In this document: positions 1-64,000 of the stretch, piece after piece
How positions within the stretch are numbered: the stretch's first letter is position 1
Layout: each line of letters opens with the position of its first letter
NCBI GenBank assembly: GCA_038227875.1
Contig: JBBRPR010000009.1
Location: 32,001 to 96,000 of the forward strand
Direction: 5' to 3'
Length of the DNA: 64,000 nucleotides
Origin: Planctomycetota bacterium
GTDB lineage: Bacteria; Planctomycetota; SZUA-567; H5-PLA8
The notes under the pieces: generated by a model
The model's input: only the letters and a program-made list of their open reading frames with translations
Databases searched by the model: none
What the model was told of the DNA's origin: nothing
Position numbers and translations under genes: made by a program

Positions 1-441
1 CATTTTGTTGAACGCGGCATCGCGTTCCTTCTCCGGAACCGACGCGTGCAGCGGCGCCGGGACGTCGTGCGTCGCTTCGTGAACGGCGTCGAGCGCCTTG
101 GCCAGATGCTTTTCTTCTTCGGGATGAATATTCCACGCGGTGCGCAGCAGCGTCAGCAATTTGTCTTCGGCTTCGGCGATTTCCAAATCAGCATGAGCCA
201 TCGCGAAGACGCTGGCGTAGATCGAATCGCGCGCCTCGTGGCTGGCGACGAGCTTCGCCAGCTCCGCGCAATCGTTCTTCTCTTCCAGCAACTTCTCGCT
301 GGTCAATCCGTCCGGGAACTTCAGGCCGCGCAGCACGTCGTCCAGTTGATGCCGCTCTTCGTTGCGCATCACACCGTCGGCCTTCGCCATGCAGATCAGC
401 AGGCGGATTCCCGCCAGCGCTTCACCGTTGACTTCACCCAT
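1..441 (-). CDS. TerB-like/DUF533-type protein, 5' part (runs off the window start)
   Basis: Hand-translated open frame from ATG at 441 (SD GAGGAG upstream): MGEVNGEALAGIRLLICMAKADGVMRNEERHQL...VFAMAHADLEIAEAEDKLL; two 'MAxAD' TerB-type motifs; no stop before position 1. Confidence 0.7.
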   Translation of the reverse strand, partial: MGEVNGEALAGIRLLICMAKADGVMRNEERHQLDDVLRGLKFPDGLTSEKLLEEKNDCAELAKLVASHEARDSIYASVFAMAHADLEIAEAEDKLLTLLRTAWNIHPEEEKHLAKALDAVHEATHDVPAPLHASVPEKERDAAFNKM

Positions 442-555
442 GGTTCGTCTCCTCGCCAATCCACTCGTCACGGTTAAACTATAAGAGGTGGGCGACGCGG
501 TCGATACAATTTACGCCCTCTTTACGAATCACCCAGACGGCAAGCGAGCGAGACC

Positions 556-1284
556 ATGGCAGAAACCATCCGAAAAGCAAAGACGGGCATCGTTTTCATG
601 GCGCTGCTGGCGATTGTCGGTGCGGGGGCCGGCGGCGTCTACATGGCCGACCAACTTTACTACAAACCGATGCGCGAACAGAAACAACTGGTCGAGAACC
701 TGAAGACGATTCTCGACCGCCTCACCAAGGACGTGCGCATGGCGGAAGTGATGGTCTTGAGCCAGACCAAGGACCCGCTGCGCACGACGATTCGATTTCA
801 GGAAGTGGACGAACAGGATAACCCGCTGGGGCCGGCGCGGGAGATGGCCTTTGACGGCGATGAAATTTATTTCGATACGCTGGTGATCAAGTTCGAAGAG
901 CAGTTCAAGCCGCTCGACGACGAACGCTTGAAGCAGAAGGACGCCGGCGTTGAGCTGGCCGGAAAATCGATCATCATTTTCCGCCGCGTCTTCAGCGATA
1001 AATTGCAGCCGGAAAAAGGCGAGCAGTTGGACATGCAGGGCCAGGAACCGCTGGTTTACGCCGGCAAGACCGCACCGACGAAATTCGAACGCGAACTGTG
1101 GCAGGACTTCTGGAAGCTGGCCAACGATCCCGATTTGGCCAAATCGCGCGGTGTTCGTGCGGCGCACGGGCAGGCCGTCTCATCAAAGGTTCAGCCCGAC
1201 AAGATTTACGTGATCGAAAAGCGCGCCAGTGGTGAACTGTCCATCAAATCCGAAAAAGTCCGGCCCGTGATGCGCAACCCATAG
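556..1284 (+). CDS. hypothetical protein, N-terminal membrane anchor and short coiled coil
   Basis: 242-aa ORF with typical codon usage; hydrophobic IVFMALLAIVGAGAGGVY followed by a coiled-coil-like stretch. Confidence 0.75.
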   Translation: MAETIRKAKTGIVFMALLAIVGAGAGGVYMADQLYYKPMREQKQLVENLKTILDRLTKDVRMAEVMVLSQTKDPLRTTIRFQEVDEQDNPLGPAREMAFDGDEIYFDTLVIKFEEQFKPLDDERLKQKDAGVELAGKSIIIFRRVFSDKLQPEKGEQLDMQGQEPLVYAGKTAPTKFERELWQDFWKLANDPDLAKSRGVRAAHGQAVSSKVQPDKIYVIEKRASGELSIKSEKVRPVMRNP

Positions 1285-1385
1285 GCAAGTCTGTCGCGGT
1301 GTTCCATCCACGGGACACCGCACAAGTCCGCGCACCCTTTCCTCCCGGCGCCGCAATTCCTCTGTGGAAAACGGAGGAACTGTTC

Positions 1386-2330
1386 ATGCTGACACGTATC
1401 GCGGCGCTGATGCTGTTAACTTTAGGGGCCGGTGCACTTCGGGCGGGGGAGAGCAAGCCCATCACGGATCCCACCGCGCCGGGCAACCACGAATCGTTGC
1501 TCGCGGTCGGCACGTTGAAGCGCGATTTCTGGTATCACGTTCCGGTTAAATATTCCAAATCGACTGCAACGCCGCTGCTGATTGTCCTACCCTACGGCTG
1601 TGGCCGCTTGCCCTTTGGCGATGACTACTCGCATTTCATGCCGCTCTCCGACGAACACGGTTTCATCATGGTTACCGCCGAGTCTTCCAGGGAATGCGGC
1701 TGCTGGGCGCCGTACATGAACTGCGATCCAAAGCTGGAGCCCAAGGGCAGCATGGCCGGAAAGGTGAAAGCATGGGCCGACGAGGCCGCGTACTTTTCCG
1801 CCTTAATCGATGAGATGGAGAAGAATTTCAACATCGACAAGAACCGCGTCTTCATCTGCGGCTCTTCGGGGGGCGGGTTGATGACGTACCGCCTGAGCGT
1901 CCTGATCGCCGACCGCATCACCGCCGCGGGAATTGCGTGCGGGAATTTTGTCTGGCGCAACGAATACGAACAGACGCCCATCCCCACGCCCGCGCGTCCC
2001 GTCTCGATCATCGCTTTTCATGGTGACGCCGACAAAAATGTTTCGTACGGGCACAGTGCCAACGCCAATATCACCGTCTGGTCCGCGCACGAATCCGCCG
2101 GCTTCTGGGTGAAGTTCAACGGTTGCGACGCCACGCCGCAGAAGAGCACTGTCCCGGCCGCGCAGGTTCACAACGCGAAAGTCGAATCCGAAACGTGGAT
2201 CGCAGGCAAAGGCGACGCCACCGTGGCCCTCTACACACGAATCGGCGGCGGCCACGAATTTCCCGGATACGCGCCGCCGATGATGTGGGATTTCTTCATG
2301 AAGGAAGCCGACCGACGCTTCCCGAAGTAA
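1386..2330 (+). CDS. secreted alpha/beta-hydrolase esterase (PHB-depolymerase/LpqP-like)
   Basis: SD GGAGGA then ATG at 1386; signal peptide; 'IDKNRVFICGSSGGG' nucleophile elbow, 'FHGDAD', 'GGGHEFP'. Confidence 0.8.
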   Translation: MLTRIAALMLLTLGAGALRAGESKPITDPTAPGNHESLLAVGTLKRDFWYHVPVKYSKSTATPLLIVLPYGCGRLPFGDDYSHFMPLSDEHGFIMVTAESSRECGCWAPYMNCDPKLEPKGSMAGKVKAWADEAAYFSALIDEMEKNFNIDKNRVFICGSSGGGLMTYRLSVLIADRITAAGIACGNFVWRNEYEQTPIPTPARPVSIIAFHGDADKNVSYGHSANANITVWSAHESAGFWVKFNGCDATPQKSTVPAAQVHNAKVESETWIAGKGDATVALYTRIGGGHEFPGYAPPMMWDFFMKEADRRFPK

Positions 2331-2333
2331 GAA

Positions 2334-2361
2334 AACCCCTGCGCAAATTTGCACAGGGGTT
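2334..2361. terminator. hairpin between convergent genes, probable terminator (U-tract on the minus strand)
   Basis: AACCCCTG...CAGGGGTT arms around an inner GCAAATTTGC palindrome; preceded by AAAA on the plus strand. Confidence 0.55.
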
Positions 2362-2373
2362 GCAAGCATGAGG

Positions 2374-4434
2374 TTAGACCTCCACTTCCTTCAACTGCCG
2401 GCTTTTCGCCGCCGCCACGATCGGGCCGGCGATGTTCGGCGGGACGACGTCGTAGTGCGAAAACTCGACGGTGTAGAATCCTTCGCCGCCGGTGATCGCC
2501 TTCAATTCCGCCGAGTAATTCTGCAGCGCCGACGCCGGCACCTGCGCCCGGACGACCTGCAGATCGCCGAGCTGATCCATGCCCTGGATGCGCCCGCGAT
2601 GGCCGCTGAGGTGGCCGGTGATGTCGCCCATGAATTTTCCCGGCAGCACCACTTCCAAATTCACAATCGGCTCGATCAACTGCGGCTTGGCCTTTTCGAA
2701 TGCCTCCTTAAAACATTCGCGCGCCGCAATCTGGAATGCGATGTCTTTGGAATCGACGTCGTGATACTTGCCGTCGTTCAAACGCACCTTGACGTCGACG
2801 ACCGGAATGCCCGGCCACACGCCTTCGGCCATCTTGCTGACCACGCCCTTTTCGCAGGAAGGAATGAACTGCCGCGGAATCACGCCGCCGACGATCTCGT
2901 CGATGAATTCGAAACCGTTGCCCAGATTCGGTTCGATCTTGATCTGGCAGCGCCCGTACTGTCCCGCGCCACCGCTCTGCTTTTTGTGCGTATACGCCAC
3001 TTCCGCGACGCCGGCGATTGTCGAGCGGTACGGAATCTTCGGCGCATGCGTCACGACTTCGATGTGCTGCGCCTTCAGCCGGTGGAGCATCAAATCCAGG
3101 TGCGTCTGCCCCATGCCGCGGATCACGAGCTCGTGCGTCTGCGGGTCGACTTCGACGACAAACGACGGATCGCCTTCCGCGAACTGCCGCAGTCGCTGGC
3201 CGACCTTCGCTTCATCGTTGCGGTTCTTCGCCTCGATCGCCAGCGCCTGCATCGGCGGCGAGACGGGAATCGGCGGCAGGTACCAGCCCGTATCGTCCGT
3301 CGAGAGCGTGTCGCCAAAGTTCAGACTTTCGCACTTCGGGATCGCCACGATTTCGCCGCACGAGACGCCGTCCTGCTCCTTGGTGTCCTTGCCCTGGACG
3401 CTGAGCACATGCATGAACTTTTCCGGCTTGGCCGCGGAGGAACTCTTGGCCACACCGCCCACTGGCAGCGTGCCGGAAAAGACGCGCAGGTAACTGATCT
3501 TCCCGATGAACGGATCGCGCTTGCTCTTGATCACCTGCGCGAAGAGCGGTCCTGATGCCGACGGCGTCACGATGCGTTCTTCGTAGCCGCCAGGCTTGTC
3601 CGTAGCCTTGCGGCGCAGATGGATCGGCTCGTCGAGCGGCGAGGGGCCTTCCTCATCAATGAAGTGGAGCAGTTCCTTGATGCCGATGTCCTTCTCCGCT
3701 GAGACGCAGACAACCGGGACCATTGCTCCGCTGGTCATGCCCTTGGTGAAGCAATGTGCGATCTCTTCGTGCGAGATTTTTTCGTCCGCGAGGTAACGCT
3801 CCAGCACTTTCTCATCGGAGGAAACCGCCGTCTCCACGAGGCTGGCGTGCATCGCCTTCGCCTGTTCCTGGAGGTGTTCCGGCACCGTGCCGATCTCATC
3901 AAAGAGGTTGATCACGCCCTTGAAATCCTTGTTCTCACCGACGGGCAGAAACAGCGGCGCGACCGTTTTGCCGAAGACTTCACGGAGCTGATCCAGCACT
4001 TGCTCGAATTTCGCGCGTTCGTGATCCATCTTGGTGATCACGAAGACCTTCGGCCGTTCCAGCGCCGTGGCCATGCCCCACAATTTGCGCGTCATCACTT
4101 CCACGCCCGCGACGGCGCTGACGGCGATCAGCGTGGTCTCGGTTGCCGCCATGCCTTCGGCCGCGCCGGAGACAAAATCGGGCAGGCCGGGGCAGTCGAG
4201 CAGGTGGACGCGCTTGCCGTGAAAATCGAAATGGGCGATCGACGTTTCGATCGAATGCAGGCGTTCTTTTTCATCCGGATCGAAATCGCTGACAGTGTTT
4301 TTCTCGGCGATCGTGCCTTTTTTGCGAATGGCGCCCGCCGCGAAGAGCAGGGCTTCGGTCAGCGTGGTTTTGCCGGTGCCATTGTGTCCAACGAGAGCCA
4401 CATTGCGGATATTTTCGGGGGCGATTTTAGCCAT
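2374..4434 (-). CDS. fusA: elongation factor G paralogue (EF-G2-like)
   Basis: SD AGGAGGTG and ATG at 4434; GHNGTGKTT, DCPG and TKMD motifs; GMGQTHLD, HKKQSGGAGQYG and DGKYHDVDS of EF-G domains III-V; switch I RLHSI and DCPGL deviate from canonical RGITI/DTPGH. Confidence 0.9.
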   Translation of the reverse strand: MAKIAPENIRNVALVGHNGTGKTTLTEALLFAAGAIRKKGTIAEKNTVSDFDPDEKERLHSIETSIAHFDFHGKRVHLLDCPGLPDFVSGAAEGMAATETTLIAVSAVAGVEVMTRKLWGMATALERPKVFVITKMDHERAKFEQVLDQLREVFGKTVAPLFLPVGENKDFKGVINLFDEIGTVPEHLQEQAKAMHASLVETAVSSDEKVLERYLADEKISHEEIAHCFTKGMTSGAMVPVVCVSAEKDIGIKELLHFIDEEGPSPLDEPIHLRRKATDKPGGYEERIVTPSASGPLFAQVIKSKRDPFIGKISYLRVFSGTLPVGGVAKSSSAAKPEKFMHVLSVQGKDTKEQDGVSCGEIVAIPKCESLNFGDTLSTDDTGWYLPPIPVSPPMQALAIEAKNRNDEAKVGQRLRQFAEGDPSFVVEVDPQTHELVIRGMGQTHLDLMLHRLKAQHIEVVTHAPKIPYRSTIAGVAEVAYTHKKQSGGAGQYGRCQIKIEPNLGNGFEFIDEIVGGVIPRQFIPSCEKGVVSKMAEGVWPGIPVVDVKVRLNDGKYHDVDSKDIAFQIAARECFKEAFEKAKPQLIEPIVNLEVVLPGKFMGDITGHLSGHRGRIQGMDQLGDLQVVRAQVPASALQNYSAELKAITGGEGFYTVEFSHYDVVPPNIAGPIVAAAKSRQLKEVEV

Positions 4435-4495
4435 GGTCGAGCACCTCCTGACAGTCCCTGGATCGGGCGCACTTCTCATTGCAAGAAGTGCGATA

Positions 4496-4530
4496 AAACA
4501 AAAAAGCGAGACCTGCAGGTCTCGCTTTTT
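4496..4530 (-). terminator. intrinsic terminator in the leader of the EF-G paralogue
   Basis: Perfect 30-bp palindrome AAAAAGCGAGACCTG|CAGGTCTCGCTTTTT (4501-4530); on the minus strand it ends in TTTTTTGTTTT, about 60 nt upstream of the ATG. Confidence 0.8.
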
Positions 4531-4624
4531 ACTTACGTTTTGGTTCAACCCAGCCGCAAGAGCAGTCCCCCACGGAAGCTCTTACGGCCCAGTCATCAGG
4601 CCCGGTATGATCCCCAGTACCCAT
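4529..4624 (-). CDS. putative leaderless 31-aa leader peptide MGTGDHTGPDDWAVRASVGDCSCGWVEPKRK
   Basis: ATG lies 6 nt after a putative -10; the stop codon overlaps the terminator's 5' arm. Translation is inferred. Confidence 0.35.
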   Translation of the reverse strand: MGTGDHTGPDDWAVRASVGDCSCGWVEPKRK

Positions 4625-4630
4625 ACCTCT

Positions 4631-4659
4631 TCTATACCCCTGTTTTAAGCCTGTCGCAA
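4631..4659 (-). promoter_or_regulatory. putative sigma70-type promoter for the EF-G paralogue leader
   Basis: Minus strand TTGCGA-N17-TATAGA. Confidence 0.45.
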
Positions 4660-4775
4660 GGCCGAAACATAACACTATCACAGGGATTTGACCCGTTAGC
4701 TGCGTCGTTGCTGTTTTCCATTTCAACATTCTTGTGAATGCGAAATTCAACGCGAGTGAAGGCGCGCTGGCCTTC

Positions 4776-4813
4776 AATAAAAAGTGAAAATTGAGAAACG
4801 GAAAATCGAAGAT
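4776..4813. repeat. degenerate heptamer tandem repeat (AATNGAA-like, about 5 units)
   Basis: aataaaa agtgaaa attgaga aacggaa aatcgaa. Confidence 0.4.
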
Positions 4814-5049
4814 GCACTTTCGTTCACGGGTCAAAAAACTTTCCAACTTAACTCTTGCACAGGGACCCTTCGTATGATTAGATCAGGCTCATGGTGCTGA
4901 GCTAGGACGCTAGTCAGCAATGACCGATTCACATCTGGTTTCGCCGCAAGCCGGCTGGTCTCGCGTACTTCAGTGTACGCCCCCGGTTGCTACCTTCTCC
5001 AAGGTGGCCAGGCCCAACCAGAGGGGCTCGCAGAACAGGAGGTGATCCA

Positions 5050-5097
5050 GTGAGTAGTTGTAAACCCTACGGTGACCGGAGGTGGCTGTCCGCGTAA
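5050..5097 (+). CDS. putative 15-aa small ORF MSSCKPYGDRRWLSA
   Basis: GTG 7 nt after AGGAGG, within AGGAGGTGATCCAG; TAA at 5095-5097. Confidence 0.35.
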   Translation: MSSCKPYGDRRWLSA

Positions 5098-5172
5098 GAA
5101 GGGACGGTACTTGTTGGTGCCACTGGAACCTCTCGATGCACTTCATCAGTAGTCGAAAGAGTTCTGCAAGTG

Positions 5173-5202
5173 AAGACCGCCGCGTTCATGCGGGCCTGAT
5201 CT
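5173..5202 (+). repeat. 30-nt direct repeat, copy 1
   Basis: AAGACCGCCGCGTTCATGCGGGCCTGATCT; 27/30 identical to 6300-6329. Confidence 0.8.
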
Positions 5203-5300
5203 TTAAGAACCGTTGATCATGGTCCTTGACTGACGCAGTTACCGAGTAAGTCTCTCGGGGCTGACGGGCCTCATGCGCGTGACAGCCTTTGTAATCACCG

Positions 5301-5337
5301 CCGGCCTCCACAGTGATGTGGAGGCCGGAGTTTTTTT
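5301..5337 (+). terminator. intrinsic terminator
   Basis: CCGGCCTCCAC-agtgat-GTGGAGGCCGG then AG and a 7-T run. Confidence 0.85.
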
Positions 5338-5465
5338 ATCCCATCGCCAAGCCCATCCGCCCTAATAATTTCGACTTTTCATTGGTCACCCGCCACGAAT
5401 CGCTTTCTTAGCCGCGTCAGCAGGAGGTCACGCCTCCTCCGCACATCCAAGCTAAGGAGCGACCC

Positions 5466-6326
5466 ATGGCCGCGTATCGGTTGGAATCCCCCACTAGATT
5501 TCTGAACGCCATGTGCTCGATCACGCAGAGCGAACTGCATCCGCAAAATACGGTAACGTTGATTTCGGAAGTAGACCTGACTGAAGTGGAAAGCATTCGT
5601 CGTCGTTCGCTGGCCGGATCCAAGCCTTCTTACACGGCCTTCGTGGCCAAGGCGGTTGCGCTGGCGCTGCGGGAATTTCCCTACGCCAATCGGCGGCTGG
5701 CGCGTCTGCCCTTTCTGGGCCTGCGTCTGCAAACCTTTCAACGCATCGATGCCGCGATCCTTTGCGAGCGGGAAATGCCAGAAGCGCCCATGTTGGCTTT
5801 CGTGGATGTGATCCGCAACGCGGACAATCTTTCGCTATCTGAAACCACGGAGCGCCTGCGAGCCCTGGCCACGTGCGACGAATCGAACAACAAGCAATGG
5901 CGCGAATTCAAAACCATCATCACCACGCTGCCGTCGTGGATTGCTCAGCGGATCATCGGACTCCCGCTGCTCTTTCCCAGCCTGTGGATGAAATATCGAG
6001 GCGGGGCGTTTTCGATCAGTTCGCCGGCGAAGTATGGCGTGGATTCAATCGTTGCCACATGGCCCTGGCCGTTGGGCGTGTCGTTCGGCCTGGTCAAGCC
6101 GCGCGCCGTGATACGGAACGGGCAGGTTGTCGTCCGGACCACGTTCAATCTCACACTCAATTTCGACCGGCGGATCATGGCCGGCGCACAAGCCGCGCGT
6201 TTCTTCAAGCGCATAGTCGACATCCTGGAAAACGCCACTATCGAGATGGAGCCGTATCTCCCGGCAACGGCACCCGTAAGCAACGGTGCTTCTGCTACAA
6301 AGGCCGCCGCGTTCGTGCGGGTCTGA
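5466..6326 (+). CDS. stand-alone 2-oxoacid-dehydrogenase E2-like acyltransferase catalytic domain
   Basis: SD AAGGAG; 'SYTAFVAKAVALALREFPYAN', 'GGAFSISS', 'LTLNFDRRIMAGAQAARF'; no lipoyl domain. Confidence 0.8.
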   Translation: MAAYRLESPTRFLNAMCSITQSELHPQNTVTLISEVDLTEVESIRRRSLAGSKPSYTAFVAKAVALALREFPYANRRLARLPFLGLRLQTFQRIDAAILCEREMPEAPMLAFVDVIRNADNLSLSETTERLRALATCDESNNKQWREFKTIITTLPSWIAQRIIGLPLLFPSLWMKYRGGAFSISSPAKYGVDSIVATWPWPLGVSFGLVKPRAVIRNGQVVVRTTFNLTLNFDRRIMAGAQAARFFKRIVDILENATIEMEPYLPATAPVSNGASATKAAAFVRV

Positions 6327-6329
6327 TCT
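6300..6329 (+). repeat. 30-nt direct repeat, copy 2 (overlaps the stop of the E2-like gene)
   Basis: AAGGCCGCCGCGTTCGTGCGGGTCTGATCT. Confidence 0.8.
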
Positions 6330-6345
6330 CTTTAGCCTTGACTCT

Positions 6346-9300
6346 CTACTTGCCCTTGAATGGAATCGGTGCGATTCCGGCCTTGCGCGCTTCGTCAATT
6401 TCGATTCGAACGAACATTGGATTGTTAGTGTTCTCTTCCATGCGTTGAGTCGCCGAATTAATGGCGTACATCAAGACTTGCGAGGACATCTCGGTCCGTA
6501 GTTGTTCCGCGCGTTCTGAATCCAATTTGGCGTAGTTCTTGTTCTTCAGATCTGTTTCACCGAGCACGGTGGTCTCGATGCAATAGCTGCGTGTTTTTGC
6601 TGCGTCCAAGTAGAAGCCAACGAAGCAATGATTTGGCGTCAGAACGAGGTAAACGTCGATTCCCATTTTCTTGAGAATCGACGCGAAGAGCACACTGCCG
6701 TCGACGCAGTTTGCCTGTTCCGACGAGAGCGAGTCTTCGAGCAGGCGCACGTGTTGACTGATGATTTTGTCGGAGCGGCCCGCGGTGCTGGTGATGCTGC
6801 TGTATTTGATTCCCCGATTTGCCAGCGCGTGCCAGACAGCTTCCACCTGCTCAAACACCTGACCATTTTGATAACCGGTGATGGACTGGATGTGATTGGT
6901 CTTCATCGCTTCGACCAGAATTTTCTGAACCTCAGGATGATCTTCGTTGACATACGCCGCGACCATCCAGCCCATATTGATGACCGGCACACGAACGTCG
7001 GTGCCGCGCATGCGAATGGGGCAATCGTTAATCGGCCTGAGCGACAGCGTCTCGTTCCGCTCTCCAATTTGGACCCCGTTTTCAAACACGGTGATCGTGA
7101 GCGTTATTGGCGTCAATTGCTTGCACTGTTGAAGCTTGTCGAATTTGTACGTAATCTTTGGCTTGATCAGATACGCTTCGCCGGCCTTGGGTAGAACTTC
7201 CTCGCACGTGCTGGGTTCGATAATTCCATCCGCTTTGAATTGAACTTTTATTTTAGCTCCGGCGGCCTGTCCTCTGACTCGTATGCCGAACATTCCTTCC
7301 ATTTCGCCCAGCTCGTGAGGATCTCCGGCCATCCGGGTTTTCTTTTTGTTGGCGGTGGCAATGATGTAGGACGGGAAAATGTTTCGATCCATTTCCAATA
7401 TGGGTTGCCATTCCAACCCGGCCGGCGTTTTTGATGTGACAGATGGATTTTCCACCCAGGCATGCTCAGCGACGGGAGGCATCTGAAGTTCGCCCTGTTT
7501 CACATTATGAGCAAATTCAAGCGGCGAGGGCTTCGCCATATGCTGCAAGTGCGCCCGAGCCCGGGCTTCTCCAATCATATCCGCCAGGAACAACGGAGCC
7601 ATCCAGGCCATGTGGCCCATGTCATTGCCTTCCACCTGTGTGGATACGATCAGTCCGGAGCCGCCATTCTTCATGGTTAACGAGACACGCGCGTCGCCTT
7701 CGGAGAGTTCGTCCATGCGACGCAGAATGAGTTCGGATCCGTCGCTGCCTTTCATGTGTTCGATGAAATCGGGATAGGATCGCAGCACGCGCAGGCATTG
7801 CTGCATCGAGCATTCAATCGCGAAGATCTGGGCTCCGCCGCATTGCGGCGTCCACGTGGATTCCGTAGTGGACGCGACCCGGCGGATGATTTCGACGTCG
7901 TTGCTGACCAGCAGAAAGTCATCGACGATGCCAAAGGACATGAAATCGGCAGCGCTCGAACTCAGCACGACGTTCTTGCCGCTATCCGTCTTTGGATTTC
8001 TGCCGTAATCGTTCCGTTGCACGGCGCCGAATTTCTCCATGGACTGTTTGGCCAGCGCCAAGGCCGCGTTGGAATCCGTGTATCGAATAAAGAATACGCT
8101 GCGTGGCTCCTTGACCGATCCCGTCGGGCTATACAAAGCCAATCCAAATGTTCCGTCCGTCAGTATTGTGTTCAAATTTGACGGCGGGATGCCATAGCCT
8201 TCGCAGAATCCACGCTTTACGGCGTCCCAGTCCTGACCCATCGTGCGACGCCCGAAATCATCAAGATTTTTCAGGCTGAACGTCATTGCCAGCATGGGTT
8301 TTCCCATGCGACCCAGCAACCCGGCGCTCGACTGTCGTCCGTCGATTTCGCTTAGGAGGTGGGACGTCTTTGCGAAGAGAACGTGCGCGGCGCTGGTGAG
8401 CTTTTCATTTGAAAAGGCAATGCCCCGGACCTCATCAATCACTTTTGGTGGTTTGATCCATGACGGCAGCATTTCAAAGGTTCGGGCCAGGCTGAAGTAC
8501 CCTGAAAACTCGCCGTTCTTCTGAAGCGGCGCAACGGCAGACTTGAAATCATCCATGTCCGACAACGGCGGGTTATCGCGCTCTTGGAGAAAGGGCTTGA
8601 TCACGCCATCGACGGCAAATCGGCTCAGAGGCAACCCGATCAGAATCCGTCCTTTGACGACAGTCATTTCGATCACATCGGGCACGCGGTATACGATCTG
8701 GCTGGTGCCGGTTTCGGTAATTTTCGCGCCCTGGGCTTCGCAAATTTTGCGAAATGTCGTCAGCGGCGTGGCTTCGTCCAACGCCCAGGCACTGATCACG
8801 ATGCCCTGAACTTCACGCTGGACCACAATTGAAATTGGATGGGATAAATCAATTCCGGCCTTGGTGTAGTCCTTGGGATTGAAAATGTCGAAACTGGTCG
8901 ATTCTTTCACCTGCGCCGCCGCTGCTTTTATTTCTTTCGCGCCTGGGCTGGAGGAGTTTTTCGCAACCTGCTCCACGAAGGAAGTCAGACTTTTGTCCGG
9001 ATGCGAAATGGAAAAGACGGCCAAGCTGTCAGACGGTGCATGAGCCGCTTCGGTCAAGGCGTCGGGTTCCGCAGCGACAACCACCGGAGGCGGCGGAGTC
9101 AGGATGCTCATGCCCACAAAGAGGGCCACCGCCAGGATGGCTACGATTCCGCCCGCAATTAGATATATTTTCAAACCGCGGCCTTCAGGCGCCGGCGATT
9201 CTGGCTCTGTGTAGACGTGCGAGGAAGGGGCAACAATGGCAGGCGCCATGGGTTCCGGCACCGCCGGTGAAGCGACGGTTCCCTGCGGAACTTCGACTGG

Positions 9301-9495
9301 AGCGGCCGCGGGTGCGGGAGCGGCGGATCGGTTCAGCGCCGCCATTTCTCCGGCCGGCGTCCACACCGCCTGGTCCGATGAGACCGAGTGAAATTTGGTG
9401 ACTTGCCCCATTTGGTAGAGGCGTCCCAATTCGTCCAGCGAGTAAGGCCCTATGATTTTTCCACGCCAGCGGACAAAGTACGGACCATTACTCAT
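6346..9495 (-). CDS. GYF_2(DUF4339)-like domain, TM, DUF3352-like region and C-terminal transglutaminase-like domain
   Basis: N-terminal 'YFVRWRGKIIGPYSLDELGRL...W'; Pro/Ala linker; TM IYLIAGGIVAILAVALFVGM; C-terminal 'ANCVDGSVLFASIL...PNHCFVG...IETT'. Confidence 0.75.
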   Translation of the reverse strand: MSNGPYFVRWRGKIIGPYSLDELGRLYQMGQVTKFHSVSSDQAVWTPAGEMAALNRSAAPAPAAAPVEVPQGTVASPAVPEPMAPAIVAPSSHVYTEPESPAPEGRGLKIYLIAGGIVAILAVALFVGMSILTPPPPVVVAAEPDALTEAAHAPSDSLAVFSISHPDKSLTSFVEQVAKNSSSPGAKEIKAAAAQVKESTSFDIFNPKDYTKAGIDLSHPISIVVQREVQGIVISAWALDEATPLTTFRKICEAQGAKITETGTSQIVYRVPDVIEMTVVKGRILIGLPLSRFAVDGVIKPFLQERDNPPLSDMDDFKSAVAPLQKNGEFSGYFSLARTFEMLPSWIKPPKVIDEVRGIAFSNEKLTSAAHVLFAKTSHLLSEIDGRQSSAGLLGRMGKPMLAMTFSLKNLDDFGRRTMGQDWDAVKRGFCEGYGIPPSNLNTILTDGTFGLALYSPTGSVKEPRSVFFIRYTDSNAALALAKQSMEKFGAVQRNDYGRNPKTDSGKNVVLSSSAADFMSFGIVDDFLLVSNDVEIIRRVASTTESTWTPQCGGAQIFAIECSMQQCLRVLRSYPDFIEHMKGSDGSELILRRMDELSEGDARVSLTMKNGGSGLIVSTQVEGNDMGHMAWMAPLFLADMIGEARARAHLQHMAKPSPLEFAHNVKQGELQMPPVAEHAWVENPSVTSKTPAGLEWQPILEMDRNIFPSYIIATANKKKTRMAGDPHELGEMEGMFGIRVRGQAAGAKIKVQFKADGIIEPSTCEEVLPKAGEAYLIKPKITYKFDKLQQCKQLTPITLTITVFENGVQIGERNETLSLRPINDCPIRMRGTDVRVPVINMGWMVAAYVNEDHPEVQKILVEAMKTNHIQSITGYQNGQVFEQVEAVWHALANRGIKYSSITSTAGRSDKIISQHVRLLEDSLSSEQANCVDGSVLFASILKKMGIDVYLVLTPNHCFVGFYLDAAKTRSYCIETTVLGETDLKNKNYAKLDSERAEQLRTEMSSQVLMYAINSATQRMEENTNNPMFVRIEIDEARKAGIAPIPFKGK

Positions 9496-9498
9496 CAG

Positions 9499-12495
9499 CT
9501 ACAATCCTTTCTCACTCTTCTTGATGTCGCCGATGTTCGTGGGCCACAGCGCTGGCACAACGGGGGAATTCTTGAGGTAGCGGTCATACAATTCCTCCGT
9601 GCCCATCTTTGCATCGACAGGCGAGAGGAGCGGCTGGCCCAGGGTAAGTAGTTCTGGATGGTACCAGACCAGAGAGCCATCACTGCCCACGGCGGCTGCA
9701 ATGCGAAAATAGGGAATCTTGTCCTGCATGACGAGAGTCCAATATTCCCGATAGCTCTGCCCGCCAATGTCGTGCGCCACGCGATTACCCTTCTGGTCGC
9801 GCATGAATACTGCACTGAGGCACAGGGGCCGCGTCAGCGCGATGCTCTCCGCTTTGACACGCGCGGGCTGTCCGGCAATGACGCTTTCGAGATGCTTTTT
9901 CAGCTTGGGCGTCAACTCGGCAAGGCGCTCTGAAATCTTTCTCAGCTCCGTCTGAATCGAGGGGTCATCGGTCATCCAGAAATTGAGCTTATCTGCGGAT
10001 AGTGCATCAATTTCCGTTTGCAGTGCGGCGGGAATGGCAAGACAACAGAATTTATCCTTATCCAGGACGGTCAGCTTCTGCAGCAACAAAACATGGACCC
10101 ATGGATTTACATCTTTATATTCCAATACGTCGCGAACGAGGGTGGGGAAGTCCTGCTCCCACTCCATTTTTTCAGCCGAGGCCTTCAACTTTTTTGCTAC
10201 TTCGCTTGCGAGTTCGCAATGCCGCGCAGGCACGATGTCGGAAACGTCACCAGGCTCCTGCGGCATAAGTGATTTGGGTTTCATGGTGTCGTCAAGGAAA
10301 GCTTTGATCTGGATTTTTCCATCACCCACATTGAGCTTGGATTCTCCATTGGCGGTGTAATAAATTTTTCCACCCATTTGAAATTGATTCATTTTTGTCA
10401 AAAGGTCGTGATTTAAAACTTTAAATAGATCCGCGAGTTCATTCTTGTAGTCCGCATGAAAAGCCGCGCGAAACCGGTGTAATTTCAATTGATCGCTGTA
10501 AGGAGAAATGGGAATTTCCGGGCGAACTCTGGCCACAGCGGCGGCATATTTTACGTACGAGGGCGATTCCTGACCGGCAACCGACTTGATCGCATCCCCG
10601 TATTCCGCGACAGCCTTGTACGAAGGGGCCATGATTTTCCACTGCTGAAGCCCCTGTGTCTCGGGGATTTCGCCGTACGATTCGGCGAGCTTGGCGATCT
10701 CTTCAGCGTAGGCATTCAAGTCGGGCATTTTCTGGCAGGCTTTGAATAGATCCTTCTGCACCTTCTCAAGAGTTGCGCGCTCCTTGTCCTCCTTGGAGAT
10801 TACTTTTTCCAAGCGATTCTTTTCGTCTACGTAGCGCTTGCGAAAGTCCTGAACTGTACGCACGAGCTCGGTTTCTTCCTTCAATCCTTTGTACGCTTCC
10901 AGGCGCAGTAGCAGATCGTCCATCTTGACAAGCCGTTCCCGTAAACTATCGGAGGTCACGGTGCTTTGAACGGCCTTGTAAGCTTCGGTCACTTCGCTCA
11001 TCAGTCCCCGGGCCGCTTTAACGTTTTCATCTTTGCGCTTAAAGCGCACGGCCTCCACGTTTGCTCTGCACTCCGCCAGGCGTGCCTTCTCTTCATCCGA
11101 GCGTACGAGTGTATTGGCGTCGGAAATCGCGGTGTCGAGCGTCGGCGAAAATGGCTCTTCCAACTTTCCCGCGAGTTCCAAATCCGTTTCGAGACGCTTC
11201 TGGCGCACCCCTTCGTCAGATTTCGCCTGGTTGAATGCCAGTACCTCGCGATGAATTCCCCCGTCGTCGAGCAGGTCCGGCGCGTCGCGTCCAATCGAGC
11301 TGATGAAGGTCTGCCCGCCTTTAAAGTCAGCGGTATCGGTATAGCGATGAATTTGCGCGGCGATTGCGCTGCGTTTCTGGCCGGCGGAAATCGCGACCAC
11401 GATCCACAGTACCAGAAGTATTCCGGCCAGTACTCCGCCACCGATGGCCGCCAGGCGCAGGTTCTTCTTCAGCGACACCGCGTTGTCGCGCGCTTTGACG
11501 TAAGACTCTGCCTTCTTTCGCAAATCGTCTGGCAACTCGCGCTTACCCAGCTTATTGAGCAGTTGCCGAACTTGCGCCGGATCTCCCGCGCTCTGAATCA
11601 GTGTGCGCAGTTCCTGGCAGTCCGCGGCGAAGGTGACCTCCTGTTCGCGCTGCGTTTTCTGCTCGGTGTGCCAGTACCGCGCATCTTCGACGACGGCGGT
11701 CTTGTCGGGCGCAATCGATACGCCCTCGTTTTTGGAAAGCTCATCCAATTCTTTAAGCGCGGAGCCGACCTGATCGTAGTCGTTGGCGGCAGTGCCGATG
11801 TTCAAGCGATTGATCAAGTTCTCCATCGCCTGATGCACGCGCGCGGATTTCAGCCTTTGGTGAATTTCTTTTGCAAACGTAATCAATTGATCGCCGGGAA
11901 TGACGAGCAGCTGTTTGTCGGTCAGTTCCTTTACGTACTCCGCCGCAATATCCTCGGTCATGCCTTCCGGCTTGCGCAGCAACTCCCCGATCTCCTTGCA
12001 GCGGGCGACTTCGAGTGCTTTCAGGTCGTCGGGCCAGTTGGGATTGGCCGGATCCAAGGCACGAATTCGGCGTACGATGGAGATTTTCTCAGCGGTGCTG
12101 CCGCCTTTGACGCTGAGGCGCCGGTAGACCTTTTGCATCGGCTCGAGTGCTTCGTGTTTTCCGTAGGCTTCCTGCAGCGTCTGGATCCGGCCGGAGTTGA
12201 TGGACGGCGGCACCGGCAAGTTGTTGGAAACGGTGTAGCTCGTCCAGACATCGAGACCTTCGAAATCGAGCGCTGCGAGAACGTCCAGCAGGGGCGGGGG
12301 CGTTTCGGCGAGATGGATGGCTTCCGAACGCAGACCGCGGTTGATGTGCTCGTAGATTTCATCGAGCCGGCGCACGGCTTCGTTGGCGATGACGGCATAA
12401 TCTGTGGCCAGAGACGAAGCCTCCGCCGGATCGACGGGGATCTTGCGGACGACGATGTCTTTGATGCGGTTAACGGTGGTTTGGTAATTGGGCAC
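9499..12495 (-). CDS. large all-helical membrane-anchored protein of the GTPase-associated operon
   Basis: 998 aa, GTG start after SD GAGGAG; helical/coiled-coil composition; central TM LAAIGGGVLAGILLVLWIVVAI. Confidence 0.8.
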   Translation of the reverse strand: MPNYQTTVNRIKDIVVRKIPVDPAEASSLATDYAVIANEAVRRLDEIYEHINRGLRSEAIHLAETPPPLLDVLAALDFEGLDVWTSYTVSNNLPVPPSINSGRIQTLQEAYGKHEALEPMQKVYRRLSVKGGSTAEKISIVRRIRALDPANPNWPDDLKALEVARCKEIGELLRKPEGMTEDIAAEYVKELTDKQLLVIPGDQLITFAKEIHQRLKSARVHQAMENLINRLNIGTAANDYDQVGSALKELDELSKNEGVSIAPDKTAVVEDARYWHTEQKTQREQEVTFAADCQELRTLIQSAGDPAQVRQLLNKLGKRELPDDLRKKAESYVKARDNAVSLKKNLRLAAIGGGVLAGILLVLWIVVAISAGQKRSAIAAQIHRYTDTADFKGGQTFISSIGRDAPDLLDDGGIHREVLAFNQAKSDEGVRQKRLETDLELAGKLEEPFSPTLDTAISDANTLVRSDEEKARLAECRANVEAVRFKRKDENVKAARGLMSEVTEAYKAVQSTVTSDSLRERLVKMDDLLLRLEAYKGLKEETELVRTVQDFRKRYVDEKNRLEKVISKEDKERATLEKVQKDLFKACQKMPDLNAYAEEIAKLAESYGEIPETQGLQQWKIMAPSYKAVAEYGDAIKSVAGQESPSYVKYAAAVARVRPEIPISPYSDQLKLHRFRAAFHADYKNELADLFKVLNHDLLTKMNQFQMGGKIYYTANGESKLNVGDGKIQIKAFLDDTMKPKSLMPQEPGDVSDIVPARHCELASEVAKKLKASAEKMEWEQDFPTLVRDVLEYKDVNPWVHVLLLQKLTVLDKDKFCCLAIPAALQTEIDALSADKLNFWMTDDPSIQTELRKISERLAELTPKLKKHLESVIAGQPARVKAESIALTRPLCLSAVFMRDQKGNRVAHDIGGQSYREYWTLVMQDKIPYFRIAAAVGSDGSLVWYHPELLTLGQPLLSPVDAKMGTEELYDRYLKNSPVVPALWPTNIGDIKKSEKGL

Positions 12496-12511
12496 GGAAA
12501 ATTAGCTCCTC

Positions 12512-15316
12512 TTATTTACCATTGAATTCAAACTGAGCGGCGTCGGAGTTAAAACTTACCATCGGAGCCATTAATTTGACTCTTTCTACGATCAACTCCT
12601 TTTCAAGTTTGTTTGTATTAATAAAACTATTTAAAGCATTTATTAACGCGACCTTCGCACATTTAAGACTATTTGTTTCATCGTTCACAAATGCGTCAAA
12701 TTTCGCTTTTTCAGCCGGGACTACATCATAGTTTTGAAATTTTAAACTGGCTTCCGCCAATTTTCTTCGATAGGATTCAAATTTGGTATTAATGTCTTTG
12801 ACTAATAAGGGCACTGAAATCTTAACTAGCTGATCATCAATTTCTTGCCGGCGCAGGTCTTTTTCTGCGACCTTTGATTTGATCTTTTCGACTTCGATAT
12901 CGATTGAATCTACAAAAACAACTTTTGCCACTAGGGACCCGTTAGCATTTATTACTCCAATCTCTATACTTGCGATATTGTCTGTTGAGTTCTTTTCGAC
13001 TACCGATGACGTTAGCGTGCCTTCGGAAATAGATAAAGACAAAACTGGCTCCGATTTTATTTCCATATCTAATCCTAAATGTTTAGATATATTTCGATTT
13101 AATGTCCAGCCGCTTTTCTTGCTAATATTTAAAGTATATCGTTTGCTGGCTCCGACTGGACTATACACTAACTCACTAGAATCCTTTGGAATTTGACATT
13201 TTCCTATTGGGCTAATCTTGCATTTTTGATACAGGCTCCATACGTTGTCTCTATATTGCAAGCCCAGTTCAAGGATGGGTCTATCAGAACCCCTTGGGGG
13301 GGATATTTTTAGAAGAAAATCGGACTTTAGAATAGACGCTACATCATTGTCGATTGAATTTTGTTTGCTTATTCGAATTCGTTCTTGGTCAAGTGAAATT
13401 GTAAGCAAGTTATTTTCGCGCTCAAGAAGCTCGTAATCTTCGGTCCCTTTTACATTTCGAAGCGTCAGTTTGTGGCCAGCCATGCCATCGCCACTTGAGA
13501 CTATTTCAGGATTTTTAAGTGGCATGTCTAAATTTAACCACTCATCGATCTTCTTGGTTTCTGTCTTTGCTTCTACTACTAACTGCGGAGTGATCTCGAC
13601 TTGCGGGAGACGGGAATTGTCGATTTTTGGAGGATTTACATTTATTGAAATGACTCCTTGTGCTGCCTCGCCATCCTCATTCTTAATGCTGTAATTAAGA
13701 ACCGTTTTTCCAACGTTAGACAAGGTGCCTTTTAGCACACCGGATTTCTCCAAGGTCAATGTGTCGGGCATCGATCCAGCGGGTTCATACGTCTGATTTG
13801 CTTCTGCGAGTGCCAAAGAATGCTTGAATGGCGTTCCGGCAATTTCTTCAAAGGCAGGGTCTGCTATTGCAATGGGCAATTTCGCGCGAATTCGAAGTTT
13901 CAACACGCGTGACGATTCTAGATTTTCTCGCGTTGCGCGGAATCTAACCTGACCATCGAAGTGCTCTAAAGGCGTACCTCTTAAGACGGCACCCTCAAGG
14001 GTTAGGCCCTTTGGGAGCTCGGATTCAACGGATATTTTTGCGAATTGGTGGTCTCCTAGTTCGATTGAACACTTATAAAACTCGCCGATTCGTCCCGCTG
14101 GAAGCATCGTTGTCGCAATTTCGGGAGAATCGACTATGCCTTTTGATATGGTTTCGCCGGGTACATCAATCTGCGGAATCGCTTTTGCTTGATTGATCAG
14201 GCAATAGATGCCCACACCCGCGCAGAGAAAGGCCGCCCCCATAATCACGAGCGGAACCCACGGTACGCCTTTACTTTTTTCAGCCACCAGAGGCGTAGCC
14301 TGAGCCTTGGACGGGCCGTGGATCGCATGTGGTACCATCGCGGGATCGATGCTCGGGGCCGCAACGGCGGCGGCTTGCACCACCACTTTTGCGGGCGTCG
14401 CCGCACTAATCACGACTTTCTTTGCAGCCGCGCCAGACTTTGCGGCCTCGGCGGGGCGGGCTGCAGCTGCGGCGGTTAAACTCGCCGGCGCGCCAGCGCG
14501 TGCCCAGCCAATCCGTGCCTCGGCGTGCGCATCGGTCAGGCTTGCTTCGCCCTTGATCACTTTCACGCCGCTTCCGGAGACATCCAGGATCCACGCCTGC
14601 GGATTGCGACGAAGATCCGTGAGCAGCGTCGAATCCGGCAGGATGCATTGAATGTTGCAAAGAGCTGTCGGCCGGTCGGTCAAGTAGGTGCTGAACGTTG
14701 TGGTCCAGCGTTTTTCGGACGGGAGCAGCGCCAGGACATCGTCGACCAGATTCAGAGTCGGCTGGCCAGCGTTGAAGATGAGTCCGATCTGGGTCGCGGG
14801 TTGATCGAAGAGACGCTGGGCGATGACGCCAGCCCAGCCCGCATCGCCTCCGGGCAACTCCTGCCACGCGGTGGCGGGTTTACTGGGACGCACCGCCGCC
14901 CGAAATTGCTTTCGGTTGGGCGGGAATTCAACGGGCTCGCCCTGCCATTGCGTTTCGAATAGACCGGGCTCCAAGGCGGCCCACGCCGGTCCGCCGGGCG
15001 GCAGATCTCCACCGTCGGCCATCGCGAAATGATGCGCGCACTTATTCGTGCGTCCGGAATAATCCGCGCCGGCGTCACCAATGCGTGAGAGCACGCGGTA
15101 GGTTCGGCCACCGGCCTGAACCTGGCTGCAGAGAATGTTTACGGGTTGCACCAGCGGCTGCTGGGCTCGCGCTTCCAGCCACCGATAGCCGCTCATACTT
15201 TCGAGCGCCTGATCCAGACTCGCGGGAAAACCCGCGGTCCGGGCAACCGTGCAGAAACCACGACTACCCGGTTTCAGCCCCTTGGGTGCAGAAGTATAGA
15301 TGAGTTCATAAATCAT
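12512..15316 (-). CDS. GTPase-associated protein 1 (GAP1-N2/GAP1-M-like), TM, putative Ig repeats and coiled coil
   Basis: 'ELIYTSAPKGLKPGSRGFCTVART', 'DYSGRTNKCAHH', 'WAGVIA', 'LLPSEKRWTTTFSTY' match recalled GAP1-N2/M motifs; He_PIG-like 'LPKGLTLEGAVLRGTP'. Confidence 0.75.
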   Translation of the reverse strand: MIYELIYTSAPKGLKPGSRGFCTVARTAGFPASLDQALESMSGYRWLEARAQQPLVQPVNILCSQVQAGGRTYRVLSRIGDAGADYSGRTNKCAHHFAMADGGDLPPGGPAWAALEPGLFETQWQGEPVEFPPNRKQFRAAVRPSKPATAWQELPGGDAGWAGVIAQRLFDQPATQIGLIFNAGQPTLNLVDDVLALLPSEKRWTTTFSTYLTDRPTALCNIQCILPDSTLLTDLRRNPQAWILDVSGSGVKVIKGEASLTDAHAEARIGWARAGAPASLTAAAAARPAEAAKSGAAAKKVVISAATPAKVVVQAAAVAAPSIDPAMVPHAIHGPSKAQATPLVAEKSKGVPWVPLVIMGAAFLCAGVGIYCLINQAKAIPQIDVPGETISKGIVDSPEIATTMLPAGRIGEFYKCSIELGDHQFAKISVESELPKGLTLEGAVLRGTPLEHFDGQVRFRATRENLESSRVLKLRIRAKLPIAIADPAFEEIAGTPFKHSLALAEANQTYEPAGSMPDTLTLEKSGVLKGTLSNVGKTVLNYSIKNEDGEAAQGVISINVNPPKIDNSRLPQVEITPQLVVEAKTETKKIDEWLNLDMPLKNPEIVSSGDGMAGHKLTLRNVKGTEDYELLERENNLLTISLDQERIRISKQNSIDNDVASILKSDFLLKISPPRGSDRPILELGLQYRDNVWSLYQKCKISPIGKCQIPKDSSELVYSPVGASKRYTLNISKKSGWTLNRNISKHLGLDMEIKSEPVLSLSISEGTLTSSVVEKNSTDNIASIEIGVINANGSLVAKVVFVDSIDIEVEKIKSKVAEKDLRRQEIDDQLVKISVPLLVKDINTKFESYRRKLAEASLKFQNYDVVPAEKAKFDAFVNDETNSLKCAKVALINALNSFINTNKLEKELIVERVKLMAPMVSFNSDAAQFEFNGK

Positions 15317-15366
15317 AATTTTTTCGTTCTAGTCTCTAAAGAACATCACGAAGGGCGCCTTAACTT

Positions 15367-17451
15367 TCAAACGCCCGGTGTTGGCGATTCCGGCTTGGGC
15401 ACGACAAACGGTTTTCCAGTCACAGGGTGATGCAGGGTGCGACCGGCATAGCGTTCAGGAATTTGCAGCAGCGCTCCGGGATTGCCCGAGCCGTCCGGAA
15501 TTTCGCAGAACAGCAATCCGCCCGCCTTGCGAACCAGGTTCGCGGACTCTGCTCCAGGCGTCTTGCTTGATCCTGCCAGGAGCATTCCCCTGCGAGCAAG
15601 GGTGTACAAAAAGGGCACGTTCACCCAGACCGGCTTGATGTCGGCAGGCCGGATGCGATTGAAAAACAATTTTCGCCGGGGCGAATTGGGCTTGAGATCT
15701 TCAGCCGTCGGGAAATTACCATCGGCATCCATCAGCGTCGGCGAGTGGCCCTGCGCACTGATCGGCATGTACGAAACATCCGCCGCAAAGTCTTCCGCGG
15801 CCGAAACCACTTCCGGGCACGTCTGCTGCAAGAGCGCGCGCAGCGAAAACGAGACGTCCTCCACGTGCCCGACATCCAGCCCCGTGACGGCATGTTTCTG
15901 GGATTGCACGTAAGGCGGCTGCCTCAAATTAATGGACAGCAGATTGCCCCAGATATCCATTTTGCCCACGATGACGATGAACAAGCCCTTGTATTTGTCC
16001 CGCTGGCTAAGCCCCAGGTAGCGGCGCACGCGGCGCGCGACTTCATTGAGGATCACATCCTGGCGCTGCAACTCCGCGCCCGGTTGAACCTGCGGGTCGG
16101 TGCTGGAAACTTTGGACCGGAAGCGCGGATCCTTGGTCGGATCAAACACGAAGAATATACAATCCGAACGCGCCATATGCTGCGTGGTGGGCGCATTCAC
16201 CTGCTCGGATCCCGGTTGAAAATGTTCTCCAGCATTGTCGTAAAGAATGATGCTGCGTCCGCTGTTTTGCGCGTTCTGGGAGAGCGGGTTGTGATCCAGC
16301 GCGCGGAGGCTGAAAATAAACGGTTTGGGGTACAGCGTGATCTGACCGTTGAAATTCACCGCGTTGTAAAACTGATCGCCTTCGCCCTGCGTCTTTTCCA
16401 GTCGCACATAAGCGTCCGGATCCTGGGGAAGAAAGAGTTTCTCTTCGTTTTCCTGCAGGCTGATGTTCATCGTCGCGTCGGCGTCGGTGAAGGCGAAGCC
16501 GAATTCGTTGTTCAACGAACGGCGCAGTTCCCAGGTCAGCGTGGCCAGCAGGTACGACTTGCCGCTCTTGGGCGCACCGATGACAGAAACAAAGAGCGGC
16601 TTAAATTCCGCGAGACACTTGGGTACTTCCAAGTGACAGTTGGGACACGCCATTTCATGGCTGGGCATGCCGCCTGGATCGATCGCCTGACCGTCCGGTG
16701 TAAAACGGGTCGGTTTGAAACGCTGCGGCGCATTCCCGCCCAGGAAGGGATCTCCAATCAAATCGGGATGGCGCGCGATGTAAAGCCCGTCTTCCAGCGG
16801 AAACACCGTCATGCAGTGCGGACAGGTACAAGTGTCCGCATCGCCGTGCTTCAACGGGCCGGGTTTATAACGCTCAACCAACGGTGCGGAGATGGGGGCG
16901 GCCAGCGGCACCGTGGATTGCGCCGGGGCGGGTGCGAAATTCGCAACATTGGCCGGCGCGGGCGCTGGCGCCGGCGCTGGCGGCGGCGCGGCCGGTCGAG
17001 CCATCATTTCTCCCAAATCCACGACGATCTCTTCGCCATTGGATGAGGACGTGGGCGCAATTGGCGATGGCATGCTGACGGCGAAGGCCGGAGTTTTCTG
17101 ATCGTTAAATGACACTGGCGGCGGTGAGGCCAGAGTTGCCATGGGCGTCAAAGGCGGCAACGGCGCACTTGGCGTCAACGGTGCTGTGGAGAGCGGCTCC
17201 GACGTATACAAGTCGCCCACATCCAGGGATAACGCCTCTCCACTGGAGGCCACAGGAAATTGCGCGAAGACATTGGCGAACGCATCGCCTGCGCGAACGA
17301 AGTTCTTTCGGTCTTTGCTGACCGGAGTCTCTATAGTGATCAACCCGGTTTTAATGCGCTGAGTAATTTTTCCTAAATCGTACGGTCCCTCGGTGGGATT
17401 GTTGGGGCGTACGATGTACCACTTATCTTCACCGCGAAGCAGCCGAAACAT
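15367..17451 (-). CDS. TRAFAC-clade (double-GTPase-2-like) GTPase with N-terminal GYF-like domain, Pro-rich linker and Zn ribbon
   Basis: 'WYIVRP..EGPYDL' GYF-like start; CPHC...CPNC; GAPKSGKS, EKTQ, YDNAGE, GKMD and ISA G-motifs. Confidence 0.8.
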   Translation of the reverse strand: MFRLLRGEDKWYIVRPNNPTEGPYDLGKITQRIKTGLITIETPVSKDRKNFVRAGDAFANVFAQFPVASSGEALSLDVGDLYTSEPLSTAPLTPSAPLPPLTPMATLASPPPVSFNDQKTPAFAVSMPSPIAPTSSSNGEEIVVDLGEMMARPAAPPPAPAPAPAPANVANFAPAPAQSTVPLAAPISAPLVERYKPGPLKHGDADTCTCPHCMTVFPLEDGLYIARHPDLIGDPFLGGNAPQRFKPTRFTPDGQAIDPGGMPSHEMACPNCHLEVPKCLAEFKPLFVSVIGAPKSGKSYLLATLTWELRRSLNNEFGFAFTDADATMNISLQENEEKLFLPQDPDAYVRLEKTQGEGDQFYNAVNFNGQITLYPKPFIFSLRALDHNPLSQNAQNSGRSIILYDNAGEHFQPGSEQVNAPTTQHMARSDCIFFVFDPTKDPRFRSKVSSTDPQVQPGAELQRQDVILNEVARRVRRYLGLSQRDKYKGLFIVIVGKMDIWGNLLSINLRQPPYVQSQKHAVTGLDVGHVEDVSFSLRALLQQTCPEVVSAAEDFAADVSYMPISAQGHSPTLMDADGNFPTAEDLKPNSPRRKLFFNRIRPADIKPVWVNVPFLYTLARRGMLLAGSSKTPGAESANLVRKAGGLLFCEIPDGSGNPGALLQIPERYAGRTLHHPVTGKPFVVPKPESPTPGV

Positions 17452-17776
17452 GGGGAAACCCTTCTAAGAGTTGTACTTACAATAAACGTAACAGTTCATT
17501 TAGAGCTACAATTTAATTCGAACGATCGCAAAATCAACGACTTTCTATGTTTCGTTGCTCATAGTGCGTTTTTGAGACTCTATTGAGCTTTTACGTGATC
17601 CCAACTTCGATTACGACACTTTTTTATAATTTGTGCGCGTTTTCTACCCGACCTCACGTGATCCACTGCTCGTGTTCAACCGCGAAGACTCTTGTGTCAG
17701 GTGGGGGACGATGGTTGAGCGGAGGCGTTAGAAACGTCTTGAATCTACAAACCGACGGGCGGAACCTGGCAGAGAG

Positions 17777-18625
17777 TTACTTTTTATAATACGCGAACGC
17801 TTCGTGCTCCGCCTTCGTCCGACTTTCCAACTCGCGCATGTTCGCCGCGTCCAGCGGCTTGAAGGCGCGCACGATCCGCGCGTTGTCATCGACTTCCTGC
17901 TCGGTCTTGCAGCCGATGATCGCGTGGGTCACGCCGCCGAGCGACAGTGCGTAGCCGACCGCTTCGTTCATGCTCAGCGTGTCCAGCAATGCGCCCTGCG
18001 AGCAGGTCTTCATCGCGATCACACCCAAGTTCTGTTTCACAGCTTCCGGCAGCACCGTTTTTATGAAGGAATCCCGATGCACATCCGCCGCGTTGAGCGC
18101 TATCAGGACGGTATCGAACTGAAACCGTTTCATCGCGCTAAGAAGAATGCGCGGATCGTGATGCCCGGTCAGCCCCAGGAAGCGCACGCGCTTTTCGCGC
18201 TGAGCTTGCAGCATCCCCTCGAGCGCTCCACCTTTCGCGAAGATTTCGTCGAGTTCCTCCTCTTCACGCAGGTCGTGCAATTGCCACAGGTCGAGGTGAT
18301 CGGTGCGCAGGCGCTTCAAGCTGTCGTCGAGCAGCCGCAGCGAACCGTCGCGCGTCCGATCGTGCGTCTTCGACGCGAGAAACACCTGGCCGCGCCGCTC
18401 GCCCAGCGTCGCGCCGTAGTAATCCATGCTGCTGGCGTACGCCGGAGCCGTATCGCAGTACGTCACGCCCTGATCGAGCGCCCGCGAAATCACGCGCGCA
18501 GCGGCCTTGTGTTCGCCATGCGTCCGCAACACGCCTTCGCCTCCGAGCCCGAACAGCGAAACTGAAACCCCCGTGCGGCCGAGCACGCGGGAAGGCAGGG
18601 GAGGGGGAGTCGATGGAGTTATCAT
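17777..18625 (-). CDS. aldo/keto reductase
   Basis: 'RVLGRTGVSVSLFGLG', 'DTAPAY', 'FLASK', 'SLKRLRTDHLDLWQLH'; start uncertain (18625 or 18649). Confidence 0.9.
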   Translation of the reverse strand: MITPSTPPPLPSRVLGRTGVSVSLFGLGGEGVLRTHGEHKAAARVISRALDQGVTYCDTAPAYASSMDYYGATLGERRGQVFLASKTHDRTRDGSLRLLDDSLKRLRTDHLDLWQLHDLREEEELDEIFAKGGALEGMLQAQREKRVRFLGLTGHHDPRILLSAMKRFQFDTVLIALNAADVHRDSFIKTVLPEAVKQNLGVIAMKTCSQGALLDTLSMNEAVGYALSLGGVTHAIIGCKTEQEVDDNARIVRAFKPLDAANMRELESRTKAEHEAFAYYKK

Positions 18626-18766
18626 AGCTGCAAACGTAGCCGAATCCACGCGCTCGTCAAAATGTAACGCCGGTACAAAAAAGTGTGACGAACGCGCATC
18701 CTGCGTGGAATTTCTTTCGACGTTCGGCCATATTTATCAGCTCGTCATTATTATCAGGAGGTGCTC

Positions 18767-21277
18767 ATGAGCAAATCCTCTCGCTCGTTTCCTATCCTCG
18801 CGCTGGTCATCATCCTCGCGTCCACCGCGAGCGGCGAAGACAGCGACTATGCGTTCACGTTCGGTGGCGAGACCATTCATCCGTACATCATTTCGCTCAG
18901 CGGCGATGCCAAGCACCCGCGCCCAGGCGATCTGGCGATGGTGGATAACCATGTACTCATGCTGGACGCCTCGAAAAAGTGGTCGCTCAAATCCCTGGAA
19001 GATTCCGACGATCTGCTGATCGAAAACCAGGGCGTGTGGCAGCCGGTTTTCGTGCGCATTACCGAACATCGCATTGACGACAAGATGACGCTCATCAATC
19101 CGCTGGCGAAGATGAGCAAAGAGCAGATCCACAATCTACGCGGCGTTTCGATCGATGCCTGGAACGACCTCATCGCCGAAAAACTGAAAGACGTCGATCC
19201 CGCTCAGTGCTGCGTGTCCGTTTCCGACCGGGTTCAGACGGGAAAAGAGAAGGCCCTGCCCGCATTGCCGGCAGCCTTGCAGGCCCTGCGGATCGATGAA
19301 CGTTCGTCAAATGGCATCAAGGATTTCTCGGCGCTGAAAAATCTGACGGCGCTCCGCTACTTCGAATGCTACACGCTCTCGGGCGATCCCATTGACGTCA
19401 GTCTGTTGAAAGCCAACCACGGCATGCAGAACCTGGTCTTGAGCGGTAACAAGCTGACCCAGCTTCAAGCGCTCGCGGAATTCACCGACTTGCGCGTGCT
19501 GGATCTGGCATACTGCCGCGACCTCTCCTCCATCGATTTCGCATCCGCAATGCCCAACCTCGCGCAGCTCCGGCTCAATCGCACCGACGTCACAGACCTC
19601 AGCCCGCTCGCGAACTTGAATGCGCTGACCGACGTGAACGCCAACGAATCGAAAGTCGCAAAGCTTCCCAATGGCAAGCTGCCGGCATTGAAGATTTTGA
19701 GACTGATCTCCGCTCCGGTTACCGACGAGTCGATCGCGACTTTCAGGCAGGAGCATCCGGCCTGCAAAGTCACGCACGGCTGGGAACAGGCGTTGAAGAG
19801 CGAACTGGCCGATGTCACGCGCTTGCGGATCCGCTCCGGCGGCACCTGTCATCGCAACAAGGACGAGGAGAAGACGCTCTACGAGGACAAGGACCCGGCC
19901 TCGATCCAGAAGCTCGTCGCCGCCATCGCGATCGACGAAAGCCAGAGCGGATTTCACTGCATGTGCTGTGGCACGCCCAGCCTGGAATTCTACACCGGCG
20001 ACGCGCTGACTCTGACGCTCGGCTTCCATCACGCCCGTAGCCTGCGCTGGCCGAGCGGTTGGCCGGCCGATGGTCTGTTGAAGAAAGACAGCGCTACATT
20101 TCTGGTCGCGTGGATGGCCGACCGTGGCGTCAAAGGTCCCTTGAACGAAATCGAAGCAGCGAAGGCACAGAAGGATGCCGATCGGCGCAAACTCGAACTC
20201 GCCACCGCCGGCATGTCCGCGGAATTGCGCGACGCGTTCAAAAAAGGCGAAGCGGAATTTGGCGTCGCGCTGAAAAAGGAAATTCCCAAACCCGAAGATC
20301 AGGTCCGGATCCTCTTCCGCGCGTTCGGTGCCAGCAACAACAGTTGGACCATGCAGGAATGGATCGAACAGGTCGCGGAAGCCGTGCTCAAAACGTACGA
20401 CGTCAACACGCTCAGCACGGCCGCGCACGACGCGCTGCTGAGCAACGATCGGCAAGTCCGTCGCGGCGCCGCACGATTCTGGGAGTCGTGGCAATCGCCG
20501 CTTCTCGACTGGAAACCCGCCGACGCGCCGAAGCTGCACGGCATCGTCATCCAGATCCAGCAGGAATCGCGCTACTATCCGCTGCGCCAGGACGCGTTAA
20601 CCAACCTCCGCGCTTGGGCCCGGGAACTGCCGCCCCCGGAAATCGATAAGCGTCTCGCGGCGGGTCTTCACGATCCGGAGCCGAGCGTGCGCCGTCAGGC
20701 CATGCTGGTGGCCGGCGAACTGGAGCATCAGCCATCCGCGCCCGATCTGATGAAGGTGTTGAAAGGCGAGCCGCTCGACATCGCGGCGCTTCCCGATGTT
20801 CCGCCTGCGGAGAAAGCGGATGTGTCGGAGGGTTTCGACGAGATCGCCACCAAGCTCCCCGAGCCGCAAGTCGCCGCTCTCGCGCTGGGGTATATGAGGC
20901 ACGCCGACGCCAAAGCACTGATCGAAGCGCACGAAAAAGAGTCGCCAATGTATGCTGTGGCGCTGGCCTTACTCGGCGATGTCGCGAAACTGAAACCGGA
21001 ACACTTTCGCGGTCAGCGCAACAATAAGGAACTCCAGTTGGCCGCCGTCGACGCCGTGATCCGATGCCGCGGCGCGGCCGGTCTGGAGTTTGCCTTGAAC
21101 TACCAACAGGCTACACACTGGTGGGAAGAAGAACGCGTGGCGGAGAGGTTGAGCGCGATGCTGCTGAACGCCAGAGCGCCCGGCGCGGATCTGCTCCAGC
21201 GCGCCAAGTCGTTGAAAGATTTAAAAGCGTGGTACGCGCAGCACGGCGCCGCGTATTTCGATTCACTTCGCAAATAA
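18767..21277 (+). CDS. exported leucine-rich-repeat and HEAT-repeat protein
   Basis: SD AGGAGGT; signal peptide; internalin-type LRRs (LxxLxLxxNxLTxLxxL); HEAT-like 'LHDPEPSVRRQA'. Confidence 0.8.
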   Translation: MSKSSRSFPILALVIILASTASGEDSDYAFTFGGETIHPYIISLSGDAKHPRPGDLAMVDNHVLMLDASKKWSLKSLEDSDDLLIENQGVWQPVFVRITEHRIDDKMTLINPLAKMSKEQIHNLRGVSIDAWNDLIAEKLKDVDPAQCCVSVSDRVQTGKEKALPALPAALQALRIDERSSNGIKDFSALKNLTALRYFECYTLSGDPIDVSLLKANHGMQNLVLSGNKLTQLQALAEFTDLRVLDLAYCRDLSSIDFASAMPNLAQLRLNRTDVTDLSPLANLNALTDVNANESKVAKLPNGKLPALKILRLISAPVTDESIATFRQEHPACKVTHGWEQALKSELADVTRLRIRSGGTCHRNKDEEKTLYEDKDPASIQKLVAAIAIDESQSGFHCMCCGTPSLEFYTGDALTLTLGFHHARSLRWPSGWPADGLLKKDSATFLVAWMADRGVKGPLNEIEAAKAQKDADRRKLELATAGMSAELRDAFKKGEAEFGVALKKEIPKPEDQVRILFRAFGASNNSWTMQEWIEQVAEAVLKTYDVNTLSTAAHDALLSNDRQVRRGAARFWESWQSPLLDWKPADAPKLHGIVIQIQQESRYYPLRQDALTNLRAWARELPPPEIDKRLAAGLHDPEPSVRRQAMLVAGELEHQPSAPDLMKVLKGEPLDIAALPDVPPAEKADVSEGFDEIATKLPEPQVAALALGYMRHADAKALIEAHEKESPMYAVALALLGDVAKLKPEHFRGQRNNKELQLAAVDAVIRCRGAAGLEFALNYQQATHWWEEERVAERLSAMLLNARAPGADLLQRAKSLKDLKAWYAQHGAAYFDSLRK

Positions 21278-21292
21278 AGCAGAGAGGACTTC

Positions 21293-21658
21293 ATGAAACT
21301 CCAGCTCAAACGCGTCATCATCTTCACGCATCAAATGGCCCGCATGACCGAATTCTACCGCGACCAACTCGGCCTCAAGGCGCTCATCGATCCGGAATAC
21401 GACGCCAGCGATTGGATCGAATTCGACGCCGGCGACACGCGCATCGCCCTGCACAAAGGCCACGGCGGCGGCGCGAAAAGCGCCACAAAAACCTGCGCGC
21501 ACAAACTCGTCTTCTACGCCAAGGACGTCGCCAAAGCCCGCGCCGCGTTGCTCAAGAAGAAGGTAAAGATGGGCGACGTCAAAAAATTCGGCACGCTGGT
21601 CCTCTGCGACGGCACGGACCCGGACGGAAATAAGATTCAGGTGTCCAATCGCATTTAG
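21293..21658 (+). CDS. VOC/glyoxalase family protein
   Basis: 'FYRDQLGL', 'WIEFDAG..RIALH', 'DPDGNKIQV'. Confidence 0.85.
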   Translation: MKLQLKRVIIFTHQMARMTEFYRDQLGLKALIDPEYDASDWIEFDAGDTRIALHKGHGGGAKSATKTCAHKLVFYAKDVAKARAALLKKKVKMGDVKKFGTLVLCDGTDPDGNKIQVSNRI

Positions 21659-21732
21659 CATTCCCACAACGCCATACGCCAGCGCCGCTTGCTCATTTGG
21701 TTTCAGCGCCAACTATGGTGTATAATCATATC

Positions 21733-22239
21733 ATGAAACTCATCCCGTGCGACAACCCGGAATGGATGCTCTTCGACTGCAGCGCGTTGCGCGAGGATGT
21801 CATCGTTACTTGTGGTTTCGGTTTGGGCATGCTGTTCCTCGTCACGGTAACACCGGGCACGTTTGGGTTGATTACCATCGGCGTCGGCGCGATCCTGATG
21901 CTTGGCGCCAGCGCGTTTATGGGATTTTCGCACCATGGCGTGTTGATCGACAGAGCAGCGGGAATCGCTACGGACTGGCGGGAAGTCTTCGGCTGGCGCT
22001 TTTACTCGCGTGAGTATCCGCTCAATAAATTCTGCCGAGTCGAATTCACCAATACATTTCAAGATTACAATCGCATTCAGTTAATCGCCATCGCGGGCGA
22101 TCTTGTTTTGGGGAACGCAGATAGCCCTGAAGATGCCCATACGTTCGGGACCGCGATTGCCGACTTTCTTCAGATCCGCTATCGCCATGAACTGCTGTGG
22201 CTGGAGACTCCGCCGAAAAATAGTGTGAGTCTGAAATAG
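21733..22239 (+). CDS. hypothetical 2-TM membrane protein (paralogue 1)
   Basis: ATG 6 nt after TATAAT; MKLIPCDNPEWMLFDCS; two hydrophobic helices. Confidence 0.65.
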   Translation: MKLIPCDNPEWMLFDCSALREDVIVTCGFGLGMLFLVTVTPGTFGLITIGVGAILMLGASAFMGFSHHGVLIDRAAGIATDWREVFGWRFYSREYPLNKFCRVEFTNTFQDYNRIQLIAIAGDLVLGNADSPEDAHTFGTAIADFLQIRYRHELLWLETPPKNSVSLK

Positions 22240-22244
22240 TCCCT

Positions 22245-22772
22245 ATGGAACGCATCGACTGCGACAACCCCAACTGGCGGCTCTACGACTGCAGCCCCGA
22301 TCGCGTCAATGCGATCCCATTTTTGATCTTAGGATCCGTGGGTTTAGTGGCGTTAATGGCTGCTCGCGAAGTGTGGCTATTGAGCTTCGTCTCGCTGGGG
22401 TTTTTTGCCGCTGCGTATTTCATGCTGTTCCAGCGCGGTGTTCTGATGGACCGCAAGGATGGCAATGCAACTGAATGGTGTGAATTTTACCGCTGGCGGC
22501 TGTTTAGCCGAACACACGATTTGCGCGCGGTAGATTCCATTCGTGTCATGCTGCACTCTGGCTCTCGTAGTTCCTCCTACGACATTGGGCTGCGCGGCGC
22601 GTCGTTAAGTCTGCATATCGGTCCGTTCTTCGGCCAGCACGAAGCTGAAACCGCTGCTGTCGATCTGGCAGAGTTCCTTCATATTCCGTACGGCCCCGCA
22701 CAGCGCGAGGAACTCGAAGACATCATTCAAACCCACAGGCTAAAGCGGTCCACGCCGATGTCGCCCGAATGA
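22245..22772 (+). CDS. hypothetical 2-TM membrane protein (paralogue 2)
   Basis: MERIDCDNPNWRLYDCS; similar to the upstream gene. Confidence 0.7.
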   Translation: MERIDCDNPNWRLYDCSPDRVNAIPFLILGSVGLVALMAAREVWLLSFVSLGFFAAAYFMLFQRGVLMDRKDGNATEWCEFYRWRLFSRTHDLRAVDSIRVMLHSGSRSSSYDIGLRGASLSLHIGPFFGQHEAETAAVDLAEFLHIPYGPAQREELEDIIQTHRLKRSTPMSPE

Positions 22773-22924
22773 CACCGCTATGATTGCGATCAATCGGTGC
22801 ACGCGCGTTCGCGGGTGCTCGATTGCCTTAGATTGACACGCCACCAAACAGTTCTACAGTTTGCCGTCGATGGGCTCCGCCGTTCACGTCAATTCCCCAA
22901 CTCACTTTCAGCAATGGAGCAGGC

Positions 22925-25732
22925 ATGTGCTGTCGTAAAAATGCGCGCCGTTTAAGTGGGAATCGATCCACTCACATCTTGTCGCTGGTGCTGGTTGCGG
23001 CCACGGTCGCTGGTTCTCTCCGCGCGGCTGATCCCTCCGAAATTACAGGCGCTCCGAACGGCGGCCTGCACATTCTCGTGGATGGCAACGAGCTCTGCGG
23101 TCTGGAACCGTTTGTCGCCGACGGAGGATGGAAATTCCTCGCACCCACGGCCGTGAATGCGCCCGCAGGTTCACCAACGCGCTTTCAGTTGAAAGTGGGC
23201 AAGGATGTTATCCCCGGCTCCGTCACTGTCGCCGAACGGGAAGGCAAGACGGAAGTGGTCTGGTCCTTCACGCCGGCCACGGACGTAGCCTTCAATGCGT
23301 TGGCGGTGGGCGCCAATTTCTCAGTGGCCACCATGGCCGGAGGAAAGTGGGACGCGGACGATCACCACGGTGCCTTTCCAGAGGTGTTTGCCGGCGCAGC
23401 GGTGCTGGGCGCTGATGTGAGTTCGTTTGAAGTGACCTACCCCGATGGCCGGACGATCAAGATGACGTTCCCGCACCCGACGCGTGTTTCCATTCAGGAC
23501 AACCGCCAATGGGGTGGGCCCTCGTTTTCCCTCCGGATCGGCAAGGGTATTGGAAAATTGGCCGCCAATGAGCACTACGAACTCGCGCTGACCCTTACGA
23601 GCCCCGCCGCGCTGCACTACCGGCCCGAGCAACCGATGATCATCACCGCCAACGACGAGTGGATTCCGATGGTGGACGAACTCGATATCGTTCCCGGCTC
23701 CGCGTTGGACCTGTCGTCCTGCGGTTTGATCGACGGTCCGTGCGGTACGAAAGGCCGGGTCATCATTACGCCTGAGGGCCATTTCGCCTACGCCAATGAT
23801 CCGGCAACACCGCGCCGTTTTTATGGCGTCAACCTGTGCTTTTCCGCTCAATATCTGCCCAAAGAGAACGCCGATCAATTGCTCGATCGCCTGGTGCGCC
23901 TGGGCTACAACGCGGTCCGCATTCATCACTATGAATTTCATCTCACCAAGACCGATTGGAAACCGGGGTTCGACTGGAGCCCCGAGCACGTAGATCAGTT
24001 GGATTACTTGATGGCCGGCTGCGCCAAGCGGGGACTGTGGCTGACCACCGATCTCTATGTCTCGCGCTTGATCACCGGCGAGCAACTGGGACTTCCCGTC
24101 GAGAAGCCGGATTTTAAAATGCTGGTGCCGGTCTACGAACCGGCCTTCAAAGACTGGCAGACATTCGCGCGCAAATTCCTCGACCGGGTCAACCCCTACA
24201 CGGGGAAGCGCATAGCCGAAGAGCCTGCGCTGGCTTGGATCTCTCTGGTCAACGAGGGCGGGCCACCCGGCGACAATGTGAAGCAATATCCCCAGTGGAA
24301 ATCCGCCTGGAACCGCTGGCTGGCCAAACGCTTCGCGGATCGAAAGTCACTCCAGGCGGCGCTGGGAGATCTGAACGACAAGGAAGATCCGGCCGCGGAA
24401 ACCGTCGCGTTCCCCGACAAGATCAAGAGCGCCTCGCCGCGCTCTCTGCTCTGCCAGGCATTTCTTGCGGACACCGAACGTGCCATGTTCGAACGCATGC
24501 GCCAGTTTCTGCGGGAGGATTTGAAGTGCCCGGCATTTCTAACGGACATTAACAGCTGCGGCCCCACTCCTGTGCCCATGCAGGCGGCGCGGGCTGCGTT
24601 TGATTATGTCGACGATCACTTCTACGTCGATCACCCGGTGTTTTTTGAAAACCAGTGGCATCTGCCCAGCCGCTGCAACAATACCAATCCCATCCGCGAA
24701 GGCGCGCCCGGTGGGTGCTCCAGTGCCAGCCTACGGGTGTGGGGCAAGCCGCTGACCATCAGTGAATACGATTATGCCGGTCCTGGCCGCTTTCGCGGAG
24801 TGGGTGGCATCCTCACCGGCGCCTTGGCGTCGCTGCAGGATTGGGACGCCATCTGGCGCTTTGCCTACTGCCACAAAGACAAGGACATCTCCACACCTTC
24901 TCCCATTGATTACTTTAATCTGGTCAGTGACCCGCTGAATCAGGCCGCCGACCGGACTGCGTTGTTGCTTTATCTGCGCCGCGACCTAACCGTGGCGCCG
25001 GGCCGGCTGGCCGTCGCGTTGCCCCTGGAAAGTTTGCGCAATCCCTCGATCCTGTCGGCGCTGAGCGGAACCGAAGCCTTCGCGTGGAACACCCGCATCG
25101 GTTGTGCGCTGCTCGATGAAAAGGCCCAAATCCCTCAGGACGCCGTCGCCATCCCGCTGGAGTCCGCCGGTGACCGTGCCGCCGTTGCCACTCGGTTGCG
25201 CGAACGTCACCTGCTCGGAGCAGGTCCGGACACGCTGATCCGCTCGGAGACTGGTGAGATCGCCTTGGATCGCAAACTCGGCGTGTTGACCATCGACACG
25301 CCGCGCGCCGCCGGAGGGTATTCCGATCCGGGTCAGAGCATCGACGCGACCAAGGCGGGAGTGCGCATCGACGGATTCACCACAGGGGCGACGGTCTTTG
25401 TCAATAGCCTGGAGCGGGTGCCGATCAAGAACGCCAAGCGGATTCTCGTCACACACCTGACTGATCTGCAGAATCAGGGCGCTCATTACGGCGAGTCCGC
25501 CCGCCAGACACTGCTGGAATGGGGCACGCTGCCCCACTTGGTCCGCGACGGAGCCGCTGTGGTACATCTGGCGATGGCCGATCCGGCCGCATACGAAGTC
25601 TGGGCGTTGTCGGCCGGCGGACGACGGCTGGAACGCATTCCCGCCACCGTTGACAATTCTGGACTGGTCTTTCCGGTTCGTGTAAAGGCGACTGATGGCG
25701 CACGCCTGTTGTATGAGGTCAGTGTTAAGTAA
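22925..25732 (+). CDS. secreted clan GH-A glycoside hydrolase (GH5-like)
   Basis: Signal peptide; 'RFYGVNL', 'GYNAVRIHH', 'VNPYTG', 'ISLVNE' (acid/base), 'DDHFYVDHP', 'KPLTISEY' (nucleophile). Confidence 0.75.
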   Translation: MCCRKNARRLSGNRSTHILSLVLVAATVAGSLRAADPSEITGAPNGGLHILVDGNELCGLEPFVADGGWKFLAPTAVNAPAGSPTRFQLKVGKDVIPGSVTVAEREGKTEVVWSFTPATDVAFNALAVGANFSVATMAGGKWDADDHHGAFPEVFAGAAVLGADVSSFEVTYPDGRTIKMTFPHPTRVSIQDNRQWGGPSFSLRIGKGIGKLAANEHYELALTLTSPAALHYRPEQPMIITANDEWIPMVDELDIVPGSALDLSSCGLIDGPCGTKGRVIITPEGHFAYANDPATPRRFYGVNLCFSAQYLPKENADQLLDRLVRLGYNAVRIHHYEFHLTKTDWKPGFDWSPEHVDQLDYLMAGCAKRGLWLTTDLYVSRLITGEQLGLPVEKPDFKMLVPVYEPAFKDWQTFARKFLDRVNPYTGKRIAEEPALAWISLVNEGGPPGDNVKQYPQWKSAWNRWLAKRFADRKSLQAALGDLNDKEDPAAETVAFPDKIKSASPRSLLCQAFLADTERAMFERMRQFLREDLKCPAFLTDINSCGPTPVPMQAARAAFDYVDDHFYVDHPVFFENQWHLPSRCNNTNPIREGAPGGCSSASLRVWGKPLTISEYDYAGPGRFRGVGGILTGALASLQDWDAIWRFAYCHKDKDISTPSPIDYFNLVSDPLNQAADRTALLLYLRRDLTVAPGRLAVALPLESLRNPSILSALSGTEAFAWNTRIGCALLDEKAQIPQDAVAIPLESAGDRAAVATRLRERHLLGAGPDTLIRSETGEIALDRKLGVLTIDTPRAAGGYSDPGQSIDATKAGVRIDGFTTGATVFVNSLERVPIKNAKRILVTHLTDLQNQGAHYGESARQTLLEWGTLPHLVRDGAAVVHLAMADPAAYEVWALSAGGRRLERIPATVDNSGLVFPVRVKATDGARLLYEVSVK

Positions 25733-25799
25733 CCTGTGCGCCAGTGGCCTGCGTCTGCGAGTTGCGAAATGCGGCGCACCTCATAAAGTAGTGTTTCAC

Positions 25800-26678
25800 A
25801 TGAGCTTCAATGATTCTTCCGCGGGCGCGAAGATCCCCGCTGTTACGCTGCGCACCCCGGTTTCGCTGGAAGGCGTCGGCCTTCATTCCGGCAAGACCGT
25901 CAAGTTGACTGTGTTTCCTACCTTAATAGGAGCGCTGGAAAGCGGGATCGTCTTCGTCCGTACCGACCTTCCCGGCGCGCCGGAAATTCGCGTCACCGAC
26001 GTCGACCCCAAGGCGCCGCCCTTCCGCACCGCGCTGCGCAAGGGAGAGGCGGACGTGCACACTGTCGAACACCTGCTCTCCGCGCTCTCTGCATTGGGCG
26101 TCACGCACTGCCGCATCGAACTCGACGGCCCTGAAGTGCCCGGCATGGACGGAAGTGCGAAGAACTTCGTCGACGCCATCCGTGCCGCCGGAACCACGCA
26201 ATTGAAGACTGACAGTGTCGCGCCGTTGGTCATCGCATCGTCAGTGACCGTCGAAGAAGGCATCGCCAAACTCACCGCCACGCCGGTGCCAGGGCAGCGT
26301 AGTCTGACCATCGACTACACGCTCCATTATCCCGGCCATACCCTGGCGCAGGGGCAGTACCGCTTTGAAGTCAGCGCCGACGCGTTCGTCCGGGAGATCG
26401 CACCCGCGCGCACCTTTGCGATGAAGCCGGACGCCGAAGCGATGCGCGCGGCGGGACTCGGAAAAGGCGCGACGCTGCAGAACACTGTGATCATTGACGG
26501 CGACAAGCCCGTTGATACCACGCTGCGCTTCGACAACGAACCTGTCCGCCATAAAATCCTCGATCTGATTGGCGACCTCTACGTGCTCGGCCGTCCCGTT
26601 TACGGGCACATCGAAGCCCGCTGCTCGGGACATAAAACGAACCGCGAACTGGCGAAAAAACTGGCCGCAGCGCACTAA
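25800..26678 (+). CDS. lpxC: UDP-3-O-acyl-N-acetylglucosamine deacetylase
   Basis: 'GVGLHSG', 'TVEHLLSAL', 'PGMDGSA', 'IAPARTF', 'HKILDLIGDL'. Confidence 0.95.
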   Translation: MSFNDSSAGAKIPAVTLRTPVSLEGVGLHSGKTVKLTVFPTLIGALESGIVFVRTDLPGAPEIRVTDVDPKAPPFRTALRKGEADVHTVEHLLSALSALGVTHCRIELDGPEVPGMDGSAKNFVDAIRAAGTTQLKTDSVAPLVIASSVTVEEGIAKLTATPVPGQRSLTIDYTLHYPGHTLAQGQYRFEVSADAFVREIAPARTFAMKPDAEAMRAAGLGKGATLQNTVIIDGDKPVDTTLRFDNEPVRHKILDLIGDLYVLGRPVYGHIEARCSGHKTNRELAKKLAAAH

Positions 26679-26708
26679 ACTGATCATCAAGGGAGTGGAG
26701 AAGCGCCG

Positions 26709-27164
26709 ATGATGGACGTCAATGAAATCAAAACGATTCTGCCGCACCGCTACCCGATGCTGATGGTCGACCGCATTGTCGAAATCGAACCCGGCAAGCG
26801 CATTGTCGGCATCAAGAACGTAACCAGTAATGAAGCGATTTTCGAAGGCCACTTCCCGGGCAAGCCCATTTTCCCCGGCGTGCTGATCCTGGAAGCGCTG
26901 GCGCAGGTCTCGTGTGTGCTGGTCCTGCGCGACCTGAACGTTCCGGGTTGCATTGCGCTTTTCACCGGCGCGGATAACGTGTCATTCCGCAAGATGGTGC
27001 TTCCCGGCGATCAACTGCGCCTTGAAGCCGAAGTCGAAAAGATCCGCGCGCCGTTTGGCCGGATGAAAGTGAAAGCGACAGTCGATGGCGCACTAGCCTG
27101 CGAGGCCGTCATAAAGTTCATGATCCAGATGCCGGGAAAGACGGACGAGAAGGCAGAAGGTTGA
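26709..27164 (+). CDS. fabZ: 3-hydroxyacyl-ACP dehydratase
   Basis: 'LPHRYPMLMVD', 'FEGHFPGKPIFPGVLILEALAQ'. Confidence 0.95.
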   Translation: MMDVNEIKTILPHRYPMLMVDRIVEIEPGKRIVGIKNVTSNEAIFEGHFPGKPIFPGVLILEALAQVSCVLVLRDLNVPGCIALFTGADNVSFRKMVLPGDQLRLEAEVEKIRAPFGRMKVKATVDGALACEAVIKFMIQMPGKTDEKAEG

Positions 27165-27226
27165 TGACAGTGAGCGGCATTCGCGTGAAGACACCTTACT
27201 TGGATTGGCACACAAACCTCTGAACC

Positions 27227-28087
27227 ATGCGAAACATTCATTCCACAGCGATCATCGATCCCAAGGCCAGGCTGGCTGACGACGTCAGCGTCGGACCGTA
27301 CAGCATCGTCGGACCGGATGTCGAACTGGGCAGCGGCTGCAACATCGAAAATCACGTCACGGTCACCGGCTGCACGACGCTGGGCAAAAACGTCCACGTC
27401 TTCCCCGGCGCCGTCGTCGGCGGCTCGCCGCAGGATCTGAAATACAAGGGCGAACGCACCACGCTGACCATCGGCGACAACACCGTCATCCGAGAATGCT
27501 GTACGCTCCACGTCGGCACGGAACTGGGCGGCGGCACGACGGAAGTCGGCGCCAACAATCTGATCATGGCCTACGTCCACATCGCTCACGACTGCCGCCT
27601 GAAGAACAACATCGTCATCGCCAACGCCGCGCAGCTGGCCGGGCATGTCCACGTCGAAGACGGCGCGCGCATTTCGGGTCTCGCCGCGATCCATCATTTC
27701 GTGCGCATCGGTTCGTGTTCGTTCGTCGCCGGCTGCGCGAAGCTCTCGATCGACGTGCCGCCGTTTACGCTGGCCGAAGGCCACCCCGCGCGCATCCGCG
27801 GACTGAACCGCGAAGGCCTCAAGCGCCGCGGGCTGACGCCGGAAGCGCAAGACGCGATCAAGGAAGCCTATCGGCTCTGCTACCGTGAAGAGATTTCGCA
27901 GGAGCAGGCGTTCGTTCGGATCGCGGAATCTGGCGGCGACAAGTTTGCTGAAGTGAAGTACTTCGTGGATTTCCTGAAGGCGACGGCGCGCGGCAAGCAC
28001 GGACGGGCACTGGAAGCCGACCGGGAAATCCTGCCGCCTGAAGAACGCGACGGCCGGCTGGCCCGCGGAACCGGTATCTCGGACTGA
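27227..28087 (+). CDS. lpxA: acyl-ACP--UDP-N-acetylglucosamine O-acyltransferase
   Basis: Hexapeptide repeats, 'PQDLKYKGE', 'HIAHDC', 'LAGHV', 'GLNREGLKRRG'. Confidence 0.95.
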   Translation: MRNIHSTAIIDPKARLADDVSVGPYSIVGPDVELGSGCNIENHVTVTGCTTLGKNVHVFPGAVVGGSPQDLKYKGERTTLTIGDNTVIRECCTLHVGTELGGGTTEVGANNLIMAYVHIAHDCRLKNNIVIANAAQLAGHVHVEDGARISGLAAIHHFVRIGSCSFVAGCAKLSIDVPPFTLAEGHPARIRGLNREGLKRRGLTPEAQDAIKEAYRLCYREEISQEQAFVRIAESGGDKFAEVKYFVDFLKATARGKHGRALEADREILPPEERDGRLARGTGISD

Positions 28088-28099
28088 GACTAACTACAG

Positions 28100-28846
28100 A
28101 TGACACCGACTTTCACCAGCCGCGCCGCGGCAGTGCTGATGTTTGTTTTCGCTGCCGCAGCTGCGTTTGCGGCAGAACCGCCGGCGAAAGAAAGCGCGGA
28201 ACCTGCGGCGGCCGCCGGAACTGCTCTGCCGCGTGTGCGCATGTCGACCTCGCACGGCGACATCGACATCGAACTCTACGAAGACGACGCGCCGAACACC
28301 GTCGCCAACTTCATCGAGCTTTGTGAAAAGCACTTCTTCGATGGCTTGAAGTTTCACGACGTGATCAACAACCGCTGGGTGCAGACCGGCGATCCGACGG
28401 GCACCGGCCGCGGCGGTCCCAGCTACAAGTTCGCGCACGAAGTCAACGCGGAGTCGCTGGGGCTGGATAAGATCATGGTCAAAGACTTCGTGGTCCGGTA
28501 TAAAATGACCCCTCCGGCGGGCACGGAGCAGTTGACGCTGAAAGAGTTGTATGAAAAGCAGGGCTTTCATTTCGTGTCGAACTTGAAAAGCCATCCGGTC
28601 GAAAAAGGTGCGGTGGCGATGGCGTACCGGACGCCCGATTCGAATGGTTCGCAGTTCTTTATCGCGCTTAACGATTGCCCGTGGCTGGACGGAAAACATA
28701 CAGTGTTCGGGCACGTGACCGGTGGTCTGGAAATTCTGAAATTGGTGCAGAAGGGCGACATCGTCGATAAGATTGAAATCATCAGTAAACGAGATCATCC
28801 CTATCATGTGAAAACTCTGGAAGGAAAGGTGGAGCCAGCCAAATGA
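28100..28846 (+). CDS. exported cyclophilin-type PPIase with a degenerate active site
   Basis: Signal peptide; 'APNTVANF', '[15 protein letters not shown]', 'NGSQFFI', '[10 protein letters not shown]'. Confidence 0.85.
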
Positions 28847-29691
28847 AGAGTACTACGTCACTCAATGTCGTCTCCGGACGAGCCCTGTTCGCGCTCGTGA
28901 TTGGAGTGTTCCTGTTGTCGCTGACCGGCTGCGGTGAAGACGCGCAGAAGCCGTACTCGGGTCCGTCGACTGGACTGCCCTACACGCCCACGCCGCCGCC
29001 GCAGAACCCGACCGCGGTGATCAGCACCGATGCCGGCGACGTGACGCTGGAGCTCTTTGAAGACGACGCGCCGAACACGGTCGCCAACTTCATTACGCTT
29101 GCCGAAAAGGGCTTTTACAACGGCCTGACCTTCCACCGCATCATCAAGGGTTTCATGATTCAGGGCGGAGATCCGAAGGGCGACGGCACCGGCGGTCCCG
29201 GCTACAAGTTCGGCGACGAAATCGACGGCAATCCCAACGACTTCGATCACTACGCATTGGCGATGGCTAATTCCGGCGCCGATACGAACGGCTCCCAGTT
29301 CTTTATCGTCACCAACCCGAAGGGCACGCCGCATCTGCGCCGCAACCTGCGGGCTCAGCCGCCGGTCAATGGCCACACGATTTTTGGCAAGGTCACCAAG
29401 GGCCAGGACATTGTCGACAAGCTTGAGAATTCTCCGGTCGTCGGTGAGCGCCCGAATCCCGTCGTCAAAATCAACTCCGTCAAGATCACGCAGAAGCGCA
29501 AACACGAATACGAAGTGATCGGCAAGGTGATGGATCCCGTCCCGGTCACGCCGCCGCCGGCTCCGGGCGACAAAAAGCCGGACGACAAGAAGACGGACGA
29601 TAGGAAGGTGGACGACAAGAAGACCGACGCCAAGCCGGAAGTGAAACCCGACGCGAAGGCCGACGACAAGAAGCCCGCTGAGAAGAAGTAA
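28843..29691 (+). CDS. lipoprotein cyclophilin-type PPIase with a Lys/Asp-rich tail
   Basis: Lipobox LTGC; '[15 protein letters not shown]', 'NGSQFFI', 'HTIFG'. Confidence 0.9.
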
Positions 29692-29737
29692 CGCCGCGAC
29701 CCTGTGTCCTTACACGACACTAGATAAGGAGCCAAAC

Positions 29738-30250
29738 ATGGCTGAAGCAAATCCGGTAGTGACCATGAAGACGACGCTGGGCGAAGTGGAACTTGAGCTG
29801 TTTGAAGACGCCGCGCCGAACACGGTCGGGAATTTCGTCTCGCTGGCCGAGGCCGGTTTCTACAACGGCAAGACGTTTCATCGCATCATCAAGGACTTCA
29901 TGATTCAGGGTGGCTGTCCGAAGGGCACGGGCACGGGCGATCCGGGCTATCGTTTCGCCGATGAGTTCAAAGGGAATCCGCACTCCTGCGACCGCTACAC
30001 CATCTGCATGGCCAACGCGGGACCGAATACAAACGGTTCACAGTTCTTCATCGTGACCAAGACCGACGGCTGCGGCTGGCTCAATGGCAAGCACACCGTT
30101 TTCGGCAAGGTGACCAAGGGCCACGACGTGGTCGACAAGTTGGGCAATACCAAGACCGGTCCTGGCGATCGACCGAATCCGGAAATGAAGCTCGAAACCG
30201 TGACCGTGACGTCCAAGCGTGCTCATCCCTACACTGTCAAAAAGCTCTAA
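29738..30250 (+). CDS. cytoplasmic cyclophilin-type PPIase
   Basis: 'FHRIIKDFMIQGG', '[15 protein letters not shown]', 'WLNGKHTVFG'. Confidence 0.92.
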   Translation: MAEANPVVTMKTTLGEVELELFEDAAPNTVGNFVSLAEAGFYNGKTFHRIIKDFMIQGGCPKGTGTGDPGYRFADEFKGNPHSCDRYTICMANAGPNTNGSQFFIVTKTDGCGWLNGKHTVFGKVTKGHDVVDKLGNTKTGPGDRPNPEMKLETVTVTSKRAHPYTVKKL

Positions 30251-30257
30251 CCTGCTG

Positions 30258-30297
30258 GCACGCGGCACGGATTGAAAAATCCGCGCCGCGTGCTTTT
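30258..30297 (+). terminator. intrinsic terminator after the third cyclophilin
   Basis: GCACGCGGC-a-CGGATT-gaaa-AATCCG-c-GCCGCGTGC-TTTT. Confidence 0.7.
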
Positions 30298-30326
30298 GAT
30301 CCGACTCGCTGCGAAGTGGCTGCGCC

Positions 30327-30818
30327 ATGTTTGACACGAATGCCTACTTTCGGACGGAGATCGAAAACGTCGGCCGGCACTGGCGCGAGATCATCGACGC
30401 GCTGGATGCCCCGCTGGTGTTGCGCCGTCCAATACCCGAAATGAACCACGCCCTGTGGCTGACCGGCCACATGATCTGGGCGGAGGACTACCTGCTGTAC
30501 GAAGTGCCCACTGGAAATCACACCCGCCGCACCGAGTGGGACGGCTGGTTCGACCACACCAGCGAACGCCTGCCGGATGCCGTCTATCCGCCGTGGGCGG
30601 AAGTCCGCGCGGAATACTACCACGTCCACGAACACGCCGTGAAATTTCTCTCACATCAGACCGTCAACGCACTGACGCGCCCGTCGGCACTCAACCGCCA
30701 GTGGTTCCCGACTGCCAATCACAGCATTGCCCACCAGGTCACCCACGGTCACTACCACCTCGGCCAGCTCGTCTACCTGCAGAAACTCCTGAAAGCGCCG
30801 GTTCATGCCGACAAGTAA
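30327..30818 (+). CDS. DinB family protein
   Basis: 'NHALWLTGHM' and 'HGHYHLGQL' metal-binding His pattern. Confidence 0.8.
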   Translation: MFDTNAYFRTEIENVGRHWREIIDALDAPLVLRRPIPEMNHALWLTGHMIWAEDYLLYEVPTGNHTRRTEWDGWFDHTSERLPDAVYPPWAEVRAEYYHVHEHAVKFLSHQTVNALTRPSALNRQWFPTANHSIAHQVTHGHYHLGQLVYLQKLLKAPVHADK

Positions 30819-31821
30819 TCAAATTCGCGTCGGTGTCGTAGGGCTCGGCCATCTCGGCAAGTTCCACGCGGAGAATTACGTCAAGCTGGCGAAGCAGAAG
30901 GACGCGCGCTTTACGCTCGTCGCGCTCTGCGACGCCACGCCTGCCGGCGAAGCCGTGGCCAAGGCCTGCAAGGTGCCGTTCTTCTCCGACTACCGGCAGC
31001 TGGAAGGCAAAGTCGACGCGGTCTCCGTCGTCGTGCCGACCACGTACCATCACGAAGTCGGCTGCTATTTTCTCGAACGCGGCGTCGCCTGCCTGATCGA
31101 AAAGCCGCTGGCCAAAACCGTCGCCGAAGCCGAGCAACTCGTCGCGCTGGCCAAGGCCAAGGACGCGATCCTGCAGGTCGGCCACGTGGAGCGTTTCAAC
31201 CCGATCGTCCGCGCCGCGTCGCAGTACTTCGGCAAGCCGCGCTTCATCGAAGCAACGCGAATTTCGCCGTACCCGTTCCGCTCAACCGACGTCAGCGTCA
31301 CGCTTGACCTGATGATCCACGACATCGACCTCGCGCTTTCCGTCACGCGCGAAGACCCGACCGAAATCCGCGCCGCCGGGACGCCGGTCTTTTCGAAGTC
31401 CGACGACATCGCCAACGCGCGCCTGGAATTCCCGACCTCCGTCGCCAACGTCAGCGCCAGCCGCGTCTCGCTGAAGAAAGAGCGCAAGTGGCGCATTTTC
31501 CAGGAGCACGGCTACCTCTCGCTTAACCTCCTCGAAAACGAAGGCGTCTTCATCGAGAAGTCTGAAGCCTTAAAGAACGGCGAGATCGATCCGTCGAAGC
31601 TCAGCCTGACGTCGATCGGCATCGCGGCGCTTACGTTTCAGCTCGAAAAGCTGGTCAAGCGCGTGGTGCTGAAAGGCGACAAGACTCCTGCGCTCGAAGC
31701 CGAACTTGCCGACTTCGTCGCCTGTGTCGTCGAACACCGCAAGCCGCTGGTCGATGGGTTCGAAGGCCTGCGCGCGCTCCGCGTTGCCGACCAAGTAATG
31801 TCCGTTATGAAAAAGCTGTGA
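30805..31821 (+). CDS. Gfo/Idh/MocA oxidoreductase (GnnA-like)
   Basis: 'GVVGLGHLGKFH', 'LIEKP', 'QVGHVERFNP', 'LDLMIHDID'; lies near lpxA. Confidence 0.85.
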   Translation: MPTSNQIRVGVVGLGHLGKFHAENYVKLAKQKDARFTLVALCDATPAGEAVAKACKVPFFSDYRQLEGKVDAVSVVVPTTYHHEVGCYFLERGVACLIEKPLAKTVAEAEQLVALAKAKDAILQVGHVERFNPIVRAASQYFGKPRFIEATRISPYPFRSTDVSVTLDLMIHDIDLALSVTREDPTEIRAAGTPVFSKSDDIANARLEFPTSVANVSASRVSLKKERKWRIFQEHGYLSLNLLENEGVFIEKSEALKNGEIDPSKLSLTSIGIAALTFQLEKLVKRVVLKGDKTPALEAELADFVACVVEHRKPLVDGFEGLRALRVADQVMSVMKKL

Positions 31822-31824
31822 TTC

Positions 31825-32583
31825 ATGAGATTGCTCCTGCACACCGCAACGACTCCCGCCGCGGACCTCGCGCTTGAGGAGGCGATTCATCTCGCGCTTG
31901 AAGACGATGCGGCGCCGGACACGTGGCGGCTCTGGCAGGCCCGCGTGCCGGCGGTGATTCTTGGCACGGGGCAGGAGTCCGCGCGCGAAGCGAATCTGGA
32001 ACTCACGCGCCAATTGAATATGCCGGTGCTGCGGCGGCACTCGGGCGGCGGCGCGGTGGTAATCGGTCCGGGGGCGATCAACTTCTCCGCGTTCTACCGT
32101 TTCAGTACGCTGCCGGGCTCGGAGACCATCCGCGGCGCGATGTCCGCGGCGCTTTCGCCAGTCGTGAGCGCTCTGGCGCGGAACGGCATTCAGGCCAGGG
32201 AAGCTGGGTTGTCGGATCTGGCAGTGCTGGGAACCGACGGGACGCTGCGCAAGATCGCGGGCAATTCGCAGGCACGCAAGAAACGCGGCGTCACGGTTCA
32301 TGGCACGCTGCTGGCCGATCCGGATTTTCCACTGATCCAGCGCGTGCTGAATTTCCCCTCGTCGGTGCCCGACTACCGATCCGGCCGCGATCACCGCTCG
32401 TTCCTGACCAGTCTACGCGAACTGAACGCGCCGTTCGATTTGGAATCGTTCACGAAGGCGTTGCTCGCCGTCCTGCCTGCGGATATTTTGGTGGCGACGG
32501 AACCGAGTTCCGACGAGCAGGCCCGCGCGGCGCGGCTGCTTGACGAAAAGTACGGCACGCCGGCGTGGAACCTGCGACGATAG
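31825..32583 (+). CDS. lipoate-protein ligase A family protein
   Basis: 'RRHSGGGAV', 'KIAGNSQ', 'HGTLL'. Confidence 0.85.
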   Translation: MRLLLHTATTPAADLALEEAIHLALEDDAAPDTWRLWQARVPAVILGTGQESAREANLELTRQLNMPVLRRHSGGGAVVIGPGAINFSAFYRFSTLPGSETIRGAMSAALSPVVSALARNGIQAREAGLSDLAVLGTDGTLRKIAGNSQARKKRGVTVHGTLLADPDFPLIQRVLNFPSSVPDYRSGRDHRSFLTSLRELNAPFDLESFTKALLAVLPADILVATEPSSDEQARAARLLDEKYGTPAWNLRR

Positions 32584-32584
32584 C

Positions 32585-33367
32585 ATGAAACGCCCACTGA
32601 AAACGCTCGTTCTTTCCGACCTGCATCTCGGTCGCGTCACCACGTACGCTCATGCGCCGGAAGTGATTGCGCCGCTGGTTGAAGGCGTCGATCGTGTGCT
32701 GCTGCTCGGCGACATCATCGATCATTGGTACACGAATCGGAATCAGGTCGCCGATCTTGAAGCGCGTATCCACACCGTCTGCAAGGCCGGCGGCGCGCGC
32801 GAAGTTATTTACTTCCGCGGCAACCACGATGCCGGCTGCGAGTCGGGCGAGGAATTCAAAGTCTTCGACGGCATGCTCTACCTCCACGGCCACGCCGTTT
32901 ACAATAAGCTCAATGGGGACGGCTGCCCGACGACGCGCATCAAAGCGCTGAACCAGCGCAAGTACGGCTCGCACCTCACGGCCTCGCGGCTCGATAAGCG
33001 GGTCTGGACGGTGATCGACCGCATCTACGGCACGATCCCGATGGCGATGATCAGTCCAATCGCGTGGCCGCTACCGGTGCTGTGGCGCATCCGCACGCTG
33101 GTTGACGAAGTTGCACCCAACGGCGGCATTCACGGTGTGGTGCTTGGCCACTCACACCGGCCCGGCGTGCGCAAACATAAGAACCTCACGCTCTTCAATC
33201 TCGGCGGCTGGATGAAAAACACCCGCGCCTGCGCGTTCGTGCGCGAAGGCGAGCACATCCAGCTGATTCACATCGATAACCGCCGCAGTCAGTTGCGTCT
33301 CGGCAAAGTCCTGTTCGAGGGCGGACTCAACGAGAACGGCATGGCTGTAAAACCCAAAAGCCGTTAG
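32585..33367 (+). CDS. calcineurin-like metallophosphoesterase (LpxH-like)
   Basis: 'SDLHLG', 'GDIID', 'GNHD', 'HGH', 'GHSH', 'NLGGW'. Confidence 0.8.
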   Translation: MKRPLKTLVLSDLHLGRVTTYAHAPEVIAPLVEGVDRVLLLGDIIDHWYTNRNQVADLEARIHTVCKAGGAREVIYFRGNHDAGCESGEEFKVFDGMLYLHGHAVYNKLNGDGCPTTRIKALNQRKYGSHLTASRLDKRVWTVIDRIYGTIPMAMISPIAWPLPVLWRIRTLVDEVAPNGGIHGVVLGHSHRPGVRKHKNLTLFNLGGWMKNTRACAFVREGEHIQLIHIDNRRSQLRLGKVLFEGGLNENGMAVKPKSR

Positions 33368-33376
33368 AAACGTATT

Positions 33377-34198
33377 ATGCCCACGCCGCTTCCTGCCAGT
33401 CCGCAATTGACTCTGATCGGTGAGCGCATCAACACGCACCGCGAGAGCCTTCGTGTCAAAGTATTCGAACGCGACACGGCGGCGGTGCTCGAGGAGATGC
33501 GCAAGCAGCAGCGCGTCAATGTCACGCACCTGGACGTGAACGCGGGCGGCAGTCCGAGCAAGGAGAGCGACGACCTGCTCTGGATTCTGGAATCGATCCT
33601 GCCCGAGCTCGACGCGAAAACGGGGCTCGTGCTCGACTCCACCTCGGCCGAATGCCTTTCTCGCGCGCTCTTCCGGATCCAAGGTCGCCCCGGAACGATC
33701 ATCAATGCAATTACCAATGACGCCGACAAGTTGAAAGCGATCCTGCCGCTGGTTCAGCAGCATCGCACCAGCGTCGTGGCGCTCTGCGGCAGCGCCAAGG
33801 CCTCACCGCGGACGATGGAAGAACGCCTCAGCGCCGCCGAGCAACTCCACAGCGCGCTGAGCCTCGGTGGCATCGCCGATGAGCAGATTTACTTCGACCC
33901 TTTGATTCTTCCCTTGGCGCATGATCCGCAGCAGCCCTCGGCAGTGCTTGCGACCGTGCGCGAACTGCGCCGCCGCTGGCCCCGCGCGCACACGCTGGTG
34001 GGCGTGTCGAACATTTCGTTCAACATGCCCAAACGCTCGCTGCTCAACCGCACGTTCCTGGCGATGTTGCTGGCGAGCGGCGTCGACTCCGTGCTCTTCG
34101 ATCCCTGCGACGCGGAATCCGCCAGCACTCTGATCGCCGCCCGCGCGCTCCTCGGCCAGGATGACTTCCTGACCGACTACCTCTCACACGCGACGTGA
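33377..34198 (+). CDS. pterin-binding methyltransferase (AcsE/MetH folate-domain-like)
   Basis: 'IGERIN', 'LDVNAG', 'LDS', 'IINAI', 'FDPL', 'GVSNISF'. Confidence 0.85.
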   Translation: MPTPLPASPQLTLIGERINTHRESLRVKVFERDTAAVLEEMRKQQRVNVTHLDVNAGGSPSKESDDLLWILESILPELDAKTGLVLDSTSAECLSRALFRIQGRPGTIINAITNDADKLKAILPLVQQHRTSVVALCGSAKASPRTMEERLSAAEQLHSALSLGGIADEQIYFDPLILPLAHDPQQPSAVLATVRELRRRWPRAHTLVGVSNISFNMPKRSLLNRTFLAMLLASGVDSVLFDPCDAESASTLIAARALLGQDDFLTDYLSHAT

Positions 34199-34235
34199 TG
34201 CTTTTTAACCATGTGACCAATTGGTCCTAAGGTCC

Positions 34236-35795
34236 CTACATCTTGCCCGCTAATTCCAGCGCCTTGTCGATGCGGCGCAAGCTTTCCTGCTGGCCGAGGA
34301 CATGCAGCGTGTCGTGAATGGGCGGACTCACGGTCGTGCCACTCAGCGCGACGCGGATGGGCTGGGCGATGATGCCGAGCTTCAACTGCCGCTGCTCGGC
34401 GAAGCCCTTGACCAGGCCGTCGAGCGCCGGGCCGGACCACTCTTCGATCTTGGCGAGTTGGTCGCGGACTTCCTTGAGCAGCGCCAGGCCATCGTTCTTT
34501 TTGAGAACCTTTTCGACGGCCTTGGGGTCGAGCGCCTCGGGTGCTTTGAAAAACAGCGCGACGTTCTCGGCCAGTTGCTTCAGCGTCTTGGAGCGTTCCT
34601 GTTCCATGCCGATCACGTCCATCAGCCAGCCGCGGGAATGCTGGGTCAGGTCGTAGTCCTTCTTCTGCAGAAACGGCGTCGCGCGTTTCAGCAGTTCTTC
34701 GCGCGAGAGCTTCTTCAGGTACTCGCCGTTGATCCATTCGAGCTTCGAGCCGACCATGCACTCGGACAGCCATTCGACGATCTGACTCTCAACTTCAGGA
34801 TCGGTTGTCGCGCCGCCCGCTGAAACCGGCGGCGGTCGCTTGCGCGAGAGCGTAAATTGCGCCGCAGCACTCTTGATGCGCTCGAAGGAGAATTCGCGGA
34901 TGATCTCGTCGAGCGGCATGATTTCGCGGCCGTCGCCCGGCGACCAGCCCAGCAGCGCTTCAAAATTGATCAACGCCTCGGGGAGAATGCCGCACGCCTG
35001 GTAAAGCGTGATCGCGACCGGATCGCGGCGCTTGCTGATCTTCTTTCCTTCTTCGTTGAAGATCATCGGCAAGTGCGCGAAGACGGGAATCTTCTGATCC
35101 CACGCTTCGTAGATGAAGATCTGGCGGAACGTGTTTTCGACATGGTCGTCGCCGCGAATGACGTGACTGATCTTCATGTCGACGTCGTCGACCACACAGG
35201 CGAAGTTGTAGACCGGCATGCCGTTGCTGCGCAGGATGACGAAATCGCGCGTTGAGCCGTCTTCTTCCTGATAAGTTTCCGCCGGCTTCGATAGATCGCC
35301 TTTCACCGCGTCGTGAAACGTGATCTCTTTACGCTCTTTGAGATTCACTTTTAAATACAGTGCGGGATTGGGATCCTGAGCGGCCTGCGCCTTCTCGTCA
35401 TCCCACTTGCCTTGTTTCTTGAGCTTCTCGATTTTCCAATCGGGCAGGGGGCCACCGGCATCCTTTTTGGCCCAATACGCCTTGCCGGATTTCTCCAACT
35501 CCGCGGCGACCTGCTTGTAGCGGTCCATGCGCTGGCTCTGATAGTAAGGCGCGTAGGGTCCGCCAATATCCGGGCCTTCGTCCCAGTTCATGCCGGACCA
35601 CTTCATCCCGTCCATGATGATCTGGGTGCCTTCTTCCTTATTGCGCTGAATGTCGGTGTCCTCAATGCGCAGAATGAATTTGCCCTGCGTTTTGCGCGCG
35701 TAGAGCCAGTTGAACAGAGCGGTGCGGACGCCGCCGACGTGGAGGTAGCCGGTCGGACTGGGCGCGAAACGGACGCGGACGGATGAATTGCTCAT
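34236..35795 (-). CDS. gltX: glutamate--tRNA ligase
   Basis: 'RVRFAPSPTGYLHVGG', 'LRIEDTD', 'IRGDDH', 'KKISKR'. Confidence 0.95.
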   Translation of the reverse strand: MSNSSVRVRFAPSPTGYLHVGGVRTALFNWLYARKTQGKFILRIEDTDIQRNKEEGTQIIMDGMKWSGMNWDEGPDIGGPYAPYYQSQRMDRYKQVAAELEKSGKAYWAKKDAGGPLPDWKIEKLKKQGKWDDEKAQAAQDPNPALYLKVNLKERKEITFHDAVKGDLSKPAETYQEEDGSTRDFVILRSNGMPVYNFACVVDDVDMKISHVIRGDDHVENTFRQIFIYEAWDQKIPVFAHLPMIFNEEGKKISKRRDPVAITLYQACGILPEALINFEALLGWSPGDGREIMPLDEIIREFSFERIKSAAAQFTLSRKRPPPVSAGGATTDPEVESQIVEWLSECMVGSKLEWINGEYLKKLSREELLKRATPFLQKKDYDLTQHSRGWLMDVIGMEQERSKTLKQLAENVALFFKAPEALDPKAVEKVLKKNDGLALLKEVRDQLAKIEEWSGPALDGLVKGFAEQRQLKLGIIAQPIRVALSGTTVSPPIHDTLHVLGQQESLRRIDKALELAGKM

Positions 35796-35924
35796 GTTGA
35801 GTTAAAGCTCGACTTGTGGCCGAAGCTTAATTTCCTTTCTAGTGTGAAATGTTCAAAGAACATTTTCCATTTTCGGAAGCGGAGTGCAATGTCAGTCCGA
35901 AGAACACGACTTCAGCGCCTGCGC

Positions 35925-35962
35925 AATTGAAAATCGAAAATCACCAATCGAAATTGGAAAAT
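35925..35962. repeat. heptamer tandem repeat (AATCGAA-like, 5 units)
   Basis: aattgaa aatcgaa aatcacc aatcgaa attggaa. Confidence 0.55.
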
Positions 35963-35972
35963 ATCCGTTCCA

Positions 35973-36830
35973 TTACGTGGCATGCTGATTCCCGCGCTTC
36001 GCTTTCACCCAGCCTGCCCAGTGTAGTTTGTCGCGAATGATTTCGTAGCGGCCTTTCTTGCCGATGGTAACGAGATTGAATTCGTGCGGCGCGCGGGCGA
36101 TGCGCACTGACATGCCGCTCTTCAACGCGACGCTGGTCTGGCCGTCCATCACGAGCTGAATCGGCGCGCCGTTGCGTGATTCGGCGGCAATGGTCAGGTG
36201 TTCGTCGCCGGCCAGCACGATTGGGCGGTTGGCCAGCGTGTGCGGGCAGACAGGCGTCACGATCATTGCCTTCAACCGTTCGCTTAAGATCGGCCCGCCA
36301 GCGGAAAGGCTGTACCCTGTCGATCCCGTCGCGGTGGAGACGATCAGTCCGTCGCCCTTGTACTGCGCCACTTCTTCGCCGGAGACCGTGACGCGCACGC
36401 CGATCGTGGAGGACATGGGCTGGCGGAGAATCACGGCGTCGTTGAGGGCCGTGAAGCGCTCGGGTTTGCGCGAGGGAACATCGACCTGGAGCATCATGCG
36501 TGGCGAGAGCACGCAGTCGCCGCCCAGCACGCACGGCAGCGTGTTCTTGAGATCTTCCGGCGCGGTTTCCGCGAGGAAGCCGAGTTGACCCATGTTCACG
36601 CCGAATACCGGCACGGGATTGCCGTGCAGCCGCCGCGCGACGGACAGGATGCTGCCGTCGCCGCCGAAGACGAGCACCAGGTCGGCGCGGATATCGGTGA
36701 GATCGGTCGTGTCATCCTTGACAATCTTGACGACCGTCGCGATTTTGCGCAGCCACGGCAGCAGGCGATTGAGAATCGCCACGACGCCAGGCTTTCGCTT
36801 CGGATTTGCCACTACGTAAATGCGGGCCAT
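35973..36830 (-). CDS. nadK: NAD(+) kinase
   Basis: 'GGDGS', 'GQLGFL', 'ALND', 'DGLIVSTATGSTGYSLSAGGP'. Confidence 0.93.
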   Translation of the reverse strand: MARIYVVANPKRKPGVVAILNRLLPWLRKIATVVKIVKDDTTDLTDIRADLVLVFGGDGSILSVARRLHGNPVPVFGVNMGQLGFLAETAPEDLKNTLPCVLGGDCVLSPRMMLQVDVPSRKPERFTALNDAVILRQPMSSTIGVRVTVSGEEVAQYKGDGLIVSTATGSTGYSLSAGGPILSERLKAMIVTPVCPHTLANRPIVLAGDEHLTIAAESRNGAPIQLVMDGQTSVALKSGMSVRIARAPHEFNLVTIGKKGRYEIIRDKLHWAGWVKAKRGNQHAT

Positions 36831-36939
36831 TGTGAGAATCAAAAATACCACAGCTGGAGCCAAAATGCCAACGGAACGGGGCTGCGCAGCGGCTGGCAGT
36901 GATTACAATCAGGGAATTCACGGCTTGGAGAATTGGGAC

Positions 36940-37422
36940 ATGACCGACACGCCTCCGCAGCAAAGCTGGATCGCGCGCAACCCACTGAAATTTGTGATTG
37001 GATGTGTGGGAGCCTTGGTTGTGGTTACGATGTCGTTATCGATTGGCATCATTTGTTTTGTACTTTACGTCATGAAGGCCAGTGATGCGTTTCAACTTTC
37101 CTTGAAGCAGGTCCAGGCGGACAGTCGAGTGCAGGCCGAGTTGGGCGCCCCGATCAAAGACGGCTGGTATGTGTTGGGCAATATCAATACAGGTGGCGAC
37201 GGTGGCAATGCGAATATTTATTATCCCATTTCCGGATCAAAAGGTTCTGGCACCGTTCAGGTTCAGGCGACTAAAAATATGGGAACATGGAGTTTTCAAA
37301 AATTGGTTGTGACGGTGGACGGCCAGAAAACTGTCGTAACGTTGATTCCAGCTGGAAGCACGACCGGACCCGACAAACTCACGCCGGAAAAGCCAACTGA
37401 GACTGACGGTGAGAATCCGTGA
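36940..37422 (+). CDS. Coa1-like membrane-anchored protein
   Basis: One TM; 'VQAELGAPIKDGW..GNINT...PISGSKGSGTV'. Confidence 0.65.
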   Translation: MTDTPPQQSWIARNPLKFVIGCVGALVVVTMSLSIGIICFVLYVMKASDAFQLSLKQVQADSRVQAELGAPIKDGWYVLGNINTGGDGGNANIYYPISGSKGSGTVQVQATKNMGTWSFQKLVVTVDGQKTVVTLIPAGSTTGPDKLTPEKPTETDGENP

Positions 37423-37448
37423 CAGCGGCGCTGTCCAAATGACACGGC

Positions 37449-38021
37449 CTACTTCGTCTCTTCAAAATTCGCAACGGGTTCATTCTTCGCCGGATCGCCA
37501 CGCGAGAACAGGTCGTAGCCTTTCGAATTGCGCGGCTTGCCGTCCGTTCGGATGTCGTCGGCGCCGTAGGAGGTGAAGCCATTCGGCGTGGATTTGTCGT
37601 CGCGGATATTGTCGTATTGAATGGGATTGCCCCAAGCATCGACGATCGCGACGCTTCCGGTGGGCATCGTGACTAGCTTGTGTGGAGCGAGGTCGAGGTA
37701 AGGTCCCGTATCTTTTGTGGCCCAAATCTCGCCTTTCGTCGGCAATTTCCGAAAACTCATTGTGAGGTAATATTTAAGCGCGCTGGAACTTTTTTGCCCC
37801 GCTGGTCCCACGTCTGGCGGGTATTCACCCCAATCGAACTCGTAAGCGTCACAGGCAATTTCGATATCTTTTAGAAGAGCATAGGATGCGGAGATTCTAT
37901 GGCTATGCTTGCCGACTATAAGGCGCCAGAGTTCTATACTACAGGCAAGAAGAACGCCGGCCGCCAGGGTCAGCAGAATCAGTCCTCGCAGAGAGAGTTG
38001 GAATGGCCGCGTCGTCGGCAT
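37449..38021 (-). CDS. GspG-like pseudopilin-domain protein with planctomycete-type N-terminus
   Basis: 'FQLSLRGLILL' N-terminus; 'AYEFDWGEYP', 'GPYL', 'DAWGNPIQY', 'YDLFSRG'. Confidence 0.7.
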   Translation of the reverse strand: MPTTRPFQLSLRGLILLTLAAGVLLACSIELWRLIVGKHSHRISASYALLKDIEIACDAYEFDWGEYPPDVGPAGQKSSSALKYYLTMSFRKLPTKGEIWATKDTGPYLDLAPHKLVTMPTGSVAIVDAWGNPIQYDNIRDDKSTPNGFTSYGADDIRTDGKPRNSKGYDLFSRGDPAKNEPVANFEETK

Positions 38022-38056
38022 ATCGTTCTATGCCCTTTCTCGTTGACATCGACTTG

Positions 38057-38515
38057 CTACAACGTCGTCCACATTTCCCACGACCGTTCGTAACCCAGCT
38101 TTTTATAAACGCCGCGTCCCATTTTCGATGCATGCAGCGACACTCTCGGGTAACCGCGCTCCTTGCACCAGGCGTGAGCGGCCTTCACGATCCGCGTCGC
38201 GATGCCGCGGCCGCGGAATTTGTGCTCGGTGAACATGGAGAGCAAGTATGGCACTTCCACGCGCTTCAGGCCGGGCTTCGGTTGGCGATCTTGAAGCCAG
38301 ACGCAGCCGCTGGCGACGGGCTTGCCATTCACTTCCGCGATGAACCCCGCGAACTCGCCGCGCCGCATGCGCACGCGCGCCCAGCGTTGGTAAACGCGAT
38401 CGTGGGCGTCGAGATCCTTGTCGTTCGTCGTACCCAGGTCCAGATACATGCCGCGCCGGTGTTGCGCGAGCAAGGGCAGATCGCGCACGGTCGCGAGTCG
38501 GATGCGGATCTTCAT
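38057..38515 (-). CDS. GNAT family N-acetyltransferase
   Basis: 'FRGRGIA' acetyl-CoA motif; 'LHASKMGRGVYKKLGY'. Confidence 0.9.
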   Translation of the reverse strand: MKIRIRLATVRDLPLLAQHRRGMYLDLGTTNDKDLDAHDRVYQRWARVRMRRGEFAGFIAEVNGKPVASGCVWLQDRQPKPGLKRVEVPYLLSMFTEHKFRGRGIATRIVKAAHAWCKERGYPRVSLHASKMGRGVYKKLGYERSWEMWTTL

Positions 38516-40179
38516 CGCTTCTTGCGCTTCTCGAAGTACGCGGTGATCTCGGCGAGCGTCAGGCAGTTGAGCACGCGGTTGGCCGGCACGCCGCCTTTGC
38601 GCGCGACGTTGACGCCGTACTTGACCAGATCGATTTCCGCGATGTCGTGCGCGTCTGGATTAATGCTGAGCATGCACCCCAGCTCCAGCGCGCGCTGATG
38701 CCAGCGCCAGTCGACGTCCAGGCGTGCGGTATGCGCGTTGATCTCCACGGCGACGCCGTGTTCGGCGCAGGCTTTCAAAATGGCGTCGATATCGAGCTCG
38801 TAGCCTTCGCGGCGCAGCAAAAGGCGGCCGGTCATGTGGCCGAGTATGGTGGTGCGCGGATTTTTGACGGCATTGATCAGGCGCTGCGTCTGACCTTCCT
38901 TGTTCAGCGTAAAGCGGCTGTGGATGCTGGCCACGATGAAGTCGAAGTGCATCAGAAAATCGTCGGCGTAATCGAGCTCGCCGTGCTCCAGAATGTCGGA
39001 CTCGATGCCCTTGAAGATGTGGAATTTCTTCTTGTCGTAACCCGCATTGAGTTCGTCGGTCATCTTCTGTTGTTCGAGAACGCGGTCTTCCTTCAAGCCG
39101 CGCGCGTATGCGGCGCTCTTGGAATGATCGGCGACGCCGTAGTATTCGTAGCCGCGCTTGCGCACGGCTTCGGCCATGTCGTGGAGGCTGCGCGTGCCGT
39201 CGGAGAAGACGGTATGGCTGTGAAGGATGCCGCGCAGATCGGTGAGCTCGACGAGCTTGGGCAGCGCCTTCTTTTCAGCGAGCTCGATTTCGCCGCGGCC
39301 TTCGCGGAGTTCGGGCGGAATTACCGGGAGCTTCAGCGCGGAGTAGACTTCAGCTTCGGTGGGGCAGGGGAGTTCAGTATCGCCCTTGAACAGTCCGCGC
39401 GGCGAGAGCAGCAGGCCCAGCTTTGAAGCGCGTGCGGCGAGCGCTTCGACGTGGGCGTCGGAGCCGGTGGCGTAAAGCAGCGTGACGCCGAAACGTTCCG
39501 GCGCGGAGACGCGCAGCGCGACGTCGGGCGGCAGGTCGTGAGTGGGCGGCGCCCCTTTGACACTCGCGGCAAGCACCAACTTCGTAACGACTTCGCAGCC
39601 GCGGCGGACATCGCCGGCGATCTCGACGGCCTCGTACGCGTCCGCTTCGCCCGATTCGCGTAGCAGGTCCTGCGCGTCGACCACGCGTGCTTCCGCGGCG
39701 TCGGCCAGCAGCGCGCCGGCGCTCTTGGTCCGCATCTCGAGGCCTTTGATGATCTTGGCTTCGAGCGCTTTGCCCAGGCCCTTGCACGCTGCGACCTGAC
39801 CGGACTTGCAGGCGGAAGCGAGTTCGTCGAGGGTGGTAATGCCCAGTGTCTTCCAGACGATCTCGATTTTCTTCACGCCCAGACCGGGAATTTCGAACAT
39901 CTCCAGCAAACCGGCCGGGTATTGTTCGCGTAGAAATTCGAGCGTGGGGTGCGATCCGGTTTTGTGCAGGCGGATGATTTTCTCGGCAATCGCTTCGCCG
40001 ACGCCGGGGATCGTTTTGATTTTGCCTTTGGCGATGAGGTAAGCCAGATCACCGGAGTGCGCGGCCAGATTTTCAGCAGCCGTGTAATACGCGCGCGCCT
40101 TGAACGTCTCTCCGGAGAGTTCCGTGCGCTTCCCGATTTCATTGAGCAGAACGGCGACGTCGTGCGCGTTGAGAGCCAT
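38512..40179 (-). CDS. polX: PolX-PHP protein (non-canonical polymerase site)
   Basis: HhH 'IPGVG' and 'IPGLGVKK'; 'YATGS', 'IPPELRE'; PHP 'HSHTVFSDG', 'DHS', 'PDAH'. Confidence 0.9.
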   Translation of the reverse strand: MALNAHDVAVLLNEIGKRTELSGETFKARAYYTAAENLAAHSGDLAYLIAKGKIKTIPGVGEAIAEKIIRLHKTGSHPTLEFLREQYPAGLLEMFEIPGLGVKKIEIVWKTLGITTLDELASACKSGQVAACKGLGKALEAKIIKGLEMRTKSAGALLADAAEARVVDAQDLLRESGEADAYEAVEIAGDVRRGCEVVTKLVLAASVKGAPPTHDLPPDVALRVSAPERFGVTLLYATGSDAHVEALAARASKLGLLLSPRGLFKGDTELPCPTEAEVYSALKLPVIPPELREGRGEIELAEKKALPKLVELTDLRGILHSHTVFSDGTRSLHDMAEAVRKRGYEYYGVADHSKSAAYARGLKEDRVLEQQKMTDELNAGYDKKKFHIFKGIESDILEHGELDYADDFLMHFDFIVASIHSRFTLNKEGQTQRLINAVKNPRTTILGHMTGRLLLRREGYELDIDAILKACAEHGVAVEINAHTARLDVDWRWHQRALELGCMLSINPDAHDIAEIDLVKYGVNVARKGGVPANRVLNCLTLAEITAYFEKRKKR

Positions 40180-40193
40180 GAGTCCTCACAGAA

Positions 40194-40294
40194 AGTTTTG
40201 AGTTTTGAGTTTTGAGTTTTTAGTTTTGAGTTGCGTTGCGTAATGCCATGCCGAGTTTGTTCAACTCAAAACTCAAACCTGAAAACTCATAACT
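40194..40294. repeat. inverted pair of AGTTTTG heptamer arrays
   Basis: (AGTTTTG)x5 plus a partial unit at 40194-40233; complementary CAAAACT-like array at 40262-40294. Confidence 0.8.
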
Positions 40295-40301
40295 GCCTCA
40301 C

Positions 40302-42899
40302 CTACGTTGGCATGGAAACATAGAACTTCTGCCTGCCGATGACCAGGAAAATCAGGTGCGGGAACAGCGGTGCCCAGAGCGGCAGCAGCAGCGACTTGGC
40401 GCCTTCTTCAAAGAGGATATTTAACACCCAGTACGCCAGCGCGGCGAGAATGCTATAGCCGATGCCGGCCAGCGGTCCGCGGGTTTCATCCAGCAGCATC
40501 GGAATCGCAGTCCACAGCAGCAGCAGGCCCATCAATACTTCCGAGACGCGGCGCCACCAGTCGACGGCGAACTTGGATTTGATGCCACTGGCTTCGTTCA
40601 ATTCACTCAACCGCATCACGCCGGAGCCCAGGCGTTCGCTTTCGAGAAACGAAGGCGTGACCGTGCCGCTCCAGACCGCGAGGGGCGTCTTGGTGTTGCG
40701 CACCTGCACGACCTCGTTGCTCGCTTCGTCGGCTTCGCCTTCCATCTCCGGATTGATGTAGAAGCCGTGTTCGATCAGCGGCAGTACCTTGGTGACTTTG
40801 TTGTTCTGCTTGTGTTTCTGCGCTTCCAAGGCCTTGTTGGGATCGGTCTGCAGCCGCCAGCCCGTGCCGTTCCAGGAGGCGATATCGGCGACGATGCTGG
40901 GAATGCGCTTGCCCGATGGATCGAGGAGGAAGACGCGCAGGTCTTTTCCAGACTGTGAGGCTGACGTGTACTCGCTCATTTCAAAGACGACGGGATGCTT
41001 GTCGGCGTCTACGGTGTACAGCGCAATCGCGTTGGGCGAGGGCGTGCGATGATAAACCAGCGGCTTGAGATAATCGCGTTGCATGAGCAGCTGTGGCATG
41101 ACCGTTTCGCGCACGAGCGTGACGGCAGCAGAGAAGAGCAGCGTGAGAATCATGACTGGCCGAAACGCACGCTGGAGCGGCAGCCCGGCGGATTTCATGA
41201 TTAGATGCTCGTTGTTGCGGATCAGCACAAAGACGCAAAGCAATCCGGCCACCAGGATGACCAGCGGCAATAGGTCGCAGATCTGGCTCAGCGCACAGAT
41301 GCCGTAGTAGGAGACGGCGTCCACGATGGCTTGCGTACGCGCGCGCACCGGCACGCCCGGATTGGGATCGCCGGCCCTGACGATGCCTTCGACCACGTCG
41401 CCGCCGTGTTCGGCCAGATCGAACGCGGTGATGACCGAAACCAGTGTCAGCAGCACGATCAGGAGCGGCACGATGAACGATCCCGCCACGTAGCCGTCGG
41501 TCTTGCGGCGGAAGAGCAGCGCGCCGATACGGCGCAGGCCGATGATGGTATTCCAGATCATCAACGCGATATGGAGCAGATCTTCGCCGATCGTCGTCAG
41601 AATTGGCGGCAGTCCGCTCGATAGCGAACCGTGTTCGTACGTGAAGCACAGTGCGTATCCAGCAATGAACAGGAAGATATTGGGAAACCAGAGTGCGATC
41701 ATGCCGATCTTGCCGGCGAGGGCCATTTCTTTGCCAATCAGCATCATCGGGTAGTAGATCAGCGCGTAGATGACCAGTGAACTGAGCAATCCCACGAGGC
41801 GCTGGCTTTTTTTCACGAGCAGACCCAGTCCAATGCCGAGCATGGCCATGGTTAGCGGCATCAGGCTCATCGCGACCTTGCGCCAGCATTCGACGTTGTC
41901 GCTGTGTTCCTGATCGCGGGCGCCGCCGGAAGAGTAAATTGCGTCGGCAGAAATTCGCGTTTCGCTCCAGGTTCGCGCGTCCAGGAACGGTGCATCGGGC
42001 TGCGCATATCCGCCGCCGACGACGCACGCGGAGAAATCCGCGGCGCGGTCGAGCATGAACAGGTTGCGGCGCTTGTAGTTCTTACGGATGGTTACGGCGG
42101 CGTTGTAATTCTCCAGCCAGCCGATCTGCCCGCGCGATTTGCCCAGGTCGAGCATGCTGGCGATGGGTGGCTGCGGAATTTCCATGGTCACTTCGTCGAA
42201 ATACGCCGGCGAATCGCCCAGCCGCTGGGCCTTGGTCAGTGTCAGACGCAGGATGCTTTCGCCATCGCGGACCACCGGATCGTACGTGAAGTCACTGGCC
42301 AGCACCGTTTGCGCCACCTGCTGATTCTGGAAGATCGCGATGTGAATCGGGCGGTGTGACGTGTGAGTTTTAGGATCGGTGACCAACGGCAGACAATTGA
42401 TGTGGGCGGTTGCGCCGTTTTCAGACTGGAAGGACAGGCTGGCGCCGGGAGTACTCAGGATGTCGAAGAATTTCTTGGGATCGTTGACCTTGAGGATTTC
42501 ATTGCGGATCATCGAATTGCCCCACGCCAGTCCCCACTGGTTGTTGAACAAACAGAACAGGGACAGCAGCGCGCCGCTTAAAATCACCGGCACGGTCATC
42601 GCGCGCAGCGGTGCGCCGCCGGCCTGCGCGGCGAGCAACTCGTCGTCGGCGGACAGCCGGCTGAAGACCATGGTCGCGGAAATGAGCGTGGCCATGGGAA
42701 TCGACCAGCCCAGCGTTTTGGGAATCAGGAATGGAAAGAGCAGCGCGATCTTGCTGCCCTGGCTGTATTCGTTCTGAATCTGGAAAAGAGTGACGATGAG
42801 GATCATCATCGTGCAGGCGGCGACGGCGAGTGCGAAAATGATGATGAATTCGCGCAGGATGTAGCGCTGCAGCGTGCGGCCGCGGAAAATATTCAACAT
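40302..42899 (-). CDS. fused LptF/LptG LPS export permease
   Basis: Two YjgP/YjgQ halves: 'RYILREF...SRLSADDELLAAQAGG' and 'DGYVAGSF...LIRNNEHLIMKSAG'. Confidence 0.85.
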   Translation of the reverse strand: MLNIFRGRTLQRYILREFIIIFALAVAACTMMILIVTLFQIQNEYSQGSKIALLFPFLIPKTLGWSIPMATLISATMVFSRLSADDELLAAQAGGAPLRAMTVPVILSGALLSLFCLFNNQWGLAWGNSMIRNEILKVNDPKKFFDILSTPGASLSFQSENGATAHINCLPLVTDPKTHTSHRPIHIAIFQNQQVAQTVLASDFTYDPVVRDGESILRLTLTKAQRLGDSPAYFDEVTMEIPQPPIASMLDLGKSRGQIGWLENYNAAVTIRKNYKRRNLFMLDRAADFSACVVGGGYAQPDAPFLDARTWSETRISADAIYSSGGARDQEHSDNVECWRKVAMSLMPLTMAMLGIGLGLLVKKSQRLVGLLSSLVIYALIYYPMMLIGKEMALAGKIGMIALWFPNIFLFIAGYALCFTYEHGSLSSGLPPILTTIGEDLLHIALMIWNTIIGLRRIGALLFRRKTDGYVAGSFIVPLLIVLLTLVSVITAFDLAEHGGDVVEGIVRAGDPNPGVPVRARTQAIVDAVSYYGICALSQICDLLPLVILVAGLLCVFVLIRNNEHLIMKSAGLPLQRAFRPVMILTLLFSAAVTLVRETVMPQLLMQRDYLKPLVYHRTPSPNAIALYTVDADKHPVVFEMSEYTSASQSGKDLRVFLLDPSGKRIPSIVADIASWNGTGWRLQTDPNKALEAQKHKQNNKVTKVLPLIEHGFYINPEMEGEADEASNEVVQVRNTKTPLAVWSGTVTPSFLESERLGSGVMRLSELNEASGIKSKFAVDWWRRVSEVLMGLLLLWTAIPMLLDETRGPLAGIGYSILAALAYWVLNILFEEGAKSLLLPLWAPLFPHLIFLVIGRQKFYVSMPT

Positions 42900-43157
42900 G
42901 CGGCGGCAGTTCCGTTCCGGCGTGCGGAATGTAAGAAGCGCAAGTCGTTCATTCTGCCGCGGGGCATGCGAAAAAATCCAACCGTCATGAAGTTCATCAA
43001 GACCTGTTTTCCGACGGATTCTTGTACCGCATCAACCCTAAAATGGTACGTACTTTTCGACGTGAGGAATCAGGAACGTTGCGGGTTAGACGCGCGGTTT
43101 GATCGAGACTTCATAAGTGTCTTCTTTTACCACCCGGCAAATTTGCCGGGAGGCAGG

Positions 43158-45698
43158 CTACGGCTTCACGGGCGAGAGCTCCGCAGGCAGTGGAACCAGC
43201 CCGCCGCTCGTCCCGGCCTGAAGCGCGTAGAGGTTGCGCTGGGAGGCGTAGTAAAGCACGCAATTGGCGATGGCCGGCGAACCCACGATGTCGGCATTGC
43301 CGAGATTCTCGGCAATAATGTGTTTTTCCCTGCCGTGCGCGAAGACCATCACGCCACCGTCGTGAAGTCCTATATAAACTTTGCCATCGGCGATCAGCGG
43401 GGAGCTCCACACCGGATGCTTGGCGGTGTGGCGCCAGAGCAGGGCGCCGGTCTCGGCGTCGAAGCAGTAGATGTTCCCGACGGCGTCGCCGGTGTAGAGA
43501 ATGTCGTCGGCGATGGCGACGGTGCAGGAACTGGAACGAATTTCGTCATAGGACCAGATTTTCGCGGAGCTGGTGACATCGCCACTCTGGGTGGCGTCGA
43601 TACAGACCAGGCGTCCAGGACCGGCCGACGGACCGCTGCGGGCCAGGTCATTACCGATCGCGACGTAGACGCGGTTTTTGTAGAAGACCGGCGTGCCGAT
43701 GATTTCGGCATGGTTGATACGCTCACTCAGGCAGTTGAATTTCCAGACGCAAGTGAGATCAGCGGCCGCGCCGTTTGAGGCGGGCGTGAAATCTGGATCA
43801 AAGGCGTAGCAGGTGCCGTTGCCGCCGCCGTAGATCAGCAGGTCTTTACCGTTGATGTTGCCCAGCGTCGGCGAGGCGTGAGCGCCGTGAAATGTGTGCG
43901 CGAAAATATCTTCGCGGTCCCGCGCCAGCAATTTTCCGGTGGCCTTGTCGAGGACGATGAGGCTGGGGGAATCGAAGGTGGTCTTGCCGGATTTGGCCAT
44001 CCATGCATCGATTTTCTTGGCGGAGCTCTCGTCGCCAAAATACGGATCGCTGCGCACGGAGGTCGTGCCCACGAACAGGTTGTTCCCGCGGATCAGCACG
44101 GCAGAATTGAGCGCGTTGAACGGATACGCGTTGACTTCGCGCATGAGATCGAAGCGCCAGACGATGTCCGCATCGAATGGCGTGAGCGTCGCGGGTGTGC
44201 CAGGCGTGCATTCGAAAACGTGGCGGCCTTCGGGCGTGATCTCGGACTGCTCGATCGTTCGTCCTCGCGCAAAGTAGTGCGCTTCATCTTGAAACGGTCC
44301 TTGATTGCCCTTGGCCAATCCGTCGGTGGTCAGGCAGAGCACGTCGCCGAGATGGTTGCAGGTGTAGAGGCGGTCGCCTTCGACGGTGGGGGTGGCACAG
44401 TTGCCGTAACTGCGTTTGTTGTAGAGTGCGGGAATGTACGGCGAGACCATGCGCCAGAGCAGTTTTCCCGACGCTTCGTCGAAACACCAGAGCAGCGCGT
44501 CTTCCTTGCCGCCTTCGATGTCTTCACCTCCAATGAATACTTTTCCGCCGGCGATCACCGGGCTGCCAAGCGTGCGCTTGGACAGCGGCACGACCCACTT
44601 CACATTTTTCAGGCCTTCCGTTTTTGTTGCCGTGACCGCTTCAAATTCCGACGGCAACCCCTTCTCGTTCCAAACCATGTTACGGTCGGTTGCTCCGCAC
44701 CATTGCGTCCAATCGCCAGTGCGTTTGGCTTCAGGGGGCGCTGTCGGAGCTGTGTTCTTATCGAGCGCTACATTGTGTGTGGTGTGAGCGTGGGCACGCG
44801 GCGTGTGTTGCAGCGCCGCAACAGTGCAGATTGCAAGCACTAGCACGCTGCTCGACCCGAGCAGTGCATGACGGTAGCGCAGCGAAAGGCCGATCAGTCC
44901 CTCCACCATGATGAGCAGTGCGCAGACGACGATGATCTCGGTGTTGAGATATGCAAAAACATCGAAGGCCTGTTCGCGCACGAATAGCTGCTCGATCAGC
45001 GGAATGAAAACTCCGGCCATAACGAGCATGCGTCCCGCAGCGACGCGGCGGGTGAAGCTTAGGAGCGCTCCCACGGCGCACAATCCCAGCGCCAGTAACG
45101 CTACCAAGACGGGACTCGCGGGCCTTTCGGAACTTGAACCGGCAAGTTCGCTGAACGCTCCAAATGACGAAAGTCCCACGATCAGCAGTGCACTGAATCC
45201 TTGCACGACACTGCCGTTGGGATTGGACGTTGAACGTTCACGTACGCCGGTGGCGAGCGTGAAGAGCAGCAAAGCAATCAGCGCGGCAGCGTGGATCCAG
45301 ATTCCAGATGCCGCAAAAGGTTGAAAGCCGGTCCACGCAACCGGATTTGCTTTGGTCAAATGGAGGTAGAAGGCAAGGACTGCTCCTGACGCCGCAAAAA
45401 GAATGCTGCGCTGAATGCCGCGCAATTTCAGCGCAGCGAAGAGCTCCAGCAGGCCGGCGACCCACACCACAACCATGATGACTTTGAATGGCAGCGTGTA
45501 AAACGTGCTGAAGAAAGAGAAGGACCAGAGAAATTTCTCGTCGCTGCCGCCCCACGGAATAAGAAATGTTGCAAAGATCAGCAGGCCGCAAATGGCGCAC
45601 GTCCAGTTCACTGCTGTCGAATCGTTTTCCCGCACTTTGGCTGGAAAATTCGCTTCTATTCCTGCGTTCTCGCCGACGCTGCTTACGTTGCTGCTCAA
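43158..45698 (-). CDS. multi-TM protein fused to a PQQ-like (BamB-type) beta-propeller
   Basis: Several N-terminal TMs; 'DWTQWCG..RN', 'NVKW', 'SPVIAGGKVF', 'DAETGALLW'; start codon uncertain. Confidence 0.8.
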   Translation of the reverse strand: MSSNVSSVGENAGIEANFPAKVRENDSTAVNWTCAICGLLIFATFLIPWGGSDEKFLWSFSFFSTFYTLPFKVIMVVVWVAGLLELFAALKLRGIQRSILFAASGAVLAFYLHLTKANPVAWTGFQPFAASGIWIHAAALIALLLFTLATGVRERSTSNPNGSVVQGFSALLIVGLSSFGAFSELAGSSSERPASPVLVALLALGLCAVGALLSFTRRVAAGRMLVMAGVFIPLIEQLFVREQAFDVFAYLNTEIIVVCALLIMVEGLIGLSLRYRHALLGSSSVLVLAICTVAALQHTPRAHAHTTHNVALDKNTAPTAPPEAKRTGDWTQWCGATDRNMVWNEKGLPSEFEAVTATKTEGLKNVKWVVPLSKRTLGSPVIAGGKVFIGGEDIEGGKEDALLWCFDEASGKLLWRMVSPYIPALYNKRSYGNCATPTVEGDRLYTCNHLGDVLCLTTDGLAKGNQGPFQDEAHYFARGRTIEQSEITPEGRHVFECTPGTPATLTPFDADIVWRFDLMREVNAYPFNALNSAVLIRGNNLFVGTTSVRSDPYFGDESSAKKIDAWMAKSGKTTFDSPSLIVLDKATGKLLARDREDIFAHTFHGAHASPTLGNINGKDLLIYGGGNGTCYAFDPDFTPASNGAAADLTCVWKFNCLSERINHAEIIGTPVFYKNRVYVAIGNDLARSGPSAGPGRLVCIDATQSGDVTSSAKIWSYDEIRSSSCTVAIADDILYTGDAVGNIYCFDAETGALLWRHTAKHPVWSSPLIADGKVYIGLHDGGVMVFAHGREKHIIAENLGNADIVGSPAIANCVLYYASQRNLYALQAGTSGGLVPLPAELSPVKP

Positions 45699-45911
45699 AT
45701 TCGACTGATCCCCGTAAAGGTAAAATCTATTTGCGAATGCGGACGCGATAGTATTCTCGCCACTTCAATAAATCGCGATTAATGAACGCTTTGTAATAAT
45801 TATTTGGAGTGATTCGAAATCACGAAATAACAAAAATAATTTGTCTCATTTCTGGTAATTGAATTATTTGAAATGATACAAAATCAATCTGTATTACATC
45901 AAATATATTAT

Positions 45912-47018
45912 TTAATTCGCAGCAGCGCTGCCGTTCTGGGGCTGGCGGCGGCGCAAGCTGTGATCGCAACTGGTGAGCACGACTTCCGGCTTGACCCACG
46001 TGAGGCACGCGCGGTCAGTGCGTTCACAGGTGGTCTTCCAGCAGGGGTGGCAATCCACGCCGCCGGTCTGGATGCGGTGCATGCTGCCGTAGGGACCGTT
46101 GCGCAGCGGATCCGTCGCGCCGAAGATCGCAACCGAATTTACTTTCAGTGCGACGGCCAGATGCAGCGGGCCGGTATCGTTGCCGACAAACAACACGGCT
46201 TGCGACGTCAGTGCGGCAAGTTTGCGCAGATCGGTTTCGGGACAGAGGTACGCCTTGTCGCCGGCGATGCCACAGATGGTTTTGCCGGAGGCCAGTTCGT
46301 CGGCGCCAGCCCAGGTCACCAGTGACGGCAGATTGTGCTGCTCCATCAGCCCTTTCGCCACAAGTCCGAACGATTCCGGTGGCCAGCGCTTGGTAAACCA
46401 CGTCGCACCCGGATTGATGATGCAGTAGGGCCGCGCCAGTCCGGCGTCGTCGATCAGTCCGCACGACTTGAGAAACGGCAGCATCTCCTGCTTCTCAGCG
46501 GCGTATGAGGGCATCGCCCAATCGGGCTTGTTGGGCAGTTCCACGTTGAGTGGTTTGAGCAGCGAGAGATTTTTCTCGACGACGTGAACGGCCTCTTCCG
46601 GCGGAGAGACACGTTCGGTGGTGAAGACGCGGTTGAGTTCCCGGCTTTCGTCGCCCTTGAAACCAATGCGCCGTTTCGCGCCGCTCCACCACGAGACCAG
46701 CCCGCTCTTGGCCAGGCCTTGCAGGTCGATCGATGTTTCATAGCCAACCGCACCCAATTCCTTGCGGAAGGTGCTCAGGCTTTTCATGCGCGTCATCAGC
46801 GTTCCCGAGCCGCGCTTGAAGGCCTTGCGTGGAAAGACGTGAAAACGGTCGACCATCGGATGGTCTTTGAGCAGCGAATAGCCCATGTCCTCGATTGCCC
46901 AGCCGATTTCCGCCGACGGGAAATGACGCCGCAGCGCCACCAGCGTCGGGATGGCGTGGAGGCAATCTCCTAGTGCGGAGAGCCGGACGAGCAAAATTTT
47001 AGGACTGCCGCCAATCAT
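45912..47018 (-). CDS. GT9 LPS heptosyltransferase (WaaC/WaaF-like)
   Basis: 'VRLSALGD', 'DLQGLAKS', 'KRWP', 'VGNDTGPLHLA'. Confidence 0.9.
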   Translation of the reverse strand: MIGGSPKILLVRLSALGDCLHAIPTLVALRRHFPSAEIGWAIEDMGYSLLKDHPMVDRFHVFPRKAFKRGSGTLMTRMKSLSTFRKELGAVGYETSIDLQGLAKSGLVSWWSGAKRRIGFKGDESRELNRVFTTERVSPPEEAVHVVEKNLSLLKPLNVELPNKPDWAMPSYAAEKQEMLPFLKSCGLIDDAGLARPYCIINPGATWFTKRWPPESFGLVAKGLMEQHNLPSLVTWAGADELASGKTICGIAGDKAYLCPETDLRKLAALTSQAVLFVGNDTGPLHLAVALKVNSVAIFGATDPLRNGPYGSMHRIQTGGVDCHPCWKTTCERTDRACLTWVKPEVVLTSCDHSLRRRQPQNGSAAAN

Positions 47019-48139
47019 TGTTTCGTGTTCACCAATTCCCGGTACGCGTTCAGCACCCCATCTACCATACGCTCAGCCGAAAATTTTGCGCGTGCGTTCT
47101 GCGCCGCGGCCTGGCCCATCTTCCTGCACAGTTCCCGGTCGCGGGCAAGAGCTTCCATCCCTTTTGCCATCGCCACGGTATCACCGATCTCCGTAGTGAC
47201 GCCGCTGACTCCGTCGTCCACAATCTCCACCATGCCACCGGCCTTTGTGATCACGGCCGGAAGTCCGGCGGCCTGGGCTTCAATCAGCGCCGTGCAGAGC
47301 CCTTCGGCTTCGCTGGCGAAAATCGCGGCATTGCTGGCCGACCAGACCGGGCGCAGATCCTGCACAAATCCCAGGAAATGCACGCGATCATTCAGCCCCG
47401 CCTGCCGCACACTTTCGTGCAGCGTCTGCTCCAGCTTTCCCGTTCCAGCAATGAGCAGCTGAACGTCCGGAACAGCCGACAGCGCGCGAAGTATGTCCTG
47501 CTGGCGCTTTTCGCTGGTCAACGCGGCTGCATGGGCGAGCACAAACGCATCCGCAGCAATGCCCAGCCTTTCGCGCAGCGCTTTGCCTTCCATTCCGGCC
47601 GCTGCCATTTCTGGAAATTCCATGCCGCTGAAGACCACGCGGATCGAATCGTCGGAAATGCCATCGGCCAGCAGTCGTTCCCGCACTGCCGCACTGATCG
47701 CGATAATCCTATCCACTCGGCCCTGATATTTCCACCGACCCTTTAAGGCAAATACGGTGCGGCGGTGGACGACGAGTTTAAGGTTCGTGCGAGGATGGAA
47801 CCACGCCGCGAACTTCGCCGGCAGTACGGCGTGCCCGTCATGGGCGTGGAGTACATCCGGCTTTTCCCGGCGCAGTAACCGTGCCAGCCGCGCCGTGCCG
47901 ACCAGATCCAATTCGCCAGACGGATGAATCGCGCCGGTCGGGATGCCTGCGGAGCGACAACGTTCCAGCAGCGGAGCGTTGCGCGGTGCGATCACCAGCG
48001 CCCGCTGTCCGCGCGCGATCAAGCCGCGGGCCAGCAGCCAGATCTGATTTTCGCCGCCGCGCCACGATTTTGCCGTCGAAAGATGTATCGAATAAATCGG
48101 TTGCACACTCGGCGTAAATCTACGGCACGCGGCCGGCAT
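47015..48139 (-). CDS. GT4 glycosyltransferase
   Basis: 'WRGGENQ', 'EKRQ', 'EGLCTALIEA'. Confidence 0.88.
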   Translation of the reverse strand: MPAACRRFTPSVQPIYSIHLSTAKSWRGGENQIWLLARGLIARGQRALVIAPRNAPLLERCRSAGIPTGAIHPSGELDLVGTARLARLLRREKPDVLHAHDGHAVLPAKFAAWFHPRTNLKLVVHRRTVFALKGRWKYQGRVDRIIAISAAVRERLLADGISDDSIRVVFSGMEFPEMAAAGMEGKALRERLGIAADAFVLAHAAALTSEKRQQDILRALSAVPDVQLLIAGTGKLEQTLHESVRQAGLNDRVHFLGFVQDLRPVWSASNAAIFASEAEGLCTALIEAQAAGLPAVITKAGGMVEIVDDGVSGVTTEIGDTVAMAKGMEALARDRELCRKMGQAAAQNARAKFSAERMVDGVLNAYRELVNTKQ

Positions 48140-48315
48140 TTAAAGGGAAAGTTCAACTCTCATGTGCGTATAGCGCGCACGTAATTTGAACGGAAATGCT
48201 GAAATACATTCTGAATCGCACCGTCATACCGGTTGAAGCGCTTCCTGAGACAAAGATGGGCCCAGTGCCGCCTGAGCGGCAACGGGTTCGCGGATCTTTT
48301 CCACGGAGGTGTTTC

Positions 48316-48750
48316 ATGCCCGGCCAGGAACGTTCGCTTTCGTACAAACTCGCGCTGCTTACGCGCTACGTCATCATCGCCTTATTTGGCGTCCTCGTCT
48401 TCAGCGGTCTTTCCGGAGAACACGACGCGGGGCAACTGCACGCCTCCGGCATCGCGGCGGCGCCGGGCCATCTGTGCTTCAATGTGAAGGCCAGCCAGCG
48501 CTTCTATGTAGTCGACACGGTCGCCAGCCCCCGGCGCATCTGCGTCTATTCGCTCAACACCGACGAACTGCGCTTGGTCAGCGCGCGGCGGATCGAGACC
48601 GACCTGAACATTTTCGATGGCAGCATCAAAGCTCCACGAGCGATCGAAGGCGGCAACGGCGTCACCGCCGAAGAAGCCGAACGGTACTTGAATACCATCA
48701 AGCAGGATCCCGAAGTTAAAAAAGCAGCGGCTCCGAAATACGACAAATAG
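48316..48750 (+). CDS. hypothetical membrane-anchored protein (paralogue A)
   Basis: SD GGAGGT then ATG at 48316; TM; 'FYVVDT..ICVY..LRLVSARRIETDL'. Confidence 0.7.
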   Translation: MPGQERSLSYKLALLTRYVIIALFGVLVFSGLSGEHDAGQLHASGIAAAPGHLCFNVKASQRFYVVDTVASPRRICVYSLNTDELRLVSARRIETDLNIFDGSIKAPRAIEGGNGVTAEEAERYLNTIKQDPEVKKAAAPKYDK

Positions 48751-48775
48751 CTCCCATTAAATGGAGAACCTGAAC

Positions 48776-49162
48776 ATGAATTCTTTCAGTACGTTCAATG
48801 CCTGGGCGCTCAACGTTGCACTCCTGATTGCCCTGATCGGCGCGGGTGCCACGGCGCATCTGCGTTCGAAAGCGAATGCGGCCGGCGGCGGCTGGGCCAC
48901 CGACGGGATCATGGCTAATTCGATCGACGGTGATAACGATCGCGTGGTCGTGATCGATACGGATAAAAAGCAGATCGCCGTTTATAAGATTCAAGGCACC
49001 GGCCAGTTCCGATTGATCAGCGCTCGCGACTACAAGTACGACATGCTGCTGGAAGACACGTCCGGCGTCTCGGAGATCGAAACACGGAACGGCATCACTG
49101 CGATGCGTGCTCACGAGCTCTGGGAAGAGCACCGCAATCGCAATGCATCGCAGCATCCGTAG
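48776..49162 (+). CDS. hypothetical membrane-anchored protein (paralogue B)
   Basis: SD GGAG then ATG at 48776; TM; 'VVVIDT..IAVY..FRLISARDYKYDM'. Confidence 0.7.
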   Translation: MNSFSTFNAWALNVALLIALIGAGATAHLRSKANAAGGGWATDGIMANSIDGDNDRVVVIDTDKKQIAVYKIQGTGQFRLISARDYKYDMLLEDTSGVSEIETRNGITAMRAHELWEEHRNRNASQHP

Positions 49163-49178
49163 CAACCTTGGACGAAGA

Positions 49179-52100
49179 CTAATTCGAACTCTCAACGCGG
49201 AACGATTCGATCTTTACTTCCCCGTTCTCGTTGAGATTGTAGAGCAGGAAGTCGATGTGGCCGATGCTGGCGCGCGGCGTGAACGGCTGGTCGTAGACCT
49301 TCCAGTCGTTCTTGGCGGTCTTGAAGTCGTCCAGGTTGAGCGGGAAGCGCACATTCCGGTTCCAGCCGGGGCGGATGAAAATGGGGCGGCTTTCGTAGCC
49401 CAGCCATTCAGGTTTCGTTGAGAACAGCAGCGCGACGTTGAAGCCGTGGTTCAGCGACGAGTGAATGTCGACCACGATGGAATTGGCCGCGGCGAGATTC
49501 AGTTCAACGTTGCGCCCGGCCGCGGCCTTCATCTTGTCGCCGGACTGGAACGCGATCTTGATCGCCTTGAGCCCCGTCGCGCCGCTGGGGCCATCGACCA
49601 GCTCGAACTTCGCCGGATTGCCCCATTCCTGAATCGCCCAGACTGGATTGCCATCGTCGCCCACCGCGGCGCTGAAGGCGTCGACAATTTTTAGCGGCGG
49701 GCCATTGTAGCGATAGATTTTCTCAAACTGCGCCGCGCTCTCCGGGGGCGGCGGCATCTGCGGCGCGTCAGACCCGAGCGAATAGGCCAGCAGGTTTATG
49801 CCGAAGCGCAGCGAACCTTCGAGCATTTCGTCGGCGGTGAGGTCGGTGAGCGACGGTCGGCCGGCGATGTTGCGCGGATCGATTTCCAGACCGTCGGCGT
49901 AATCGTTGCGCGTGTAAATCAGCGCCGCGCGCGGCTTGCCGTCGCGGCCGGCGAGCGTGATGCCTTCCATGAATTCCTGACGGTACTTGTCGCCCGGCGG
50001 AACGCGGTAGCCCTTATAGCCGTGCGTCAGGTCGTAGGCGGAATGGAAAAGCGGGTGGGTCATTTCGAGTTTTTCGAGTTTCTGGCCGGGGAAGAGGCGG
50101 ACCATGTCTTTGCGCAGCGCGAGGTCGAAGCGTTCATCGCCGCTGGCGCCGGAATCGTTGAACCAGAGCGTGCCGCCATTTTCAACGTATGCGCGCATCG
50201 CGAGAAGTTCCGCGTCGCTGAACGGAATGGCGTAGTTGGCGGTAAAGAGCAGGAAGCGGCACGACGCCATGGCTTTGGGATCATCGAGCTTCACGGTCCT
50301 GACTTCGGCTTCGACGTCCGGCAGTCCGCAACGTTCGCGGAAGGCGGTGGCGAGATTGAAGAGCGCCGTCGGCGAGGAATTCCAATCGGCCGCATGCTGC
50401 GCCAGGCCGAGGTTGACGCGCAGCACCGTGCCGCCAGGAGGACCCCAGTGCGGCCGGTCGTGAGATTCTGCGCCGCTGTGGGCCAGCGCCGCGCTGGAAT
50501 TTTTGCCGCCGCGGTCGAGTGTCAATCCATCGATCGCCGCTTGAACGCTGGCCTTGCCGCCGGAGCCGCTGCCGAACCCCGAGGCGCCGTGGCCCGACCC
50601 TGTTCCTGAAGTGCCGCTGCCCGCAGGTCCGTGTCCACCGAGACCGCCGGAGCCCAGCCCGAGTCCGGCCAATTCGGTTCCGCCACCGCCGGTACCCTTG
50701 CCGTTGGTCAATCCGGAGACGCCGAGCGGTCCATTGCCGCGCGGACCGGGCGGACCTTCATCGCCGATGCCTTTGCCGTTTCCGATTCCCGTGCCGTTGC
50801 CGTGCGCCTGCGCGACGGAGCCCGCGCCCGATCCGGCGCCGAGCGGATCAGCATCGAGCGGCGCATCGCCGGGGCCGGGACGTCCGGAGCCGGAACCTGT
50901 GCCGCGACCGTTGCCGATGCTGCGCGAGGTCAAACTTTCGCCGTTGGAACCTGGCAGCCCATTGCCGAGTCCCGAGGCCACGCCGCCAGTCTGCGAACCC
51001 ATGCCCAATCCATGCCCGGAACCGCCCGACGCAATACCGATGTCGTTTCCGCCGGTGCCACGTCCGCCTAATGTGCCGATGCCGCCGGGAAGTCCGCGCG
51101 GCGAACCCGGACCGCCGTCGCCATTTCCAGAGGCGATGCCTGTTCCATTGCCGCTTCCCGCGCCCGTTCCTGCGCCGTTGCCGGCGGCAGCGGTACCCGT
51201 GCCGGAACCGTTGCCATTTCCATTTCCGCCCGTTCCAGATCCGTTGCCACCGAGATCCAATGGCGCATCGCCGATGCCGTGTCCGTTGCCAAAACCCGCG
51301 CCACCGGTTCCCGTTCCACTTCCGCCGCGTCCGGAACCGATCGCTCGACCTGCGATACCCGAGCCGTCGCCCTTTCCGCCATAGCCGTTGCCGAGTCCGC
51401 CGGGTCCGCCAAATCCGTGATTGCCCGGACCCGCGCCGCGTCCGATGCCGTCGCCGGTTCCGTTACCGCTCCCACCCAGTCCCTCGCCACTGCCCAGCCC
51501 GCGGCCGGTTCCGGTGGCGGTCGTCAGTCCGTGTCCGCCGCGCGGCAACGTGCCTTCGCCGCGCGGCAACGTGCCTTCGCCGCCCAGTCCATTCGCGCCA
51601 GCGCCGGAGATCGACGCGCCGTCTTTGCTCCCGCCTGCTCCGGAGCTGGTGGTCGTTTTGCCAGAGTTTCCGGAACTCGCGAGACCTTCGCCCAGAACCG
51701 GGCCGGCGTCGAGTGCGTCGTCATCGCCACGGCCGACGAGCAAACCGGTTTTGCGATTCGATTCGGTGCCTGCGACGGCTGATCCGCGTTCCGCTCCGCT
51801 ATCGCCCCAGGCCTTGCCGTTTTCCGGAACCACTGCGCCGCTGGTGCCGGAAATGTAGCGCGTGGCCGGTGCGGAATTTTTGATCTCGGGTCCCAGCGCC
51901 GAAGCCCCGGGATTGGAGGTCGCGGCAATCGACGTGACCGTCGCTGGCGCGGAGGGTTCGCCGAGCGTCGACTTCGCCGGCCCGCGCGTTTCGAGTTTGG
52001 GAGCATCGGGCGACGGCGCGCCAACCGTGTCCGCGATGAGCGGGATGTCGTCCATTGCCAGGGGCTGACCGTCGCCGCGGGCCGCACCAGGCGCGCCGAC

Positions 52101-55100
52101 GAGGACCACCTTTTCATCCGGGTTGCCGCCGCCGGCTTCCGTTTTCGCCGCGGCCGCCGACGAGGCTTGTTTCGTGCCCGGACCATTGCTGCCGGCGGGA
52201 AGTTCGATTTTCGAGGTCGTAAGCGGAACGTGCGCGGCAGCGGGAGCTCCGGCGGGTTCCGGCTTCGCCGCCGGGACCAGCGGTGCCACGCCGCCGGGGT
52301 CGTCGTTCATCGCCAGCGCTTCGTCGGGTCCGCCCGTGGACGGACCGCGTTCGAAAGCCGGACCGCCGCCCGCGGGGGCCGCGTCACCCGCGCCTGCTTT
52401 TTGAATCGCTGCCGCCGCAGCCGGTCCGCCGGGACCGTTGCCGCCGTCCTTCAATCCTGCCAGCGCGCCATTGGCGTTTTCTTTTCCGCCACCGAGCGCC
52501 GCCAGGCCGTCGCCGCCGCGCGGACCGGCTGCGGCAGGCGTGTCGTTGACTGCGCCGGCTGCTCCTCCATCAGCCTCTGTCGCGCCTCCGCCGTCGTCGA
52601 GCTTGGTCAGATCGATGTCCATGCCTTGCGACGCTTCGACCGAGCCAAATGAATCGTCTTTGCGGGACTGCGGGATGACGATGAAAAAGAACAAGCCAAA
52701 GTGGAGCAGTCCCGAGTACGCGGCGACGCGCACCCAGCGGCGCTTGACCAGTTTGCGCACGAAGACCGCGCAGATCATCAGTGGGATAATGATCAGCAGT
52801 GTCCACCAGTCGAAGCCTTCGGTGTGCGGCGTCGGCGTCGCGCTGATCCGGTGCGAGTGGACGACCGTGGCGTGAATTGTCTGCCGTTCCGAGCCGCTCT
52901 CCACGACGATCAAAGTCTGGTCGCCGTCCTCCGAATCGGTGAGCGCGCGGATGTGGAATTTCGCCTCGCCGCGTCCCGGCAACACGAACGATTTTTCCGG
53001 AGCGGCTTCGGCGTCGCGGATCAATTCGGCGCTGATATGCGCCATCCCGGCGGTCGGCTCGCAGTGCGCGCGGATCGGCAGCGGTTCGTCGGACTGCGAA
53101 AAGACCGTCACGGTCACCGGCTTGTCCGGCTGGCCGTCGTAGACATTCAAGACGACTTCAATCGGCGTGACGTGAAACGGCGGCAGCGGAATCGGGTAGA
53201 CGACCTGGAACGCGACTGGAATCTCCACCGCGCCCAGCCGCGAGACGACTTTCACGCTGGTCTTGTAGATGCCATCCTGCGCCGAATCTGGCACGCGCAG
53301 TTCCAGCGCGACCTCCGCGTCGCCGCCGGGCTGCAGCGTTGTGGCGCGCGTCAGAATTTTCAGCGCGTCTTCAGCGAGATGGATGGTGCGGACGAGCGGC
53401 TTGGTGGGCGGCGCTTCGATCGCGGCGATCAGCGACGTTGGGCGCACTCCCTTAAAGGTAGCGCGAAAGGCGAGCTTGCGCGTCTGCCCGGGGAATATCG
53501 ATCCGAAATCAAGCGCGGTGGCCGAGAGATTCAATTCCGGCTGAACGACATTGGCCGTCCAGCGCACAGCCGCGTCGGCAGCGTTTCCGTGGAGCGTGAT
53601 GGTTCCCGATGTCGAGCCGGCTGGAGCGTCGGCGGGAAGTTTGAGCGCGACCCGCGCATCGTTGGGCTTGGATGCATCGACGATGACATTCGACGCGGCG
53701 GAATTCACACGGACGGACTGCGCGTCGCCCCCGCCAAGTTTCCACGACAACGTTTGCGCGGCCGCGTCACCGGGTTCGAGTTGCCCGAAGTTGAGATCGC
53801 CGCCGAGTTCGAACCACTGCGGCTGAACGTCGACGCGGACCAGAACGCGGCCGAGTTCCCGCCCGCTGCCACGCAGCACGACTTCGCGCTCCAACGTTCC
53901 GGCGCGGCATTCGGGACTTACGGTAAAGGTGAAGTTGGCCGCTTGACGGTGTTCATCGAGAACGAACGGTTCCGGAGCAGCGGTCAGTTTCAGGAGCTCG
54001 GATCGGGGCACGCTCAGCGGTGCCGCATGCCCGCGGGGCAACCGCAGCAGCGAGGTCCAGTACGCGCAGTCGTTCAGTTCCACGCCAGCCAGCCGCGTCC
54101 GGCCACCGCGCGTGGCGAGTGGCAGCGACGCCTGGATTTGCGCACCGGGCGCGACGGATCCGAGATCGAGCAGCGCAAAGCGGTTCAGCGCGAGTTCCGG
54201 CAACTTCACGCGCACATGCCACGGTACGCTGGCCGTGACCTTCGGCGCCTGTTTTTCGCCGTCGAGTTCCAGTTCGATCAGCCCGCCGTACGAGCCGGGC
54301 CCGAGCTCATCGGGAAGCGTGAGTTGCAGCGGCAGCGTTGCCGCTTCGCGGCTGGGGAGCGCGTGTCTGTCGTCGAGCAGGACAAGTTGCTTGGAAAGGT
54401 CGGTCATGTTCGCCGCAGTTTTCGACGTGAAGCGATAATTGCCGCCGGCGCCGCGCACACGGACGAGCAACTCGCCACTCACGCGTTCGCCGGCGAAATG
54501 AGTACCGAGATCCAGCGCGTGCGGCACGACCAGCCCGCGCGCGCTGCCGCGGACGAGCGTCCAATGCGCGCGGACTTCGCGGCGGAAATCTTCGCCCACG
54601 GCGCGCTTTCCCGACACTGTAGCCGTAATCACGCCGGTGGTCCCGACAGGCAAATCAAGCCCCGCGAGTTTGGCGACGAAGCCGGCGTAAATTCCATCGC
54701 CGGCCGTGCCGTCTTCGTGTGTGCCGTCGTCGAAGAGTATGGCGGCGAGTCGCTCGGAACGGTCGGCGATCTCCAGCGAGACGTCGACGGTGGCTCCGGC
54801 CAGCGGCGTCGCGCCGTCGGTCAGCGAAAGTCCGATGCGCGGGTCGTCGGGATCGATTTCGACGGTGCCGGTGGCGTCGGTCGCGGCGCGGAAGAAGAGC
54901 GGGTAGAGCGAGGTGTGCGCGGAGGCTTCCAATCGCGCGGATGCACCGGCCGGCCACTGTGCGGTCCACGCGCCGGGCGGCGGCGAAATCTTGTGAAAGA
55001 CGGGGTGTTCGGCGGCGCTGGTGGTCTCGGTTTCGCCCTTTGGCGACTTTACCGTCAGTGTGCCGCTGGATTCCGACGAGACGGACGCGACCAGTGTGCG

Positions 55101-56153
55101 GCAGGTGCTGTCGGTCGGAAAAACAAGCGCGCGGGGCGCGGCAGCGGGGAACGGGCCGGAGAAAATCGTCCGCCCTCCGGCGATGCCCGCAGCGATCGCG
55201 CCGTAAATGCGGATCAGTTCGCCGCCGCTGGCCGCAGCGGAGAACGTGCCGCCCGTATCGTCGGCGATGCGCTGCAGCAGATCGCGATCGGCATCCGGTC
55301 CCAGCGCAACGGTGTGGATGGGAATGCCCGCCGCGCGCGCCAGGCGATGCGCGTCGCCGTAGATGCCGGGTTCCTGCACGCCGTCGGTGAGCAGCACGAT
55401 CGCGCCGGTGCCGGAGCCCTTCCCGGGACCGTGGAGCATCTCCACGGCCTTGCGGATGCTGCCGTCGATATCTGTGAAACCATCGGCCGTGATGGCTTTG
55501 AGCGCGCGTTGAAATTTGTCGTCGTCGCTGATCGGTGTGAGCGGGAGCAATTCATGAACCTGCGAGGCGAACTGGATAATACCGATGCTGCCGATGCCGC
55601 CGGACGTTTTTCCCGTCGCGATAAAGCGCCGAGCCGCTTCGATGCGCGACTTTTCCGGATCGGACGTCGTCATCGAGCCAGATCCGTCGAGCAGCAGTAC
55701 CACGCTGGGTAGTCCAGTACGGAACGAGACGGCTTTGCTCAGCCGCGTTTCGCCGGCTTCGTTGCCTCCCGGGAACGACCAGCGCAGCAGAATGTCGTAC
55801 GCCTGCTCGTCGTCCTTCTTGAGCGACGTGAGTCCGCGCAGATGCGCGATGAATTCATTGGCGCGCGTCGGAGAGGGCCAGATCAGCGCGCGCGCCGACT
55901 CCGGAGCGTCGGTCTTTGGCGCCGGCTGTCCCGGTTCGATCAACCACGCTCGGAGCTGCGGCAACACGCCTTGCGCGCCGTCCGTTTTCAAATTCGGCTT
56001 GAGGATCAGTTCCAGCGCATCGTCCTGCCCGAGCACGACCGTCCCGCTGCCGGGAAGCGTAATTTCGTCCGCGCAGAACGCGTGAACGCAGCAAAGCACC
56101 GACGCGAGCGCCACGAGACGCAGCAGGACTGTCGCTGGGGTTCGTTGCGCCAT
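49179..56153 (-). CDS. giant vWA, Ig-like, TM-hairpin, Gly-rich, DUF4159-like and carbohydrate-binding-like protein
   Basis: Signal peptide; MIDAS 'DGSGS', 'LLTDG'; 'DDGTHEDGTAGDGIY'; Ig-like repeats; two TMs including SGLLH; long Gly-rich linker; 'YVENGGTLWFND', 'HPLFHS', 'FGINLLAY'. Confidence 0.8.
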   Translation of the reverse strand: MAQRTPATVLLRLVALASVLCCVHAFCADEITLPGSGTVVLGQDDALELILKPNLKTDGAQGVLPQLRAWLIEPGQPAPKTDAPESARALIWPSPTRANEFIAHLRGLTSLKKDDEQAYDILLRWSFPGGNEAGETRLSKAVSFRTGLPSVVLLLDGSGSMTTSDPEKSRIEAARRFIATGKTSGGIGSIGIIQFASQVHELLPLTPISDDDKFQRALKAITADGFTDIDGSIRKAVEMLHGPGKGSGTGAIVLLTDGVQEPGIYGDAHRLARAAGIPIHTVALGPDADRDLLQRIADDTGGTFSAAASGGELIRIYGAIAAGIAGGRTIFSGPFPAAAPRALVFPTDSTCRTLVASVSSESSGTLTVKSPKGETETTSAAEHPVFHKISPPPGAWTAQWPAGASARLEASAHTSLYPLFFRAATDATGTVEIDPDDPRIGLSLTDGATPLAGATVDVSLEIADRSERLAAILFDDGTHEDGTAGDGIYAGFVAKLAGLDLPVGTTGVITATVSGKRAVGEDFRREVRAHWTLVRGSARGLVVPHALDLGTHFAGERVSGELLVRVRGAGGNYRFTSKTAANMTDLSKQLVLLDDRHALPSREAATLPLQLTLPDELGPGSYGGLIELELDGEKQAPKVTASVPWHVRVKLPELALNRFALLDLGSVAPGAQIQASLPLATRGGRTRLAGVELNDCAYWTSLLRLPRGHAAPLSVPRSELLKLTAAPEPFVLDEHRQAANFTFTVSPECRAGTLEREVVLRGSGRELGRVLVRVDVQPQWFELGGDLNFGQLEPGDAAAQTLSWKLGGGDAQSVRVNSAASNVIVDASKPNDARVALKLPADAPAGSTSGTITLHGNAADAAVRWTANVVQPELNLSATALDFGSIFPGQTRKLAFRATFKGVRPTSLIAAIEAPPTKPLVRTIHLAEDALKILTRATTLQPGGDAEVALELRVPDSAQDGIYKTSVKVVSRLGAVEIPVAFQVVYPIPLPPFHVTPIEVVLNVYDGQPDKPVTVTVFSQSDEPLPIRAHCEPTAGMAHISAELIRDAEAAPEKSFVLPGRGEAKFHIRALTDSEDGDQTLIVVESGSERQTIHATVVHSHRISATPTPHTEGFDWWTLLIIIPLMICAVFVRKLVKRRWVRVAAYSGLLHFGLFFFIVIPQSRKDDSFGSVEASQGMDIDLTKLDDGGGATEADGGAAGAVNDTPAAAGPRGGDGLAALGGGKENANGALAGLKDGGNGPGGPAAAAAIQKAGAGDAAPAGGGPAFERGPSTGGPDEALAMNDDPGGVAPLVPAAKPEPAGAPAAAHVPLTTSKIELPAGSNGPGTKQASSAAAAKTEAGGGNPDEKVVLVGAPGAARGDGQPLAMDDIPLIADTVGAPSPDAPKLETRGPAKSTLGEPSAPATVTSIAATSNPGASALGPEIKNSAPATRYISGTSGAVVPENGKAWGDSGAERGSAVAGTESNRKTGLLVGRGDDDALDAGPVLGEGLASSGNSGKTTTSSGAGGSKDGASISGAGANGLGGEGTLPRGEGTLPRGGHGLTTATGTGRGLGSGEGLGGSGNGTGDGIGRGAGPGNHGFGGPGGLGNGYGGKGDGSGIAGRAIGSGRGGSGTGTGGAGFGNGHGIGDAPLDLGGNGSGTGGNGNGNGSGTGTAAAGNGAGTGAGSGNGTGIASGNGDGGPGSPRGLPGGIGTLGGRGTGGNDIGIASGGSGHGLGMGSQTGGVASGLGNGLPGSNGESLTSRSIGNGRGTGSGSGRPGPGDAPLDADPLGAGSGAGSVAQAHGNGTGIGNGKGIGDEGPPGPRGNGPLGVSGLTNGKGTGGGGTELAGLGLGSGGLGGHGPAGSGTSGTGSGHGASGFGSGSGGKASVQAAIDGLTLDRGGKNSSAALAHSGAESHDRPHWGPPGGTVLRVNLGLAQHAADWNSSPTALFNLATAFRERCGLPDVEAEVRTVKLDDPKAMASCRFLLFTANYAIPFSDAELLAMRAYVENGGTLWFNDSGASGDERFDLALRKDMVRLFPGQKLEKLEMTHPLFHSAYDLTHGYKGYRVPPGDKYRQEFMEGITLAGRDGKPRAALIYTRNDYADGLEIDPRNIAGRPSLTDLTADEMLEGSLRFGINLLAYSLGSDAPQMPPPPESAAQFEKIYRYNGPPLKIVDAFSAAVGDDGNPVWAIQEWGNPAKFELVDGPSGATGLKAIKIAFQSGDKMKAAAGRNVELNLAAANSIVVDIHSSLNHGFNVALLFSTKPEWLGYESRPIFIRPGWNRNVRFPLNLDDFKTAKNDWKVYDQPFTPRASIGHIDFLLYNLNENGEVKIESFRVESSN
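51537..51583. repeat. perfect 21-bp tandem duplication (GEGTLPR x2)
   Basis: GCCGCGCGGCAACGTGCCTTC x2 plus GCCGC. Confidence 0.9.
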
Positions 56154-56193
56154 ACGGGTCTCGCTACTTTTCGTTACAGATGCATCCGGTGCT

Positions 56194-56228
56194 CATTCGA
56201 CATTCGACATTCGTCACTCGACATTCAA
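56194..56228. repeat. heptamer tandem repeat (CATTCGA x5, degenerate)
   Basis: cattcga cattcga cattcgt cactcga cattcaa. Confidence 0.75.
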
Positions 56229-56229
56229 C

Positions 56230-59200
56230 TCAGTCCTTCTTTTCCGCCACGGGCGCACCCAGCACCTTTAAGCGCTCGCGGGCCACTTCGGCGCGGTCGC
56301 TCTGCGGGCGGTCGGAGACGACCTTACGGTAGTAGCCGATCGCCTGGCTCGGATCGTTCATCGCTTCGCTGGCTTTGGCGCAGAGCATCAAGGCCTGGTC
56401 GAGCAGCTTCGATTCGCCGCGATCGATGACGATGCGCAGCGCGAGCTTCTTGGCCTCCTCGGGCTTCTTGGCATCGAGCGCGATCTGCGCGAGTCCGATC
56501 ACGGCGCGTTCGCCGATGTCGTCGAGTTCCGCCTCGAGGCCCTTCTCGCCGAGCGCATTCATGTACGCGTCGCGCGCGGCGTCGGGCTTCTGTTCGCGCA
56601 GGCGGCATTCGGCGATGCCGCAGTACGCATCGCGCGCGCTTTCACCGTTGGGAAATTGCTTGAGGTACTGCTCGAACGCTTTCGCCGCTTCCGGGGCTCG
56701 ACCGGCTTTCAACTGCGTGTCGGCGCTGGCCAGCAGCGCTTTTTCGGCAAACGGCGCCGCGGGTTGTTTGTCGAGGAGTTCCTTCCAGAGACCCAGCGCG
56801 CCATCGAGATTGTTGGAGTCGGCCAGGATTTTGGCGCGGTGGTATCGCGCTTCCGCGGAGAACGGGCCGGTGGGGTCGAGCTTGATCAGTTCGTCAAATG
56901 TGCCGTCGGCTTTCTTGAGCTCGTTGGTGCGGCGGTAGCACCAGGCCATGTTCAACCACGCGGCAGAGAGCGCCGGCGTCGGGATCGGCGGATCTTTGAT
57001 CTGCGCGGCGGCGTCGAGCGCCTTGCGGTAGCTGGCGGCGGCCTCGGCGTGTTTGCCGGCTTCGTAGAGCAGATTGCCCAGTTGGAAGGGCACTTCGAAC
57101 GCCGCCGGACCCGTCAGTGCCAGCTTGGCGATCTTTTCGAACTGCGCCTGAGCTCCGGCGATGTCTTTGAGCTCCTTCGCGCTCGCGGCGATGAGGATCG
57201 CTGCTTCCAGTTCGGCAGCGTCGGATGCGTTCAGTTCCTTCGTGCCGATAAAGTCGCTCAGATCTTTCTTCGCTTCCTCAAAGTGCTTCGTATTGAAGCG
57301 CAGCTTGCCGCGTCGCAACAGCCCGATGCGCACTTCCGGCGCGTCGGCGGGACCGGCCGCGATGAGATCGGAGTACGCCTTCTCAGCGTCGCCTTCCTTA
57401 CCAGTCGCAGCTTCGAGGCAGAGTCCCCTCACGACGTATGCAGCGGTGGTGTGTTCCTTGGTTTTGTCCGCGCGCTTGAGCAGCGCGTCGACATCCGCCA
57501 GCGCTTCGGCGGTCTTGCCGAGGGTGAAGCGCATCCGTGCGCGCAGCAATAACGCATCGGGGATGAGCGTGGGATCGGCGCCGGTGGCGCCTGGCGGCGG
57601 CGGATTGTCGAGCAGCTTGTCGAGGAATGTCAGCGCTTCGGCTGGCTTGGTCTTGCTCAGCATCTGCGCCGCTTCAAAATTCGCGTGCGCGGCGAAGGTT
57701 GAGCCCGCGGCTTCTTTCAGCAGCGTCGTGTAGTCGGCCAGCGCCTTCGCCGATTCGCCGGCATCGTTCGATTTCGCAGAGCCATCCAATCGCGCGCGGC
57801 CGCGCAGGTAGAGCATCTCCGCGCGGAGATCTGCGGCCGGGGCGGGCGTCGCAGCCAGCGCTTTATCCAGCTGCGCGATCGCGCCGGGAAAATCCTTCGC
57901 CGCATGCCGGCACCATGCCAGGCGCAGTGCGACGAGGTCCAGCTGCATTTTCGCGGGTTCAGCTTTCACGGCGGGAAGTTCGCTGTACTGCTTGAGCAGC
58001 GCTTCGGCCGGTTCGTATTGATTGGCGCGGAACGCGTAGTCGGCGGCGGCGAAGAGCGCTTTGCGGCGCAGCTCGGCGCGTTCGGTCTGAATCGCCGGCG
58101 TCGCGTTGGCTGGCGCTTCGTCGAGTTGCTTAAGCAGCGCTTGCGTCTGCGCGAGCGCTTCGGGCAGCTTGTTGGACTGCGCCTGCAAAAATGCGAGCTG
58201 ATACCGCGCGGGCAACGCGAAGCGCGACGCTCCGTAGTCCTTCACGATGGTCTCGTAATACTGCTGCCCGGCGGGGCCGGAGAGATCGGCGAGCAGAATC
58301 AGCGCGGCGGCGCGCTGTTCGGCGTACTCGGGCGCATTGGAGCCCAGCGCTTCGGCTTCCTTCAACGCAGCCTGCGCGGCGGCGAGCGCGGCGTCGTTCT
58401 GCTTTTGCGCGGCGAGCGTGCGGGCCTTGATGCGCGCGACGAGCGGCCGGTCGGAACCTTTCGGAAACGACGCGAGGTAGACGCTGGCGAGTTCGCCGGC
58501 TTCCGCGTTCTGGCCCTGGTCTTCGAGCAGGCTTACGCCTTGGAGCACGGCCGTTGGCGTATCGGGATGGTCGGGGTAACCCTGCGCGAGCGCCTTGTAC
58601 GCAGCGATGGCCTTGGCGGTGTCTTTCGCATGCAGCAGAAATTCAGCGCGCCAGAGCGTTACGTCGCGGGCCTGATCCTTGCCACCGGTGAGGCCGGCGA
58701 CCTTATCGAGCGCGCTGAGCGCGTCCGCGGGCTTGCCGAGCTGATCGAGCGTACGCGCGAGCATCAGTTCGCTTTCCGCGGCTTTCGGATGTTCCGGCGT
58801 CTGCGCGGTGACGGAGAAATTCGCGGCGGCGTCTTCGTACGCCTTCGTGTCGAACGCGACCCAGCCCAGTCCTTCGGAGGCATCCGGAATCAATTCCGAC
58901 TTCGGAAATTCGCGCTTTAAGCGATCCCAGTAGGTCTTGGCCTGATCGAATTTCTTCAAGCCGTACGCGCTATCGCCGGCGTAGTAGAGCACCGATTCAA
59001 AGAGCTTCGGCAGCGACGGCGGCGCATCGGCCTTGCCCAGGCGCGACTGGTTTTCGCGTAGAAAGATTTCGCCGCACTCGACGCTCTTGGGGAACTCTTT
59101 GAGGTACCAATGAACCTTGACCGCACGTTGGAGCGCGTCGATGCGGCGCGGAGAGGCCGGGAAGTCGGCCAGGAACTTGTCGAGATCGCGGGCGGCCCGG

Positions 59201-59448
59201 GCGTAGTCCTTGAGCTGGTATTCGCTTTCGGCCAGCAGGAGCCGGGCCTGTTCGGCGCGTTCGGACTTGGGGTAATTATCGAGGTACTTCGCCAGTTCTT
59301 CGGACGCAAATTTGTATTCGTGGAGCGTGTAAAGATGCTGCGCGTGCTTGAAATCCGCATCTTCGCTCGCGGCAAACACCCGGCCGGCCGCCGGCCCCAG
59401 GACAACCCAAACCACTCCGATCGCGACCAGCTGGACGGTTCGATTCAC
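56230..59448 (-). CDS. exported tetratricopeptide-repeat protein (CpoB/BamD-type repeats)
   Basis: SD GGAGG then GTG at 59448; signal peptide; many 'YP.S..A..A.Y..' TPR units. Confidence 0.85.
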   Translation of the reverse strand: MNRTVQLVAIGVVWVVLGPAAGRVFAASEDADFKHAQHLYTLHEYKFASEELAKYLDNYPKSERAEQARLLLAESEYQLKDYARAARDLDKFLADFPASPRRIDALQRAVKVHWYLKEFPKSVECGEIFLRENQSRLGKADAPPSLPKLFESVLYYAGDSAYGLKKFDQAKTYWDRLKREFPKSELIPDASEGLGWVAFDTKAYEDAAANFSVTAQTPEHPKAAESELMLARTLDQLGKPADALSALDKVAGLTGGKDQARDVTLWRAEFLLHAKDTAKAIAAYKALAQGYPDHPDTPTAVLQGVSLLEDQGQNAEAGELASVYLASFPKGSDRPLVARIKARTLAAQKQNDAALAAAQAALKEAEALGSNAPEYAEQRAAALILLADLSGPAGQQYYETIVKDYGASRFALPARYQLAFLQAQSNKLPEALAQTQALLKQLDEAPANATPAIQTERAELRRKALFAAADYAFRANQYEPAEALLKQYSELPAVKAEPAKMQLDLVALRLAWCRHAAKDFPGAIAQLDKALAATPAPAADLRAEMLYLRGRARLDGSAKSNDAGESAKALADYTTLLKEAAGSTFAAHANFEAAQMLSKTKPAEALTFLDKLLDNPPPPGATGADPTLIPDALLLRARMRFTLGKTAEALADVDALLKRADKTKEHTTAAYVVRGLCLEAATGKEGDAEKAYSDLIAAGPADAPEVRIGLLRRGKLRFNTKHFEEAKKDLSDFIGTKELNASDAAELEAAILIAASAKELKDIAGAQAQFEKIAKLALTGPAAFEVPFQLGNLLYEAGKHAEAAASYRKALDAAAQIKDPPIPTPALSAAWLNMAWCYRRTNELKKADGTFDELIKLDPTGPFSAEARYHRAKILADSNNLDGALGLWKELLDKQPAAPFAEKALLASADTQLKAGRAPEAAKAFEQYLKQFPNGESARDAYCGIAECRLREQKPDAARDAYMNALGEKGLEAELDDIGERAVIGLAQIALDAKKPEEAKKLALRIVIDRGESKLLDQALMLCAKASEAMNDPSQAIGYYRKVVSDRPQSDRAEVARERLKVLGAPVAEKKD

Positions 59449-59589
59449 GCAATTGCCTCCGGCCCCAGAGCTTTCCCTAATATGTATACCGCTATCTCGG
59501 CGCAACGTTGCGCGAAATCGGGGTTCGTACCTTATATAGGAAGACGCCGCGAAACGGAGTGTCACGATGGAAACTTACTGCGGCGGAGC

Positions 59590-59679
59590 ACCCTAGGACC
59601 GAATTCGTCCTAGGGTACCCAGTGGTGGATTATAACCATAGAGACTACAGTCTCTATGGTCAGGCAAATTTGCCTGACC
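59590..59679. repeat. cluster of three strong inverted repeats
   Basis: ACCCTAGGAC-N7-GTCCTAGGGT (59590-59616); ACCATAGAGACT-ac-AGTCTCTATGGT (59635-59660); GGTCAGGCAAA|TTTGCCTGACC (59658-59679). Confidence 0.8.
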
Positions 59680-59695
59680 CTGGCGACCCTTGTCG

Positions 59696-60805
59696 CTAGG
59701 GTAACTTTTTTCCCCATTTGAGTACTAATTCCGACGCCACCGCGACGGAGCGCAGGTCGAACGTCTGCGTATAATCGCGATAAGGCTCAAACGCGGCATC
59801 CGCTTGAAGTTTACGCAGCTTTTCCTCGGCCGGGATTGGCTCGCTGAGCAGTTCGAGCAACGCGGTCTGAAAATCCCAGAGCGATGCGTTGTCGTGTCCT
59901 TCCTGAAGCAGCGCCGGCGACGGAATGAGCCGCGGCCGCCGGTTTTTTGGCGGAGTCCATGTGCGGACGAGCTCACGGAGCCGCTGGTAGTCCTCGCGAA
60001 AGCTCGCGCGCTGGTCTTCGCTTGGCATTGTGCCGCCAAGGCGCTCGAAGATTACCGATTCGACGTGGGGGCAGCGTTCGAGCGCGATGGCGACGAGGTC
60101 GTAAACTTCCTCCGGCACCGCGCCGTCGTGGGTATCGCGCCGAAACTTTCCGAATTCGAAGTTCGACCACGATCCGCCGGAGACGTGAAGTTCGCGCACG
60201 CGCTGCAGCGGGTAGAGATCGAGCAGCGCATCGGCGCGGATGTCGAAGTTGAACATCTGGCAGAAAATGTTGTGAAGGTCGAGCAGTAGAAATCCGTCCG
60301 ACGGCGCGAGCAGTTCGTCGAGAAACGCGCCCTGTTCGCGGACGTCGTGCGGGCCGAAGGCGAAGGCAAGATTCTCCAGCCCGATCGGCACGCCGGCCGC
60401 TTCCCGCAACGTGGCCAGCCGAGCGCGGCCGAGTTCCAGCGTCTGCCGCGAGCGCGGAACGGGCAGCGGCGCGGAGTCGTGAAACGACGCGGTGGTCATG
60501 AAGCCGAAGTGTTCTGAAATGTGCGTGTAGCTCCGGCGACCCACTTCGCGGCCCAGATTTTCAAGCCAATGGTCCTGCTGCGGATGGTCTTTTCCGGAGA
60601 GCGCGGAGAACTGGACACCGTGGCCGAGGAGTAGTTTGGATTCAGAATAAAAATTGACCAGCTCGGCCAGCCAGTCCGGCTCGCCGGCCCAGCCGGTATC
60701 GAAGCTGTATTCGAGAATCTCGACCTGACCGGCTTCGAACAGTGGCAGTGATGCGGCGCGGAAATCGTCGTGCGCGTGCAGATTCAAACCGACGCGCACA
60801 GCCAT
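59696..60805 (-). CDS. DUF692/MNIO multinuclear non-heme iron enzyme, ChrH-like
   Basis: 'GHGV', 'SEHFG', 'GLENL', 'LLLDLHN', 'ELHVSGG', 'RRDTHD', 'IFER'; C-terminal extension ending KWG. Confidence 0.9.
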   Translation of the reverse strand: MAVRVGLNLHAHDDFRAASLPLFEAGQVEILEYSFDTGWAGEPDWLAELVNFYSESKLLLGHGVQFSALSGKDHPQQDHWLENLGREVGRRSYTHISEHFGFMTTASFHDSAPLPVPRSRQTLELGRARLATLREAAGVPIGLENLAFAFGPHDVREQGAFLDELLAPSDGFLLLDLHNIFCQMFNFDIRADALLDLYPLQRVRELHVSGGSWSNFEFGKFRRDTHDGAVPEEVYDLVAIALERCPHVESVIFERLGGTMPSEDQRASFREDYQRLRELVRTWTPPKNRRPRLIPSPALLQEGHDNASLWDFQTALLELLSEPIPAEEKLRKLQADAAFEPYRDYTQTFDLRSVAVASELVLKWGKKLP

Positions 60806-60807
60806 CG

Positions 60808-61134
60808 TCAGCCTCTACCGCACGGCGGACAGTAATCGGGGGAATTTTCCGGCTTGGCTTTCGGCGTTGCCGCCGGGGCCGGCGTGACGCACTGTTTGGG
60901 CTGTGCGGTTTCGATACGGCTAGGGAGCACCTTCGGATTTTCAGTGATGGGTTGCTGAGTCGTGACAGTTGTCGCTGGTTTGACGACAATCGGCGCGGAG
61001 GGCGTCGTGTTCGGCACGTCGGCCGATTGCGCCTGCCCGCAGCCGCTCAGGAAAAGTGCGAGTCCCGCGCCGCCAATGATCTGGCCGATGTGGCTCGGGC
61101 GCATTTTCGACAGGATCGAGTTGGGAATCTTCAT
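60808..61134 (-). CDS. putative RiPP precursor (chryseobasin ChrA-like), C-terminal CPPCGRG
   Basis: SD GGAGGAG; MKIP start; hydrophobic segment and lipobox LSGC; Pro/Thr-rich linker; ends DYCPPCGRG; 2 nt from the MNIO start. Confidence 0.8.
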   Translation of the reverse strand: MKIPNSILSKMRPSHIGQIIGGAGLALFLSGCGQAQSADVPNTTPSAPIVVKPATTVTTQQPITENPKVLPSRIETAQPKQCVTPAPAATPKAKPENSPDYCPPCGRG

Positions 61135-61238
61135 GTTCAGCTCCTCCGCTTTTCTACTGTAGACCTCGCGGAGCGCACCTGGTTTCTAAGAAAATATGAT
61201 TCTTGATATCCGTTCATCCCATCGACTAACATCATGAC

Positions 61239-61814
61239 ATGCGTCGCAATCGAGTGAAAGTGAATCCTGAGAACCTCGTGCCCACCAATAGCTGGGGCAT
61301 TCCTGACTACTACGAGGATCAAACCTTCACGTGCAGAGGCTGCCAGGAGAAGTTTGTCTTCACGGCCAGTGAGCAGCGGGCCTGGTATGAGCATTTCAAA
61401 ATTCCCATCCATGCCGGCCGAGTGCGGTGTCCCGATTGTCAGGACGAGCACAAGGACGACATTTCGCTCAAGCAGCACTTTGACGAGGCCACGGAGCAAC
61501 TAAAAAGTCATCCCGACCACTGGGCCATCAACCTTGAGTTTGGCCGCCTGGCCGTGATGCTTCATGAATCCAGCGGCGGCGGAAAATATATGGATCGAGC
61601 GATCGCAGCGTTGAAACGTGCGCACGATTTGAACTCAAAAGCGCACGAAGCCGTCTACTGGCTGGGCCGCTGTTACGAGTTCACCGGAAACATGAAAAGG
61701 CAGAAGGAGTGCCTTTTGTCGTTTCTGGCGGCGACCGAATCGAAAAAGAAAGGCGAATTGAAGCGCCTGCGCAAAGACGCGGAGAATCGGTTGCTCAAAA
61801 TCTCCGGTGCGTGA
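61239..61814 (+). CDS. zinc-ribbon (zf-trcl-like) and TPR protein
   Basis: 'YEDQTFTCRGCQEKFVFTASEQRAWYE...RCPDC'; TPR-like 'AVYWLGRCYE'. Confidence 0.8.
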   Translation: MRRNRVKVNPENLVPTNSWGIPDYYEDQTFTCRGCQEKFVFTASEQRAWYEHFKIPIHAGRVRCPDCQDEHKDDISLKQHFDEATEQLKSHPDHWAINLEFGRLAVMLHESSGGGKYMDRAIAALKRAHDLNSKAHEAVYWLGRCYEFTGNMKRQKECLLSFLAATESKKKGELKRLRKDAENRLLKISGA

Positions 61815-61821
61815 CGGCCTG

Positions 61822-63999
61822 TTATTTCGCCGTGCCCATCTTCCCCGATTTATTACTGTACGTCAGCGACTTGGGCGTTTGGTAAATCGCGCCGTTGAAA
61901 ATCACCGTAAGCACCACCGCGACGTTGGTCTTGGCGATGGGCAGGCTGGTCAGTCCCACCGCCGCAAGCGGACGCGTGAAAAATCCTTTCGTCAGCTTCA
62001 CGGTGAACTTTGCCGTCTGCGCGGCCGTGCTGCCTTTGGCGCTGCGGAATTGCAGCTTGAACATGTTGGAGCCGCGCGGCGTGTTGCCTTTGGCGTCGAG
62101 CGTAAAGGCCACGGTGACCGCACTGACGTCGACGTATACTTTTTGCCCGCTGGCGGAGAAACCGCTTTGTATCGGCAGCGTTCCGGCGAAGGAAATCGTA
62201 TCGCTGCCGGAGCGGGTGAAGTTGAGCTTGATCGATGTCTTCGACGCATCCAGACGGCTGAACGTCGTCGCGGGTTTGTTCCCCAGCGGTGTGGAATTGG
62301 GATCCAGCGGGTCGGTGCCGGCTGCCGTCTCGAAGGAATCGGAGAAGCCGTCGCCATCGCTGTCCTTGCCGCTGCCGACCAGCGGCGCTTTGACCGTGAC
62401 GTTCACGCTGCTTTGCACCGTGTTGCCGTTCACGTCGCTCACGGTCACTGTCGCCGTGAAAGCGCCGGCCGTCGCATAGGAGTGCGAGATCGTCGCGCCG
62501 CTGCCGCCGACGCCATCGCCGAAATCCCATGTATAGGTCAGCGTCGCATTGCCTTCAGCAGCAGCGGACGCGAACTGAATCGCCTGGCCGATTCCCGCGA
62601 CGCTGGGTGTGGCGGTGGCCGGAGAAACGAGCGACGGCTGAGCGGTGACCACGACCGTAACGTTGGCGGTGACGGACGACGTGCCGTCGGACACCGTCAC
62701 GACGGCAATGAAAGTTCCGCCGTCGGAGTAGCTATGCGACACCGTGGCGCCGTTGCCGTTCGTGCCGTCGCCGAAATTCCAGGTGTACGTCAGTGGCAGC
62801 GAAAGATCGCTGACCGCGTTCACCAGGAACGCGACGGGTGCGCCGGCGCTGGCGGGATTGGGCGTGGCGGTCACCTGGCTCAACACACGCACGGGAACTT
62901 GCGGCCCGATGTTGACGACCACCGTCTGCATCGACGTTCCGGCGACATTGGAGGCCGTGGTGCCGACGTTCGCATTGGTGGTGATGGTGGTCGGGATGCC
63001 GGAGAACGTGTCGCCAGCGAAGTTCAATCCGGCCGGCAGCGGAGCGGCAGTGAACGTGAACGGCCCCTGGCCGGTGGCGGTGATCGTGTAGCTGAAGAAA
63101 CTGCCCACATTTCCGCTCGCTGTTTTGGGGCTGGTGATGACCGGCGGGGGAACGAGTTTCCGGAACGCCGCATCAGCATCCACCAGCCCGTACCCCGAAA
63201 ACGGATCAGGGCCCGCGAAGGCCGGCGCGACGGTTGCATCCCGAGCGGTGGACTGAAATGTCGAGGCCAGTACCGCCGGCGAGGTTTTCGGCGCGGCTTC
63301 CATCAGCAACGCGGCGACGGCCGCGACATTGGGCGCGGCGCAGGACGTGCCGAGAAAATTTGGGAAAAACGTCGTGTCGACGCCATCGGGCGCGGCGATG
63401 TCCGGCGAATTGCGCAGCATCGGCGCGTTGGGAAGTGGATTGCCGGCCGCGTCGAAATAGAAGGGAATGCCGTTGGGGCCAAAGCCGCCCAGCGACGAGA
63501 ACGATTCCGGACGCAGGGTGTTCGCCTGCAGGTCCGCGAAATTCATCGCGCCGACGGCGATGCAGTCCTTGCAGGTCGGATGCCCAAAGGCGCTCATGCC
63601 ATTGACCCCGCCAGACGGAAACGAGACATCAAGATTGGTGTCGCTGATGACCAGGCGGATGACATTGCCGCGCACGCCCTGGAAATGATCGAGCGCCAGG
63701 TAGACGGTGGTGTCAGCGCCCTTGTTGACGTAGTCCAGGATTTCCACCGGATCGCCCTGCGGCGCGCCAACTGTGCCCTGTGGTGCGGTCGAGGAGGCCA
63801 GCGGTTTTCCGATGGCCGGTGTGGCATAGAGGTATAGATCCAGATCCGCCTGCGATCCGGAGCCGAGATTGAAACTGGAGTACGGCTGATTCCATTCCAG
63901 CACCACGGTCAGATCGTTGTTGTGCGACAGACGGATGGGCAGAAAGCCGGGCGTCGAGGTGCCGATGCCCCAGTTATGAAAATCCTTGCCGGTGGGCGT
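61822..63999 (-). CDS. S8 subtilase with putative Ig and PKD domains, 3' part (start beyond the window)
   Basis: 'PDIAAPDG', 'GTSCAAPNVA' catalytic Ser; PKD 'YTWNFGDG' and 'YTWDFGDG'; frame stays open from 63906 to the window end. Confidence 0.85.
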   Translation of the reverse strand, partial: TPTGKDFHNWGIGTSTPGFLPIRLSHNNDLTVVLEWNQPYSSFNLGSGSQADLDLYLYATPAIGKPLASSTAPQGTVGAPQGDPVEILDYVNKGADTTVYLALDHFQGVRGNVIRLVISDTNLDVSFPSGGVNGMSAFGHPTCKDCIAVGAMNFADLQANTLRPESFSSLGGFGPNGIPFYFDAAGNPLPNAPMLRNSPDIAAPDGVDTTFFPNFLGTSCAAPNVAAVAALLMEAAPKTSPAVLASTFQSTARDATVAPAFAGPDPFSGYGLVDADAAFRKLVPPPVITSPKTASGNVGSFFSYTITATGQGPFTFTAAPLPAGLNFAGDTFSGIPTTITTNANVGTTASNVAGTSMQTVVVNIGPQVPVRVLSQVTATPNPASAGAPVAFLVNAVSDLSLPLTYTWNFGDGTNGNGATVSHSYSDGGTFIAVVTVSDGTSSVTANVTVVVTAQPSLVSPATATPSVAGIGQAIQFASAAAEGNATLTYTWDFGDGVGGSGATISHSYATAGAFTATVTVSDVNGNTVQSSVNVTVKAPLVGSGKDSDGDGFSDSFETAAGTDPLDPNSTPLGNKPATTFSRLDASKTSIKLNFTRSGSDTISFAGTLPIQSGFSASGQKVYVDVSAVTVAFTLDAKGNTPRGSNMFKLQFRSAKGSTAAQTAKFTVKLTKGFFTRPLAAVGLTSLPIAKTNVAVVLTVIFNGAIYQTPKSLTYSNKSGKMGTAK

Positions 64000-64000
64000 C

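Follow-up and report, generated by a model that had tools for sequence, protein, structure and literature searches.

A structured RNA gene with a micro-ORF interlocked with its fold, from a previously uncatalogued family of Planctomycetota

The plus strand of the window, the whole 64,000-nucleotide stretch of DNA analyzed, carries at ~4890 to 5337 a genuine stand-alone, single-copy, highly structured RNA gene. The RNA is a member of a previously uncatalogued family that is spread across Planctomycetota and matches no catalogued RNA family. A sequence-only reading had seen here either an unrecognised structured RNA that stands alone or the tightly folded mRNA of a small protein. This is supported, and it passed all the refutation tests named with it. 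Each half of the alternative seems to hold in part, given that a conserved micro-ORF with a Shine-Dalgarno (SD) sequence lies within the RNA.

Extent, transcription and distribution of the RNA gene

The gene and its transcription signals are located as follows.
~4890..5337, plus strand: RNA gene of ~448 nt, delimited with the conservation, copy number and length of homologues
4855..4883, plus strand: promoter-like site read from the alignment, with -35 TTGCAC (4855-4860), a 17-nt spacer, TGn and a -10-like TTAGAT (4878-4883)
5301..5337, plus strand: intrinsic terminator with a 12-bp stem (stem and loop, 5301-5328), a 4-nt loop and a T-run

The unit had earlier been drawn at 4878 to 5337, without a long ORF and with a terminator of its own. 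Its end at 5337 stands, as does the lack of a long ORF (none of at least 60 aa on the plus strand within 4878-5337), and the start is shifted to ~4890, positions 4880-4888 lying in the putative promoter. The terminator was recovered, and its stem (helix 13) covaries, with 93.2% of cells paired and both sides changed in 8 of 12 pairs. In the 15-genome alignment, the TTG of the -35 element is kept and the relatives' -10-like hexamer lies 16 to 17 nt downstream. The promoter is placed from the alignment only, because a scan with the sigma-70 consensus called no site at 4855-4883; transcription is predicted to start at ~4890. Metatranscriptome contigs from four RNA-library studies, which may contain DNA and come from runs selected for holding this stretch, covered 4891-5299 only, with 4891 as the 5'-most base covered by any of them and zero coverage at 4700-4867 and 5316-5520. 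Such contigs confined to this stretch agree with the discrete transcript proposed earlier, and the coverage gaps outside 4891-5299 are a weak hint of expression.

The gene is present in a single copy in the source genome, and its same-family homologues are 316 to 501 nt long. BLASTN found homologues in 14 of 16 same-family genomes and in none of 44 genomes from other families of the class, and covariance model R1 again matched 14 of the 16. The core model R2 matched 24 of 151 sampled Planctomycetota genomes, always once per genome; 20 of the 24 fall in 11 other families, and on inspection the same parts of the RNA recur in all 20 of these matches. Three further families with a homologue were found beyond those of the R2 phylum survey. 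Some genomes of families f28, f47 and f74 are near-complete. A class-level covariance-model match (L082) fell inside a protein-coding sequence and was dismissed as a false positive.

No Rfam 15 family matched at the gathering threshold in the whole window, and nothing meaningful appeared at E values up to 10 in 4400-5600. The best sub-threshold match inside the RNA was CC2171 with 17.9 bits against a threshold of 75. The RNA is not described in the accessible parts of the literature on planctomycete small RNAs, anti-SD sequences, structured RNAs and Rhodopirellula-1, including PMC2864571 and PMC5737381.

Covarying fold, micro-ORF and 16S-tail complement

The dense folding claimed for this stretch was borne out by its energy and by homologues, which exist and covary. 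The minimum free energy (MFE) of 4878-5337 was -191.7 kcal/mol, whereas shuffles averaged -165.6 and none of 100 did as well (z = -4.0). The reverse strand gave z = -3.9, and therefore folding energy alone cannot assign the strand. Over the whole structure, 84.3% of cells were paired compared to 76.6% in shuffles, a value reached by 0 of 500 shuffles; both sides changed in 43 of 68 pairs (shuffle mean, 25.5), and slid controls of the covariation test were 36 to 42% paired. The elements of the RNA are given below.
4896..4918, plus strand: P1 hairpin with a conserved GGACGC loop; nine pairs with mostly compensatory changes (RNAalifold, 29 sequences)
4934..5022, plus strand: 5' multi-helix domain, covarying, in which P2 and P2b enclose P3, P4 and P5
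4934-4940/5016-5022, plus strand: P2 (TCTGGTT/AACCAGA), compensatory changes
4943-4945/5011-5013, plus strand: P2b
4950-4954/4983-4987, plus strand: P3
4963-4968/4975-4980, plus strand: P4 (GCGTAC/GTACGC), compensatory changes
4989-4995/5002-5008, plus strand: P5 (GCTACCTT/AAGGTGGC), compensatory changes
5037..5050, plus strand: extended SD AGGAGGTGATCCAG, complementary to the 16S rRNA 3' tail over 14 nt
5050..5097, plus strand: micro-ORF with a GTG start 7 nt past GGAGG, 15 codons and a TAA stop
5070..5075, plus strand: 5' strand of Htc, CGGTGA, pairing with TCACCG at 5295-5300 just 5' of the terminator
5078..5082, plus strand: second in-frame SD-like GGAGG (codons CGG AGG TGG), in the internal loop that separates Htc from Hlong
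5084..5094, plus strand: 5' strand of Hlong, formed by the last ORF codons and pairing with 5276-5287
5086..5107, plus strand: local hairpin of CTGTCC (5086-5091) and GGACGG (5102-5107) whose loop holds the stop codon, an alternative that competes with Hlong
5120..5134, plus strand: CCACTGGAACCTCTC, a possible internal anti-SD/anti-start element, paired with the SD by RNAfold (p ~0.84)
5195..5222, plus strand: Hc hairpin, covarying, with a conserved loop (TTTAAGAACCGTT)
5242..5270, plus strand: Hd hairpin (CCGAG/CTCGG, 5242-5246/5254-5258; helix 12, compensatory changes), followed by the conserved motif GGGGCTGACGGGCC
5276..5300, plus strand: 3' strands of Hlong (5276-5287) and Htc (5295-5300), from the covariation alignment

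In helices 1 to 5, both sides changed in 22 of 27 pairs, and the stems now named P2, P4 and P5, all proposed from the single sequence, are conserved. The P5 loop bears a conserved anti-SD-like YCUCC; pairing of this loop with the SD and a GGGGGG/CCCCC pairing are further candidates. Two other proposals for the 5' part, GCTCA/TGAGC and the GTCA-GCAA-TGAC hairpin, are incompatible with the conserved and strongly covarying P1, and the 3' arm (GTTCTGC) of GCAGAAC/GTTCTGC sits in a segment that is not alignable between genera. The 9-bp stem AGATCAGGC/GCCTGATCT (4880-4888/5194-5202), thought to close the first domain, is present in the window but is not conserved: among 10 homologues with the 3' motif, a 5' complement of at least 5 nt occurs only in the window RNA, the other nine reaching at most 4 nt. 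Its 5' arm overlaps the putative -10 element, upstream of the likely start, and its 3' arm in relatives pairs locally with GATCAGG in the covarying Hc. From the proposed second domain, CCGAG/CTCGG was retained as Hd, and CATGGTCC/GGGCCTCATG was given up since it clashes with Hc. Hc (helices 9 to 11) showed both-side change in 5 of 7 pairs, its two outermost pairs (helix 9) being kept in only 43.8% of cells, and compact forms of the RNA are without this hairpin. Other families likewise conserve a GACGG motif. The conserved loops of P1 and Hc are only candidate seeds for base-pairing with target mRNAs.

All 31 distinct family sequences hold an in-register ORF of 14, 15 or 16 codons, ending at one structural place in TAA (22), TAG (8) or TGA (1). 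These lengths differ in multiples of three, and the 3-nt indels sit in an (AGT)n-like repeat that could slip in threes absent coding constraint. Among the other-family homologues, 23 of 23 have a start (14 GTG and 9 ATG, at shifted positions) 6 to 11 nt past GGAGG and an ORF of 9 to 18 codons, a length at which an open frame by chance is not unlikely. The second GGAGG precedes the stop by 12 nt in 31/31 family sequences and by 9 or 12 nt in 17/23 other-family homologues. Within the conserved ORF half, third codon positions are invariant, so that RNA pairing alone explains its conservation. Part of the same-family set was chosen through a pattern inside the ORF, which inflates the apparent invariance there; the BLASTN and R1 hits are free of this bias. 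In family L084, the ORF passes through the conserved GGTGGCT motif in a different frame. The predicted peptides differ widely between families, with unrelated N-terminal halves, and are polar and basic without a hydrophobic stretch.

The end of the frame is tied to the 3' end of the RNA. Hlong was paired in 95.8% of cells, with both sides changed in 4 of 11 pairs, and substitutions in the last codons that alter the amino acid are compensated in its distal strand; its equivalents in other families are GGCTGTC/GACAGTC and GGCTGGG/CCCAGTC. The five inner pairs of Htc were formed in 99.3% of cells and the sixth, outermost pair was kept in 15/28; the Htc columns never vary and thus carry no covariation evidence for or against the helix. 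For the competing local hairpin, covarying examples were found. A rule that the stop codon always lies in a hairpin loop was rejected, as in the local MFE structures it strictly holds in just 30 of 54 sequences, the stop being at the apex in many others.

The SD complementarity spans the whole single-stranded 3' tail of 16S rRNA, which in two same-family members ends ...CTGGATCACCTCCTTTC, and in most relatives it extends over 16 to 17 nt, as GAAAGGAGGTGGTCCAG. The alignment columns GGAGGTG.TCC..GTG are invariant, and one position within the complement varies (A/G/C/T). The duplex of CCACTGGAACCTCTC with the SD (-18.9 kcal/mol) was matched by 17 of 200 shuffles, and a downstream SD-masking element was significant or strong in only 9 of 51 sequences, from some clades. 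General downstream masking of SD and start was rejected on this count and kept as a clade-specific trait, and because of it a closed state may not be general. In some clades the RNA itself holds a near-copy of the 16S tail, such as CUGGAUCGACCUCUU in L006 (-25.0 kcal/mol; 0 of 200 shuffles as good). The first reading of the DNA had missed the invariant core of 16S-tail complement, start, micro-ORF, second GGAGG and ORF-to-3'-end pairing.

Proposed function and rival readings

Our tentative choice, held with slightly less than even confidence and derived from sequence comparison, is that the RNA acts as a translation-gated riboregulator or ribosome-state sensor whose micro-ORF is interlocked with the fold. 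The 30S subunits would load at the extended SD, after which the micro-ORF would be translated by a ribosome that has to melt Htc and Hlong on its way. At the stop codon, the anti-SD of this ribosome could re-pair with the internal GGAGG and hold the ribosome there, which is plausible because the internal GGAGG lies at an initiation-like spacing from the P site. The RNA would switch between two folds, one closed and untranslated, the other open and occupied by a ribosome, and its output would be either the 3' domain once freed or the ribosome it binds, rather than the poorly conserved peptide. A bolder and rather unlikely extension is a new class of ribosome-engaging RNAs, in which the whole 16S tail is captured, a minimal frame is translated and the anti-SD is re-captured at the stop, giving a trans-acting RNA that senses or buffers ribosome, initiation or termination capacity. 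It is likewise doubtful that, within such a class, the RNA would be an SD-initiated functional counterpart of the mRNA-like domain of tmRNA, conserved phylum-wide.

The locus could instead simply encode a tiny peptide of 9 to 18 aa, secreted or regulatory, with a C-terminal R-R-W-L/P-S-x, the fold only stabilising the mRNA and tuning its translation. All 54 sequences combine a perfect SD with a start and a stop in register, and the C-terminal R-(R)-W-(L/P)-S/T recurs in at least seven families besides that of the window RNA. As a precedent, the accessible part of PMC2864571 describes the cyanobacterial yfr6/Downstream-peptide RNA, a structured RNA before a short ORF. However, the set of conserved residues coincides exactly with that specified by paired or SD-like nucleotides; the W is replaced by L, R, C or E and the last residue, A, by S, L or T, non-conservative changes with compensation at the RNA level. 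The unrelated N-terminal halves, the lack of the motif in families f47, f46 and f74, and a covarying 5' domain of ~150 nt with a 16- to 17-nt SD, which exceed the needs of any mRNA, likewise make a peptide gene an unlikely account of the RNA.

We regard as improbable a non-translated RNA that binds 30S subunits or pre-16S rRNA through the 14- to 17-nt complement, as a sponge or in hibernation or maturation, with an incidental ORF. Such binding would suit a complement that covers the entire single-stranded tail, far beyond normal SDs, as well as the nucleotide-level invariance of the frame and the near-copies of the 16S tail inside the RNA of some clades. It does not suit a start kept at 6 to 11 nt in 54/54 sequences through two solutions (GTG or ATG, at shifted positions), and the variable position in the complement shows that full pairing with 16S rRNA is not strictly selected.

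With a structured 5' domain, a short ORF, alternative pairings and a terminator, the RNA is laid out like an attenuator, and the next gene, a 2-oxoacid-dehydrogenase-type acyltransferase (5466-6326), lies on the same strand 128 nt past the T-run. A cis-regulatory leader (riboswitch or leader-peptide attenuator) governing terminator read-through into this gene is very improbable, since the flanks of the RNA gene are unrelated between genera and between families. Genes downstream differ in family and strand between genera, and at 18 other-family loci with 72 flanking ORFs they vary in the same way, so that neither across genera nor across these loci was a conserved gene neighbourhood found; the terminator is strong and conserved, and the RNA-library contigs end before it. 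A conflict-system operon had been noted about 1 kb away. A GAP1/DO-GTPase operon does lie nearby, but its proximity looks coincidental because the flanking genes differ between genera and families, and PADLOC assigned no family to five neighbouring proteins.

A divergent copy of tmRNA, RNase P RNA, SRP RNA or 6S RNA is scarcely credible: size, single copy, strong structure and RNA-library presence are typical of such housekeeping RNAs, but ARAGORN found no tRNA or tmRNA in the window, Rfam gave no match, and, in line with the hallmarks said earlier to be lacking, canonical tmRNA (RF00023 and permuted forms tried; contig C116), RNase P RNA (RF00010; 268 bits, at C68) and SRP RNA (RF00169; in 5/5 family genomes) are encoded elsewhere. 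The 6S RNA model (RF00013) matched neither the window nor 5/5 family genomes, which would leave room for a 6S RNA here, though this weak model finds only 5 of 14 control genomes, and 6S RNAs have no conserved SD, start or ORF.

To our knowledge, large phylum-wide structured RNAs of unassigned role are rare, and every solved one has revealed new biology. In this family the most conserved part is, unusually, a textbook-perfect ribosome loading site with a minimal frame interlocked with the fold, and it occurs in a phylum where translation and RNA biology have hardly been explored. Should the RNA sense or sequester ribosomes, it would represent a new principle in bacterial translational control; should it encode a micro-peptide and no more, the gene is nonetheless widespread and unannotated. 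Models R1 and R2 would permit its annotation in Planctomycetota genomes and metatranscriptomes.

Comparison with known RNA families and systems

RNase P RNA is marked by a conserved P4 core and type A architecture and SRP RNA by the domain IV motif, and the window gave no Rfam match to either. Type I toxin-antitoxin systems, which pair a small hydrophobic membrane peptide with an antisense RNA, were rejected on the peptides, whose polar and basic sequences lack any hydrophobic stretch. 6S RNA is a rod of ~180 nt with a central open-promoter-like bubble that binds sigma-70 holoenzyme, unlike the multi-domain fold and the core of SD and ORF seen here. The Rhodopirellula-1 motif, given in the accessible part of the PMC2864571 supplement as a short, transposase-linked hairpin motif (AACAA...GAU..GAAC...GUUAUC...ACGUU), shows no likeness in sequence, size or context.

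Leader-peptide attenuators (trpL, pheL, and hisL) share with the window RNA a frame of 14 to 16 codons, alternative pairings at its end and a terminator. Here the frame end overlaps mutually exclusive pairings, as Hlong and the stop-codon hairpin share nucleotides, and translation of the frame is predicted. The assignment was rejected for want of a conserved same-strand downstream operon across genera and the 18 other-family loci; the window RNA also differs in the ~200 nt from stop to terminator, the large 5' domain and the lack of regulatory-codon runs beyond R-R-W.

Dual-function small RNAs (SgrS/SgrT, RNAIII/hld, and SR1/SR1P) are likewise stand-alone and structured, with their own promoter and terminator and a small ORF. 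The in-silico signs of such an ORF (SD, start, and in-register stop) are present in all 54 sequences, and its translation is predicted. In contrast to the window RNA, their ORFs are longer and independent of the core fold, and we know of none whose SD complements 16S rRNA over 16 to 17 nt or which has another SD-like site in frame close to the stop. The Downstream-peptide (glutamine-II)/yfr6 RNAs, as far as described in the accessible part of PMC2864571, are similar in being small transcripts with a conserved folded 5' element before a short ORF. The window RNA differs from them in that no Rfam aptamer matches and no ligand is suggested, and in that its ORF, of 9 to 18 codons only, and its 3' end belong to the conserved fold.

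At the frameshift sites of prfB (+1) and dnaX (-1), an in-frame GGAGG-type site before a stop or hairpin could pair with the anti-SD of the elongating ribosome, a likeness to the window RNA. The latter has no slippery sequence or extended second frame, and its GGAGG-to-P-site spacing is an initiation-like 6 to 9 nt, compared to 3 nt in prfB.

A permuted tmRNA, suggested by the GGGGCTGA motif, was rejected for the wrong order of elements and the presence of a normal tmRNA. The mRNA-like domain of tmRNA (SsrA) nevertheless resembles the window RNA in being a single-copy structured RNA of ~350 to 450 nt with a frame of ~10 codons between folded domains. In helix 5 of tmRNA the 3' part of the frame is folded into a hairpin whose loop contains the stop or lies close to it, a further likeness. 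tmRNA has a tRNA-like domain (acceptor stem, T-arm, and 3' CCA) and a tag frame without SD or start, whereas the window RNA lacks the tRNA-like domain, resume codon and alanine-rich tag and has an SD and a start codon.

Limits, strand and probable expression of the RNA gene

Between about 4890 and 5337 on the + strand lies a new, widespread and structured RNA gene, probably expressed, whose core is a ribosome-loading site with a micro-ORF (5050-5097; GTG start, 15 codons, TAA stop) embedded in alternative pairings. The sequence-only reading had proposed 4878-5337 as a structured RNA without a long ORF, and indeed the + strand of this interval holds no ORF of at least 60 aa, and its folding energy beats that of dinucleotide shuffles by 26 kcal/mol (z = -4.0; matched by 0 of 100). 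The reverse strand folds nearly equally well (z = -3.9), so the strand assignment needs other evidence; the terminator, a conserved -35/-10-like pair and the orientation of all covariance-model matches support the + strand. The signals at the two ends of the gene are:

4855-4860, + strand, -35 of TTG type, conserved in the alignments
4878-4883, + strand, -10-like hexamer from the alignments, 17 nt downstream of the -35
5301-5328, + strand, intrinsic terminator with T-run

A consensus promoter scan called no site at the 5' end of the RNA, so the promoter is a putative one taken from the alignment, and it would place the RNA start near 4890.

Six metatranscriptome runs, selected for containing the stretch, held 24-40% of its sampled words. 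Contigs from four of these runs, each run from a different study (a bioreactor, two soils, and a plant), were aligned to 4700-5520; all of these, blind to transcript ends and from RNA libraries that may hold DNA, fell within 4891-5299 and none in 4700-4867 or 5316-5520. One contig of 220 nt showed a single-base difference from the window. The pattern hints at an abundant discrete transcript from the RNA gene.

Covarying fold, 16S-complementary core and micro-ORF

RNAalifold on the 5' part of 29 sequences gave 37 pairs, 21 with compensatory changes, and backed helix P1 (4896-4918). The full model, from 28 full-length sequences, has 68 pairs in helices P2, P2b, P3, P4, P5, Htc, Hlong, Hc, and Hd and the terminator. 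Paired cells amounted to 84.3% versus 76.6% in column shuffles (reached by 0 of 500) and 36-42% in a slid register, both-side changes occurred in 43 of the 68 pairs versus a shuffle mean of 25.5, and the covariation score was 0.222 versus 0.117 in the control. This model upheld the previously proposed helices TCTGGTT/AACCAGA, GCGTAC/GTACGC, GCTACCTT/AAGGTGGC, and CCGAG/CTCGG and the terminator. The 9-bp stem proposed to close a domain of about 320 nt was present in one of ten sequences, that of the window's genome alone, with its 5' arm within the putative promoter; three smaller helices were incompatible with covarying ones, and GCAGAAC/GTTCTGC fell in a non-alignable insert. The 13-nt Hc loop (5202-5214; TTTAAGAACCGTT) is conserved among long-form genera and its hairpin is absent from compact forms; the loop may make a tertiary contact or seed pairing in trans. 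Conserved runs GCCCCC (4979-4984) and (A)GGGGGGC (5020-5027) may pair across P2 as a pseudoknot or alternative fold, with too little variation to decide.

The earlier reading had missed an invariant core, (G)AAAGGAGGTG.TCCAG, found in every sequence between the 5' and 3' domains. The 16S rRNA 3' end of two family members reads ...GCGGCTGGATCACCTCCTTTCT, so the RNA complements the whole single-stranded 16S 3' tail; the complement is 14 nt long in the window (5037-5050), against 16-17 nt in the majority of sequences. In all 31 distinct family sequences, comprising pattern-search finds and relatives, GTG lies 7 nt after GGAGG; in other families the start (14 GTG, 9 ATG) follows it by 6-11 nt in 23 of 23. 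The micro-ORF spans 14-16 codons in the family (14, 15, and 16 codons in 8, 8, and 15 sequences) and 9-18 elsewhere, and the family stop occupies one alignment column with variable identity (TAA 22, TAG 8, TGA 1). A second GGAGG (CGG AGG TGG) lies further along in the same frame. All 31 family sequences have 12 nt between its end and the stop, and 17 of 23 from other families have 9 or 12 nt; by this geometry, a ribosome terminating there would have the motif at a distance from its P site that resembles initiation.

Frame and fold interlock. Hlong joins the last codons (GGCTGTCC.CG, 5084-5094) to 5276-5287, just upstream of the conserved TCACCG and the terminator, with 95.8% of cells paired and both-side changes in 4 of 11 pairs. 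Compensatory examples are GTTTGTCC/GGACAAAC, GAGCTGTCC/GGACAGCTC, CCTCG/CGGGG, and CCTTG/CGAGG, and other families have GGCTGTC/GACAGTC and GGCTGGG/CCCAGTC. RNA pairing therefore accounts for the residue changes at these codons (W to L, R, C or E; A to S, L or T) and, with third codon positions invariant in the conserved half of the ORF, the RNA and not the peptide is the selected object there. The same nucleotides can also form a competing local hairpin, likewise covarying and with a conserved GGACGG/GACGG arm, that presents the stop codon; the local MFE structure places the whole stop in the loop in 30 of 54 sequences, and many of the rest have it at the apex. Helix Htc would join CGGTGA (5070-5075) to TCACCG (5295-5300); its five inner pairs are possible in nearly all sequences and its columns are invariant.

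An anti-SD-like YCUCC lies in the P5 loop. Some clades have a downstream element complementary to the SD and start (CACUGGCCGCGUCCUUU in compact family forms; 5120-5134 in the window), clearly above shuffles in only 9 of 51 sequences, and SD masking was therefore treated as clade-specific. Genomes L006 and L007, of the same family, have an internal element (CUGGAUCGACCUCUU / CUGGAUCAGCCUCUU), about 60 nt past the micro-ORF stop, that nearly duplicates the 16S 3' tail and base-pairs with the SD of the same RNA (L006 duplex, -25.0 kcal/mol; 0 of 200 shuffles as good); it may act as a mimic of the site bound by proteins recognising the 16S 3' end.

The reading favoured, at slightly less than an even chance, is a translation-gated, ribosome-engaging RNA, in which the micro-ORF would be translated and translation would remodel the RNA. 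Both steps are suggested by the two start-codon solutions, the three stops at one structural place and the differences in length, all in frame, among family members. Other points speak against translation or are neutral: chance could plausibly leave so short a frame open, the indels of 3 nt sit in an AGT repeat, the conserved motif is in another frame in one family, and peptides are unrelated between families. A micro-peptide gene, which would share the conserved start and frame, is unlikely, selection in the conserved half being on the RNA. Somewhat less likely again is a non-translated RNA binding 30S/16S, which would draw on the same 16S complementarity.

Distribution and genomic neighbours

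By BLASTN, the window's genome holds one copy, 14 of 16 same-family genomes have a copy, and the 44 genomes of six other families of the class have none. A search with a pattern drawn from the best-conserved part matched 14 species genomes, each labelled as a Planctomycetota MAG, and 23 metagenome contigs. Full-length family RNAs measure 316-501 nt, each ending in the covarying terminator. Covariance model R1 again found 14 of 16 family genomes, none of three in other families of the order and, over the class, one added compact homologue (family f7); a second R1 match in the class was false and sits inside a coding region. A pattern search of 401 phylum genomes added two further families. The core model R2, trained on the family and these three outliers, matched 24 of 151 sampled phylum genomes (each at least 85% complete), once per genome. 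Twenty of these matches fall in 11 further families, and each, when read, carries the same parts; in family f28, five of six genomes were matched. R2 gave no match in the well-sampled, highly complete families f10 (0/7), f19 (0/7), and f4 (0/3), so that the RNA is either patchy in the phylum or too diverged in these families for R2 under strict filters.

Flanking genes are unrelated between genera and across 18 other-family loci (72 flanking ORFs against Pfam), so the RNA is not the leader of a particular operon, and a cis leader is highly improbable. With neighbours varying in this way, the closeness of about 1 kb to a conflict-system operon (GAP1/DO-GTPase), pointed out in the sequence-only reading, looks coincidental. 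Around the RNA lie:

2374-4548, - strand, EF-G-like translational GTPase, 724 aa, all five EF-G domains, divergent from the RNA; adjacency not kept in relatives
4501-4530, bidirectional terminator-like hairpin within or at the 5' end of the listed EF-G-like ORF, whose true start is thus probably further downstream
5466-6326, + strand, stand-alone 286-aa protein; of the domains of 2-oxoacid dehydrogenase E2 components it has just the catalytic acyltransferase one, and neither lipoyl nor E3-binding domains
6346-17451, - strand, operon of four large ORFs, a putative GTPase-centred conflict system and probably the operon meant; PADLOC assigned its four proteins to no family
6346-9495, 1049 aa, GYF_2 as the only domain
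9499-12495, 998 aa, no Pfam match
12512-15316, - strand, GAP1-N2 and GAP1-M domains
15367-17451, - strand, weak DO-GTPase2 match

Known RNA families and likenesses

In line with the claim that the RNA was unrecognised, nothing in Rfam 15 reached gathering score anywhere in the 64-kb window and a search of 4400-5600 at E up to 10 gave only noise, and ARAGORN found no match in the window. Normal tmRNA, RNase P RNA, and SRP RNA are present on other contigs of the genome, so the RNA is none of these housekeeping copies; together with the Rfam result this makes a divergent known RNA the least probable explanation. 6S RNA was undetected in five family genomes with a weak model that recovers only 5 of 14 control genomes. 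A literature search for the RNA found nothing. Rhodopirellula-1, in the accessible part of the 2010 Weinberg catalogue its sole planctomycete motif, is a short, transposase-linked hairpin and unrelated (PMC2864571).

The RNA is somewhat like the mRNA-like domain of tmRNA, leader peptides, dual-function sRNAs and yfr6, a riboswitch-plus-short-ORF transcript (PMC2864571), and it failed the defining tests of each where testable. No catalogued family combines its full-length anti-16S SD, second in-frame SD-like site near the stop, ORF 3' half closing the 3' domain, and phylum-wide, context-free distribution; the RNA is therefore rated new as an RNA family, and its kind would depend on function.

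Follow-up and report, generated by a model that had tools for sequence, protein, structure and literature searches.

A GTPase–GAP1 cassette with three predicted membrane-crossing partners in a planctomycete genome

The genes of the locus

Four minus-strand genes, encoding proteins of 694, 934, 998 and 1049 aa and separated by gaps of 50, 16 and 3 nt, lie together in the window (the whole 64,000-nucleotide stretch analysed). An earlier note on this DNA had described four co-oriented genes with these gaps, and the ORF coordinates, gaps, and domain and TM calls confirmed that description overall. It had also counted three membrane-crossing partners with large C-terminal parts. This agrees with hydropathy, by which P0002, P0003 and P0004 are each single-pass, with one strong TM segment, and P0001 has none.

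17452..17776, no strand: upstream intergenic region, relatively AT-rich, presumed promoter region
15367..17451, minus strand: P0001, 694 aa, start ATG
12512..15316, minus strand: P0002 (GAP1), 934 aa, start ATG
9499..12495, minus strand: P0003 (P3), 998 aa, start GTG
6346..9495, minus strand: P0004, 1049 aa, start ATG

The AT-rich promoter that had been proposed upstream of the operon stands only in its composition (GC 0.449, against 0.594 for the window). A sigma-70 scan of the region found sites no more numerous than in shuffles, and the promoter label therefore stays presumptive.

P0001 is predicted to be soluble and consists of a GYF domain, a proline-rich linker, a single zinc ribbon (ZnR), a DO-GTPase2 domain and a C-terminal tail.

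17272..17430, minus strand: GYF-like domain, residues about 8-60 (GYF_2, 18.1 bits, E 0.0024)
16837..17241, minus strand: proline/alanine-rich linker, residues 71-205 (proline content)
16627..16836, minus strand: zinc ribbon, C210, C213, C269 and C272 (cysteine columns in alignments A4 and A8)
15577..16599, minus strand: GTPase core, residues 285-625 (motifs and DO-GTPase2)

In Pfam, the DO-GTPase2 match reaches 31.3 bits (cut-off 27), and the GYF_2 match stays under its cut-off of 25.8. The proline content of the linker rises to 37% per 30 residues near residue 152. The P-loop (G292-K298), the Walker B motif (DNAGE, 405–409) and the KxD motif (K497, D499) show, like the zinc-ribbon cysteines, little or no variation in alignments of 11 and of 44 GTPases. 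DO-GTPase2 matches 39 of these 44 relatives and GYF_2 five (E<=0.001); proline-rich stretches are sparse, occurring in 5/44 GTPases and 6/28 GAP1 linkers.

P0002 joins an N2+M module, an Ala-rich linker and one TM segment to a 556-aa ectodomain.

14603..15316, minus strand: GAP1-N2 (residues 1-132) and GAP1-M (154-238), cytoplasmic constant module (Pfam)
14195..14251, minus strand: TM segment, residues 356-374 (Kyte-Doolittle 2.42 over 19 residues)
12515..14182, minus strand: ectodomain, residues 379-934, low GC, with an Ig-like He_PIG match at 505-558

The Pfam scores are 84.4 bits for GAP1-N2, 24.8 for GAP1-M (cut-off 24) and 23.6 for He_PIG, slightly under its cut-off of 24. With DO-GTPase2, GAP1-N2 and GAP1-M all above their cut-offs, the GTPase/GAP1 assignment made earlier is upheld. 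GAP1-N2 occurs once in the source genome.

Judged from its sequence, P0003 is the conserved third core component and represents a family of proteins, about 1000 aa long, that had no name before and is here called P3. It matched no Pfam family at E<0.01, no NCBIfam model and no PADLOC family, and its own family comprises 3176 representative clusters, nearly all of 950–1010 aa.

11461..12495, minus strand: cytoplasmic N-terminal domain, residues 1-345, best-conserved part of P3
11389..11445, minus strand: TM segment, residues 351-369 (Kyte-Doolittle 2.69)
9502..11379, minus strand: periplasmic part, residues 373-998, probable coiled coil, then globular end

The N-terminal domain is alike in 377/378 pairs, with G54, R125, R142 and E162 invariant, and the relatives have a TM segment in the equivalent position. 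Residues about 390–600 probably form a coiled coil; positions about 410–600 gave only weak PDB profile matches, of coiled-coil type. In the globular end, W840 is invariant across the alignments.

P0004 comprises a GYF domain, a Pro/Ala-rich stretch, a TM segment, a DUF3352-like region and a C-terminal Cys/His module.

9334..9480, minus strand: GYF domain, residues 6-54 (GYF_2, 25.5 bits, E 1.1e-5)
9112..9168, minus strand: TM segment, residues 110-128 (Kyte-Doolittle 2.61)
7438..9096, minus strand: DUF3352-like region, residues 134-686, presumed periplasmic (DUF3352, weak, E 0.025)
6349..7437, minus strand: C-terminal module, residues 687-1049, with conserved Cys930, Asp932 and His956

The GYF_2 score falls marginally short of the Pfam cut-off of 25.8, and the domain resembles those of GYF proteins occupying the equivalent position in other loci. 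While the GYF domain and TM segment of the architecture read earlier from P0004 were recovered, its DUF3352-like and transglutaminase-like parts gave weak matches, the latter to Transglut_core at E 0.03, below the Pfam cut-off. Atlas feature matches of the DUF3352-like region to DUF3352, DUF2138 and DUF4836 clusters, at 0.92, serve as a lead only. Residues 747–1047 align with positions 28–315 of the NCBIfam model antiphage_ProA at E 5e-28, with a score of 97 bits, where the cut-off is 1500 and the model has 1903 positions. The module also resembles the N-terminus of plasmid-borne DUF4011/DUF3320 helicases (22–25% identity, tblastn, alignment A7), shares 37–38% identity with two other proteins, and is present in a 397-aa Bacteroides protein and a TPR protein.

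Conserved core, variable ectodomain and neighbours

The genes encoding the GTPase, GAP1 and P3 follow one another in this order in 42 of the 44 related loci having at least 6.5 kb downstream, far above chance, which bears out the co-conservation expected in the earlier note. These loci belong to four PVC phyla, Planctomycetota, Lentisphaerota, Verrucomicrobiota and Kiritimatiellota, and in genomes with a full-length P3 the GAP1-N2 gene lies immediately upstream of the P3 gene. The best explanation of the four genes is that they form one cassette, a PVC-clade form of the DO-GTPase2/GAP1-N2 system. That they are chance neighbours or decaying remnants is scarcely credible: P0003 belongs to no named family and the GAP1 ectodomain, odd in composition, stands without relatives, but the four frames are open over 694–1049 codons, including 556 codons in DNA of 36–48% GC, the catalytic motifs are intact, and order and orientation are kept in the same 42 loci. 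The stretch appears in no RNA run, which counts neither way on expression.

Our comparisons revealed that GAP1 is constant on the inside and hypervariable on the outside. GAP1-N2 and GAP1-M both match all 44 relatives, and in pairwise blastp the inner module is alike in 378/378 pairs against 7/378 for the ectodomain. One outward-facing part of the system thus varies from genome to genome in planctomycetes and their relatives. In locus L083, two GAP1 genes share an exact 830-nt head and carry unrelated ectodomains; in locus L046, three additional genes resemble only the TM and ectodomain part of GAP1. Adhesion-type Pfam domains occur in just 2/44 ectodomains, and a Cadherin domain in 1/44 GAP1 proteins. 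The window's own ectodomain had no partner among 27 others (blastp), and a word-based search of 5.8 billion proteins found no relatives. It is compositionally foreign, with GC3 values of 0.44, 0.37 and 0.36 against 0.68 in the N-terminal part, and its GC falls to 0.36–0.48, in agreement with the lower GC noted earlier for parts of the operon. The GC3 drop is the second largest among 28 systems; a lower ectodomain GC3 is nevertheless a general trend (24/28 systems, median 0.11), so a foreign graft is not the sole reading.

Downstream of the core, the fourth gene is GYF-led in 20 of 21 planctomycete loci, and its product varies between TM-rich, trypsin and T2SSE forms (GYF-T2SSE in L076 and L096; T2SSE in L047) and the Cys/His module of the window. 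The usual planctomycete sequel is this GYF protein followed by a MotA/ExbB gene and two paralogous partners, X and Y (13/21 loci; MotA_ExbB, X and Y are present in 13, 12 and 11, respectively). X and Y are single-pass proteins with an invariant Asp in the TM segment; homology to ExbD was unsupported (hhalign probability below 1%). A PilM_2-like gene and a partner follow the core in 6/7 non-planctomycete loci. Because most planctomycete relatives continue in this way, the four-gene cassette is probably incomplete as drawn in the earlier note, with its MotA unit elsewhere in the source genome. There, a MotA trio lies on contig C2 behind a paralogue of the P3 N-terminal domain and TM segment, encoded directly before MotA/ExbB; of 63 P3 proteins compared with this paralogue, the one in the window matched it best. 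When the Y family was sought in five genomes with a core locus without Y, it was absent from four, and the fifth gave a short weak match.

The energy transducers TolA and TonB cross the membrane once, continue in the periplasm as an extended helical stretch and finish in a globular domain, and P3 appears to be built alike. The position of the P3 paralogue just ahead of MotA/ExbB extends the parallel; P3 differs in its 345-aa cytoplasmic domain, missing from TolA and TonB, and has no sequence match to them in Pfam or PDB profiles.

The system is accessory and patchily distributed, not invariant core genome: of 200 other genomes sampled from the phylum, only 10 (about 5%) have a full-length P3. 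The GTPase tree tracks the phylum labels (5 changes, where shuffling gave a mean of 14.1), so vertical descent with loss fits better than free mobility of a defence system. The flanks in the window are housekeeping genes, an EF-G paralogue and an aldo/keto reductase, with LpxC, LptF/G and others further off; neither a tRNA near the cassette nor a defence-island signal in the flanking genes was found. PADLOC models gave zero matches to the four window proteins, and 12 of 128 proteins in the upstream flanks of 26 loci matched, mostly via generic kinase or repeat domains.

Relation to described systems

A literature search found no experimental work on any DO-GTPase/GAP1 system, in agreement with the earlier note; the prediction by Kaur et al. 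2020 (eLife, PMC7159879) and two passing mentions were all that proved relevant. The consulted part of that paper describes, by prediction alone, a DO-GTPase that carries a zinc ribbon at its N-terminus and a glutamate in Walker B, a GAP1 with N2+M encoded directly downstream and often fused to C-terminal TM segments and extracellular domains such as cadherins, and planctomycete GYF proteins whose fusion partners are trypsin or TM-rich regions. The present system and its relatives share these features. Since membrane-anchored GAP1 and planctomycete GYF partners are thus already in PMC7159879, the 'membrane-spanning variant' of the earlier note is not a departure. Compared with that account, the FNIII-repeat component is missing and the single-pass P3 of about 1000 aa fills the third place, the GTPase has one ZnR instead of the usual two and itself bears a GYF domain, and the fourth protein, in place of trypsin, combines a DUF3352-like region with a ProA-N-like Cys/His module. 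The MotA/ExbB+X+Y, PilM-like and T2SSE neighbours have 0 occurrences in the main text of PMC7159879, which also seems to contain neither the P3 core gene nor the hypervariability of the GAP1 ectodomains.

The Agl-Glt machinery of Myxococcus, as treated in the consulted part of Attia et al. 2024 (PMC11135422), likewise employs membrane proteins that are bitopic and carry ZnR/GYF modules on the cytoplasmic side (GltJ being a ZnR-linker-GYF switch), GYF binding to a proline-rich sequence (GltJ/AglZ), a small GTPase with a GAP governing assembly, and a channel of the TolQ/MotA type that has two TolR-like partners; the paper also reports the GYF-then-ZnR order in PVC bacteria. The likeness is one of architecture only: the GTPase is a DO-GTPase2 rather than MglA, GAP1 and MglB are unrelated, Pfam found no TonB-C domain, and X and Y are not detectably homologues of ExbD/TolR.

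Zorya, in the consulted part of bioRxiv 10.1101/2023.12.18.572097, is an anti-phage system pairing the MotAB-like ZorAB unit with soluble effectors. Common to both are a MotA/ExbB-family membrane unit within a multi-gene accessory system and possible envelope sensing. The GTPase, GAP1, P3 and GYF partners differ, the MotA unit is optional here, and PADLOC matched none of the four window proteins. Prometheus is a single-protein defence, ProA (NCBIfam NF058533; PMC13700489, in the part consulted), whose N-terminal module is shared with the C-terminus of P0004. P0004 is devoid of the helicase, nuclease, DUF4011 and DUF3320 parts, and its module, placed after a TM segment, presumably lies in the periplasm, whereas in ProA-type helicases it is cytoplasmic.

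Possible working of the system

The function we favour, at just short of an even chance, is an envelope surveillance switch of the conflict or defence kind, and we rank it above a GTPase-regulated envelope machine. The interpretation in the earlier note is supported in part; its trans-envelope sensing complex gated by a single GTPase stays conjectural, and the flanks gave no defence-island signal.

The machine, a rather unlikely alternative, would follow the design of Agl-Glt, Tol or T2SS and do a cell-biological job, be it movement over surfaces, adhesion, secretion/uptake or the remodelling of the envelope. Its GTPase/GAP1 pair would control where and when P3 and the GYF scaffolds engage a power unit, namely a MotA/ExbB-type motor, a PilM/GspL-like protein or a PilB/GspE-type ATPase. 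The conserved power-unit neighbours speak for it, as do the constant length and full-length conservation of P3, the phylum-following GTPase tree, housekeeping flanks that include LPS genes, the missing defence-island signal, and a vocabulary common with Myxococcus gliding (ZnR, GYF, proline-rich partner, GTPase with GAP, TolQ/R-type motor; PMC11135422, in the part consulted). On the other hand, so few sampled genomes carry the system that its job is not one common to all cells, and relatives can do without the MotA trio. The fourth gene brings trypsin in some loci and TM-rich or Cys/His modules in others, and non-homologous ectodomains, extra ectodomain genes and a duplicated head typify recognition under diversifying pressure. 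The differences from Agl-Glt in GTPase, TonB-C and X/Y also count against it.

Several of these observations sit awkwardly with surveillance: the housekeeping flanks without defence-island context and the blank PADLOC result, the phylum-following tree, the rarity of proline-rich stretches, and the uniform P3, which with its MotA/ExbB, PilM-like and T2SSE partners suits a structural machine equally. The same holds for a Cys/His module that scores below the Transglut_core cut-off and is cytoplasmic in ProA-type helicases.

Self/non-self or kin recognition in aggregate-forming PVC bacteria, with an ectodomain that binds an identical or matching one on a neighbouring cell and elicits a GTPase response, seems improbable. 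It would account for the extreme ectodomain variability atop a constant signalling head, the Ig-like He_PIG match and the single Cadherin domain, and for the strong association of GAP1-N2 systems with a multicellular or aggregating habit (Table 1 of PMC7159879, in the part consulted). An ectodomain behind a single cytoplasmic-membrane TM segment is, however, periplasmic in a diderm, so contact with a neighbour would require it to traverse the outer membrane. The locus has no conserved outer-membrane or export component, and adhesion-type domains are as rare as given above.

For the surveillance switch, we infer the following course. The soluble ZnR-GTPase would act at the cytoplasmic membrane, on its inward side, together with GAP1, P3 and the GYF-anchored protein, each of them bitopic with the N-terminus inside and the C-terminus outside. 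The GAP1 ectodomain would recognise a periplasmic or surface target, such as a phage, predator or foreign cell, and the signal would pass through the membrane to the N2/M module, setting the nucleotide state of the GTPase. This state may then be relayed through P3 and GYF/proline-rich contacts to a periplasmic, peptidase-like output and, in most relatives, also to a MotA/ExbB-type proton-driven unit, which in the source genome would be the one on contig C2. The constant GAP1 head with its hypervariable ectodomain, the low GC3 of the window's own ectodomain and its lack of relatives, the duplicated head in L083 and the extra ectodomain genes in L046 form a receptor-like pattern, and the accessory distribution (10/200) and variable GYF-led fourth gene favour the same reading. 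For the GYF/proline-rich contacts, the proline-rich stretch of P0001 may correspond to the GltJ/AglZ precedent in the consulted part of PMC11135422.

Organization and membrane topology of the cassette

The four co-oriented genes reported in the earlier note, with intergenic gaps of 50, 16 and 3 nt, were recovered here as these ORFs:

15367-17451, minus strand: P0001, the GTPase, ORF of 694 aa
12512-15316, minus strand: P0002, the GAP1 protein, ORF of 934 aa
9499-12495, minus strand: P0003 (P3), ORF of 998 aa with a GTG start
6346-9495, minus strand: P0004, the GYF-TM-DUF3352-like-Cys/His protein, ORF of 1049 aa

Pfam searches upheld the GTPase and GAP1 assignments of the earlier note, with DO-GTPase2 at 31.3 bits in P0001 (cut-off 27) and, in P0002, encoded 50 nt downstream of the GTPase gene, GAP1-N2 at 84.4 bits and GAP1-M at 24.8 bits (cut-off 24). 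The GYF and transglutaminase-like assignments did not reach the same standard: GYF_2 was sub-threshold in P0001 (E 0.0024) and P0004 (25.5 bits, cut-off 25.8), as were Transglut_core in P0004 (15 bits, E 0.03, cut-off 23) and He_PIG in P0002 (23.6 bits, cut-off 24). P0004 also gave a weak DUF3352 match (E 0.025), and P0003 gave no Pfam match. Sequence and profile searches of the PDB returned nothing for the GTPase or P0004, and coiled-coil noise only for P3. Scanning for promoters and terminators yielded sites no more frequent than in shuffled sequence. A search for RNA runs containing the stretch listed none. Four DNA sequencing runs yielded contigs of only 150-500 nt; in three of the runs the GAP1 ectodomain was uncovered, from which nothing follows.

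At the N-terminus of P0001, a GYF domain and a zinc ribbon (ZnR) are separated by a proline-rich linker, with 37% Pro over 30 residues. Its one four-Cys ribbon (C210, C213, C269, C272) is conserved, and a second ribbon was not seen in this protein. In alignments with 11 and with 44 relatives, the ZnR, P-loop and KxD motif are invariant or nearly so, and the Walker B motif DNAGE (405-409) is invariant in both. The N-termini of the GTPases vary, carrying FHA in 14 and GYF_2 in 5 of 44 proteins. A six-frame DO-GTPase2 search of the source genome found nothing over the genome-wide threshold, although the P0001 protein itself passes the Pfam cut-off.

Hydropathy places a single TM segment in each of P0002, P0003 and P0004 and none in P0001, in agreement with the proposal that the three partners cross the membrane. 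In P0002, GAP1-M is followed by an Ala-rich linker, the TM segment and the ectodomain. Pfam, which presumably includes a GAP1-C model, gave no match of this kind at E<=1. From what is generally known of bitopic proteins, an N-in, C-out topology is expected, because the N-terminal parts, namely GAP1-N2/M in P0002, a 345-aa domain in P0003 and GYF in P0004, have no signal peptide, and because the GYF domain of GltJ is cytoplasmic. Such a topology would leave 556, 626 and 916 residues of P0002, P0003 and P0004 outside.

Kaur et al. 2020 (PMC7159879), who defined DO-GTPases, GAP1-N1/N2, GAP1-M and GAP1-C, describe GAP1-N2 systems as acting near the membrane, with GAP1 often fused to a C-terminal TM and sometimes to cadherin, and with an FNIII-repeat protein as the type-specific third component. 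As far as described there, the cassette resembles this type in its DO-GTPase with the Walker B glutamate and N-terminal ZnR, in the GAP1 protein with N2 and M encoded just downstream, and in a variable effector-like component, which is a GYF protein in planctomycetes and P0004 here. It departs from the same description in having one ribbon in P0001, where two are usual, and in lacking an FNIII-repeat protein, whose place is taken by P3; fn3 had no Pfam match in the four cassette proteins or in 53+85 neighbour proteins. The earlier note knew of no experimental characterization of a DO-GTPase/GAP1 system, and our literature search likewise found none; a 2026 preprint names DO-GTPases in passing among immune GTPases. 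No system in PADLOC-DB 2.0 matched the four proteins, the only match being mad8 at E 0.056 over the P-loop.

A further parallel comes from Myxococcus. According to Attia et al. 2024 (PMC11135422), the GYF domain of GltJ binds a proline-rich sequence of AglZ, the ZnR-linker-GYF region of GltJ is a switch operating with MglA and MglB, and GYF followed by ZnR is the arrangement of PVC bacteria. P0001 has exactly this order, with the proline-rich linker in between. A general rule pairing GYF with proline-rich sequence was not supported, such stretches occurring in only five of the 44 GTPases and in six of the 28 GAP1 linkers. Unlike in the Agl-Glt system, an MglA-type GTPase, MglB (roadblock) and TonB-C are absent from the Pfam matches of the cassette.

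A conserved core with a hypervariable outer part

A homologous-protein search with P0003 reached only one relative. Among 200 other sampled genomes of the phylum, 12 encode relatives, which are proteins of about 1000 aa in 10. GAP1-N2 is present in all ten of these genomes, directly upstream on the same strand wherever contigs permit, and BLASTP of the fetched loci gave the order GTPase, GAP1, P3, GYF protein. A profile search for full-length P3 again returned these ten genomes alone out of 200. The system is hence accessory, and the invariant core-genome status considered in the earlier note does not apply. The source genome has one copy of GAP1-N2.

The P3 alignment contains no stretch of sufficient conservation to find related loci. 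A scan with the GTPase alignment as query, using one genome per species, gave more than 577 confirmed loci, the best 80 of which come from Planctomycetota, Lentisphaerota, Verrucomicrobiota and Kiritimatiellota. Of the listed loci, 44 extend 6.5 kb or more downstream of the GTPase; GAP1 was found in 42 of these and P3 in 42 with the order kept, so the genes that the earlier note grouped as one system are indeed co-conserved. The loci of the scan are mostly from metagenome bins, some with doubtful taxon labels, and their ORFs were called by a longest-ORF rule that makes the starts approximate. Cultured carriers exist among them (Botrimarina colliarenosi Pla108, Allorhodopirellula solitaria CA85 and Oligosphaera ethanolica DSM 24202), and the question of function is therefore testable. 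Two loci, L097 and L064, lie on contigs titled Chitinophaga (Bacteroidota); L097 is probably mis-binned, because in the GTPase tree, which does not include L064, it is near-identical to L080 from a Planctomycetota bin.

P3 is an abundant family. A profile of 12 proteins matched 3176 representative clusters at E<=0.001 and 1864 at 1e-30, and the best 150 of the 3176 are nearly all 950-1010 aa long and aligned end to end. The Atlas matches are unnamed planctomycete clusters only, and no relatives were found in Pfam, NCBIfam, PADLOC or the PDB. The periplasmic C-terminal portion of P3, at about residues 587-992, also occurs alone, in a single-pass protein of 583-702 aa (L014 7986-10067 in genome G066, and likewise in G154). 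These two genomes belong to the same family and have no GAP1-N2, and there the lone part adjoins a CHASE8 histidine kinase, a YfiR-like protein and a TonB-dependent receptor.

The conservation of the core differs strongly between its inner and outer parts. The comparison used 28 systems in which GAP1 carries both a TM and an ectodomain of 250 aa or more, with pairs scored as alike at BLASTP E<1e-5. The inner 250 residues of GAP1 are alike in 378 of 378 pairs and the ectodomains in 7 of 378; for P3, the corresponding counts are 377 for the inner and 176 for the outer part. A Pfam domain was found outside in only 2 of 44 GAP1 proteins, He_PIG in P0002 and Cadherin once, and a word-based search of 5.8 billion proteins found no relative of the window ectodomain.

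The composition of the ectodomain is also distinctive. The earlier note had described parts of the operon as lower in GC, and this was borne out in P0002, where the third-codon-position GC (GC3) is 0.44, 0.37 and 0.36 along the ectodomain, against 0.68 in N2+M and 0.71-0.78 in the flanking genes. As a control, 24 of the 28 systems show a lower GC3 in the ectodomain than in the inner part, with a median difference of 0.11; the difference of 0.30 in the window is the second largest of the 28, and GC3 declines gradually there from around codon 340. Replacement of the ectodomain by foreign DNA is the simplest reading, others being possible.

Two other loci may illustrate how ectodomain exchange might work. 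In L083, the GTPase gene has a GAP1 gene on either side. The two encode the same N2+M head but ectodomains unrelated to each other; they share an exact 830-nt direct repeat (7043-7872 and 11299-12128), past which identity falls to chance. The repeat may have arisen by recent duplication or conversion, or it may be an artefact of assembly. In L046 (14251-20063), three genes of 525, 522 and 863 aa stand between GAP1 and P3, and their products match only the TM and ectodomain of that locus's GAP1, at 57, 28 and 31% identity. They lack N2+M, and the locus was accordingly rejected as a case of four tandem GAP1 paralogues.

The fourth gene and the downstream partners

The fourth gene exists in several versions, in which GYF is joined to TM-rich regions (DUF4190, RDD, TM2), to trypsin or to T2SSE. 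Among the fourth-gene proteins of the loci scanned, P0004 alone combines GYF with a region resembling DUF3352 and a C-terminal module of 360 aa. Residues 747-1047 of P0004 match positions 28-315 of the 1903-position NCBIfam model 'anti-phage protein ProA' (E 5e-28). The match covers those positions only and scores 97.1 bits against a cut-off of 1500, and P0004 was rejected as a full-length ProA, with its helicase, DNA2-like nuclease, DUF4011 and DUF3320. The single-protein defence Prometheus consists of ProA, according to earlier work cited in PMC13700489. The module shares 37-38% identity with a TPR protein and one further protein, 34% with a 397-aa Bacteroides protein and 22-25% with the N-terminal part of DUF4011/DUF3320 helicases. 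Cys930, Asp932 and His956 are invariant in a three-sequence alignment and kept in two further relatives; the Transglut_core match is weak.

The neighbours were classified by clustering the ORFs of 91 loci, followed by Pfam scans, with planctomycete and non-planctomycete loci split by record titles. In the 21 planctomycete loci with at least 4 kb past P3, the GYF protein comes next in 20, MotA/ExbB is present in 13, and two single-pass proteins encoded after it, X and Y, in 12 and 11. In non-planctomycete loci, a PilM_2-like protein of about 610 aa and a partner of about 290 aa come next in 6 of 7. Clustering placed the MotA/ExbB family in 22 loci, with Pfam matches in the neighbour genes, and the T2SSE ATPase occurs in three, two of them GYF fusions. 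In the minimal systems L076 and L096, GAP1 (about 370 aa) and P3 (about 380 aa) both stop right behind the TM, have no outer parts and are followed by a GYF-T2SSE (PilB/GspE-type) ATPase. MotA, ExbB, PilM and Lentisphaer are absent from the main text and two supplementary files of Kaur et al. 2020 (PMC7159879), whose large source-data PDF may list them.

X and Y are paralogous (hhalign 99.2%), each built from a basic N-terminus, a TM in which one Asp is invariant, a coiled coil and a C-terminal domain. They belong to no Pfam family, and none of the 20+15 members matched ExbD. Homology to ExbD was rejected, since hhalign against six ExbD proteins of the source genome gave a probability below 1%; only the invariant Asp in the N-terminal TM is shared with an ExbD/TolR/MotB-type partner. 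Kinship between P3 and Y was also rejected, the alignment being confined to TM segments. The trio of MotA/ExbB, X and Y is optional: Y was undetected in four of five genomes without the trio at the core locus, with a single short, weak match in the fifth.

In the source genome, the trio lies on another contig, C2, directly behind a gene for a 394-aa protein paralogous to the N-terminal domain and TM of P3. This four-gene module occupies L015 8022-11676, with neither GTPase nor GAP1 nearby, and its trio comprises MotA/ExbB (280 aa; MotA_ExbB at 39 bits, 9232-10071), X (234 aa) and Y (294 aa). Of 63 P3 proteins, the 394-aa paralogue matches P0003 of the window best, and we infer that the C2 locus is likely a partner of the window cassette. 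Like the 5:2 motors ExbB/ExbD, TolQ/TolR and MotA/MotB, the trio has a MotA/ExbB channel protein; unlike them, it has no recognizable ExbD/TolR/MotB-type partner.

We tentatively suggest that the GTPase-GAP1-P3 core could be a PVC-wide adaptor, joining a hypervariable, cassette-exchanged periplasmic receptor (the GAP1 ectodomain) to one of several interchangeable power units, which would be the MotA/ExbB-type proton motor together with its two novel partners, the PilM/GspL-like protein or the PilB/GspE-type ATPase. If so, it would represent a previously undescribed class of GTPase-gated trans-envelope machines, serving immunity or another contact-dependent task.

Genomic context and possible roles

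DO-GTPase/GAP1 systems belong to the large conflict systems that have been predicted by computation, with no function demonstrated in the literature. The PVC form offers handles on this question: a three-gene core with the new, abundant family P3, constant inner and hypervariable outer modules, and a recurring link to proton- or ATP-driven envelope power units. We give a role in envelope surveillance or defence a little under an even chance. Family membership, a prevalence of about 5%, a hypervariable outer part on a constant signalling head, indications that cassettes are exchanged, a fourth gene that is swapped and carries peptidase-type modules, and a module common to a validated defence protein all count towards a conflict or recognition role. 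Kin or contact recognition appears improbable, and other readings share the remaining weight.

The genomic context points elsewhere. The flanks in the window are of a housekeeping kind (an EF-G paralogue and an aldo/keto reductase, and further along LpxC, an LpxA-like gene, LptF/G, a heptosyltransferase and a tRNA synthetase), with no tRNA gene found there. Only 12 of 128 flank proteins from 26 loci matched PADLOC, mostly through kinase, HEAT and ankyrin domains. The GTPase tree (44 rows, quick search) follows phylum labels, with 5 changes against a shuffled mean of 14.1, the window GTPase forming a long branch beside a Lentisphaerota-type clade. Same-family genomes are too distant for an empty-site or synteny comparison. 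These flanks and this tree, together with the envelope-machine power units found among the partner genes, argue against a conflict role and for a GTPase-regulated envelope machine with a cell-biological task, which we regard as possible but on the unlikely side.

The conflict and machine roles are not exclusive, as a MotA-type unit reportedly serves immunity in Zorya. Were the defence reading true, this would be the second MotA-type unit recruited into immunity, after Zorya, and a small-GTPase switch would be wired to periplasmic sensing; were the machine reading true, the cassette would encode an envelope apparatus not known before, in a group of bacteria with a little-understood cell biology.

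Several other loci were observed in passing. Upstream of the system in L042 (4179-9672), a PADLOC mad3/mad8 protein (E 1.5e-23) stands beside a Ser/Thr kinase matching mad6/PD-T4-6 models, and these genes may form a MADS-like cluster. In the window, a 935-aa ORF just upstream of LpxC (22925-25732, plus strand) has no Pfam match at E<=0.001, and three consecutive genes at 28100-30250 (plus strand) encode cyclophilin-type peptidyl-prolyl isomerases. On the minus strand at 49179-59565, a 2324-aa vWA and DUF4159 protein adjoins a 1111-aa TPR protein. At 59696-61814, an MbnB/TglH/ChrH-like gene (RiPP precursor modification) lies near a small treble-clef zinc-finger protein, and this region may be a peptide-modification locus.
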